Source: an uncultured Methanosarcinales archaeon
GTDB lineage: Archaea > Nanobdellota > Nanobdellia > Woesearchaeales > CAZYIM01
Direction of reading: 5' to 3'
Length of the DNA stretch: 24,056 bases
Assembly (NCBI GenBank): GCA_964647565.1
Contig: CAZYIM010000038.1
Coordinates: 1-24,056, forward strand
The translations under genes were made by a program, and so were the position numbers. Numbering within the stretch: position 1 is the first letter of the stretch; the number at the start of each line of letters is the position of its first letter. This document shows, piece by piece, positions 1 through 24,056 of the stretch. The notes under the pieces were generated by a model. That model worked only from the letters and a program-made list of their open reading frames with translations, made no database searches and was not told where the DNA came from.

Positions 1-493
1 GGGGTCCGCCACTAATATGTTTTTCCAAATACCAAGAAGAAGGTTTACTAAGCCGTCTCAAACTATATACTCCCACTGAATTCGGTTTAATCTTAGATTT
101 CAGACCTGTCAACACAGGGTTAAACCTTTCTACAAATGCACATCCAATATTCAACTTCGACTTACAAGCATGATTCTCCATACGATATGCGTCATCAAGT
201 GAACGGGTCAAAGGCTTTTCAATCAAAAAATTTTTTGTCTGGTCCTTGTATTGTAAGAACATAGAATAATGCGCTGATGTAGGGACACAAATACTGATAA
301 CATCATAATTCCTATTATTATCGTCCCACTTGAAGAATTCCATCTTTGACAATGCTGACTCTTCAGATTTACCCTCTTGCTTAATCACAGGATCAATAAC
401 ATCAATCTTTGAGACCCTGTCATCAAGTGCATACATCTCAGCATGGGTTTTACCCATCAATCCGTATCCAACCACACATACTTTCAGATTCAT
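1..493 (-). CDS. Gfo/Idh/MocA family NAD(P)-dependent oxidoreductase, truncated by the window edge (not in ORF track)
   Basis: Manual translation from ATG at 493: MNLKVCVVGYGLMGKTHA...YDVISICVPTSAH...LIEKPL...CAFVERFNP...WYLEKHISGGP. It has the Rossmann GxGxxG, EKP, ERFNP and W..SGG motifs, an upstream AGGTGA SD and no stop before base 1. Confidence 0.92.
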   Translation of the reverse strand, partial: MNLKVCVVGYGLMGKTHAEMYALDDRVSKIDVIDPVIKQEGKSEESALSKMEFFKWDDNNRNYDVISICVPTSAHYSMFLQYKDQTKNFLIEKPLTRSLDDAYRMENHACKSKLNIGCAFVERFNPVLTGLKSKIKPNSVGVYSLRRLSKPSSWYLEKHISGGP

Positions 494-539
494 TTTTTTC
501 ACCTTTGAGCATACGAAAAGGTGCCAACAACCTTGTTGC

Positions 540-1424
540 TCAGCACCTGCATAAGTGGACTTTGTCGCCTTCCTTCAAAACATGCTGCATATCCACTTTC
601 TGACCTGCATGTTTCACACTTTCTCCCCACACCTTAGCATATTTGTATCCTGAGGATATCTGCTTGGCCATATCACAGACTCTAGATTTATTCTTTTCAA
701 GTATAAAAGGTTCAGAATTTTTATCTTCCTGAGAATATACTCTGATGATACCCAGACTATTATAGAACGCATCTTTTACATCTTGAATCTCATCTGCATG
801 TACAAAAGGTATGCCTATGTCAAACAGCTCCATATCTCTGTATATTACAAAAGAAGGCAATCCCTCAACGTTCTTATCCTGATAAGAAGCAATAGGAATA
901 TTAGCATTTGTCAATTCATCCAGGACAACCTCAAGATCTTCTTCACTTCGAATCATAATGCTTGCGCTTCTAGATCTCTTGATCAGCTCATATTTCTGAC
1001 CGTTGGTTTGATAGTCACCAGAAAAAATAGGAGGCAGCTCAACCAACTGGATTGAGACATCCTGGTATTGCATCATGCCCAACTCCGGCTTGAATGTACT
1101 ATAGGGATAATCCTCAACAACTGCTTCGGCATCAGAAAACTTGTTCAACAAGGTACTCTTACCAGTGTTAGGTGTTCCAATAATCATACTGCGTAGTTTA
1201 TAGCTGGGAAACTCATAGAGGCTTTTAGAAGAAATCCTTTTGCTCGAATTTTTCTTTTTTTGCAGAGTTTCTAACATGTTACGAAATTTCTTCTTCTGAC
1301 TAGACAAGCCCGGAAATTTAGGATTTAGCAATAGCAGTTCCTGTATTATCCTTTCTTTCTCACTCTCACTAGACGTAGGATCCAGTTTCTTCAGCAGGTT
1401 CCTAAATTCAACATTATCTGTCAT
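540..1424 (-). CDS. DRG/Obg-family GTPase-like protein with C-terminal TGS domain; G3/G4 degenerate
   Basis: G1 GTPNTGKS, G2 YPYST, G3 position ELPP, and TGS-type YAKVWGESVKHAGQKVDMQHVLKEGDKV. Start moved to ATG 1424 because AGGTGA lies 5 nt upstream. Confidence 0.88.
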   Translation of the reverse strand: MTDNVEFRNLLKKLDPTSSESEKERIIQELLLLNPKFPGLSSQKKKFRNMLETLQKKKNSSKRISSKSLYEFPSYKLRSMIIGTPNTGKSTLLNKFSDAEAVVEDYPYSTFKPELGMMQYQDVSIQLVELPPIFSGDYQTNGQKYELIKRSRSASIMIRSEEDLEVVLDELTNANIPIASYQDKNVEGLPSFVIYRDMELFDIGIPFVHADEIQDVKDAFYNSLGIIRVYSQEDKNSEPFILEKNKSRVCDMAKQISSGYKYAKVWGESVKHAGQKVDMQHVLKEGDKVHLCRC

Positions 1425-1429
1425 TATTA

Positions 1430-2602
1430 TCACCTAAGATATTGTTTTTCAACTTTTAATACTGCTTCGCATATCTGATCAAGATCCTGTCTTTCCAACA
1501 CAGGATCAGTGAACAACGTCATTATCCTCTGAGTTACAGACTCAGTTATAGGACAACGAACATCTTTATTGAAGCCATTAAACACTTTAGCCTTATACAA
1601 GGGAGATGGATAACAGATGTCCATGGGCACATTCTCAGCCTGAACAGCTTTGACAAATTTGTCTCTAATATTCTCAGAACCCTTTGGTAAAAGAACAGGA
1701 TAGTTGTGAAAGACATGATCAACTCCAAAGCTAGTTTCTGGCAGCACGAGTTTTGAATGTTTAAGCATAGCTGTATAATAAGCTGCATTCTCCTTTCGCG
1801 CAGTATTAAAGCCTTCTAGTTTTGAAAATTGTCCCAGGCCAACTGCTGCCTGCATCTCAGTCATTGCATAGTTGAATCCTAACTCATCATAGATATACCA
1901 AGTATCAGGATTCTTTGGGCTACCATGTTCTCGTTTTAATCTTGCTTTATGATCCAACCAATCATGATTGGTAACAACCATACCCCCTTCACCACAGGTC
2001 ATGTTCTTGGTCTGGAAAAAGCTGAAGCATCCACAATCACCTAGGCTGCCAGCAGGTTGATCTTTATACATAGCTCCCTGAGCTTGTGCAGCGTCCTCAA
2101 TAACAAAAATACTGTAAGCATTTTTTGAAATATCATTGATATAATCCATATCTGCAACATGACCAAAGATATGGACTGGAATAACTGCTCTAGAATTTTT
2201 AGTAATTTTACTGAACAAGTCTTCAGGGGACATACAATATGTGTCAGGATCAATATCAACGAAAACAGGTTTGGCACCCTGTTGAAGCACTACTGAAGCA
2301 GTTGACACAAAAGTTAATGCAGGAACAAGTACCTCATCACCAGGACCTATGCCAAGAGCTGAGACAGCTGTATGCAAGGCAGTTGTGCCAGAGGTTGTTG
2401 CAATGCCATATTGAACTCCGCAGTTCGCTGCAAAGGTTTTTTCAAATTCAGTCACTTTTGGCCCGCCTCTAAAGACGGAAAGTCTGCCAGAATCAAGCAC
2501 TTCGAGCACTTGCTTTCTCTCCTCATATCCAATCGTGTTTTTCCACTCAAAGGATTTGTCCCTAACAGGAGTCCCTCCATCTATTGCTAGTTTATAATTC
2601 AT
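1430..2602 (-). CDS. DegT/DnrJ/EryC1/StrS PLP-dependent sugar/cyclitol aminotransferase
   Basis: LAIDGGTPVR N-terminus, TSGTTALH, EDAAQA, and SFFQTKNMTCGEGG with the catalytic Lys. GGAGG SD; ATGA overlap with the upstream gene. Confidence 0.96.
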   Translation of the reverse strand: MNYKLAIDGGTPVRDKSFEWKNTIGYEERKQVLEVLDSGRLSVFRGGPKVTEFEKTFAANCGVQYGIATTSGTTALHTAVSALGIGPGDEVLVPALTFVSTASVVLQQGAKPVFVDIDPDTYCMSPEDLFSKITKNSRAVIPVHIFGHVADMDYINDISKNAYSIFVIEDAAQAQGAMYKDQPAGSLGDCGCFSFFQTKNMTCGEGGMVVTNHDWLDHKARLKREHGSPKNPDTWYIYDELGFNYAMTEMQAAVGLGQFSKLEGFNTARKENAAYYTAMLKHSKLVLPETSFGVDHVFHNYPVLLPKGSENIRDKFVKAVQAENVPMDICYPSPLYKAKVFNGFNKDVRCPITESVTQRIMTLFTDPVLERQDLDQICEAVLKVEKQYLR

Positions 2603-3498
2603 TTTTCAAACCTCCATATACGCTCTACTGGTCGATTATTACCAATCTCCCAAGCATAATCAGACAGTCTCTGCAAATATCTTTGATCGTATTGTGTCTT
2701 GTAGATAGCTGCTAAAGACACTTTGCGATCAATAAAACCGGAGATATCTATTAACTCAGAACTCATACCTTTTGTTTTATTGTTTAGCTGTAACTCCAGT
2801 TCTTTTTCTGAGAGCTCCTTGGTATAGGGCAAATCTTCGTAGAAATCAATGTCCCATCCCGTCTCAACCAGCTTCTTACCTATGTTATAGAGCATTACAT
2901 GATCAATTTGATTGCCAATAGATACTGGAAAGAAAATTTTGTCAGAATCTAATAAGGAAAAACAATTTAAAAGAGAGTTTTCAACATCTGTAAACGCAGG
3001 ATCTTCAGAAACATCTCTCACCTCAAAAGCATTTTCATATCCTCGTTCCAAAGCCTCAGGAAATCCCAGGAATTTAAGTTCTGCATCGACCAGTTTTGCA
3101 TAGAATTCCTCTTCAAGATTATTATAGAATGTGACCTCCCCAGCAGTATTGAGTAGTCCGTTAAGCATTACACTAGTAGGACAAGAACTAAACACATTGA
3201 GAATGGAAAACTGCTGATCGGACGATAATATGTAACCGCCTAAAGATAAGGCAGCATCATCTGAATGTGCAGCAACAATCACATTTCGTTTCTTAGATCT
3301 GATCTTTCTTGGAATGTCCTCTACAATAACAGAGTCATTCAGCAGCTTTGATAGAGAAACATCCTCATTTGGCTCTTTTTGCTGACATATGGCTTGTACA
3401 GCCTCAAGGCACTCTGACTCTAACTCAAGGTTCTGTCTATATAAAAAAGTCAGCCCTGCATCATTCAATTTATAGTGTGGTAATAGTTTGTATTTCAT
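2599..3498 (-). CDS. PIG-L/LmbE family N-deacetylase with an N-terminal extension of about 70 aa
   Basis: AHSDD metal motif, LGFPEALER, QIDH (HxDH variant), FYEDLPY, YKTQ, ERIW. Confidence 0.9.
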   Translation of the reverse strand: MKYKLLPHYKLNDAGLTFLYRQNLELESECLEAVQAICQQKEPNEDVSLSKLLNDSVIVEDIPRKIRSKKRNVIVAAHSDDAALSLGGYILSSDQQFSILNVFSSCPTSVMLNGLLNTAGEVTFYNNLEEEFYAKLVDAELKFLGFPEALERGYENAFEVRDVSEDPAFTDVENSLLNCFSLLDSDKIFFPVSIGNQIDHVMLYNIGKKLVETGWDIDFYEDLPYTKELSEKELELQLNNKTKGMSSELIDISGFIDRKVSLAAIYKTQYDQRYLQRLSDYAWEIGNNRPVERIWRFEK

Positions 3499-4217
3499 TT
3501 TGCAGCCCCTACAATTATATCAATGGCAACATCCATTGCTTTTTTTTGTGTTTTTCTTGATAATTTTTTACGCTCATCAATGATAGCAAGCACAGCCGCA
3601 GCCTTATAGCCTCTTGCCTGTGCATATGCAAACGTAGCAGCACATTCCATCTCTGTGACAACTGCGCCCTGTTTTACAGCTTCCTGCATCTTCTTTTCAA
3701 GGCGTTCATGTCCAGGAAATATATCCTTATGCTCCATATATAGCAGGTCTTTAGAATGCACTGTTCCTTGGACACAAGCGTAATTTCTTGTCTTTGAAGC
3801 TTCAAAAAGCTTACAGACCATTTCAGTATCAGGTTCTGGTTTTACACCTTCAGGAAGCATGTAACTAGATAGGATCTCATCTGAAACCACCTTGTTCGGA
3901 ATAAATAAATCGCCTGCTTGCACAATAGGATACATTATACCTGACGTGCCAACCCTAATAAAACTTCTCGAACCACTCTCTGCCATCTCATGCAAACCAA
4001 TAACCCAGGAAGGCCCTCCCATGCCAAGACCTGCAAAAGAAAAATCAACATTATCCTTTGAAGCATTTCCAACTATTAATCCTCTTTTATTCGCTAAGAC
4101 TGTATAATCATCCACAAGTTCAAATACCAATTTACATCTATCAGGATCACCAAATACAATTGCATCCTTATGCAAACTTCCTCGCCTGCATCCTAAGTGA
4201 TACATTACTTCATCCAT
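3495..4217 (-). CDS. Nucleoside phosphorylase (PNP/UDP family 1, uridine phosphorylase-like)
   Basis: YHL, GDPDR, GMGGPS, IRVGTSG, EMECAA. Start moved to ATG 4217 (AGGTGG SD upstream, 8-nt overlap with the GT4 stop). Confidence 0.92.
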   Translation of the reverse strand: MDEVMYHLGCRRGSLHKDAIVFGDPDRCKLVFELVDDYTVLANKRGLIVGNASKDNVDFSFAGLGMGGPSWVIGLHEMAESGSRSFIRVGTSGIMYPIVQAGDLFIPNKVVSDEILSSYMLPEGVKPEPDTEMVCKLFEASKTRNYACVQGTVHSKDLLYMEHKDIFPGHERLEKKMQEAVKQGAVVTEMECAATFAYAQARGYKAAAVLAIIDERKKLSRKTQKKAMDVAIDIIVGAAK

Positions 4218-5334
4218 TATCAACCACCTTCTGATAATAAGCATCATGCTCTTTGATTACCTTGTCAACTCTAAAATCCTGCACAAAATCAAGAGCATTC
4301 TTAATAACTTGTTTTTTCAAAATAGAGTTCTCTTTTATCTCTGAAATAGCATGTTCTAGAGCAGAAGAATCTCCAACTTCGAACAGTAATCCTGTCTGCC
4401 TATCGTTAATCACATCTGGCAATCCAGCTACATCTGAAGCAATAACAGGAACACCTGATGCCATAGCTTCAAGATTGACATATCCAACCGCTTCATATAA
4501 TGAAGGGCAAACTAGAACATCAGCAGCCTTATAGTACAAAGGAAGTTGAGTGGGTACTACTGGATCAAATGCAAATACATTACCCCCTAATTCAACTTCA
4601 GTCGTGTCTTGTCCTGAATTTGCTCTGACAGCAGGTACATAAGAAATCCCCTGTCCTTGTTTTTTGAAGTCTCCCATGACCATTAATTGCATAGCTTTCT
4701 TTTTTGAGAGATTATTATAAGCTTCTGCAAGAACTGAAAAACCCTTCAACACAGTGGGTCTTCCAAGAAAAAAGATAGTAAAACTGTCAGGAAGACCAAG
4801 CCTCTGTCTTGCTTCTTGCGGGGAAATATCAATATTAAAATGATCAACATCCACTGGCAGTTTAAGAAGTTCGGGCTTAGCGCCAAGATCCTCTAACTCT
4901 TTCTTATGGAATTTGCTGTACACCACCAGATTCTCTATTTTAGGATAATGTTTGGATTCAAAATAAGAGAAGAATGATTGAGCTTGATGTAATTCTTTAA
5001 TTTCAGCATCATCTTGAGTGTCATTAGCAGCAATCTCAAACTCTTTTGAGAACATGCAATGTGAAGAGCAGACAGTATGACCTCCCTGCTGCTGTGCAAA
5101 GTACCCGGGCAATAAGAAATGGCTGTGCACAAGATCCAATCCATGTATTTTCTTGGAGCTAAACTTGAAATCATAATAAGTCTTCAGGAAGACAGGATCA
5201 TCATTAGGAAAAAGAACAGAGTCCTTTGCATAAGTCACGTAATGCTTATGTTCAGAATTTTTCTGAAGTAGATCAACATATGTTTCAGAGCCGCCATATT
5301 TCTTCTGCATGTACTGTATGTGTCTTATTTTCAT
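4210..5334 (-). CDS. GT4-family (GT-B) retaining glycosyltransferase
   Basis: YGGSE, VHSH, FLGRPTVLKG, ADVLVCPSLYEAVGYVNLEAMASGVPVI (EX7E), TGLLF. Confidence 0.95.
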   Translation of the reverse strand: MKIRHIQYMQKKYGGSETYVDLLQKNSEHKHYVTYAKDSVLFPNDDPVFLKTYYDFKFSSKKIHGLDLVHSHFLLPGYFAQQQGGHTVCSSHCMFSKEFEIAANDTQDDAEIKELHQAQSFFSYFESKHYPKIENLVVYSKFHKKELEDLGAKPELLKLPVDVDHFNIDISPQEARQRLGLPDSFTIFFLGRPTVLKGFSVLAEAYNNLSKKKAMQLMVMGDFKKQGQGISYVPAVRANSGQDTTEVELGGNVFAFDPVVPTQLPLYYKAADVLVCPSLYEAVGYVNLEAMASGVPVIASDVAGLPDVINDRQTGLLFEVGDSSALEHAISEIKENSILKKQVIKNALDFVQDFRVDKVIKEHDAYYQKVVDNG

Positions 5335-6347
5335 TTTTTGAACCTACTCAAGAATTTTTTTGCTTTTTGGTTGTTAAGAGACGGAACTTTAGTTATCTCA
5401 TCCAAAGATATCCAGCCATTAAGATACTGACTGATCACCTCGTAATGGTTGAAACAATCAATACATTCTTTCCAGACGCCTTTTTTTCTAAATGGAAACT
5501 CTCTTAGCTTGGATACTGAATCTTTGTATATGTTGCCAAGATTTTCATCAGGACCACAGGGGCACAATTTTATATCTCCCTCAGGGTCCACTCCTACATT
5601 GACAAGCGGCACATTACAAGCAGTTCTTCTTTGTCCAGTCTGGAGAAAAGTTACTAGCTCCTCAAGATATGCTTTTGGGGGAAGATGGTTGGCAAATCTT
5701 TTGATGTTTTCATTCATTGAGTTTCCAAATTCCTCGATTTGTTCATCAGTTGGGGATAAATCCTGGTTATCCTTACCAGGAAAAGGTCTGACCGCAAAAG
5801 GAAAAATCATGACATTACCATAATGATACTGGCTCATATACTCCAAGAAGTCAGGAAATCCTTCAATATTATGTTTGGTCAATACAGAGTTTATCTCAAC
5901 AGGCATATCAAATTTAATTGAATAATCTATGTTAGTCAGTACTTTATCTAGTAATTTTTCAGAGTAGCCTCTTGCACCATTGAGAGCAAGCGTATGACCA
6001 TCTAAAGAGTAACAAATACTAAGCCCATCATATTCAGCCAACCCAGATAATGTAGGTCCATTAAGCAGAGTACCATTGGTTATGATCTGCCAATTAGTAT
6101 TCGCAGCCAGGTTAAAAAGTTCTGGAAAACGATCATAAAGGGTGATCTCCCCGTATCCAGATATCTTGATTACGGCAGGATTAAGATGCTCCAGAGTTCT
6201 CTTTAGACCTGTATTAATTAAGATAAAATGTTCATTAAGGGAAGTTTTGTCAGCTATAATAGGTTTATCACGACAATATCCACAAGCTAGGTTGCAGTAC
6301 TCTGTGATACTATAATCCAAGATAAGAGCTTCACCTTTCTTAGGCAT
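5331..6347 (-). CDS. Radical SAM enzyme with SPASM/Twitch auxiliary-cluster domain
   Basis: ITEYCNLACGYC (CxxxCxxC), SGYGE, ITNG, SLDG, and C-terminal C..VDPEGDIKLCPC..LGNI..CIDC. Confidence 0.94.
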   Translation of the reverse strand: MPKKGEALILDYSITEYCNLACGYCRDKPIIADKTSLNEHFILINTGLKRTLEHLNPAVIKISGYGEITLYDRFPELFNLAANTNWQIITNGTLLNGPTLSGLAEYDGLSICYSLDGHTLALNGARGYSEKLLDKVLTNIDYSIKFDMPVEINSVLTKHNIEGFPDFLEYMSQYHYGNVMIFPFAVRPFPGKDNQDLSPTDEQIEEFGNSMNENIKRFANHLPPKAYLEELVTFLQTGQRRTACNVPLVNVGVDPEGDIKLCPCGPDENLGNIYKDSVSKLREFPFRKKGVWKECIDCFNHYEVISQYLNGWISLDEITKVPSLNNQKAKKFLSRFKK

Positions 6348-6352
6348 ATTGT

Positions 6353-7633
6353 TTACCTCGTCCCCACTACCTTTTCAAAAATATTGATGAACTTTTGTGC
6401 AGCGTATGTAACATCATAACGCTCAGCCCTTTGCCGAACATATTTAGATTTTTCTTCATAGAAAGGTCTATCATCAAATAAACGTTGAATTTTCTGAACC
6501 AATTCTTCATTGCTACCAAATAAAAGACCACTCTCAGCACCCATTAGTTCAGGAAAACATGCGTAATTTGGGCAAAGGGTAGGTACATAACAGGCCATAG
6601 AATCCACTACACTCATGCTCCACAACGCAGAAGGTTTCATAGGTCCTATTGACAAATATGCATCTGCCACAGTCTTATAGTAATTATCCCGTTCTATTGA
6701 GTGTTGAACCTTGACAAAAGGAAGTTCAAGTATTTTCTTCTTGTTATTATCAACAGTTGGATCAAGTGCATCTCTTTCTTTTGACCTATTGGCGGTGGGA
6801 TTTGTCACAATTATCTCAAAGTCCTGCCTCACCCCATTATAGAAATCAGTCATAGCCTTAAAGAATTCATTAGGGCCATAATGGTTGTATAACCTATGGT
6901 TGAATAAAATGCGTTTTTTACCCCCCTGCTTAGAACCATGATCTTTTAAAGAGGAATCGACTTCATTTAACGATACAGGGGGAGGTATGGCTTTGAAATC
7001 TCCAGTTGTAGATGAAATCAATTTTTGAGCATTTCCAAGCAAGAGGTCTATACCGAAATTGCTACATATTATATTATAATCACTAACATAAATAGCTTCT
7101 ATCTGACGCATGAAAATTGGCAACCCAAGTCCCTTATTATCTAAGGTGTTGTCAAACCTTAAGCTGGATGGATATCGGGTCTCTTCAAGATTCACAAGCA
7201 TGTCATAGTCCAGTCCAATTCCATTCACACTAAAATGAAAGTGAGAAGGTTCAACAGGAAGATAATGAAAGTATGAGACTATTGGAATCGTTTTTTCTGG
7301 TAATAAGGTAGCTTCAAGCGCCCTGAAGTTTGATGCCTGCTCTGACTGGTTGACATAGATCATGTCAATGTCAGCTATTATCGGTTTAATCTTTGATTCT
7401 AGCTCCTTCCAGGGAAAATTAAACCTAGCTTCAAACTTGTTATGGCCGTAGTCTAACTCAAGGTTATGTATTCGATCATCTATTTTAGGCGTACCTGGGG
7501 GTGATATATAATAAAAATTCCAATCAGGCCTCTGTTTAAGTATTTCCCCCATCAGCAACTTCTGGAACACATAGCCACTGTCAGATTCCAGGTTGCTGAG
7601 ATTACTGACATTCAGCAGGCTCAATATGTTCAT
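6353..7633 (-). CDS. Atypical GT-B glycosyltransferase, first gene of the operon
   Basis: YFHY, ILFNHR, RQDF, and WSMSVVDSMACYVPTLCPNYACFPEL (S/D variant of the EX7E region). Start moved to ATG 7633 because the TATA box lies inside the track's longer GTG-start ORF. Confidence 0.85.
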   Translation of the reverse strand: MNILSLLNVSNLSNLESDSGYVFQKLLMGEILKQRPDWNFYYISPPGTPKIDDRIHNLELDYGHNKFEARFNFPWKELESKIKPIIADIDMIYVNQSEQASNFRALEATLLPEKTIPIVSYFHYLPVEPSHFHFSVNGIGLDYDMLVNLEETRYPSSLRFDNTLDNKGLGLPIFMRQIEAIYVSDYNIICSNFGIDLLLGNAQKLISSTTGDFKAIPPPVSLNEVDSSLKDHGSKQGGKKRILFNHRLYNHYGPNEFFKAMTDFYNGVRQDFEIIVTNPTANRSKERDALDPTVDNNKKKILELPFVKVQHSIERDNYYKTVADAYLSIGPMKPSALWSMSVVDSMACYVPTLCPNYACFPELMGAESGLLFGSNEELVQKIQRLFDDRPFYEEKSKYVRQRAERYDVTYAAQKFINIFEKVVGTR

Positions 7634-7655
7634 ATCGACGAAGAATACTATTAAA

Positions 7656-7663
7656 TTTATAAA
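7656..7663 (-). promoter_or_regulatory. Archaeal TATA box for the minus-strand operon
   Basis: TTTATAAA ending 23 nt before ATG 7633, with a purine-rich BRE-like sequence upstream; the same spacing recurs at other genes. Confidence 0.7.
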
Positions 7664-7722
7664 GATTGCCTTTTTAATCACTGAAAAGTCCTAACAAATT
7701 GGTGATTTCCTCGCCTGGCAAA

Positions 7723-7737
7723 GAAAAGCTTATATAA
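7723..7737 (+). promoter_or_regulatory. BRE/TATA for the divergent gene at 7759
   Basis: GAAAAGC-TTATATAA ending about 22 nt before the ATG. Confidence 0.65.
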
Positions 7738-7758
7738 TTCTTCATATTTCTATTTGTC

Positions 7759-8538
7759 ATGGTGTTAGAATTAGCCATAATGAACGAAGTTATGGAGGCC
7801 CAAGCTTACAATCTAGATGGTGTTTCAGCAGAAGAAGCCCAAAGGTTTGGCCACTATCTAGCAAAGATAACTTTCACCGAAGATCCGGTTACAAAAGAGG
7901 AGGAAAGACTCTCGGAAAAGATTATGAAGCTATTGAATGAAACTCCTTCTACCAAGTTCGAATTATTAAAAGTACAAAAGGAACTCCTCGAACTTCGCAC
8001 AAAAAAGGACTATAACACCAAGCTTCATGGCATTTGGTTTGATAAGGATGATGATTTAACAAAAAAAAATCCCATGAATATCTCAATGTGGGCGGTGAGT
8101 CAAGTTGAGCATACCCCCATCAATCTTAAAACAGATTCTACTATTGGCGAAATTGTCTCTGGAAATTGGTTGTTTAAATTATATGGCAAATTTGCAAATT
8201 ATGAAGAAAAAGGGAGATCTGCAATTAGGAAGGGCAAAGGTTATCCTATTGAACGAGTCCAAATTCCTGAAAAATCAATTGAACTTGATTTAAAGATACA
8301 TAATCAATTATATCCCACACATTTCTACGTCGGAGATCTTAGTGATCAGTGTAATGAATGCTTAGTCTATGCACAGGAACAGTATGTTGATGCTCCGGGC
8401 GAATTTCACCAAATGGTTGAGCACAGGGCAGGCTTCTTTTCAATTTTGAATATCAAAAATAGGCTTTACAAAGATTGTTTAAGGGATATTGAAACCATTA
8501 AGCAAGAGATGGTCAGGTTAGAGAAACTAATCAACTAA
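7759..8538 (+). CDS. Hypothetical protein (259 aa, soluble)
   Basis: Long ORF with its own TATA box; no recognised motif. Confidence 0.8.
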   Translation: MVLELAIMNEVMEAQAYNLDGVSAEEAQRFGHYLAKITFTEDPVTKEEERLSEKIMKLLNETPSTKFELLKVQKELLELRTKKDYNTKLHGIWFDKDDDLTKKNPMNISMWAVSQVEHTPINLKTDSTIGEIVSGNWLFKLYGKFANYEEKGRSAIRKGKGYPIERVQIPEKSIELDLKIHNQLYPTHFYVGDLSDQCNECLVYAQEQYVDAPGEFHQMVEHRAGFFSILNIKNRLYKDCLRDIETIKQEMVRLEKLIN

Positions 8539-8565
8539 TTTTCACCACTTCTAAGTAACGAAAAA

Positions 8566-8580
8566 CGAAACATTTATAAA
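8566..8580 (+). promoter_or_regulatory. BRE/TATA promoter
   Basis: CGAAACA-TTTATAAA ending 26 nt before ATG 8606. Confidence 0.7.
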
Positions 8581-8605
8581 GGTTAAAATCGATAATTAGT
8601 ATATA

Positions 8606-9124
8606 ATGTCTGATGTAGCTATCTATGTAACTCATATGGCAGAAGGTGTAACTAATATGCAGTACGACCAGGGAACCCTAAAAGAGGGCTTATCTAATGT
8701 GAAAAAACTCCTAAGAGTTGCAGCAAAGAAAAACATCCCTGTAATCTTCAATGAAATGATAGATAGTAAAGGTAAGCACTGGTCAACCAGAAGAGATATC
8801 TATCATGACATACCTGATTTGGAACCCATCATACACCAAGCTACAGAAGAAACGTTCAAGAATCAACCACTTGATCCTTGGGAACTCTTAAAAAACAAGA
8901 CCAAAACAGTGGTAGTAGTAGGTTATAACAAAACAGACTGTACTAAATGGTTGGCAAGAGCAGCAAACAAACTCGGTTATAATTTTGCAACGACAGACCA
9001 AGTTCTATTCAGCAACCAATACCATCAAAGCTTCAGGGAAAAAATGAGAGCTTTTAGATTCTACCATAAAAAAGGCAAGCTCTATAAGACTGTGGACGAC
9101 TTGATTCAAGGGGAAATAAAATAA
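8606..9124 (+). CDS. Isochorismatase/cysteine hydrolase-fold protein, divergent
   Basis: AIYVTHM, NVKKLLRVAAKKNIPVIF and TVVVVGYNKTDC..ARAANKLGY follow the family pattern. Confidence 0.65.
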   Translation: MSDVAIYVTHMAEGVTNMQYDQGTLKEGLSNVKKLLRVAAKKNIPVIFNEMIDSKGKHWSTRRDIYHDIPDLEPIIHQATEETFKNQPLDPWELLKNKTKTVVVVGYNKTDCTKWLARAANKLGYNFATTDQVLFSNQYHQSFREKMRAFRFYHKKGKLYKTVDDLIQGEIK

Positions 9125-9127
9125 AAA

Positions 9128-9907
9128 TTAACTATAAACTTTCCCTGTTAGAGCATCCACAACAACAGTCTCAAATGAACTGACATCTACCAAATGGTCC
9201 TTAACAGGACATTGAAGATGCACTAGCCAAACATCATCACATTTCTCACACGTGCTATCAAGCCCTATTGGTAGATCTGAGGGATTCTGTGTTCCTTTTA
9301 ATATCAAACTCGTAGTATCAATCATGTCCTGTTCACAGAACTCCATCCAACTGTAATACATCTGAAGGTTCTTGTCAATACCAACGCCATCTCCCTCGTC
9401 TATACCAGAATGTATGTTGTCCTTTTCTGTTATAAAAAAGTCAATGTTCTTCTTCACAGTCAAAAATGCAGTTCCTTTTTTGCAGTCAATTGTGTTCTTG
9501 GAATTTGATATCCTTGCTGAAAAAACAATGCCCTTAGCAGTATTCAAATATTTCAAATCACAACCAAACCCATCAACTATCTTGGCCCAATCTGATTTAT
9601 ACTCCTCCTCGATTTTCTGCACAGCCATCTCCCTTGTGGTGACAACCGGTTCACATTCACCACAATCCACAGGGCATTTGGAACAATCTTCAGAAGGCTG
9701 ACAAGTATTATCGCCACACGTAACAACAGCTTCTGCCTTGACATCGTCCGCATCACAGATATTATTACTGTTCTGATCAAGACAACAACTAGTGCCCATT
9801 TTCATATATGGAGGATTACAGGTAAGGTCTTCAGGATCCACACTCTTCTTGCAACCTACAACTAGAATTAACATCAATATCATAAAAACAATTATTAATT
9901 TTCTCAT
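9128..9907 (-). CDS. Secreted/lipid-anchored Cys-rich surface protein
   Basis: Signal peptide with lipobox-like LVVGC; CNPPY..CCLDQNSNNICD and CGDNTCQPSEDCSKCPVDC modules. Confidence 0.8.
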   Translation of the reverse strand: MRKLIIVFMILMLILVVGCKKSVDPEDLTCNPPYMKMGTSCCLDQNSNNICDADDVKAEAVVTCGDNTCQPSEDCSKCPVDCGECEPVVTTREMAVQKIEEEYKSDWAKIVDGFGCDLKYLNTAKGIVFSARISNSKNTIDCKKGTAFLTVKKNIDFFITEKDNIHSGIDEGDGVGIDKNLQMYYSWMEFCEQDMIDTTSLILKGTQNPSDLPIGLDSTCEKCDDVWLVHLQCPVKDHLVDVSSFETVVVDALTGKVYS

Positions 9908-10003
9908 AAGTTCACCTCTAACAAAGAACTAATTAAAAAAACCTATTTAAATGTTGTGGAAACCTTATATATATCATCATATTCCCTTTTTTTAGAGCAG
10001 AAA

Positions 10004-10300
10004 ATGGACTCAAACAACCTTCCAAGCATTGTTTCCAAAGAGGATATCCCACGACTTCTAGATGATGGGACATCCCATAAGATTCACCATATAGGCTACT
10101 TCAAAGCAACCAGATACAATTCAGAAATCCAGGCCAATGAAACCCTGGAGAGAGACAAGAAAGAAGTCAGAGAAGATGTCATCAATCTTGGAAAAAAAGC
10201 AGGTGGAGACTTTATTGTGATTGAAAAACAATTCGACAAGTTCTACGACAGCAGAAACCAGCACCTTAGGATTATACTTGTCTATGAGAAACTGAGATGA
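10004..10300 (+). CDS. Small hypothetical protein (possibly YbjQ/DUF4156-like fold)
   Basis: ATG 10004 lies downstream of TTATATAT at about 9965-9972; GKKAGGDFIVI pattern. Start uncertain (track uses GTG 9956). Confidence 0.6.
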   Translation: MDSNNLPSIVSKEDIPRLLDDGTSHKIHHIGYFKATRYNSEIQANETLERDKKEVREDVINLGKKAGGDFIVIEKQFDKFYDSRNQHLRIILVYEKLR

Positions 10301-10927
10301 TTATTTCTTCCACACCATGTGCTTTCTAAGGTAAAGATCTACCTCTCTGGTCGCACGAACATCTGCAAAAGCATCATGTGCCCCCTTTAATTCTTTATCA
10401 AACATCGCTTCATAAACAATTCCAAGTTTATATTTCTCAAGTTTAAAAGGCAGCATATCATGGGCATCTAAATATTCAACAGTCATAAGAGGGTCAATTC
10501 GCTTCCAGTAGTTGAAAAAACTTCCAAAGGAAAATTTATCATTGTTCTTATTAGGATCGTACATAAAGCTTCTTAAAAAATCCTGGTCAAACCTGATATT
10601 ATATCCACCCATCTGGAATTTGTTCTTATCTGCTTTTTTGGCATATCTATCAACAAATCTGCTAAGAAATGAGATGAGCTCTTTATGCGCCTCCTGTGGC
10701 GGCATATAATCCTTGATCACCTCAAGCTTAAGATCATTTACTTCTAATGCTTCCTCACTTATATTGTCATAGTTAAATGGCTGCATAAACCATTGTTTTT
10801 CTTCAACGACATCTCCATTAATGTCAATTATGCATGCGAGTTGCAAAATATCATTCAAATTAGGATCAGTCCCAGTGGTTTCAGTGTCGAACCAGAATAT
10901 CTTTTTATCAGTAGGTTTGCCTATCAT
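10301..10927 (-). CDS. DEDDh 3'-5' exonuclease (DnaQ-like)
   Basis: ExoI FDTETTG, ExoII YNIRFD, ExoIII HDAFAD. Confidence 0.93.
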   Translation of the reverse strand: MIGKPTDKKIFWFDTETTGTDPNLNDILQLACIIDINGDVVEEKQWFMQPFNYDNISEEALEVNDLKLEVIKDYMPPQEAHKELISFLSRFVDRYAKKADKNKFQMGGYNIRFDQDFLRSFMYDPNKNNDKFSFGSFFNYWKRIDPLMTVEYLDAHDMLPFKLEKYKLGIVYEAMFDKELKGAHDAFADVRATREVDLYLRKHMVWKK

Positions 10928-11007
10928 TTTATGTCAGAGAAAGTATTCTCCCCTTAAAAATGTTCTCATTTCACTACTTTAAAATAGTCATTTATATATG
11001 AACAAAC

Positions 11008-11015
11008 TTTATATA
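11008..11015 (+). promoter_or_regulatory. TATA box
   Basis: TTTATATA ending 24 nt before ATG 11039. Confidence 0.65.
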
Positions 11016-11038
11016 TCTAAACAAATAATAAGGCTGTC

Positions 11039-11722
11039 ATGGTAATAAAAATAGCTAAAAGAAGAGCCTATGGTGCAAAGCCAGAAAATACATTAGATTC
11101 ATTTAAGAAAGTACTGGAGCTGGGTGTTGATATGATAGAGTTCGATGTCTACAAGTGTAAAACAGGCGAACTGGTCATCATACATAGAGAAAGTGAAGGC
11201 ATAGCTTTAAAGGGCAGAAAACTGATAGAGAACAGCGTCTTTAATGATATAAACACCATGTTTGGTCTAAACAATGAAAAGATACCTGAGTTAGGAGAAG
11301 TCCTGGATCTTATAAACAGGAAAGTCAAGGTAAACATAGAGTTAAAATGTTTTAATATGGCTGCAGATGTAGCACTAGTGATTCATTCTAAGATGAAAAA
11401 TAATGGCTGGACTTACGATGACTTCATAATATCTTCATTTCTCCACCAAGAGCTTGTTGACCTTAAAAAAATTGACGATCAATTGAATAGAGGCGTATTT
11501 ATCAGTTCGCTGCCAGCGGATCTCACAGAAATTCTACCAATAGAACCTTTTTCCATTGAACTGCCAGGAGAGTTTGTCACAGAAGAATTCATAGAAAACG
11601 TTCACAGCAACGGCATCAAGTTATTTGTTTGGTCCATTGATGACAAAGAACAACTCAATGAGATGGAAGCATTAGGTGTTGACGGCGTCTTTATCAACTA
11701 TCCTGAAAGACCTACTAAATAA
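11039..11722 (+). CDS. Glycerophosphodiester phosphodiesterase family protein (first catalytic His missing)
   Basis: PENT, GVDMIEFDV, IIH, NIELK, ISSF, GVDGV; HRG is replaced by KRR. Confidence 0.9.
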   Translation: MVIKIAKRRAYGAKPENTLDSFKKVLELGVDMIEFDVYKCKTGELVIIHRESEGIALKGRKLIENSVFNDINTMFGLNNEKIPELGEVLDLINRKVKVNIELKCFNMAADVALVIHSKMKNNGWTYDDFIISSFLHQELVDLKKIDDQLNRGVFISSLPADLTEILPIEPFSIELPGEFVTEEFIENVHSNGIKLFVWSIDDKEQLNEMEALGVDGVFINYPERPTK

Positions 11723-11723
11723 A

Positions 11724-11945
11724 ATGTACGAACAAGAAGCTACAGTCAAGAGCAAAATTGCCTCAGTTTTCATCATGCCTTTTATCTTTCTGATTCTAGT
11801 CGTGATATCTGCTATCCTGCGCTATAGCAAGCTATTAAACAGCAACACATCTACTCTTCTTGGAGAAATACTGCTCTGGATAACAGTTTTTGGTTTTGGC
11901 ATAAGCGTACATGCATTCATCAAATTGATGAGCAAAAAGACATAA
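11724..11945 (+). CDS. Small two-TM membrane protein (73 aa)
   Basis: ATG 1 nt after the GDPD stop; two hydrophobic segments. Confidence 0.7.
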   Translation: MYEQEATVKSKIASVFIMPFIFLILVVISAILRYSKLLNSNTSTLLGEILLWITVFGFGISVHAFIKLMSKKT

Positions 11946-11947
11946 GC

Positions 11948-12235
11948 TTACAAGATTTCCATTTTTCCGTTTCTACCAGTTGTCAACTGTATCTCTCCCT
12001 GCCACTCATTGACATAGCCATCAATCAGATGCACTTTAGCACCTGCTTTAACCTGGTCAATCTGCTCATTCCAAAGTGTTAGAACTATCTCAGCTCCTGA
12101 CTCATCTTTGGCCTTGGCCTTGGCAACACGTCCTGTCTTGCCAAACTTTGAGAACTCCCTGACCTCTCCAATCTCTGAGACATCAAGAACAATATCAACA
12201 CCCGACATTCTTGGTTGTAATTCATTCACTAACAT
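11948..12235 (-). CDS. ssb: Single OB-fold single-stranded DNA-binding protein (SSB/RPA-like)
   Basis: GRVA..KDESG..LTLWNEQ..GYVNEWQGEIQLTTGRNG is typical of archaeal single-OB SSB. Confidence 0.9.
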   Translation of the reverse strand: MLVNELQPRMSGVDIVLDVSEIGEVREFSKFGKTGRVAKAKAKDESGAEIVLTLWNEQIDQVKAGAKVHLIDGYVNEWQGEIQLTTGRNGKMEIL

Positions 12236-12272
12236 TTTTACTTCACGATTAACAGAAAAAAACAGCCCCTAT

Positions 12273-13772
12273 TTAAAGATTTCTAAACTTAAGTTCACCT
12301 TTTACCAATCCAGAAAGTACTTTAGAGACATCTTCAATCTTGATTCGCTTCTGCTTCTCAGAATCACGATCCCTTATGGTCACAGACTTATCGTCCACAC
12401 TATCAAAATCCGCTGTAATTGCATAAGGTACGCCTTCTTCAGCAGCTCTCAAATATCTTTTTCCAATAGAGCCTGACTGATCATATTTCACTAAAAACAA
12501 CTCCATGAGCTCATCATAAATCTTCATAGACGTCTTAAGAAGCGGCTCTTTTTTAGATAATGGAAAAACCGCCGCTTTTACAGGCGCAATGGCAGCAGGG
12601 ATTGCTAAAATAGATTTACCCTCGCCAATATTCTTCTTGACATAGAACAAGTCTAACAATGCAAATGTAGGCCTATCAGTACCAAATGCAATCTCAAGCA
12701 CATGAGGTACTTCTTTACCACCCTCCTCTTTTAATGCCTCAAGCTTAACACCTGAGAATTTTGCATGTTGGGTAAGATCATAATCTGTCCTGTCATGCAC
12801 ACCGCAGACCTCAAACCAGCCAAAACTTTGGAGCCGCAGTTCAATATCCCAAGCATCGTCAGCATAGAACGCTTTTTCATCAGGACCATGCTGCCTTAAG
12901 CGGATCTTATCAGCAGGAATACCTATTGTCTCAAAAAGATGATAGGCAAGATACACCATGTAGGCATATGCTTGATTCTTGAAGAGGCCCTTTTTCATCG
13001 CTTCTTCAACAGACATCATCACAGGCTTCTGTTGCTTATCCTGAAGCTGCCAAGACCAAAGAGGCACCTTCTTTGCCTTGATCCGTTTATATGGTGCATA
13101 ATCGTTCTTTTGCTCCTTGAACAGGAATATCTGTGCTTCTGCCTGCGTAAACTCTCTACAGCGCATCAGATGCTGTCTTGGCGAAAGCTCATTCCTGTAA
13201 GCTTTTCCAATCTGGAAGACTGCGAATGGTAGTTTTTTACGGAAAAAATCATAAAAACGAGGATAAGGAAGATATGTTGTTGTGGCTGTCTCAGGTCGAT
13301 TATAAGCCTCTATATCCATACCTACAGTGGTTTTCATCATAAGATTATGCTGTTTGATATCTAGCTTAAAATCCCCTTTACAGCTAGGGCATTTAACATC
13401 CTTTTTCTTGATAAAATCCAGGTATTCAGATGGCTGGACACTCAAATCAGGAAAAAGATCACCTAAAAGGTTGTCCACCCTAAATACTGCCTTACATTTA
13501 GAGCAGGCTATCACTGGATCTGAAAACCCGCCCAGATGACCCGAAGCTTCCCAAACAGGCTTAGGCATGACAGTAGGACACTCAACCTCCCAAAAATTGT
13601 GAAGCTGAAATGTTCTTCTAATCAAACCCTCAACATTATTCTTTAGCAACTTTCCAAGCGGAGCATAAGTATAGAATCCTGCAAGACCTCCATAAATCTC
13701 TGGTTCAGGCCCCCATATAAAGCCCTTTTGCTGCATAAAAGCCACAAGCTCCTGTAAAAACTTAGTTTCCAT
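12273..13772 (-). CDS. glyS: Glycine--tRNA ligase (alpha2, archaeal/eukaryal type)
   Basis: EIYGG, VWEASGH, RPETA, QIGKAYRNELSPR, REFTQAE, PHVLEIAFGTDR, and SIGKRY anticodon-binding domain. Confidence 0.97.
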   Translation of the reverse strand: METKFLQELVAFMQQKGFIWGPEPEIYGGLAGFYTYAPLGKLLKNNVEGLIRRTFQLHNFWEVECPTVMPKPVWEASGHLGGFSDPVIACSKCKAVFRVDNLLGDLFPDLSVQPSEYLDFIKKKDVKCPSCKGDFKLDIKQHNLMMKTTVGMDIEAYNRPETATTTYLPYPRFYDFFRKKLPFAVFQIGKAYRNELSPRQHLMRCREFTQAEAQIFLFKEQKNDYAPYKRIKAKKVPLWSWQLQDKQQKPVMMSVEEAMKKGLFKNQAYAYMVYLAYHLFETIGIPADKIRLRQHGPDEKAFYADDAWDIELRLQSFGWFEVCGVHDRTDYDLTQHAKFSGVKLEALKEEGGKEVPHVLEIAFGTDRPTFALLDLFYVKKNIGEGKSILAIPAAIAPVKAAVFPLSKKEPLLKTSMKIYDELMELFLVKYDQSGSIGKRYLRAAEEGVPYAITADFDSVDDKSVTIRDRDSEKQKRIKIEDVSKVLSGLVKGELKFRNL

Positions 13773-13794
13773 AGTGAAAAGAGAATACTCAAGA

Positions 13795-13802
13795 TTTATA
13801 AA
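13795..13802 (-). promoter_or_regulatory. TATA box of glyS
   Basis: TTTATAAA ending 23 nt before ATG 13772. Confidence 0.7.
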
Positions 13803-13925
13803 TTTTTGTCAAAAAACTCGTAATTATCAGCGGTCAAAGACCATTAGCACTCGCTTTTTAAGCACAGTGTATAACACTTTGTTCCACCAGTAAAAATTGG
13901 CGGTATACAAGGCATCAAAAAATAA

Positions 13926-15128
13926 CTATTTTCTCAGCCAGGCTACCTCATCAACACCCAACTCAAACTCTTCAGCCAACGCTCCAGCAATCTGGCTGTT
14001 TCTCTTAAACATCATCCTAAAATATGGTAGCACATCCTCGCTCACTCTCTTAGCACTCGTATGCGTATTTTCAGCAATCTTCTGCACAATAGCCTTCTTC
14101 TTCATCGCCTTAGAATTGGCCATCCATATCTTAAGTAATCGCTTGGTTTGTTGATAATTTGCCATCGTATGATATTTCTCATCCTTAGCAAGAGCAATTC
14201 CAGCACTTAATAAGTCATAACAATAAACATAGAAGCGATAGTACTGCCATCTCCTAATCCTGCCATAATATACATCTGCCAGAGACAAAGCGTCAAAGGC
14301 CCGCATAAGGTCTTTAGGCTTGGTATACTCATAAGGAAGATTATGTTCCATCCATAAAAATATCTTATCTAAGTCCTCATTTACATCATTATACGCAGAT
14401 CTGGCAATATCAATGTTTAGGGTTTTAAAAACCCTGACTAGAGCCTGCATAATAGTCTCTGTTTGGTCTCTTTGAGAGCCCGCCGAGATAAATTCTTTCT
14501 TAATCTTGGAATGTGCTGAAGCAGTCTGCAAATCATTGATAGCAGCCCTCATATCCCCTCCAGCAGACCTGGCAAGGGTTTGGAGTGCATCATCCTCATA
14601 CTCTACATCTTCTTGCTTACATATTCGTTTTAGATTCTCCTTAATATCAAGGTAAGAAAGCTGGTTGAATTCAAGCATCTCACTTTTCTTACGTAACGGA
14701 TTGAATTTCTTCTCCCAAGGATCATTGGCAATCAACACAACAGGAAAGCTGCTCTTGACCATACAATCAGCAATCGCAGGCACCCCACCCCTATCATATC
14801 TGCCAGAAACTCCATCAACCTCGTCGATAAGAATGATTCTCCCTGTAGCAAAAAGAGACATCTGGTTCAAAGCAGGACCTAAAGCAGTTTTAATGCCTTC
14901 TGCATTCCTGACATCAGAAGCATTTATCTCAAGCACATCAAAACCAAGTTCTTCAGCAAGTGCATAGACAGAAGCAGTCTTACCAACACCTTGGGGACCA
15001 TAGACAAAAAGCACTTTCTGACCTTTTTTGTAGCCTTCAACATAGCTCTTCATCCTCTGCAGAACGCTATCCTGTCCAATAACCTCAGAAAGCTTCTTAG
15101 GCCTGTATTTATATATCCACGCCTCCAT
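13926..15128 (-). CDS. rfcL: Replication factor C large subunit
   Basis: WIYKYRP, Walker A GPQGVGKT, EINASDVR, Walker B IDEVDG, GDMRAAINDLQ. Confidence 0.95.
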   Translation of the reverse strand: MEAWIYKYRPKKLSEVIGQDSVLQRMKSYVEGYKKGQKVLFVYGPQGVGKTASVYALAEELGFDVLEINASDVRNAEGIKTALGPALNQMSLFATGRIILIDEVDGVSGRYDRGGVPAIADCMVKSSFPVVLIANDPWEKKFNPLRKKSEMLEFNQLSYLDIKENLKRICKQEDVEYEDDALQTLARSAGGDMRAAINDLQTASAHSKIKKEFISAGSQRDQTETIMQALVRVFKTLNIDIARSAYNDVNEDLDKIFLWMEHNLPYEYTKPKDLMRAFDALSLADVYYGRIRRWQYYRFYVYCYDLLSAGIALAKDEKYHTMANYQQTKRLLKIWMANSKAMKKKAIVQKIAENTHTSAKRVSEDVLPYFRMMFKRNSQIAGALAEEFELGVDEVAWLRK

Positions 15129-15185
15129 AAATAAAAAAGAAAAAAAGATAACTTAAAAAGATTATCTTTTCTTAAGTTTTATCAG

Positions 15186-15300
15186 CGAATGTCTTTATTA
15201 TTGGCCAATCTCGTCTATGATATGTATCTTCGGTTAATAATAAATCGGATAAATAAGCGATTTATTATGCAGTACGAGCGCCCAATAAAGACATAATTCG
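15186..15300. repeat. Nested inverted-repeat element (about 115 bp)
   Basis: ATGTCTTTATT 15189-15199 pairs with 15284-15294; CTCGT 15210-15214 with ACGAG 15274-15278; ATAATAAATCG 15237-15247 with 15258-15268. Confidence 0.75.
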
Positions 15301-15302
15301 TC

Positions 15303-16121
15303 CTATTTTTTCTTCATATGCACATCCCTCTGAGGAAATGGGATGGTAATCTTGTTCTTATCAAATTCTTCCTTAATTACCTTGGTGATCTCAAACTTAA
15401 AAGGCCAAAACTCATCGCTCGAAACCCAGGCTCTTAAAGCAAGATTGACTGAAGAGTCCGCCAGTTCTTTAGCCACAATCTTGGGTTCAGGATCTTTCAG
15501 CACCCTTTTATCTTTCTTAACTGTCTTGAGCATCAATTTCATAGCTTTACCAATATCATCAGAGTATGCAATGCCAAAGTTCTGGTCGAGCATTCGAGTT
15601 TTGTTTGCAGAGTAATTAGTTATATTGCTCTGCCAAATCACTTTATTTGGAACAGTGACTTGAATACCATCATAGGTCTTTAAGACACAATAACTAATCT
15701 CTATCACCTGCACACTACCCTTCACACTACCAATGTCAATAAACTCGCCCACTTTGAAGGGCTTATGGATAAATATCATAATCCCATTGACAAAGTTCTC
15801 CAAAGTATCTTTGAGTGCAAACCCTAACGCTAGGCCAGCAATACCCAAACCCGCTACAAAGGGCAGGACATTAACCCCGAAGATACTCAATATAATCAAA
15901 ACAACCACAATCCATAGTACAACTTCTATCACATTATCGAGAAAATCCTTAACTCCATTATCTTTAAGGTTTCTATCGCAAAGAGCTCTGAAAGCTTTAA
16001 TAATCAATTTGATTACTATCCAGCCAATAGCAAAAACTAAGATAGCCCAAATGACTTTGTTAAGAATAGGAAAAAATTTCGCATAATCTAATGCAATATC
16101 AACACCAAAAATCGTTACCAT
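15303..16121 (-). CDS. mscS: Small-conductance mechanosensitive channel
   Basis: Three TM segments, AGLGIAGLALGFALKDTLENFVNG, KPFKVGE, VPN, ITIPFPQRDVH. Confidence 0.95.
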   Translation of the reverse strand: MVTIFGVDIALDYAKFFPILNKVIWAILVFAIGWIVIKLIIKAFRALCDRNLKDNGVKDFLDNVIEVVLWIVVVLIILSIFGVNVLPFVAGLGIAGLALGFALKDTLENFVNGIMIFIHKPFKVGEFIDIGSVKGSVQVIEISYCVLKTYDGIQVTVPNKVIWQSNITNYSANKTRMLDQNFGIAYSDDIGKAMKLMLKTVKKDKRVLKDPEPKIVAKELADSSVNLALRAWVSSDEFWPFKFEITKVIKEEFDKNKITIPFPQRDVHMKKK

Positions 16122-16178
16122 TTAAACACCCCTAAACTCAAGAAAAAAAATTCTATTAATAAATTTTATTATTTATTT

Positions 16179-16676
16179 TCAGCCTACTTCCAGAAATAAT
16201 TCCGCATAGCTTTTCATACCTGTCAGAAACTGCTTTGGGTGTTTATCAAGGGCCTCCAAGAGCTCTTTTTTTGAGAACCATCTTATTTGGGTGACTTCCT
16301 CTTTCTGAATCTTAAAGTCACTAGTATCTTTGTCAATCACGCAGCTAAACCACTGTGTAAAATGTTTATGTTTGCCTTCATACCAGATTTTTGGCTCCAG
16401 TTTAAATCTAACATTACATATCCCCAACTCTTCTTCAGCCTCCTTGGTAATATTATCTTCATAGCTCTCGCCCTCTTCAACAGTGCCTGCAACTGCAGGA
16501 CCCCACTTGCCAGGATCATGAGTCTTGTCAAAAGCTCTTTGTGCCAATAAAACCTCTCTCTTTGAGTTTACCACCCAAAGCGCTGAAACACGATATATTA
16601 AGCCCTTATGATCAACAACATCCATACTCTCTGCGCCTATGATTTTATCCTGTTTATCAACAACAATTATATTCAT
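16179..16676 (-). CDS. NUDIX hydrolase (IDI-1/YfcD-like)
   Basis: LLAQRA..K..PGKW and Nudix box GTVEEGESYEDNITKEAEEELGI; TTTATAAA at 16698-16705. Confidence 0.9.
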   Translation of the reverse strand: MNIIVVDKQDKIIGAESMDVVDHKGLIYRVSALWVVNSKREVLLAQRAFDKTHDPGKWGPAVAGTVEEGESYEDNITKEAEEELGICNVRFKLEPKIWYEGKHKHFTQWFSCVIDKDTSDFKIQKEEVTQIRWFSKKELLEALDKHPKQFLTGMKSYAELFLEVG

Positions 16677-16756
16677 AATCTATAGAGAAGGAAATACTTT
16701 ATAAAAAACTTTCATTTTCAAAAAAACTTAAAAACACATCCCCTTTCCTCGCTTCT

Positions 16757-17950
16757 ATGATAATAGGGGTTGTAGGTAAGGCCAACGTCGGAAAAAGCAC
16801 ATTCTTCAAGGCAGCTACACTTATGGAAGTAGAGATAGCCAACTATCCCTTCGCAACAATTAAACCCAACCATGGTATAGGCTTTGTCAAGATTGACTGT
16901 GCAGATAAACATTTCAATGTTCAATGCAATCCAAGGGTTGGTTTCTGTGTAAACCATAAAAGGTTTGTACCTGTTGACATGATTGATGTCGCAGGACTTG
17001 TGCCAGGAGCTCATGAAGGTAAGGGCATGGGTCTTGAGTTCTTGAATGACCTTAACCAGGCAGATGCCTTGATTCATGTAATAGATGTTTCGGGGGGCAC
17101 CAATGAAAAAGGCGAACCCGTAGATCCAGGAAGCTATGATCCTGCTGGAGACATCAAGTTTCTAGAGATTGAACTTGACCATTGGTATTTCAACTGCCTC
17201 AAAAAGGGATGGGAAAAGTTCGCCAGACAAGTACAGCAGGAGCACAGAGATATAGAAAAAGCCCTCCATAAACAGCTCGCAGGACTAGGCGCCACAGAAG
17301 AGCTTTTAGTCCTACTTATCAAAGACTTGAATCTGAATAAAGAGAAACCTACATCATGGACAGATGCAGATCTATTAAATTTTGCTTCTGCGCTTAGAAA
17401 GAAGACCAAACCCATGATAATAGCAGCTAACAAGATAGATGTTCCTGGTGCAAGTGAGAACCTAGAAAGACTAAGAAAAGAGTTTCCAGATCATATAATT
17501 ACAGCGTGTAGTGCAGAATCTGAACTTGCATTGAAAGAGGCTGCCAAGCATAACATGATAGATTATATTCCTGGAGATGCAGACTTCAAAATTTCAGGAG
17601 ATCTCAATGACAAACAGAGGAATGCCCTTAATTTTATTAGAGATAGTGTTCTCAAGAAATTCGACACCACTGGCGTACAAGATGTTCTGAATGATGCAGT
17701 ATTCAAGCTACTCAAATACATCGCCATATTCCCTGGAGGAATCAACAAGCTTGCAGACCAACATGGTAATGTACTTCCTGACTGCTTCCTGCTTCCGGAA
17801 AAATCAACTACCCTTGATTTTGCATTCAAGATCCATACAGATCTAGGAGAAAAATTCATCAGAGCAATAGATGTAAAGAGCAAGATGACTGTTGGAAAAG
17901 ATCATCTACTTAAAAATCTGGATGTAGTTGAAATAGTTGCAGATAAATAA
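16757..17950 (+). CDS. ychF: Archaeal YchF/Obg-family translation-associated NTPase with TGS domain
   Basis: GKANVGKST, YPFATI, DVAGLVPGAH, AANKID, IHTDLG. Confidence 0.95.
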   Translation: MIIGVVGKANVGKSTFFKAATLMEVEIANYPFATIKPNHGIGFVKIDCADKHFNVQCNPRVGFCVNHKRFVPVDMIDVAGLVPGAHEGKGMGLEFLNDLNQADALIHVIDVSGGTNEKGEPVDPGSYDPAGDIKFLEIELDHWYFNCLKKGWEKFARQVQQEHRDIEKALHKQLAGLGATEELLVLLIKDLNLNKEKPTSWTDADLLNFASALRKKTKPMIIAANKIDVPGASENLERLRKEFPDHIITACSAESELALKEAAKHNMIDYIPGDADFKISGDLNDKQRNALNFIRDSVLKKFDTTGVQDVLNDAVFKLLKYIAIFPGGINKLADQHGNVLPDCFLLPEKSTTLDFAFKIHTDLGEKFIRAIDVKSKMTVGKDHLLKNLDVVEIVADK

Positions 17951-17999
17951 TCTACACTTCTTTTTCTTCTAACGCCTCTTTTTGAAGTTAGGAAATCTA

Positions 18000-18698
18000 T
18001 TAGGATTTCTTTTTCTTCTTAGAACTTTTCTTTTTCTTAGGTTTGGACTCTTTTTTCTCAGGAGACTCATCTTTTATCTCCTCCTCAGGCTCTAGCATTT
18101 CATCCACAGGCTTGACTTCCTCACCCTTCTTCTTGATTAACCCATATTTCTCTAGAATATCCTTATACATCAGGAAATCAGAAGATTCCTTGAATTCCTT
18201 GATTTTAGCGGGTGGCAGCTTCTCTATCCACTTATGTGTCACCTTAAGGACTTCCTTAAGATCTTGATCAACACCAGGACCATCCTCTCCATAGAAATGA
18301 ACATGTGTAGATTTGCCAAAAGATTGCTTAAGTTTCTTGAAGATGGATCGCTTTTTACCCTTTTTCTTCAGCTTAGGCTCTTCATCCTCATCAAAGACCT
18401 CTTCATTGGAAGTTTCAACCTCCACAGCATTGCCTTCATCGTCGACAAGAATCTCATCCTCTTCATCAGGTTCCTCTTTCTTATCATATTTCACACCAAG
18501 AAGCTTGTCCCAAAATGACTGCTTCTCGTATTCCACATGAACTTCACCCGTCTTCATGTCAGGCACCTTTTCCTCAGGAAACTTCATATTCAAAGCAAAA
18601 GGTTTTTTCTTTTCAGCTGTTGGACCGAGTTTCTTTTTTCTCGTGTCCAAATATTTTCCCATGTCGTCATTAAAAGTTCTTGGTTTAATATAGACCAC
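18000..18698 (-). CDS. Hypothetical Lys/Glu-rich protein
   Basis: 232-aa ORF with GTG start and TATA-like TTTATATA at about 18734-18741; acidic and basic low-complexity tracts plus one helical segment. Confidence 0.8.
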   Translation of the reverse strand: MVYIKPRTFNDDMGKYLDTRKKKLGPTAEKKKPFALNMKFPEEKVPDMKTGEVHVEYEKQSFWDKLLGVKYDKKEEPDEEDEILVDDEGNAVEVETSNEEVFDEDEEPKLKKKGKKRSIFKKLKQSFGKSTHVHFYGEDGPGVDQDLKEVLKVTHKWIEKLPPAKIKEFKESSDFLMYKDILEKYGLIKKKGEEVKPVDEMLEPEEEIKDESPEKKESKPKKKKSSKKKKKS

Positions 18699-18871
18699 CC
18701 TTGATTTTTATAGGAAAATTTACAGAGCTGTAATATATAAAAGTTTTCTTTTTGAACGGAGCGAAAAAATAAAACTCGAGGGGTAACAACGACAGAATTT
18801 TCTTTTTTTTAAATAAGAACCCCTCAGGAGATAATACTAATATTTAAATAACTTCAATAATAAAGGATGTC

Positions 18872-20059
18872 ATGCACAGATTCCATCTAAAAGTACCATA
18901 TCTACTTAAAAAAGAGATTAATGAGATCTATCTAACACAAGCCATAAGGTCTTTTGCAATGTCAACCATTGCAATATTTATACCTATTTTTCTGTTAAAA
19001 AAAGGTTATTCTGTCTTTGATGTAGGCACCTTCCTATTTTTCCTCTATGTTTTCTGCATCATTTTTTGTTATTCTGCCTTGAAATTTGCTGCGAAGAAGG
19101 GTGTGAAACATAGTATGATCTTCAGTGTGCCAACCGCGGTTCTTTTTTTCTTAGCACTCTATAATATCGATATTATAAGGACAGTAACTAACAACTATAT
19201 CACCATATTAATTATAGCCCTTCTTTATGCCATTACATCAGCGTATTATTGGATGGGTTTTCATATTGAATTTGCCAAGTTTGCAGGAATAAGGAAATCG
19301 ATGAAAAGGGTGGGAATCAGGAATATTTTAACAACTATAGCTTCAATACTGGGGCCTCTTTTTGGAGCCTTAATCATCACAGGGACATCATTTAATGTGC
19401 TTTTTATTTTAGTTATGATACTTATAATAATATCTTTAGTTCCATTATTCTTCTCAAAAGAAGTCCATGAATCCTTTGAATTTAATCTTAAAAAAGTGCT
19501 GATGTCCCAGGGAGATGAAAAAAGCCACCCTTATCTAGGAGAGGGTGTAAAAGATATGGCAGCCAGACTTTTATGGCCGATATTGCTATATATGGTTTTT
19601 ACAGGATTACATAACATAGGCATCATTTACGCAATATCCAATACCATATTGGTGTTTTCAACCATTTATCTTAGTAAAAAGAGCTCAAAAAAGCATAAAA
19701 CTAAGCTGCTTACATTAGGGGTTTATTTTCATTCTCTAACTCTGGTAGTCAGGACTTTGATAAAGACCTTCTCCATCCTAACAATAGTACAAGGATTTGG
19801 GGCTTTATCTTGGACCATGGTTAGTCTACCATTCCAATCAATCTTCTATAATAATGCAAAGAGGCAGGGTATAGCTTATGGTATTTTCTTCAGAGAACTC
19901 TATCTAAATTTTGGCAGGATGGTCGGAGCAGTACTTTTAATGTTGCTAATCCTGTTCTTCCAAGCTCAGACAGCCATCGTTATCTGCATCATTATTGGTG
20001 CTATTGCAATGATCTGGATGACCAAGCTAAGAGAAGAGTTTAAAAAAGTCCCAAGTTAA
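18872..20059 (+). CDS. MFS transporter
   Basis: About 12 hydrophobic segments in two halves; IFIPIFL, GPLFGALI. Confidence 0.88.
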   Translation: MHRFHLKVPYLLKKEINEIYLTQAIRSFAMSTIAIFIPIFLLKKGYSVFDVGTFLFFLYVFCIIFCYSALKFAAKKGVKHSMIFSVPTAVLFFLALYNIDIIRTVTNNYITILIIALLYAITSAYYWMGFHIEFAKFAGIRKSMKRVGIRNILTTIASILGPLFGALIITGTSFNVLFILVMILIIISLVPLFFSKEVHESFEFNLKKVLMSQGDEKSHPYLGEGVKDMAARLLWPILLYMVFTGLHNIGIIYAISNTILVFSTIYLSKKSSKKHKTKLLTLGVYFHSLTLVVRTLIKTFSILTIVQGFGALSWTMVSLPFQSIFYNNAKRQGIAYGIFFRELYLNFGRMVGAVLLMLLILFFQAQTAIVICIIIGAIAMIWMTKLREEFKKVPS

Positions 20060-20074
20060 CATAATAGAAAAATA

Positions 20075-20256
20075 TGGGGACGCGGAGACTTTCAGCCCCT
20101 GAGAAATTCTCAAGGATATTTGAACTCCGATCTGCTGGTCTCTTCCTTGAAGCGTAGGCTTCAACAGACCAATAGCTTAATCATTGCTACAGTAAACTGC
20201 AGCTCATCGCTCCAAAACTGGAGCCAGCCATTCTAGCCAGGTTATACTACGCCCCC
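20075..20256 (-). tRNA. tRNA-Trp(CCA) with two introns (20140-20217 at 37/38; 20089-20118 at 59/60); CCA end not encoded
   Basis: Acceptor stem GGGGGCG/CGTCCCC plus A, anticodon stem GCTGG/CCAGC with CCA at 20221-20219, and T-stem CGGAG/CTCCG. Removing both introns restores 7-nt loops. Confidence 0.93.
20140..20217 (-). ncRNA. Intron-encoded box C/D guide sRNA (predicted Cm34 and Cm39 of tRNA-Trp)
   Basis: Guide TGGAGC before D' box ATGA (20207-20204); C' box ATGATTA (20184-20178); guide TTGGTCT before D box TTGA (20164-20161). The D+5 rule hits C34 and C39. Confidence 0.8.
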
Positions 20257-20300
20257 ATAAGCTAGATGTTAAAAGAACTTTAGAATATTTAAAAAGGCTT

Positions 20301-22667
20301 CTATTTTTTCTTCTTGGCTTGAGCTTCTCTTGCCCTCTGTGCTTCTTCATATTTACCGTTCTTTCTTGCAAGTTTCCAAACCAATAAAACAATCTCGTAC
20401 AAGATTAATAACAACAGAACGATATTGGCATACCAACAGTAGAAATCAAATTTTTGAAAGACTGTTCGCTCAGGCAGATTCGTCACCTTAAGTAGTATAG
20501 GCACCCCATAAGTCTTTGCACCATATGAGTCCACAGCAGCAATAATTAGTTCCTGTTCGCCAAAATAATCCCTTTCTGGTGTCAGTAACAAACTATCTCC
20601 TTTAATCTCTGCTCTGATCTTATGCAGAGGAATCATCTCGTAGTTCAAGATGTCATTATCAGGATCATAGAAGTAATATGAGAGATTTATCTGGTAGGTA
20701 TGATCTTCAGGCCATTCGTGGTAAAGTCCGCTCTGATTCAATGGCAGCTCGCCATAAACCTGAGGAACTCCTTTGTAAAAAAAGATAATGTAAAATAAAA
20801 CCAATAACAATATGATGAATAGAACTGCTACTGTCAATACCAGATATCTAAGGGACCTGCCTTTTACAGGAGGTATAAGCATCAATATTATCAATAAAAA
20901 TAGGAAAATTATGCCTAAGATGCAAAATGTCAATCTACAATTGGTGCCTTTTATAAATTTCCATGCTTTCTCACAGAAATTATAATCCCTTAGGGTGACC
21001 TCAACAATGTTGCTAAAGCTCATATCCTTATCTGAATCAACAAAGATATCTAGATTATAAATTCCTGTTTCTGTTCCATCTTCAATATTAAACAGAACAG
21101 GTATGGTCTTAGTCCAACCAGGTTCAAGGTAGAACAGGGTATATTCATCATCTATGGTCATCCATTCTTGAGTAACATAAGACAGACTATAGGTAGCTGC
21201 CTGCTTACCAGTATTCTTAATCTTGATATACCTTTCTGATGTGCCAAAGGTCACTGTCATCTTCTGCGTGTCAAAGTTAACTGTGTGGCACTCTATGTCG
21301 CTAAATGTATGTAGCATAAATGATTTCGTAGTATTGATCATAGGCTTGCCATTAATTACTGCAAAGATAGAAACCTCATGATCTGTAGTCTGGTCATTTG
21401 GTACCTCTACTTCAAGGTTTACTGTTTGTCTCTCTTGGGCAAACATATCCAGGCTTAGCGAGGTTTCTCCATCTGGAAATGAGACTGAGGAAGGTGCTGT
21501 CAAAAACAGTTCTATAATTGATTCTGCGCGGGTATTACTGAAAACCTCAACCGGAACAGTATAATCACCTTCACAAAAATCATAGTACGCATATGGAACT
21601 GAAAGCTGAACATCATAGCAAGGCCAGATTTTCAACGGCATTTCGTATGTATAATCTGCAGCTCCAAGAAATGAAGTTATTCTAAATGGAAGTGTATAGT
21701 CAGCCCTAGAATTCCTCGGAGGTTTAATGACAACATAAAATGTCTTCTCTTCGTTTCCAGCTAGTTTCACATCCAATTGATCTTCAAACTCCACAAAATA
21801 AGGTTTAGTTTCGAGTAATATGGAAAAGTTGTTAGGTAAAGCTATATTGTTCTTCAGAGTAATTGGAACTATCTGCTCGTCAAGTTCACAGACAGCCAGA
21901 TTATCCTCAAATAAGACTTCAAAACTATAGTTTTTCTTTATTGTGAGATCATGATAAACTCTTGCTTCAAGCTGATTCTTATTCGCCTTGACAACAAAAG
22001 GAATGGAAAAGTCCCCATAAAGATTACAGGGTATGGTTAAATCGATCTTAACGTTGGCTGTTTCATTTGGCCGAATAAAGATGTTATCTGCTGAAATGCG
22101 GGCATATTCTGCATATTGAGGCATCTCTACTGTATATCTCTCAATAAAATTGCCTGTATTTTGGATAAATAGATCATAAGTAATGGGCGTACATGGCTGT
22201 AATGTCTCATTTAAGGGTGATGATGCAGTCAGCCCTAAAAAAGTATTTTGACAGTGTTTAAGCTTAATAGACTTGCGTATTGTTTGTTCTTTTCCATCAC
22301 TAAGGCTCCTTAGTTTGATTTTCAGGGTATAACTGTCAGGAGGAGAATAAATAAATTCGTCAGGGCATAAGGGACTCACAAAAATAGGGATATCCTCACT
22401 TTGCCCAGGCAGCAACTCCAGACCTGTCTCTGCAAGAACAACAAAATCGAGATTGTCAGAAAACTGGAAAAAATCAGGCCTATTGCCTGTGTTAGTAACA
22501 CGGATATGATCTATGGCTGTTGTACAGCGACAGAGAGTTATATCCTTATCATTGTATTCTGCTAGAAAGTCTGCAAATACAAAGTTAGATAGAACTATTA
22601 TAAGAAAAATAAGCAAACATGCTTTCAAACTGGTCTTCTTCATTGTAAGACAAGCCCATTTTTTCAT
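20301..22667 (-). CDS. Large membrane-anchored surface protein with tandem Ig-like domains
   Basis: Signal peptide, recurring NTG/L.PG beta-sandwich repeats with paired Cys, two internal TMs, a cadherin-like FYDPDNDIL domain and a C-terminal TM. Start may be 22643. Confidence 0.85.
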   Translation of the reverse strand: MKKWACLTMKKTSLKACLLIFLIIVLSNFVFADFLAEYNDKDITLCRCTTAIDHIRVTNTGNRPDFFQFSDNLDFVVLAETGLELLPGQSEDIPIFVSPLCPDEFIYSPPDSYTLKIKLRSLSDGKEQTIRKSIKLKHCQNTFLGLTASSPLNETLQPCTPITYDLFIQNTGNFIERYTVEMPQYAEYARISADNIFIRPNETANVKIDLTIPCNLYGDFSIPFVVKANKNQLEARVYHDLTIKKNYSFEVLFEDNLAVCELDEQIVPITLKNNIALPNNFSILLETKPYFVEFEDQLDVKLAGNEEKTFYVVIKPPRNSRADYTLPFRITSFLGAADYTYEMPLKIWPCYDVQLSVPYAYYDFCEGDYTVPVEVFSNTRAESIIELFLTAPSSVSFPDGETSLSLDMFAQERQTVNLEVEVPNDQTTDHEVSIFAVINGKPMINTTKSFMLHTFSDIECHTVNFDTQKMTVTFGTSERYIKIKNTGKQAATYSLSYVTQEWMTIDDEYTLFYLEPGWTKTIPVLFNIEDGTETGIYNLDIFVDSDKDMSFSNIVEVTLRDYNFCEKAWKFIKGTNCRLTFCILGIIFLFLLIILMLIPPVKGRSLRYLVLTVAVLFIILLLVLFYIIFFYKGVPQVYGELPLNQSGLYHEWPEDHTYQINLSYYFYDPDNDILNYEMIPLHKIRAEIKGDSLLLTPERDYFGEQELIIAAVDSYGAKTYGVPILLKVTNLPERTVFQKFDFYCWYANIVLLLLILYEIVLLVWKLARKNGKYEEAQRAREAQAKKKK

Positions 22668-22670
22668 AAT

Positions 22671-22699
22671 AAAAAATTAAAAAAAAAGAAAAAAAAGGA
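22671..22699 (-). terminator. Oligo-U tract after the 22708 gene (putative terminator)
   Basis: Long T runs on the minus strand immediately after the stop codon. Confidence 0.45.
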
Positions 22700-22707
22700 G
22701 AACCTAT

Positions 22708-24003
22708 TTAGTAATAGGTCTGCTCTTCTTCGTCGTCTTCCCTATTGCCTTTAAGCTTGTTAAATCCAATTATCAAGCCAAGGATTATCAGGATAACGAC
22801 CAAGACAATCAGAGCAATCTCCAAAGCTTTCCTAAGACCTGTGCTACTACCTGCAACTGCAGATCCGCTGACAACATTTGCTGTCAATGCGACATCGGTG
22901 CTCTTGGTGTCTGATTCAACATTCACCTTGAAGACTCTCTGGCCTTCAGGAGCATCGTTGTTTGCAGTTACGTAGACATAAACAGTCTCAGTTGTTCCTG
23001 CCTTAACCATCACAAGTGAGGAAGGATCTAGCTTTGCTGTTCCCCAACTAGCAACACCTGAAACAGAGACCACATAGGTCTTTGAGTACTTTCCTGTGTT
23101 GGTAATCATTATTGGGAATACTGCTCCACTACCGCCCTTCACAACATCCTGCATACCAGGTGATGTAATGGTAGGAGTCTCTGCTTTTTCAACGTTGCAG
23201 GGATCAGGCTCTTCAAGTGGACTGCAAGTCTCACCTTCAACAACTACGATTTCCACAGTCTCTGTGGTTGATTCGTATTCGTCGAACTCGACTTCTACTT
23301 CCACTGTGTAGGTGCCTGCTTCTGCGCAGTCAGGTATCCTAATAAGAAGCTTCTCAAAAGTTTCTGACTCATCAGGGTCCAATTCATCAATATACTCTGT
23401 GTCGGTAACTCCCAACTCAGGAACTGCAATTGTAACCTTGATGTCATCAAGCTCATCGTCTCCAATGTTCTTGACCTTTACCATTGCGGTAAATGCTCTT
23501 CCAGCCATAACTTCGTTTGATGGGTTAATTGATACATCCTTAATCATGATTGCATCTTCCTCATCAACACCAATGATGTGAAGCTCATAAACGTTCTCGT
23601 ATGATGTTCCGTCTTCGTCTCCAACTGTCACTCTTAACTTTGCGTATTTCTTATCCATCTTTGTTGGAATTTGCAAGCTAAGCGTTTTATATGTTGTATC
23701 ATTCTCAGCAAGATCAAATGTTCTTGTAACATCTGAAACCATATCGCCTTCGTAGTGTGCGTATCTGTATCCAAAGATCTCTGCTCTAATCTGCACATCT
23801 TCTACATCAGCTAAAGCCTTGACTTTCATTTTCAAATCAAGTTCTTCGCCTCTCTGTACTTCGAGGTTATCTGAATGGCCTGATGCCAAACTTACTTTTT
23901 CGCCGTTAACCCTTAAAAATTCAACATTAAGGTTAACTGCGCTAACCATGCCGACCATCAATATTGTCAGCAAAAATATTAACACAACTTTTCCGATATT
24001 CAT
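22708..24003 (-). CDS. Acidic S-layer-like/CARDB Ig-domain surface protein with C-terminal TM anchor
   Basis: Signal peptide ending VSA, VKNIG and ITNTG Ig-type motifs, and a TM followed by an acidic tail EEEQTYY. Confidence 0.85.
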   Translation of the reverse strand: MNIGKVVLIFLLTILMVGMVSAVNLNVEFLRVNGEKVSLASGHSDNLEVQRGEELDLKMKVKALADVEDVQIRAEIFGYRYAHYEGDMVSDVTRTFDLAENDTTYKTLSLQIPTKMDKKYAKLRVTVGDEDGTSYENVYELHIIGVDEEDAIMIKDVSINPSNEVMAGRAFTAMVKVKNIGDDELDDIKVTIAVPELGVTDTEYIDELDPDESETFEKLLIRIPDCAEAGTYTVEVEVEFDEYESTTETVEIVVVEGETCSPLEEPDPCNVEKAETPTITSPGMQDVVKGGSGAVFPIMITNTGKYSKTYVVSVSGVASWGTAKLDPSSLVMVKAGTTETVYVYVTANNDAPEGQRVFKVNVESDTKSTDVALTANVVSGSAVAGSSTGLRKALEIALIVLVVILIILGLIIGFNKLKGNREDDEEEQTYY

Positions 24004-24056
24004 TTTGTTTCAACCCCCGTATATATTGGTTTCTTAATTATGTGTCCTGTCGTTAA

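Follow-up and report, generated by a model that had tools for sequence, protein, structure and literature searches.

The locus raises the question of what an archaeon from a normally gene-poor group makes with a closely packed run of sugar enzymes. The window, i.e., the whole stretch of 24,056 nucleotides analyzed here, is the entire contig C38. Families were assigned by Pfam and NCBIfam profile searches, and the operon anatomy was read from the open reading frames and their junctions. Eight co-oriented genes occupy the minus strand from position 7633 to 2, with the families and order that an earlier note had read from the letters for an operon of at least eight genes:

7656..7663, minus strand: TTTATAAA, a TATA-like box
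6353..7633, minus strand: gene 1, a divergent GT4-like GT-B glycosyltransferase (426 aa; Pfam Glycos_transf_1, E 1.1e-7)
5331..6347, minus strand: gene 2, a twitch-type radical SAM enzyme of an unnamed family (338 aa)
4210..5334, minus strand: gene 3, a GT4 retaining glycosyltransferase (374 aa; Pfam Glycos_transf_1, E 1.1e-29)
3495..4217, minus strand: gene 4, a hexameric-type nucleoside phosphorylase of the NP-I family (240 aa, counted from the ATG at 4217, in a frame open to 4247; Pfam PNP_UDP_1, E 1e-19)
2599..3498, minus strand: gene 5, a de-N-acetylase resembling PIG-L/LmbE (299 aa, of which about 70 at the N terminus form an additional region)
1430..2602, minus strand: gene 6, a DegT/DnrJ/EryC1-family PLP aminotransferase (390 aa; Pfam E 1.9e-112)
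540..1424, minus strand: gene 7, a short and divergent paralogue of the DRG/TGS GTPase type (294 aa, counted from the ATG at 1424; MMR_HSR1 and TGS domains)
2..493, minus strand: gene 8, N-terminal part of a Gfo/Idh/MocA NAD-dependent oxidoreductase (GFO_IDH_MocA, E 7.7e-13), continuing on contig C60 (L053 1-387)

The underlying minus-strand frames span 6353-7681, 5331-6347, 4210-5334, 3495-4247, 2599-3498, 1430-2602, 540-1433, and 2-502, the last being truncated by the contig end. The first is open back to a GTG at 7681, yet homologues of its protein have their start where the ATG at 7633 lies. At six junctions, the genes either overlap or are 5 nt apart, and the individual features reported beforehand were all found there: ATGA stop/start overlaps at 5331-5334, 3495-3498, and 2599-2602; an 8-nt overlap of the GT4 and phosphorylase genes, provided that the latter starts at the ATG at 4217, its orthologue at locus L024 aligning from residue 11; a 5-nt gap between the GT-B and radical SAM genes (6348-6352) and another ahead of the GTPase gene if it starts at the ATG at 1424 (1425-1429); and GGAGGT/GGTGA Shine-Dalgarno-like sites 5-13 nt ahead of the radical SAM, DegT, GTPase, and Gfo starts. 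The TTTATAAA box, counted from the sequence, lies 23 nt upstream of the ATG at 7633, in keeping with the TATA promoter proposed for the operon, and is probably the promoter of a leaderless or short-leader transcript.

The operon extends past base 1 into contig C60 via a 16-nt terminal overlap, the final 16 nt of the minus strand of the window being identical to the opening 16 nt of C60. That contig encodes the remainder of the Gfo/Idh/MocA protein, including its C-terminal domain, and the orthologue from a metagenome contig (L024) aligns across the break, C38 accounting for residues 1-162 and C60 for 159-286. Then follow genes for a SAM methyltransferase, which shares 54% identity with the methyltransferase at the end of the L024 cluster, and for a HAD phosphatase (HAD_2, E 3.8e-27); the stop of the former overlaps the start of the latter. 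The eight genes of the window are hence part of a ten-gene operon, and the genes left of base 1 are not the Wzx- or AglB-type genes that the earlier note had thought would point to a surface-glycan locus. No 19-residue hydrophobic window reaches 1.6 in any of the ten operon proteins (excluding the spurious N-terminal extension of the first frame), and none is predicted to contain a membrane span. Likewise, no flippase, polymerase, oligosaccharyltransferase, or polyprenyl-phosphate transferase was found in the Pfam-scanned flanks of the window (G000) and of L024, L014, L016, L001, L015, L041, L006, L012, and L034; the lack of such proteins noticed in the first 7.7 kb is thus borne out by both the hydrophobicity and Pfam scans. 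GT4 enzymes acting on lipid-linked glycans are likewise soluble or peripheral.

The gene combination is conserved elsewhere. We compared the window proteins by blastp with all open reading frames of 52 loci. In L024, the GT-B, radical SAM, GT4, phosphorylase, PIG-L, DegT, and Gfo genes occur in window order at 37-60% identity; next to this cluster, L024 also has a NUDIX gene and an additional PNP_UDP_1 gene. Six window genes are shared with L016 and four each with L014, L018, and L039, and the GT-B gene adjoins the radical SAM gene in ten of the 52 loci (L001, L014, L015, L016, L017, L022, L024, L039, L041, and L047). By a local HMM census, a PIG-L gene accompanies the family radical SAM gene in 29 of the 52, which fall into three architectures: an archaeal one; one of Saccharibacteria and Woesearchaeota with a glycerol-1-phosphate-dehydrogenase-like enzyme, two glycosyltransferases, and an APH kinase; and a Clostridial one with Gfo, DegT, PIG-L, a HAD::radical SAM fusion, and B12 radical SAM enzymes. 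The Clostridial version of Anaerosporobacter mobilis DSM 15930 also contains an AMP-binding enzyme, a type II dehydroquinase, a thioesterase, and a BtrH_N protein, which are typical of specialized metabolism.

Such conservation bears on whether the operon encodes one pathway at all. The GTPase and phosphorylase could be housekeeping genes caught in a generic sugar-nucleotide tailoring set: each is absent from most related clusters, and short GTPases of the DRG-like type, about 300 aa long, are frequent in the class (matches in 197 of 301 genomes). The window GTPase, with Rbg2 and Rbg1 as best PDB matches, keeps its P-loop, has ELPP at G3, and shows no NKxD motif. However, a second, separate DRG copy on contig C32 carries NKxD (IIANKADL) and EVPG, whereas the window GTPase groups with that of L039, which sits between the GT-B and radical SAM genes with overlapping ends. 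Given also the six tight junctions and the seven-gene order kept in L024, we consider a set of genes without a common pathway very improbable.

The two glycosyltransferases may act on small acceptors. A homologue search with the GT-B enzyme across 1.84 billion entries gave 239 representatives (E<=0.001), most of them aligning from query residue 17. Its AF2 model (pLDDT 92) gave as top Foldseek matches a mycobacterial methylmannose-polysaccharide mannosyltransferase (7qsg), MshA, sucrose-phosphate synthase, BshA, and PglA. Several enzymes near the predicted structure transfer sugars to small acceptors, some of them phosphorylated (MshA, sucrose-phosphate synthase, BshA, GlgM, and trehalose-6-P synthase), and the list also includes GT4 enzymes acting on glycans and lipids, among them PglA and PimA. 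For the gene 3 GT4, the best NCBIfam models were MshA (86.8 bits), corynebacterial GlgA (78.6), and BshA (76.5), all far under their cut-offs, followed at lower scores by EPS, LPS, PglH, and Agl16 models. The PIG-L match of gene 5 is weak (E 0.0033; 18.4 bits, under the 28.2-bit cut-off), but its AHSDD (AHxDD) and DH motifs line up with those of canonical PIG-L proteins (PHPDD and DH), and orthologues in L024 (34.8 bits), L006, L012, and L034 exceed the cut-off.

The radical SAM enzyme is the hallmark gene of the cluster. It falls slightly below the Pfam Radical_SAM cut-off (E 3e-6; 27.9 against 29.5 bits), carries CxxxCxxC at C18/C22/C25, and has four further cysteines (C244, C262, C295, and C298) that are conserved in all 20 of the 20 sequences compared. 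Its family is rare, unnamed, and uncharacterized: a single-sequence search returned 25 relatives and a profile search 135 at E<=1e-10 among 5.8 billion clusters. The best matches of a PDB profile search, all weak, were SkfB, anSME, MoaA, BlsE, and BtrN; a fold search returned this set again, and neither search grouped it with any single characterized enzyme. Among 120 listed family members, the same polypeptide carries a HAD domain in 13 and an APH/EcKL kinase domain in 30. Since HAD phosphatases and kinases of the APH family also take part in sugar-activation routes for surface glycans, these fusions argue for soluble intermediates but leave the solubility of the end product unaddressed.

The enzymes might instead build an envelope glycoconjugate, with an unusual (methyl)amino sugar, or glucosamine reshaped on a membrane lipid or lipid-linked glycan, ending up in the cell surface or membrane. 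Models would be hopanoid HpnI/HpnK/HpnJ or archaeal calditol synthase. According to the review PMC9092360, the BHT cyclitol ether follows from the logic of a triad of glycosyltransferase, de-N-acetylase, and radical SAM enzyme, and the radical SAM enzyme Cds acts on glycosylated GDGT lipids. The glycolipid and glycan matches of both glycosyltransferases are consistent with such a product, as are the best NCBIfam models of the DegT enzyme, PseC (270 bits, under the 423.5 cut-off) and LegC, both sub-threshold and from nonulosonic-acid routes. In L021, the family radical SAM gene lies beside a Poly_export/SLBB polysaccharide-export protein. Unlike HpnJ, however, the window enzyme lacks a B12 domain, and the HpnJ model, which matched the B12 radical SAM enzyme of L004, was absent among the 25 listed of the 36 NCBIfam models that it matched. 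No membrane protein, flippase, polymerase, oligosaccharyltransferase, or priming transferase occurs in or beside the operon here or at the nine other scanned loci, and the Clostridial relatives sit amid AMP-binding, thioesterase, and BtrH_N genes without a glycosyltransferase. The only STT3/AglB match of the genome lies on contig C16, near a DegT and a GT4 gene; an ordinary glycosylation locus therefore exists apart from the operon. A true family member was found in only two of 301 sampled genomes of the class, as would suit an accessory trait, but surface glycans have a patchy distribution too. An envelope product is possible but less likely than a soluble one.

The earlier note had also offered a glycosylated nucleoside or hypermodified nucleic acid. 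In such a pathway, the phosphorylase would supply or accept a modified sugar-1-phosphate, or the TGS-domain GTPase would guide RNA decoration. The phosphorylase retains GDPxR, RVGTSG, and EME, with an intact phosphate site, and has M and H where the structure's 'QER' stretch has Q and R, which presumably hold uracil. The GTPase paralogue is embedded in two clusters, NUDIX and PNP_UDP_1 genes adjoin that of L024, and BlsE, among the nearest radical SAM folds, belongs to the nucleoside antibiotic blasticidin S. Against this, the phosphorylase is an optional member: it occurs in two of the five compared loci sharing at least four window genes (L024 and L018), is replaced by a second SPASM radical SAM enzyme in L014 and L016, and is absent from the bacterial architectures in the HMM census. 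Its PDB matches to uridine phosphorylase and to the MTA phosphorylase of the archaeon Sulfolobus are about equally close (86 and 84.6 bits, respectively), which fits clearance of 5'-deoxyadenosine. Moreover, the GTPase is present in only two of 11 GT-B/radical SAM clusters, and the operon contains no base-modifying, RNA-binding, or DNA-binding enzyme. We regard a nucleoside or nucleic-acid product as very improbable.

We return to a pathway in the cytosol that would make an amino-sugar pseudo-oligosaccharide or an aminocyclitol glycoside, a reading that we give about an even chance. Of the products proposed earlier, the soluble amino-sugar pseudo-oligosaccharide is the best supported, the support being for chemistry on soluble, phosphorylated intermediates; we infer the solubility of the end product, as we do all substrates and the order of steps, and the product could be handed on to a lipid or glycan. 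The MshA/BshA-like GT4 would attach GlcNAc or a similar sugar to a small, probably phosphorylated acceptor, and the PIG-L enzyme would take off the N-acetyl group. The twitch radical SAM enzyme may then act on the freed amino sugar or the acceptor, by oxidation as in BtrN/anSME or by carbon-skeleton rearrangement as proposed for PtmC, HpnJ, and Cds. A keto group from the Gfo/Idh/MocA dehydrogenase would be converted to an amine by the DegT aminotransferase and methylated by the methyltransferase, the divergent GT-B would add a second sugar, and the HAD phosphatase would remove the phosphate handle. The nucleoside phosphorylase would be an optional helper, perhaps clearing 5'-deoxyadenosine from the radical SAM reaction, and the scheme includes no step for the DRG/TGS paralogue.

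The operon would work like aminoglycoside or pactamycin-type pathways, yet it is a member of none. According to PMC9092360, PtmC, HpnJ, and Cds are proposed to reshape a sugar into a cyclopentitol after its attachment by a glycosyltransferase, and PMC13402214 describes the pactamycin cluster with ptmJ (glycosyltransferase), ptmA/B/G/N (sugar-modifying), and ptmC. The likeness to the butirosin set BtrR/BtrN/BtrM/BtrD holds for logic but not for membership: the operon has no sugar-phosphate cyclase, and the BtrN match is restricted to the N-terminal core (28.6 bits). The best PDB match of the DegT enzyme is 7b0d (250 bits), deposited as 'glutamine--scyllo-inositol transaminase', followed by perosamine synthases and, behind these, BtrR-type 2-DOI aminotransferases (190 bits). 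Nor was an inositol-1-phosphate synthase found in the 86.9% complete host genome; a cyclitol core is without a visible source.

The host is a Woesearchaeota-like archaeon, its nearest named GlyRS relatives being Woesearchaeota/Nanoarchaeota, as expected of the DPANN member suspected earlier. The accompanying picture of a lineage with minimal biosynthetic capacity does not fit its 2.68-Mb genome, compared with 0.3-2.1 Mb for genomes of the class. The genome that carries this ten-gene operon of soluble sugar enzymes is unusually large for an archaeal group that is normally poor in genes, and the operon's product is most likely an amino-sugar compound that nobody has yet observed.

Eight open reading frames occupy the minus strand of the window from base 7681 to base 2, and encode in order a GT-B glycosyltransferase, a radical SAM enzyme, a GT4 glycosyltransferase, a nucleoside phosphorylase, a PIG-L deacetylase, a DegT aminotransferase, a DRG/TGS GTPase, and a Gfo/Idh/MocA dehydrogenase. 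Homologues begin at residue 17 of the first protein, so we place its start at the ATG at 7633. The junctions and the promoter-like box that an earlier note had described from the sequence alone were confirmed in the sequence read-out, and SD-like sites (GGAGGT or GGTGA) precede four of the starts. The features concerned are as follows.

7663–7656, minus strand: TATA-like box and probable promoter, TTTATAAA, 23 nt 5' of the first ATG
7633, minus strand: ATG of the first gene
6348–6352, minus strand: gap of 5 nt
5331–5334, minus strand: ATGA overlap
4217, minus strand: ATG of the phosphorylase gene, with which its 8-nt overlap with the GT4 gene holds
3495–3498, minus strand: ATGA overlap
2599–2602, minus strand: ATGA overlap
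1425–1429, minus strand: gap of 5 nt
540–1424, minus strand: DRG/TGS GTPase gene

A box-to-ATG spacing of 23 nt is typical of archaeal leaderless or short-leader promoters, and from the position of the box the transcript is probably of this kind. All families named in the earlier note were supported by Pfam and NCBIfam searches, with PIG-L alone sub-threshold in the window protein (Pfam E 0.0033). The PIG-L assignment is secured by orthologues above the cut-off and by aligned AHxDD/DH motifs: AHSDD and IDH of the window protein correspond in the alignment to PHPDD and QDH/IDH in members that reach the Pfam threshold. We take the AHPDD-type motif and the downstream HxDH-type histidine of PIG-L/LmbE proteins to serve zinc binding and catalysis.

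The estimate of at least eight genes stood for the window and was extended to ten, because the operon continues on a second contig of the same assembly, C60, with a methyltransferase and a HAD_2 phosphatase. The final 16 bases of the window minus strand recur as the first 16 of C60, and the Gfo/Idh/MocA orthologue from L024, a related locus, aligns with the window by residues 1–162 and with C60 by residues 159–286. After the Gfo part, C60 carries the gene for a class-I SAM methyltransferase, which shares 54% identity with the one closing the L024 cluster, and then the HAD_2 gene, whose start overlaps the methyltransferase stop; a spacer of 390 nt and unrelated genes follow. The far end of the operon, where the earlier note would have looked for Wzx/AglB-type surface-glycan machinery, thus holds tailoring enzymes and no such genes. 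Logan contigs of four runs, compared with window positions 1–2500, are short pieces at depth 2–4.5; they leave bases 1–252 uncovered and hence neither confirm nor contradict the join. The window sequence occurs in at least eight of the DNA runs listed, from two marine/seawater studies, and in no RNA run among those listed. The G+C content of the cluster (0.38–0.40) is no different from that of the rest of the genome.

Two genes beyond the promoter, a divergent gene (7759–8538) and an isochorismatase-like gene (8606–9124), were considered as operon members and rejected, as blastp found no counterpart of them beside any related cluster. Other features of the surroundings are listed here.

9128–9907, minus strand: Cys-rich protein of 259 aa, no Pfam match
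10301–10927, minus strand: RNase_T-type exonuclease gene, a few kb from the GT-B/radical SAM pair
16718–17077, minus strand: ORF of 119 aa, no Pfam match, overlapping the start of the next feature
16757–17950, plus strand: YchF/YGR210-like GTPase gene
20301–24003, minus strand: two large proteins (788 and 431 aa) with CARDB, NPCBM_assoc, and FixG_C-type Ig-like domains
about 1710–1960 of C60, minus strand: small Cys-rich protein, no Pfam match, in the spacer 3' of the HAD gene

Both Cys-rich proteins have lipoprotein-like signal peptides, and they lie on either side of the operon. The two Ig-like-domain proteins are probably surface proteins, and the 119-aa ORF is probably not a gene. An RNase_T-type exonuclease gene likewise lies near the pair in a Hodarchaeota MAG (L001, 11767–12318, minus strand), possibly by coincidence.

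The host is a DPANN-type archaeon, apparently with an exceptionally large genome. In the window, the glycyl-tRNA synthetase (499 aa) is 59–67% identical to proteins named Candidatus Woesearchaeota or Nanoarchaeota archaeon, and the genes for this protein and for the RFC-like protein each occur once in the assembly. The assembly, in which the window makes up the whole of contig C38, comprises 2.68 Mb in 86 contigs (86.9% complete, 1.85% contamination), whereas the sampled genomes of the class span 0.3–2.1 Mb (n = 300). The DPANN assignment of the earlier note is thus in line with these relatives, but the minimal biosynthetic capacity that it assumed fits a genome of this size less well. Either the genome is Woesearchaeota-like and very large, or the bin contains extra DNA that went undetected. 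By tblastn, the SPASM radical SAM protein of L014, another related locus, matched many separate places on three of its other contigs: at least ten on C12 (2–57 kb), at least eight within about 21 kb on C13 (41–62 kb), and nine on C17 (7–55 kb). Arrays of this kind stand out in a DPANN-type genome and could belong to clusters for peptide modification or other functions.

The gene combination is conserved elsewhere. A profile-guided scan around members of the radical SAM family yielded 52 loci, 13 from species-representative genomes and 39 from metagenomes, whose ORFs were compared with the window proteins by blastp; PIG-L was counted with HMMs built from these sequences. The GT-B gene lies directly upstream of the radical SAM gene in 10 of the 52 loci. 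L024 retains GT-B, radical SAM, GT4, phosphorylase, PIG-L, DegT, and Gfo in the window order (37–60% identity), with two methyltransferase and two HAD genes in the vicinity; six window genes are kept in L016 and four each in L014, L018, and L039. A second SPASM radical SAM gene fills the phosphorylase slot in L014 and L016. The family is accompanied by a PIG-L ORF in 29 loci. The remaining 23 include many short contigs, but L025, L045, and L048 are long and still lack PIG-L.

Three main architectures were distinguished. The first is the archaeal arrangement of the window and L024. The second, in Saccharibacteria and Woesearchaeota MAGs, combines a glycerol-1-phosphate-dehydrogenase-like enzyme, GT4, PIG-L, GT-B, radical SAM, GT4, an APH kinase, and often HAD. 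Its Fe-ADH_2 proteins score as glycerol-1-phosphate dehydrogenase (125–165 bits), that of L034 also matching aroB at 29 bits. We do not claim orthology between the window GT-B and the GT-B that precedes the radical SAM gene in these clusters, since their likeness by hhalign (probability 93% and 37%) is generic and C-terminal only. The third, in Clostridia, comprises Gfo, DegT, PIG-L, a HAD::radical-SAM fusion, and B12 radical SAMs. Its carriers include the cultured Anaerosporobacter mobilis DSM 15930, whose cluster adds an AMP-binding enzyme, a type II dehydroquinase, a thioesterase, and a BtrH_N protein. A fourth architecture was seen in the Hodarchaeota locus (L001, 3787–5393) and a metagenome contig (L041, 2861–4395), where a P-loop kinase (AAA_17) and a prenyltransferase alpha-alpha-toroid protein, rather than GT4 and PIG-L, follow the GT-B/radical SAM pair; a terpenoid link is possible. 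In L025 (3268–14198), a distant family member occurs with DegT, a Dph2-like diphthamide-synthesis protein, a methyltransferase::radical-SAM/SPASM fusion, a SLOG (LOG-like) protein, and a FemAB-like acetyltransferase, a mix suggestive of nucleotide- or aminoacyl-linked chemistry. True family members were found in two of the 301 sampled genomes of the host class, namely this assembly and G020 (a distant version), and transposase genes flank L024 and L014. The cluster has the marks of an accessory trait, patchy in distribution and transferable.

The radical SAM protein (338 aa) represents a rare family: a single-sequence search of 5.8 billion clusters retrieved 25 relatives, and a profile search (E ≤ 1e-10) retrieved 135. 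Its CxxxCxxC motif and four further cysteines, spaced C-x17-C-x32-C-x2-C, are invariant in 20 of 20 diverse members, a pattern that fits one fully ligated auxiliary cluster in a twitch-type arrangement. Among the 120 of 135 members listed, HAD fusions occur in 13 and APH/EcKL kinase fusions in 30, and no protein is named after Streptomyces. Profile and fold searches place the protein among SkfB, anSME, BlsE, MoaA, viperin, BtrN, and DesII with no clear nearest relative, its model (pLDDT 88.6) recovering the general SPASM/twitch set at TM 0.5–0.65. The profile of the window protein matched BtrN at 28.6 bits, over the N-terminal core only (query positions 10–108), and BtrN was not among the chains listed in the fold search. 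Complex prediction for GT-B and the radical SAM protein scored 0.01 against a mark of 0.32 and is uninformative either way. Cluster, PDB, and literature searches found no name, paper, or solved structure for the family or cluster; literature searches likewise found no work on radical SAM, PIG-L, glycosyltransferase, and aminotransferase together in archaea, nor a reported aminoglycoside biosynthetic gene cluster for DPANN. The link to a de-N-acetylase and the frequent phosphatase and kinase domains point to an unrecognised radical reaction on amino sugars.

GT-B is itself rare (239 representatives among 1.84 billion), and its model (pLDDT 92) folds as a GT4-type retaining transferase. The top Foldseek match is a mycobacterial methylmannose-polysaccharide mannosyltransferase (7qsg), followed by MshA, sucrose-phosphate synthase, and BshA and then by PglA, GlgM, and trehalose-6-P synthase, a list that mixes small-acceptor enzymes with glycan or lipid enzymes. 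PDB sequence searches with GT-B and the PIG-L protein returned nothing useful. The best NCBIfam matches of GT4 include MshA and BshA, all far below equivalog cut-offs, and the best model for the PIG-L protein of L004, a further related locus, is BshB1. For DegT, the nearest PDB entry is deposited as a glutamine--scyllo-inositol transaminase, ahead of perosamine synthases and BtrR-type enzymes (190 bits), with WbpE (187–190 bits) and NtdA (157 bits) also matched; PseC and LegC are its best NCBIfam models, at sub-threshold scores. For the full-length Gfo orthologue, inositol 2-dehydrogenase and archaeal UDP-GlcNAc 3-dehydrogenase are equal best models; both score about 90 bits, far short of their cut-offs, so this match does not tell a cyclitol from a nucleotide-sugar substrate.

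The family logic of the operon is that of aminoglycoside/aminocyclitol pathways. Butirosin biosynthesis uses an aminotransferase (BtrS/R), the twitch radical SAM dehydrogenase BtrN, the GT4 enzyme BtrM, and the PIG-L enzyme BtrD; all four families are found together in the window, including the marker combination of a GT4/PIG-L pair with a DegT aminotransferase. The Cys pattern of the window radical SAM protein resembles the single fully ligated auxiliary cluster of BtrN, although the protein is longer than the BtrN chains in the PDB (about 270 aa). GT-B, Gfo, methyltransferase, HAD, phosphorylase, and DRG proteins have no Btr counterpart in this order, and none of the ten operon proteins matches a 2-deoxy-scyllo-inosose synthase/sugar-phosphate cyclase, DHQ_synthase, or Fe-ADH. 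Mycothiol and bacillithiol pathways share the trio of GT4 (MshA/BshA), PIG-L (MshB/BshB), and phosphatase (MshA2) acting on a small soluble acceptor, and MshA and BshA are also among the best fold matches of GT-B. In contrast, the operon has no cysteine ligase (MshC/BshC), and radical SAM, DegT, Gfo, and methyltransferase play no part in those pathways. The dehydrogenase, aminotransferase, and methyltransferase in a row at the operon end recall, at family level only, WbpB/WbpE, NtdC/NtdA, and GenD2-GenS2-GenN, and an NtdB-like HAD phosphatase is present there too. In gentamicin biosynthesis, GenD2 (Gfo/Idh/MocA), GenS2 (DegT), and GenN (N-methyltransferase) act on an already attached sugar.

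The set matches the pactamycin branch equally well, where a GlcNAc-type sugar is attached, de-N-acetylated, and oxidised and transaminated before its proposed reshaping by a radical SAM enzyme. PtmG, PtmN, and PtmA are presumably the deacetylase, oxidoreductase, and aminotransferase of that route, which also has methyltransferases. The pactamycin cluster contains the glycosyltransferase PtmJ, sugar-modifying enzymes, and the radical SAM enzyme PtmC (PMC13402214), and PtmC is proposed to turn the attached amino sugar into a cyclopentitol, with HpnJ (of the hopanoid set HpnI/HpnK/HpnJ) and the calditol synthase Cds proposed to act similarly on lipids (PMC9092360). The likeness is one of family logic, PtmC and Cds being compared by description only. 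The window operon lacks PKS and ACP genes. In the Clostridial relatives, the set is joined by an AMP-binding enzyme, B12 radical SAMs, and a dehydroquinase, a composition close to that of the pactamycin cluster. The window radical SAM protein has no B12 domain, unlike HpnJ-type enzymes; the HpnJ model (TIGR03471) matches the B12 radical SAM of L004 and is not among the 25 listed of the 36 NCBIfam models matched by the window protein.

Four observations favour a single cytosolic pathway that works on small, partly phosphorylated sugar intermediates: the genes are tightly coupled, the set is conserved, the radical SAM family carries phosphatase and kinase fusions, and ten independent neighbourhoods contain no membrane or export component. 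None of the ten operon proteins has a membrane span, and no AglB, flippase, or polyprenyl-phosphate priming transferase was found in the window, C60, or the scanned flanks of nine related loci; the only STT3/AglB match of the genome lies on another contig (C16), near another DegT and GT4. We give about even odds to the favoured reading, in which the product is a soluble amino-sugar pseudo-oligosaccharide or aminocyclitol glycoside. Counting against it, the operon has no cyclase, and inositol-1-phosphate synthase (PF01658) was not found in the genome (86.9% complete). The latter result also lowers an inositol-based (mycothiol-like or streptamine-like) product. These points keep some weight on a less probable alternative, in which the operon would build an envelope glycoconjugate: GT4 enzymes of lipid-linked glycans are soluble too, HAD phosphatases and APH-type kinases also serve sugar-activation routes for surface glycans, and at one exceptional locus (L021) the radical SAM gene adjoins a Poly_export polysaccharide-export gene.

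The phosphorylase keeps its phosphate-site motifs and is equally near archaeal MTA phosphorylase and uridine phosphorylase, scoring 112 against TIGR01718 (cut-off 280). It lacks the Gln/Arg uracil pair of the uridine phosphorylase subfamily, reading M and H where the aligned enzyme has the Q and R of "QER", residues that presumably hold uracil. Since the gene is optional in this cluster type, the enzyme may simply clear 5'-deoxyadenosine. The GTPase is a short DRG/TGS protein that departs from the full motif set of DRG proteins (Rbg1/Rbg2: G1, DxxG, NKxD, TGS). The P-loop (G1) and TGS are present, but G3 reads ELPP instead of DxxG, no NKxD motif (G4) was seen, and the alignment lacks the middle part that lies between the G domain and TGS in Rbg structures. 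Short DRG-like proteins matched in 197 of 301 genomes of the class, and most of those sampled carry one of roughly 300 aa in which E-[IV]-P-[AP] replaces DxxG. The window copy groups with a cluster-embedded copy in L039 (1360–2244; 35% identity), which lies between GT-B and radical SAM genes; both have in addition lost NKxD and share a distinct N-terminus, and a second DRG copy of the host assembly, on C32, has the motif. The suggestion that the operon makes a glycosylated nucleoside or modifies nucleic acid rests on two optional genes, and we regard it as very improbable. A ribosome-directed, aminoglycoside- or pactamycin-like amino-sugar antibiotic is a long shot, in which the new twitch radical SAM family would be horizontally shared with CPR and gut Clostridia and the degenerate DRG/TGS paralogue would protect its own cell by binding ribosomes.

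Clusters for amino-sugar tailoring that include a twitch radical SAM enzyme are a known kind of system; new here are the hallmark enzyme, its fusions, its spread over DPANN, CPR, and Clostridia, and the embedded DRG paralogue. Because A. mobilis DSM 15930 is a cultured strain, bench tests of the family need no DPANN culture. Were the antibiotic reading true, it would provide the first archaeal aminoglycoside-type chemistry and the first DRG-derived immunity protein. DPANN archaea and CPR bacteria are regarded as metabolically stripped-down symbionts; a conserved, horizontally shared amino-sugar operon would give them specialised chemistry, possibly directed at hosts or competitors.

Follow-up and report, generated by a model that had tools for sequence, protein, structure and literature searches.

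A short DRG-like protein with altered G3 and G4 motifs, encoded among sugar-modifying enzymes in an archaeal genome

The closest described relatives of the protein examined here are the DRG proteins (Rbg1 and Rbg2 in yeast) of the Obg family, TRAFAC class. In the accessible text of a review of these proteins (PMC8629797), DRG is presented as a single-copy ribosome factor of archaea with a fixed four-domain build, absent from bacteria, and DRGs as ribosome-associated proteins with K+-stimulated GTP hydrolysis. The same text has yeast Rbg1 contacting the ribosome through its N-terminal helical domain, its G domain and its TGS domain, with the S5D2L element contacting the A-site tRNA (PMC8629797).

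The gene studied here lies on the minus strand at 540..1424 of a stretch of DNA (hereafter the window) that comprises the whole of a 24,056-bp contig (C38), from an assembly of 2.68 Mb in 86 contigs that is 86.9% complete; the public runs that contain the window DNA are marine or seawater metagenomes. Unlike a canonical DRG, the protein is the third copy in its genome and is encoded in an operon with sugar enzymes. Contig C11 carries a canonical DRG of 364 aa, with the P-loop GFPSVGKST, DVPG at G3, NKID at G4 and the S5D2L extension (PF16897) at 105 bits, and contig C32 carries an intact short DRG-like gene of 308 aa with EVPG and NKAD, without the full insert. The three contigs match the bulk of the assembly in GC and tetranucleotide make-up, from which a dozen small outlier contigs differ, and the three DRG-family genes therefore probably come from one organism; GC across the window is even (0.36-0.42), with no composition island. 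The window gene is thus an accessory third DRG-family paralogue and not the genome's DRG. An earlier note on this DNA, made from the sequence alone, had taken it for an extra paralogue and proposed looking for a separate canonical DRG elsewhere in the genome, which the gene on C11 supplies.

Gene start, domains and G motifs

The open reading frame returned by the ORF finder runs over 540..1433 on the minus strand and begins at a GTG at 1433, which is probably not the real start of the gene. The four closest homologues of the protein all begin with MT[DA]NVEF, and for this reason we take the ATG at 1424 as the start, which gives a protein of 294 aa ending at the TGA stop at 540-542; Pfam, AlphaFold2 (AF2) and Foldseek results also underlie the assignment of the gene as a DRG-like NTPase. 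A Shine-Dalgarno sequence, AGGTGA, occupies 1430..1435 on the minus strand, 5 nt before the ATG, and its last three bases are the TGA stop (1430-1432) of the upstream DegT gene; the minus strand at this junction reads CTTAGGTGATAATAATG.

Pfam recognised MMR_HSR1 in residues 83-176 (E 1.5e-13) and a C-terminal TGS domain (PF02824; 549..743, minus strand) with E 3.7e-07 and 30.5 bits against a cut-off of 22.2, the latter also matching the DRG1 TGS structure 2eki. The S5D2L extension PF16897 was not found by the Pfam search, and in the NCBIfam search no model reached its own cut-off. The best sequence matches in the PDB are the yeast proteins Rbg2 (7nrc, E 4e-16) and Rbg1 (4a9a, E 4.5e-14). An AlphaFold2 model based on an alignment of 98 sequences (mean pLDDT 92.0, pTM 0.75) begins with three helices, followed by a G domain and, at the C terminus, a domain rich in beta strands. 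The three helices, at 6-17, 23-35 and 44-64 in the numbering of a 297-aa form, make up an HTH-like domain of residues about 1-61 (1242..1424, minus strand) that Foldseek aligns to Rbg1. The G domain (798..1193, minus strand; AF2 strands and helices 81-212) is trimmed and lacks the S5D2L insert; in the model, no more than about 35 residues separate the alpha4-like helix from the TGS linker. The best fold matches in Foldseek are to Rbg1 (7rr5_R, E 8e-16; 4a9a, E 3e-14), ahead of HflX and Nog1, and the alignment to Rbg1 spans the full length of the protein. Elsewhere in the window, at 16757-17950, lies the gene for a Ygr210/YchF-related GTPase that has a TGS domain (NF007171, 551 bits).

The register of the G motifs was set on a 176-row alignment of the DRG family, anchored on the genome's own canonical DRG. 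By direct reading and in the alignments, the G1 P-loop is GTPNTGKST (1152..1178, minus strand), with Asn at the fourth position, and the G2 region is YPYST (1095..1109, minus strand), the Thr of which is kept in at least 90% of 18 clade rows. The G3 position reads ELPP (GAG CTG CCT CCT; 1029..1040, minus strand) where DxxG would be the canonical form, and the G4 position reads YRDM (TAC AGA GAT ATG; 831..842, minus strand) in place of NKxD. ELPP aligns with DVPG and YRDM with NKID of the canonical DRG in the 176-row alignment, and YRDM stands at the end of the AF2 strand 192-198, a place that fits G4. The closest relatives have no conserved G5 of the SA type. In an alignment of 18 clade rows, N89, G91 and S93 do not vary, and at least 90% of the rows keep G86, K92, T94, T113 and P134, from which we conclude that the phosphate-binding core is under selection; the same alignment has no conserved column in G4 or G5.

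The gene is in these respects as the earlier note had described it, namely a 294-aa protein whose Shine-Dalgarno sequence overlaps the DegT stop, with an intact P-loop and YPYST, ELPP at G3, no recognisable NKxD and the mid-protein insertion of DRGs missing.

The short DRG-like family and a rare clade within it

We computed trees with FastTree on 176 rows and with IQ-TREE under LG+C20, with SH-aLRT, on 76 rows. In both trees the canonical DRGs, including that on C11, form one group with support 100 and all other rows form a second, likewise with support 100. The window protein falls within nested sets of 5 rows (support 99), 15 rows (100) and 20 of the 76 rows (SH-aLRT 98). The 20-row clade is the sister of the C32-type group inside a 28-row clade (97) in the 76-row IQ-TREE tree, and the 176-row FastTree tree agrees.

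These short DRG-like proteins constitute a large, undescribed family of 280-330 aa proteins combining MMR_HSR1 and TGS domains, found in small-genome archaea and several bacterial phyla. The window protein has the length typical of the family, lacks S5D2L like its other members, and shares with them the GxxNxGKS form of the P-loop, [DE]xP[PAS] at G3, the TGS domain and a position in a clade apart from canonical DRGs. The accessible part of a 2026 preprint on Obg/Rbg phylogeny does not mention short forms, and literature searches turned up no paper that treats DRG in DPANN archaea or TGS GTPases in biosynthetic gene clusters.

The fourth position of G3 is P in 64, A in 62, S in 20 and G in 30 of the 176 rows, that is, a residue other than Gly in 146, and [NT]KxD is absent from the aligned columns in 83 of the 176 rows, some of these possibly being alignment slips. 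Among 28 genome-encoded short forms from the phylum sample, strict NKxD is present in about 9, and many have NKxx without the Asp. Since a non-Gly G3 is the rule and erosion of G4 is common, ELPP and a weakened G4 are largely family traits; being so widespread in the larger family, the loss of these motifs is by itself no mark of a new function. The label 'degenerate' that the earlier note had given the protein is hence right as to the altered motifs, but what it describes is largely a trait of the family. In the clade of the window protein both the N and the K of G4 are replaced, by [YH]R or [AGS]W, and the branches leading to this clade are long (0.46, 0.59 and 0.52), which points to changed constraint. 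Judged from these alignments, the rare clade appears to have given up guanine recognition wholly and to have kept the phosphate-binding core.

Members of this clade are scarce. Of 1.84 billion cluster representatives scanned, 2235 matched at E<=1e-3, 445 at E<=1e-10 and 5 at E<=1e-30, one of the last being a fragment of the window protein itself, and a word-based search of 5.8 billion proteins returned just three relatives, of 303-306 aa and 46-48% identity. With a profile of the clade, some short DRG-like gene was detected at E<=1e-30 in 118 of the 401 genomes of a phylum sample, and clade members only in G000 (376 bits) and G339 (350 bits), the next match scoring 236 bits and reading INKKG. 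A sample of the order likewise had clade members in 2 of 401 genomes, again G000 and G339; no close orthologue turned up in the 400 other genomes of the order. A single-protein search of 40 relatives gave no match above 31% identity, and scans of genome and metagenome contigs gave only long-form relatives at 29-31% identity. Run against a second archaeal phylum (215 genomes around G596), in a search without a positive control, the clade profile had no match at E<=1e-60. No fused longer form was found among 7999 candidates of 549-2000 aa, which is weak evidence. Finally, a canonical DRG with S5D2L was not found in four small genomes (G339, G143, G017 and G001), where the sole match at the cut-off is a short form; in these four, the short forms are thus probably the housekeeping DRG.

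The operon and other genomic contexts

The DRG-like gene is the seventh, in transcription order, of eight co-directional genes that extend on the minus strand from 7681 to the contig end. As annotated from Pfam and NCBIfam, the operon opens with a GT1-like gene for a 442-aa GT (6353-7681), followed by a radical SAM enzyme (rSAM) with a Cys-rich C-terminal part (5331-6347), a GT4 (4210-5334) whose nearest models, MshA and BshA, score below cut-off, a uridine-phosphorylase-like gene (3495-4247), a PIG-L-like gene with a weak match (2599-3498) and a DegT/DnrJ/EryC1-type sugar aminotransferase (1430..2602; Pfam E 1.9e-112) whose nearest NCBIfam models, PseC and LegC, are likewise below cut-off. 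Downstream of the DRG-like gene, and on the same strand as all of these, lies the N-terminal part of a Gfo/Idh/MocA oxidoreductase (2..502) that is cut by the contig end; its likely ATG is at 493 with its own AAAGGTGA, its nearest model is an archaeal UDP-GlcNAc 3-dehydrogenase, and no other contig end was found to carry the C-terminal half that is missing. The junctions measure, in transcription order, 5, -4, -38, -4, -4, 5 and 46 nt, so that the DRG-like gene has 5 nt to DegT on one side and 46 nt to the oxidoreductase on the other. It is thereby embedded in the operon, as had been claimed for it from the start.

Over positions 1-3000, run-level contigs from four public DNA runs (two studies) agree with the window, no difference being listed. 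Contigs span the DegT/DRG-like junction in 2 of the 4 runs, and those of the other 2 span the DRG-like/oxidoreductase junction; both junctions being bridged, the gene order is no assembly artefact, with the proviso that the best-matching runs may be the window's source samples. No RNA run containing the window is among the public runs listed. The rSAM matches only generic SPASM/twitch-type models and only generic radical SAM clusters in the Atlas, and neither it nor the PIG-L-like protein has useful relatives in the PDB by sequence. A role in anti-phage defence was considered and rejected: PADLOC returned nothing for the DRG-like protein, and the rSAM has only weak matches to viperin models (about 44 bits), with a SPASM-like Cys-rich tail instead.

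Taken together, the predicted enzymes fit a glycoconjugate or nucleoside-sugar pathway. The accessible parts of two accounts of tunicaminyl-uracil clusters give an essential set of TunB (337-340 aa), TunD (451-472 aa) and TunE (PMC6965331, PMC6105854). The core of the window operon, which comprises the rSAM, a large GT, a PIG-L-type deacetylase and a uridine-handling enzyme, is similar to this set in composition and protein size, a likeness that serves as a lead. On the gene content, a cell-envelope glycoconjugate would be at least as likely a product as a tunicaminyl-uracil-like compound, and for neither would the ribosome be the expected target. The earlier note had suggested an antibiotic cluster with a translation-targeting product; no gene of the operon marks either in Pfam or NCBIfam.

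Two contexts of clade members were read, the window operon and that in the unpublished genome G339. The G339 member is a protein of 306 aa with EVPS at G3 and AAWSKF at G4; its gene comes after one for a TrmB-type regulator and shares 4 nt with the first of six enzyme genes that themselves overlap tightly. These six encode a PaaK-like adenylate-forming ligase, a RaSEA-like radical SAM protein (194.6 bits with TIGR01210, whose cut-off is 212), a threonine-synthase-like PLP enzyme, an agmatinase-like protein, a class I/II aminotransferase and a diaminopimelate-decarboxylase-like protein. RaSEA is described in the accessible text of PMC11298593 as part of the tRNA archaeosine pathway. A second gene of G339, for a 277-aa short DRG-like protein, stands beside an aIF5B-like gene and clusters with the ordinary short forms. 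The window and G339 operons each contain a radical SAM gene and are not homologous, for they have no orthologous gene in common and their radical SAM enzymes are unrelated. The G4-intact short DRG-like genes (in G143, in G235 and on the genome's own C32) are not in enzyme operons.

Two other genomes of the 401 sampled, G310 and G259, have homologues of the window rSAM (about 29-34% identity), in clusters that contain PIG-L, a 430-440-aa GT, rSAM and GT4 together with either Fe-ADH_2/HAD genes or an APH-type kinase gene. No DRG-like gene lies within 10 kb of either of these operon-core homologues. The co-occurrence with the operon that the earlier note had proposed to check is therefore absent from both, one of the outcomes which that note had named as counting against its idea, and pathways of this type do not always include the DRG-like gene. 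Moreover, as the two clade-member operons are unrelated and the distant core homologues lack the gene, the DRG-like protein is no catalytic part of one pathway.

Readings of function and comparison with known systems

We favour the reading, to which we give a probability of about one half, that the window gene encodes an accessory NTP-binding factor that would not be guanine-specific, would probably dock on the ribosome or RNA, and would be co-expressed with metabolite pathways. By its motifs and model, the protein has retained the N-terminal helical domain, a phosphate-binding G core (the Asn P-loop, the Thr of G2 and an acidic G3) and the TGS domain, and has lost the S5D2L insert, the glycine of switch II and both guanine-reading elements (the NKxD of G4, and G5). 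Such a protein may still bind a nucleoside triphosphate without guanine specificity, and the coupling to hydrolysis would be weak or altered. Docking on the ribosome or another RNA would be expected because the retained modules are those that contact the ribosome in Rbg1, as far as the accessible text of PMC8629797 describes them. The protein would act only when the pathway is expressed, since its gene is translationally coupled to those of the pathway enzymes. The close spacing alone is weak evidence of a shared function, as small archaeal genomes pack unrelated genes tightly.

The foremost alternative, possible but on balance unlikely, is that the protein is an ordinary translation-linked DRG-like factor, a fast-evolving spare copy whose place in the operon is incidental in a compact genome. 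Eroded short DRG-like genes are indeed common in this archaeal group, as the 118 of 401 genomes attest, and strict NKxD is seen in only about 9 of the 28 genome matches read; the probable housekeeping role of short forms in the four small genomes checked and the absence of the gene from the homologous cores of G310 and G259 also sit well with such a factor. A spare copy is less readily reconciled with the presence of two other DRG-family genes already in the genome and with the long branches of the clade, which suggest changed constraint. Pairs of DegT and Gfo/Idh/MocA enzymes (of the WbpE/WbpB type) are normally functional partners, and it is between genes of these two types, with coupled translation signals, that the DRG-like gene is placed, an arrangement that argues against an incidental position. 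The same is suggested by the other readable clade member, that of G339, being operonic as well, whereas the three G4-intact relatives are not.

We regard as improbable a second alternative, which the earlier note had also put forward, an RNA- or tRNA-binding adaptor in which TGS and HTH would hold the RNA and the NTP core would gate its hand-over to the operon enzymes. The TGS domain of RelA contacts tRNA, and this could make such a role natural for the domain. A uridine-phosphorylase-like gene among the sugar-modifying enzymes of the window operon would suit it too, but that operon has no RNA gene or RNA-modification enzyme. The pairing of a RaSEA-like radical SAM protein with a PaaK-like ligase in the G339 operon is a weak hint in the same direction, offset by the score of the former below its family cut-off and by the window rSAM, which is unrelated to it and matches generic SPASM/twitch-type models only. 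Furthermore, the S5D2L element, through which Rbg1 contacts tRNA in the accessible account (PMC8629797), is the very part that has been lost.

A more speculative proposal, to which we give still less credence, is that the [YH]R/[AGS]W clade represents a dedicated RNA-handling subunit, a TGS/HTH NTP switch that would bring tRNA or the ribosome to radical SAM and PLP/sugar enzymes; what the window and G339 operons make would then be hypermodified RNA nucleosides, or products dependent on aminoacyl-tRNA, and not free metabolites.

Self-resistance, the main idea of the earlier note, seems to us quite improbable. On this view the operon product would inhibit translation, and the producer's own ribosomes would be protected or rescued by the DRG-like protein. 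Ribosome-protection GTPase genes are present in some antibiotic clusters, and the window gene is accessory and lies within a predicted pathway operon, as one of that kind might; no feature, however, points to a product that inhibits translation, and neither a transporter nor another resistance gene is seen in as much of the operon as the contig covers. Tunicamycin targets glycosyl-phosphate transferases and not the ribosome. It is the TunB/TunD/TunE set of that pathway which the operon core resembles in composition, as far as PMC6965331 describes it in its accessible part. The modules kept (HTH, G core and TGS) are those with which Rbg1 contacts the ribosome (PMC8629797, accessible text), as a protective factor might need, but the likeness to HflX or EF-G-type factors is not above noise (HflX, 22 bits against 217) and neither homologous core, in G310 or G259, has the gene.

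A HydF-like maturation or scaffold NTPase for a radical SAM enzyme, which the radical SAM gene in both clade-member operons might bring to mind by analogy, is highly improbable given that the protein has no conserved cysteines and does not match the HydF model, that the radical SAM enzymes of the two operons are unrelated and that the rSAM homologues in G310 and G259 have no such gene nearby.

To return to the favoured reading of an accessory NTP-binding factor, should the operon link hold beyond the two contexts, the scaffold of a ribosome factor would have been recruited as an accessory protein of metabolite pathways, and the clade would offer a natural system for studying an Obg-type G domain without the Gly of G3, G4 and G5. 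If the link fails, it is just a further eroded DRG paralogue in a small archaeon.

Comparison with described systems places the protein as follows. Ribosome-protection GTPases of the HflX/HflXr type or of the EF-G-like TetM type were rejected as its relatives: HflX models give 18-22 bits where their cut-offs are 217-441, the fold search places HflX after Rbg1, and Pfam found no EF-G domains, as in the five-domain TetM build, in the protein. HydF is a scaffold GTPase whose gene accompanies those of HydE and HydG, the radical SAM maturases, and it has in common with the window protein a TRAFAC-type G domain and a gene encoded with radical SAM genes. HydF differs in having dimerisation and cluster domains where the window protein has TGS; its model, TIGR03918, is not among the 20 families that match the window protein, and the three Cys of the latter are not kept in its closest relatives.

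YchF/OLA1 and the Ygr210-type relative at 16757-17950 of the window are, like the protein, Obg-family members with a TGS domain, and in YchF/OLA1 an altered G4 can shift base specificity. The window protein lacks the features of that group: it scores 23.2 bits against 279 with the family model TIGR00092 and 25.3 against 387 with NF007171, and it has neither the alpha-helical (coiled-coil) insert, nor the NxxE-type G4, nor the YGR210-like G4 domain.

With DRG, Rbg1 and Rbg2 the protein shares the order of an N-terminal helical domain, a G domain and a C-terminal TGS domain, and, among DRG features, it has the HTH, G1 with the Thr of G2, and TGS. It departs from them in having ELPP where they have DxPG at G3, YRDM where they have NKxD at G4, an unrecognisable G5 and no S5D2L insert; its P-loop has Asn at the position where the canonical DRG, exemplified by that on C11, has Ser. 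From the short DRG-like family, with which it has so much in common, the difference is one of G4 and of genomic setting: in most members at least the NK of G4 is retained and the gene stands alone, whereas the clade of the window protein replaces NK, lies in enzyme operons in the two contexts read, and is rare.

Short DRG-like proteins in other genomes

Another member of the query's DRG-like clade comes from the unpublished genome G339, where its DRG-like NTPase is encoded in a seven-gene operon (locus L049, 2615-11366) downstream of a TrmB-type regulator gene. The other products of this operon are a ligase resembling PaaK, a radical SAM protein resembling RaSEA with a score just under that family's cut-off, a PLP enzyme similar to ThrC, an agmatinase-like protein, an aminotransferase and a protein similar to DAP decarboxylase. 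The operon may specify an amino-acid-derived or nucleoside-modification pathway. At a separate locus (L059, 1942-2775), G339 encodes a minimal DRG-like protein of 277 aa, which reads VEIPA and lacks a clear NKxD motif; its gene adjoins an aIF5B-like gene. Searches for a canonical DRG, the form with the S5D2L insert, found none in the 0.9-Mb G339 genome or in the sampled genomes G143, G017 and G001. Many short DRG-likes (those without the insert) from one family of small archaea (loci L022, L024, L025, L027, L031 and L033) carry NK[VIAL][IL]KNFK at G4, a guanine-reading motif, retaining the N and K and losing the specificity Asp. Among the short DRG-likes, G4 has here eroded in a second, independent way.

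The DRG-like/oxidoreductase junction and other genes of the contig

3' of the stop codon of the DRG-like gene, the minus-strand interval 503-539 of the window contains a small inverted repeat (CAACAA-GG-TTGTTG); CACCTTTTC comes next, before the AAAGGTGA of the next gene. This region may act as a weak attenuator or pause site within the operon. The contig also carries a second Obg-family gene with a TGS domain, coding for a Ygr210/YchF-related GTPase in which that domain is C-terminal (16757-17950, plus strand; NF007171, 551 bits). Two large predicted surface proteins of 788 and 431 aa (20301-24003, minus strand) combine an N-terminal signal-like segment with a C-terminal membrane anchor and charged tail, and could be acceptors of a glycan made by the operon. 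A 232-aa protein (18000-18698, minus strand) has an extremely high content of Lys and Glu, with a poly-Lys/Ser tail at its end. Elsewhere in the assembly, the small contigs C58, C65, C67, C71, C73, C75-C77, C79 and C81-C86 are outliers in tetranucleotide make-up and have a GC content of 0.40-0.50 (vs. 0.34-0.42 in the bulk); they may represent bin contamination, or rRNA and mobile DNA.

The operon core and its relatives

The operon core (2599-7681, minus strand) has related loci in the genomes G310 and G259 (L063, 6481-12676; L064, 7131-13037). All three share four genes, encoding a PIG-L-type deacetylase, a GT of 430-442 aa, a radical SAM protein and a GT4; the window's radical SAM protein is about 29-34% identical to those of the other two cores, and the window's uridine-phosphorylase-like gene is an addition to this conserved set. 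The core resembles TunE, TunD and TunB of the tunicaminyl-uracil clusters in composition and protein sizes.

Follow-up and report, generated by a model that had tools for sequence, protein, structure and literature searches.

Organization of the operon

The window, that is, the whole stretch of 24,056 nucleotides analysed here, carries an operon of eight same-strand genes with 4-bp overlaps, and the first of these genes encodes a divergent glycosyltransferase (lead GT) (Table 1). The lead GT open reading frame (ORF) is real. The gene caller places it at 6353..7681 (-) with a GTG start, and an in-frame ATG at position 7633 gives the 426-residue protein. The homologues in alignment A1, which consists of 36 sequences, begin at the Met encoded by this ATG, and the distance of the TATA-box-like TTTATAAA from it fits the ATG start. 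Judged by its sequence, TTTATAAA is a possible archaeal operon promoter, which would imply a near-leaderless transcript.

Table 1. Features of the operon in the window and motifs of the lead GT
Feature	Position	Strand	Basis or remark
Lead glycosyltransferase, 426 aa; GT-B fold, rare divergent GT4-like family	6353..7633	minus	ORF, motifs, Pfam, AF2
TATA-box-like TTTATAAA	7656..7663	minus	30 nt upstream of the lead GT ATG; sequence only
Lead GT motif LESDS	residues 15-19		
Lead GT motif RFNF	residues 70-73		
Lead GT motif YFHY	residues 121-124		
Lead GT motif FNHR	residues 244-247		
Lead GT motif RQDF	residues 269-272		
Lead GT motif YY	residues 318-319		
Lead GT motif WSMSVVDSM	residues 338-346		
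Radical-SAM enzyme, 338 aa	5331..6347	minus	CxxxCxxC at residues 18-25; Pfam, AF2
Canonical GT4 glycosyltransferase, 374 aa	4210..5334	minus	Glycos_transf_1, 103.6 bits
Nucleoside phosphorylase family I (PNP_UDP_1) paralogue, ~236-250 aa	3495..4247	minus	Pfam/NCBIfam
PIG-L/LmbE-like putative de-N-acetylase, 299 aa	2599..3498	minus	AHSDDA and DH motifs; ~70-aa N-terminal extension
DegT/DnrJ/EryC1-family PLP sugar aminotransferase, 390 aa	1430..2602	minus	Pfam, 376.5 bits
Obg/DRG-like GTPase with C-terminal TGS domain, 297 aa	540..1433	minus	Pfam/NCBIfam
GFO/IDH/MocA NAD-dependent oxidoreductase, N-terminal 167 aa only	2..502	minus	Gene cut by contig end

The radical-SAM (rSAM) enzyme has C-terminal Cys residues for an auxiliary cluster (C244, C262, C264 and the C295/298 region). 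In NCBIfam, the second GT, the canonical GT4 enzyme, is most similar to MshA (1.3e-24; score 86.8, cut-off 462.5) and BshA (1.8e-21; score 76.5, cut-off 273.7). An MshA or BshA identity was rejected, since the second GT scores far below both cut-offs, NCBIfam gives no meaningful family and neither an MshA nor a BshA match for the lead GT, and the operon contains no MshC/BshC-like Cys ligase gene. The nucleoside phosphorylase (PNP)-like protein is an extra copy, encoded by the most divergent of the four PNP_UDP_1 genes in the assembly. Its alignment shows Met/His in place of the Gln/Arg pair of uridine phosphorylases and a purine-type Asp aligned with the Asp of VSDN in S. solfataricus MTAP, and it matches this MTAP (6.8e-23) as well as uridine phosphorylases (1.7e-23). 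The putative de-N-acetylase falls below the PIG-L cut-off in the window (PF02585, E 0.0033), and its orthologues in related loci (L002, L003, L018, L163, L167 and L178) score 27.8-49.4 bits. The DegT aminotransferase matches a PseC-like NCBIfam model at 2.9e-80, below the equivalog cut-off, and the partial GFO oxidoreductase, which has full-length orthologues in L002 and L003, matches the archaeal UDP-GlcNAc 3-dehydrogenase model at 7.9e-21. The GTPase gene is embedded in the operon by a 4-bp overlap with the aminotransferase gene; an orthologue lies between the GT and rSAM genes in L003 and L167, and other paralogues of this TGS GTPase are present in the assembly.

The same gene set is found in Woese-/Pacearchaeota loci (L001, L002, L003 and L018) and in metagenome loci (L163, L167 and L176), and operons of the L001/L163 type have a second rSAM/SPASM gene in place of the N-glycosidase gene. 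At every archaeal locus, the operon and its immediate neighbourhood lack genes for a flippase, a polyprenyl-phosphate GT, an oligosaccharyltransferase or a membrane protein, and the archaeal operon carries no exporter or obvious resistance gene. The lead GT family is rare: of 1.84 billion cluster representatives, about 240 match it at E ≤ 1e-3. The assembly carries one copy, and none of 250 other same-order genomes sampled contains a member (E ≤ 1e-30). The operon is, on a tentative view, self-contained and horizontally scattered. A non-exhaustive literature search by pathway words returned no description of the family or the operon.

Fold and remodelled motifs of the lead GT

The AF2 model of the lead GT (pLDDT 91.3, pTM 0.90) adopts a GT-B fold. 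Its structural neighbours are headed by BshA (6n1x; Z 34.0, rmsd 2.6, 344 residues aligned) and include sucrose-phosphate synthase (SPS) (6kih; Z 33.8) and PglA (8dqd; Z 31.9). BshA, SPS, PglA and PimA match the model over its full length with Z values of 30-34, and Foldseek matches it to GT4 enzymes with E values of 1e-16 to 1e-14. Since the envelope enzymes PglA, PimA and WaaG, together with HepE, are among the top fold neighbours, the acceptor class cannot be told from the fold. The close structural neighbours are all retaining GT4/GT20 enzymes, so that an alpha-linkage would be expected of the lead GT; this counts against a hexopyranosyl nucleoside product, since those known are beta-N-glycosides formed with inversion.

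The best sequence-profile match in the PDB is also BshA (E 1e-4), but the lead GT is only 12-16% identical to BshA/MshA, SPS, PimA and PglA. A single-sequence PDB search gave chance matches to TRAPP TCA17 alone (E 0.16), phmmer with the lead GT as query does not reach ordinary GT4s, and ESM Atlas matches were confined to generic clusters, of GT family 1/4 for the lead GT and of rSAM proteins for the rSAM enzyme. The C-terminal domain of the 442-residue form gives a weak match to Pfam Glycos_transf_1 (PF00534; 32.0 bits, cut-off 26.4, E 1.1e-7), several family members have no Pfam match, and a Pfam scan of 16 longer members revealed no informative fused domain.

The first-pass annotation of this DNA had listed a string of short motifs in the lead GT and had proposed that they stand in place of the usual GR..KG and EX7E. 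All of them are present, and most are invariant across A1 (D18, S19, R70, Y121, H123, Y124, N245, R247, Y318, W338, S339, M340 and D344), indicating that the motifs are beyond chance. Two details need correction: the spacing of the last motif is WS-x4-D-x-M, not WS-x3-D-x-M, and RQDF is unconserved, F272 alone being nearly invariant. The replacement of the canonical motifs is borne out by alignment of the A1 profile with PimB' (3okc) and by hhalign with the neighbouring canonical GT4. The canonical GRxxxxKG becomes NHRLYxHYG, and NhRLYehYG falls on SRLvprKG of PimB', with the Arg retained as R247 and the Lys replaced by the invariant Y252. EX7E becomes S-x8-D, in which S335 stands for the first Glu and the invariant D344 for the second, with one residue extra between them; S335...D344 is aligned to E...E of PimB', and hhalign pairs D344 with the second Glu of the adjacent GT4.

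The lead GT shares with BshA/MshA, SPS, PimA and PglA the full-length GT-B fold, the C-terminal Glycos_transf_1 domain and the Arg of GRxxxxKG. It differs from them in having SNxSNLE(A/S)DSG, with D18 and S19 invariant, where they have a Gly-rich N-terminal loop, and in additional invariant residues (K66, R70, W75, E98, Y121, H123, Y124, R283 and R287). Set against the CAZy description of GT4-like enzymes, it has the GT-B fold and a PF00534 score above the cut-off, and it lacks GRxxxxKG and EX7E. Provisionally, the lead GT may be classed as a soluble GT-B enzyme that represents a rare, uncharacterised offshoot of GT4.

N-glycosidase partners and related clusters

The family has 207 genome matches, of which 80 were listed for the neighbourhood study. 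Among the loci scanned, the lead GT gene travels with an N-glycosidase gene of one of three families in 13 distinct loci, counted after removal of copies at least 95% identical. The slot occupied by the PNP-like gene in the window and in L002 is taken by a Nuc_deoxyrib_tr (PF05014) gene in L003, L018 and L167, and a PF05014 gene lies directly upstream of the GT gene in L169 and L178. A LOG (PF03641) gene adjoins the cluster or sits within it in L011, L012, L014, L015, L036 and L184; LOG genes abut the GT gene in five bacterial lineages, and 4 of the 5 LOG proteins aligned have an unbroken PGGxGTxxE motif. In 7 archaeal-type operons the sequence extends beyond the GT4 gene, and 5 of these carry an N-glycosidase gene. 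All N-glycosidase-linked loci placed in the tree belong to the clade of the window, in at least four subclades, and about 8 of 21 clade-II genome loci lack an N-glycosidase gene in the sequence available. Since three unrelated families fill the N-glycosidase slot in 13 loci, this partnership is hard to call incidental.

LOG and PF05014 enzymes act on 5'-phosphorylated nucleotides, as established for LOG, BlsM and MilB. In the angustmycin pathway, re-attachment of the base falls to a phosphoribosyltransferase-type enzyme and not to a GT-B glycosyltransferase. According to PMC12648386, the AMP phosphoribohydrolase AgmA supplies adenine for angustmycin. The LOG-GT pairs of L012, L014, L036 and L184 are similar in that a LOG-type or nucleotide N-glycosidase gene stands within the cluster beside the gene for a sugar-reattaching enzyme. 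The minimal LOG-GT(-MFS) cassettes of L012, L014 and L036 contain no rSAM gene, and MFS exporter genes follow the LOG-GT pair in L014 and L036.

The family is recurrently paired with rSAM enzymes and the three N-glycosidase families in archaea, CPR bacteria, cyanobacteria and actinomycetes. The gene content of the related bacterial clusters (carbamoyltransferase, MFS, thioesterase/PP-binding and AMP-binding genes) looks like that of secondary-metabolite clusters. Some related clusters also include a phosphatase gene, which belongs to the HAD type in L048 and L213, to His_Phos in L034 and L078, and to PHP in L017 and L190. The Nostoc/CPR relatives have GT2, B12-rSAM, class-III aminotransferase and deacetylase genes nearby, a set that presumably parallels HpnI/J/K/O. 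In the high-GC actinomycete loci, ORFs were called heuristically with a GC3 filter. A relationship to tunicamycin biosynthesis (TunB/TunD/TunE) was considered and, on gene context, set aside, since the Streptomyces and Actinosynnema homologue loci all lack an rSAM or PIG-L neighbour.

The rSAM enzyme and the blasticidin S pathway

The best full-length structural match of the rSAM model (pLDDT 92.2) is BlsE (7vob), which ranks top of 48,161 chains (Z 23.5, 295 residues aligned, rmsd 3.3) and exceeds SkfB by only 2.6 Z in this search (VIA); Foldseek ranks BlsE second, behind SkfB. The hhalign comparison with a BlsE-like Streptomyces protein gives a probability of 97.4%, with the C-terminal Cys motifs included. 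By sequence profile, the rSAM enzyme is nearer to SkfB, anSME and MoaA than to BlsE, and 7vob comes eighth (1.4e-9). An assignment as viperin was rejected, since the PADLOC pVip model scores only 44.5 bits, comparable with many other rSAM models. One HAD-rSAM fusion exists in the rSAM family.

The blasticidin S and mildiomycin clusters resemble the operon in that genes for an N-glycosidase, a GT, a twitch-type rSAM enzyme and a DegT-family aminotransferase lie side by side. In addition, the archaeal PF05014 proteins align with a protein of a bls-like Streptomyces cluster, having the GxHxExGWA core in common at 28% identity. The operon differs in the extra GFO oxidoreductase, second GT4, PIG-L deacetylase and GTPase, in the lack of arginine aminomutase and peptide-ligase genes, and in its DPANN-type archaeal host, the blasticidin S pathway being that of Streptomyces. 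According to PMC3715490, BlsD and MilC join UDP-glucuronate to free cytosine, BlsE acts on the product, and the rSAM core of BlsE is reported as CxxxCxMC, which compares with CxxxCxYC in the operon.

The first-pass annotation had named BlsD and MilC as enzymes for comparison, and no homology of the lead GT to BlsD-position proteins was detected. The BlsD candidates (L148:7579-9021 and L149:7837-9168) were assigned only by gene order, as the genes upstream of the BlsE-like rSAM gene in Streptomyces bls-like clusters; the A1 HMM gave no match to these gene-order candidates with --max at E ≤ 100, and hhalign of the lead GT with such a gene-order BlsD-position protein gave a probability of 0.3%. 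Nor did the A1 HMM match any of 30 regions surrounding Streptomyces PF05014 genes at E ≤ 10. The lead GT may work like BlsD, with which it shares its clustering with a nucleotide N-glycosidase, a BlsE-type rSAM enzyme and a DegT-type aminotransferase, but clustering does not make it a BlsD.

Proposed pathway

The lead GT is best read as a GT for small molecules that belongs to a nucleotide-derived amino-sugar pathway, with its acceptor predicted from gene context, and we put the probability of this reading at about 0.45. The acceptor would be a small nucleotide-derived compound at even odds or slightly less, split about evenly between a base and a ribose-phosphate or nucleoside hydroxyl. A glycosylated-base or nucleoside metabolite had already been proposed on account of the nucleoside phosphorylase; the recurrence of PNP, PF05014 and LOG partners and the likeness of the rSAM enzyme to BlsE lend partial support to this part. 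No BlsD-type homology was detected.

The product of the operon would be a small amino-sugar glycoside whose building block derives from a nucleotide. An N-glycosidase would first split a nucleoside or nucleotide into free base and ribose phosphate; this enzyme would be the divergent nucleoside phosphorylase in the window, a nucleoside-deoxyribosyltransferase-like hydrolase in sister operons and a LOG phosphoribohydrolase in bacterial relatives. The lead GT would then join an NDP-hexose to the base or to the ribose-phosphate fragment. By analogy with BlsM, BlsD, BlsE and BlsH, the free base would be favoured, giving a hexopyranosyl nucleoside; a ribose phosphate acceptor would be nearly as likely and better suited to GT4-type chemistry. 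The conserved K66 and R70 and the phosphatases of related clusters favour a phosphorylated acceptor over a bare base. In the third step, the BlsE-like rSAM enzyme, the GFO oxidoreductase and the DegT aminotransferase would deoxygenate or oxidise and then aminate the sugar. Finally, the canonical GT4 would add GlcNAc, which the PIG-L-like deacetylase would convert to GlcN.

Alternative readings of the operon

GFO/DegT pairs are typical of UDP-2,3-diamino-sugar synthesis, and the partial GFO and the DegT protein match the UDP-GlcNAc 3-dehydrogenase and PseC-like models. An ordinary cell-envelope or protein-glycan pathway is conceivable, though unlikely, in which GFO, DegT and PIG-L turn UDP-GlcNAc into a diamino sugar, the two GTs build the oligosaccharide of an S-layer, N-glycan or glycolipid, and the nucleoside phosphorylase is incidental. 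The envelope enzymes among the fold neighbours are in line with such a pathway, as are the JGI automatic names of homologues ("glycosyltransferase involved in cell wall biosynthesis"). However, the archaeal loci lack the flippase, polyprenyl-phosphate GT, oligosaccharyltransferase and membrane protein in or beside the operon, the N-glycosidase slot is taken by three unrelated families, and the related bacterial clusters look like secondary-metabolite clusters. Moreover, the absence of the family from all 250 same-order genomes sampled is unlike a core envelope function.

It is also doubtful that the product is a small molecule of the pseudo-oligosaccharide or aminocyclitol type that has no connection with nucleobases and resembles mycothiol, bacillithiol, an aminoglycoside, or a calditol or hopanoid-cyclitol head group. 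GT4 and PIG-L would then make a GlcN-glycoside, which the rSAM enzyme would oxidise or ring-contract, and the N-glycosidases would only clear by-products, namely 5'-deoxyadenosine from the rSAM reaction or UMP/uridine from the GT reactions. GT4 and PIG-L pairs are a hallmark of MshA/MshB, BshA/BshB and aminoglycoside GlcNAc transfer and deacetylation, and the second GT has MshA and BshA as its best NCBIfam similarities. The MTAP match and purine-type Asp of the PNP-like protein are compatible with by-product clearance, and the HpnI/J/K/O-like gene set of the Nostoc/CPR relatives recalls a cyclitol head group. However, LOG and PF05014 enzymes are poor candidates for clearing 5'-deoxyadenosine because they act on 5'-phosphorylated nucleotides, the LOG-GT(-MFS) cassettes have no rSAM gene, and no inositol-phosphate or 2-deoxy-scyllo-inosose synthase gene is found in the operons examined.

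The motif string had been taken at first to match GTs associated with phage TET/JBP genes, and DNA had been considered as an acceptor. That the lead GT glycosylates a DNA or RNA base in the manner of T4 or TET-JBP GTs, perhaps for defence or anti-restriction, is highly improbable. T4 alpha-glucosyltransferase (GT72; 1y6f) has in common with the lead GT the GT-B fold and the UDP-sugar-type C-terminal domain (Z 23.0, rmsd 3.9, 333 residues aligned), but it ranks only 28th, 11 Z below BshA; the nearest folds are ordinary GT4 enzymes, and DNA alpha-GT models of a viral library come at ranks 24 and 43. The PDB sequence searches showed no similarity of the lead GT to DNA GTs, and only 2 partial relatives, among 39 candidate stretches, were found in the 2.9 million viral contigs of IMG/VR. 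The TGS-domain GTPase inside the operon might speak for a nucleic acid acceptor, as might four metagenome contigs in which genes for a reverse transcriptase (YSDD intact), a 5'-3' exonuclease and a second GT come after a member 36-41% identical to the lead GT, one of them also with an HD 5'-deoxynucleotidase, and the actinomycete branch of the family, which lies near restriction enzymes and STAND NTPases. The context of the lead GT is, however, neither phage nor hydroxymethyl-pyrimidine related. Tet_JBP/ThyA-type genes were found neither in the window, nor in about 45 neighbourhoods scanned, nor in the assembly: thymidylate synthase (PF00303) is absent from the 87%-complete assembly, and the Tet_JBP search (PF12851) gave no match in it, the control likewise matching in no genome. 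The operon in the window has no hydroxymethylase, DNA-binding or nuclease gene, PADLOC reports nothing for the lead GT or 10 other proteins, and the operon partners are sugar-tailoring enzymes typical of small-molecule pathways.

Adenosyl addition in the style of HpnH/HpnG or MqnE/MqnB, in which the rSAM enzyme adds a 5'-deoxyadenosyl radical to an unsaturated sugar and the phosphorylase removes adenine to leave a C-linked ribosyl (a high-carbon sugar) for decoration by the GTs, could draw on the PNP_UDP_1 gene adjoining the rSAM and GT genes, a weak HpnG model match (2.9e-5) and MqnE among the rSAM structural matches (Z 11.9), but it is very improbable, as MqnE is much further from the rSAM enzyme than BlsE, SkfB, anSME and viperin are, and the LOG/PF05014 partners and rSAM-free LOG-GT cassettes do not fit.

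Implications

A bolder form of the small-molecule reading, which we regard as unlikely, is that the operon is a mobile cluster of DPANN archaea (Woese-/Pacearchaeota) for a blasticidin-like hexopyranosyl nucleoside, in which a remodelled GT-B family, unrelated to BlsD, convergently fills the nucleobase-glycosylating role of that enzyme. The DRG/Obg-like TGS GTPase could then be a ribosome-associated self-protection factor, and the whole family, including its members in LOG, PF05014 and RT-exonuclease-HD nucleotidase cassettes, would glycosylate nucleotide-derived acceptors. If true, it would be the first pathway of the nucleoside-antibiotic type known from Archaea. Episymbiotic DPANN archaea are considered nearly devoid of specialised metabolism. 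An eight-gene operon for a nucleotide-derived amino-glycoside, if this is what the locus encodes, would therefore be a rare DPANN case, and its product could act on hosts or competitors. The lead GT defines a rare GT-B family without the textbook GT4 donor motifs, and identifying the acceptor would bring a new reaction type into GT-B enzymology and would give a handle for mining nucleoside-like natural products.

Organization and synteny of the operon

The gene of the lead glycosyltransferase (GT) heads a series of eight minus-strand genes that begins at position 7633 and continues to the contig end; neighbouring genes overlap by 4 bp or are separated by no more than 37 bp. An in-frame ATG at 7633 within the called reading frame gives a 426-aa product, the homologues begin at the Met encoded there in A1, the alignment and profile of the lead GT family, and 30 nt ahead of this ATG there is a TATA-like TTTATAAA. 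Synteny of the operon set extends to MAGs of Woesearchaeota and Pacearchaeota (L001, L002, L003 and L018) and to the metagenome contigs L163, L167 and L176, and the flanking genes vary among loci (gyrB, ribosomal protein S3Ae, AsnC regulators and IS elements). Since the gene set is shared while its surroundings differ, the operon behaves as a self-contained mobile cassette.

The operon GTPase (287–297 aa) carries MMR_HSR1 in all three copies, TGS being detected in the window's copy alone, and has further paralogues in the assembly at 29% identity. A translation-type GTPase within a sugar-tailoring operon is unusual, and it could be a partner of the radical-SAM (rSAM) enzyme or act in ribosome-related self-protection. 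Above its cut-off, the Pfam family PF20706 ('Family 4 glycosyltransferase in conflict systems') matches both the canonical second GT, at 43.7 bits against 103.6 for Glycos_transf_1, and L178:7834-8454; this match probably reflects generic GT4 similarity. The three ORFs adjoining the operon match no Pfam, NCBIfam or PADLOC family and have no tblastn counterpart in the sister genome loci, and the two large proteins encoded towards the other end of the window are probably surface proteins unrelated to the lead GT.

Features of the window and of related loci; L numbers denote genomes or metagenome contigs with family members
Feature	Location	Strand	Remarks
Lead GT, ORF call	6353..7681	minus	on window
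Operon gene 1, lead GT	6353-7633	minus	Pfam/NCBIfam
Operon gene 2, rSAM enzyme	5331-6347	minus	Pfam/NCBIfam
Operon gene 3, canonical GT4	4210-5334	minus	Pfam/NCBIfam
Operon gene 4, PNP_UDP_1 nucleoside phosphorylase		minus	Pfam/NCBIfam
Operon gene 5, PIG-L-like deacetylase		minus	Pfam/NCBIfam
Operon gene 6, DegT aminotransferase		minus	Pfam/NCBIfam
Operon gene 7, Obg/DRG-like GTPase with TGS domain	540-1433	minus	Pfam/NCBIfam; 4-bp overlap with aminotransferase gene
Operon gene 8, GFO/IDH/MocA oxidoreductase		minus	Pfam/NCBIfam
GTPase orthologues	L003:11229-12113; L167:9260-10123		between GT and rSAM
ORF beside operon, 259 aa	7759-8538	plus	
ORF beside operon, 259 aa	9128-9907	minus	
ORF beside operon, 114 aa	9956-10300	plus	
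Two large predicted proteins, 788 and 431 aa	20301-24003	minus	Ig-like, CARDB, NPCBM-associated and FixG_C-type domains
Other-clade cassette	L023-L080 (actinomycetes), L034, L078, L021		
Reverse transcriptase cassette	L168:364-4533; L170:389-4584; L177:110-4607; L171		metagenome contigs
Enolpyruvyl transferase loci	L200:5848-10184; L202:4790-10890; L216:6560-10028		carbamoyltransferase or ABC ATPase nearby

Conserved motifs and fold of the lead GT

All the motifs listed for the lead GT in the first-pass annotation are found in the protein, with x4 instead of x3 in the last (WS-x4-D-x-M); RQDF, though present, lacks conservation. A1 comprises 36 sequences with 29–64% identity to the query, in which D18, S19, R70, Y121, H123, Y124, N245, R247, Y318, W338, S339, M340 and D344 are invariant. 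With most of the motifs invariant across these sequences, they are predicted to be functional signatures and not the outcome of chance. In the alignment of the A1 profile with PimB', NHRLYxHYG corresponds to the GT4 'RLxxxKG', with the Arg retained and the Lys replaced by Tyr, and S335...D344 corresponds to EX7E; hhalign against the neighbouring canonical GT4 places D344 at the second Glu of EX7E. The earlier description, by which these motifs replace GR..KG and EX7E, is therefore correct.

Pfam gives a weak Glycos_transf_1 match alone (32 bits, E 1.1e-7), and no useful match came from NCBIfam, from PADLOC or from a PDB search with the single sequence. The confident AlphaFold model built on A1 (pLDDT 91.3, pTM 0.90) has a complete GT-B fold, and its best Foldseek matches in the PDB are a mycobacterial mannosyltransferase, sucrose-phosphate synthase, MshA, BshA, PimA, GlgM and PglA (E 1e-16 to 1e-14). 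A second structure search of 48,161 chains, independent of Foldseek, gave BshA (Z 34.0), sucrose-phosphate synthase (33.8), PglA (31.9), HepE (30.8) and PimA (30.5), with T4 alpha-glucosyltransferase at rank 28 (Z 23.0). Generic GTs of phages and giant viruses lead the matches in a viral model library, where the models with the name DNA alpha-GT come in at ranks 24 and 43. The proposed motif-based tie to phage DNA GTs fails on these ranks, and the modelled fold is GT4-like rather than that of a DNA GT. Since the best matches include both small-molecule and envelope GT4s, the modelled fold cannot discriminate the acceptor class.

Members of the family are few, with 48 proteins in a word-indexed search and 240 representatives at E ≤ 1e-3 (131 at 1e-10 and 60 at 1e-30) among 1.84 billion. 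The source assembly has a single copy, other GT4s of the assembly aligning with the family through their last ~80 residues alone; none of 250 other sampled genomes of the same order has a member, and IMG/VR yielded just 2 confirmed relatives, both partial. A non-exhaustive full-text literature search with pathway words found no description of the family or the operon.

N-glycosidases accompanying the lead GT family

The slot of the PNP-like gene in the window and L002 is occupied by a 146-aa PF05014 (Nuc_deoxyrib_tr) gene in L003, L018 and L167, and, among the archaeal-type operons whose sequence extends beyond the GT4 gene, 5 of 7 have an N-glycosidase (2 PNP and 3 PF05014); the L001/L163-type operon has a second rSAM/SPASM gene in this slot. 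Elsewhere, the gene immediately upstream of the GT is PF05014 in L169 and L178 (the same as L192) and LOG (PF03641) in Curtobacterium L012 and L036, actinobacterial L014 and L184 (the same as L201). LOG also lies within the clusters of the verrucomicrobial MAG L015 (LOG-DegT-GFO-B12/rSAM-SHMT-like-GT-GFO) and Coleofasciculus L011. With copies at ≥95% identity removed, 13 distinct N-glycosidase-linked loci are among the matches listed, the genome neighbourhoods being drawn from 80 of 207 genome matches with many short contigs and with heuristic ORF calls at high-GC loci. A maximum-likelihood tree of 35 family members has two clades, each with support of 100/99, and the eight rows of the tree that are N-glycosidase-linked all fall within the window's clade (clade II, 20 rows), spread over at least four subclades.

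Of 5 aligned LOG proteins, 4 have an intact PGGxGTxxE motif, and the archaeal PF05014 proteins have a GxHxExGWA core and 28% identity to the PF05014 protein of a bls-like Streptomyces cluster. The operon PNP-like gene is an additional paralogue; the assembly has four such genes, among which it diverges most (71 bits versus 154, 111 and 105). Its product lacks the uracil-binding Gln/Arg pair when aligned to uridine phosphorylase and retains an Asp aligned with that of MTAP 'VSDN'. Judged by these sequence features, the operon-linked N-glycosidases look functional. The association of three N-glycosidase families with one GT family argues that nucleoside or nucleotide cleavage belongs to the pathway. 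The earlier interpretation is partly supported: its candidate nucleoside metabolite gains real, independent comparative support from these partners, and its phage DNA GT component is lost.

The rSAM enzyme and comparison with blasticidin

The rSAM enzyme has CxxxCxxC and C-terminal cysteines and 25 close homologues; the homologue P0214 (565 aa) is a fusion with a HAD-family phosphatase, which hints at a phosphorylated substrate. Among 48,161 chains, its model (pLDDT 92.2) best matches BlsE of blasticidin S (7vob; Z 23.5, rmsd 3.3, 295 aligned), followed by SkfB (Z 20.9) and anSME (18.9), and Foldseek places SkfB first and BlsE second. The family profile aligns with a BlsE-like Streptomyces protein at 97.4% probability in hhalign over 248 columns, the C-terminal Cys motifs included. 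By sequence profile alone, SkfB, anSME and MoaA outscore BlsE, and the link to BlsE is therefore suggestive but not decisive. Of the 21 clade-II genome loci examined, 14 have an rSAM gene no more than two genes away from the GT, and 12 have an aminotransferase (DegT or class III) nearby.

PMC3715490 describes BlsD and MilC as joining UDP-glucuronate to free cytosine, the product being used by BlsE, and PMC12648386 describes AgmA as an AMP phosphoribohydrolase that supplies adenine in angustmycin biosynthesis. Therefore, base release by an N-glycosidase, attachment of a new sugar and tailoring by rSAM enzyme and aminotransferase follow an established logic. Compared with blasticidin, the window operon has the N-glycosidase, GT, rSAM and aminotransferase roles side by side.

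A PF05014 search of 301 genomes of the genus Streptomyces found matches in 28, from which 30 regions of up to 20 kb were extracted; the bls-like clusters in them encode a 339-aa rSAM protein, a second rSAM protein, DegT, MFS and PF05014. The proteins at the BlsD position, assigned by gene order as directly upstream of the BlsE-like gene, have 480 and 443 aa and no Pfam family. The suggested comparison with BlsD/MilC is negative for homology: the A1 HMM does not match these gene-order-assigned proteins, even with filters off, and the probability of their alignment to A1 is 0.3%. By this comparison, the lead GT is not a BlsD homologue. If the lead GT does the job of BlsD, it would be convergent.

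Wider contexts of the family

The other clade has a strongly conserved cassette of the GT, 234-aa and 405-aa proteins without Pfam family, Glyco_tranf_2_4, an AAA_33 kinase and an FkbM methyltransferase. Divergent from an HTH_31 regulator, this cassette is present at more than 50 loci of actinomycetes among the matches listed, and in some genomes it adjoins Mrr or DpnII-type restriction enzymes, DUF4365, STAND NTPases or a relaxase. On four metagenome contigs, an A1-family GT is followed on the same strand by a reverse transcriptase, a 5'-3' exonuclease and a second GT (Glycos_transf_1, ~430 aa), to which L177 adds an HD/YfbR-like 5'-deoxynucleotidase. The reverse transcriptase is group-II-intron-like (~250 aa) with YSDD intact; these GTs are 36–41% identical to the window's and 50–78% among themselves, and the reverse transcriptases 48–74%. 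This cassette may be a nucleic-acid- or defence-related system. In further metagenome contigs, an A1-family GT lies between an upstream EPSP-synthase-like enolpyruvyl transferase and a downstream asparagine-synthase-like gene. The pairing of enolpyruvyl transferase and carbamoyltransferase is reminiscent of uridine-nucleotide antibiotic pathways.

A possible pathway and its acceptor

The best reading of the lead GT operon is a small-molecule pathway, to which we assign slightly less than even odds (about 0.45). One rival is an ordinary envelope-glycan pathway, for which the envelope enzymes among the close folds speak and against which the N-glycosidase partners speak; another is a nucleobase-free pseudo-saccharide pathway with salvage of a by-product. 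Less likely rivals are DNA or RNA glycosylation, the window's own operon having nothing indicative of DNA as a target, and an HpnH/HpnG-like adenosylation route, against which stands an rSAM enzyme whose best matches are BlsE and SkfB.

In the small-molecule pathway, cleavage of a nucleotide or nucleoside would fall to the N-glycosidase, and coupling of one of the fragments with an NDP-hexose to the lead GT. Tailoring of the sugar would be the work of the rSAM, GFO and DegT enzymes, and the canonical GT4 and PIG-L would add GlcN. GT4 and PIG-L are paired in mycothiol, bacillithiol, aminoglycoside and GPI pathways. The four-role blasticidin parallel and the minimal LOG-GT(-MFS) cassettes favour the base as acceptor. 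Ribose phosphate or a nucleotide hydroxyl is favoured by the close folds, which are all retaining GT4/GT20 enzymes and several of which act on acceptors that are phosphorylated or anionic (sucrose-phosphate synthase, MshA, GlgM, the trehalose-6-phosphate synthase OtsA and BshA), by the invariant K66, R70, R283 and R287, and by HAD, His_Phos or PHP phosphatase genes in several related clusters. Since many partners in the wider family handle nucleotides, the broad idea of a nucleic-acid or nucleoside role is kept alive at the family level.
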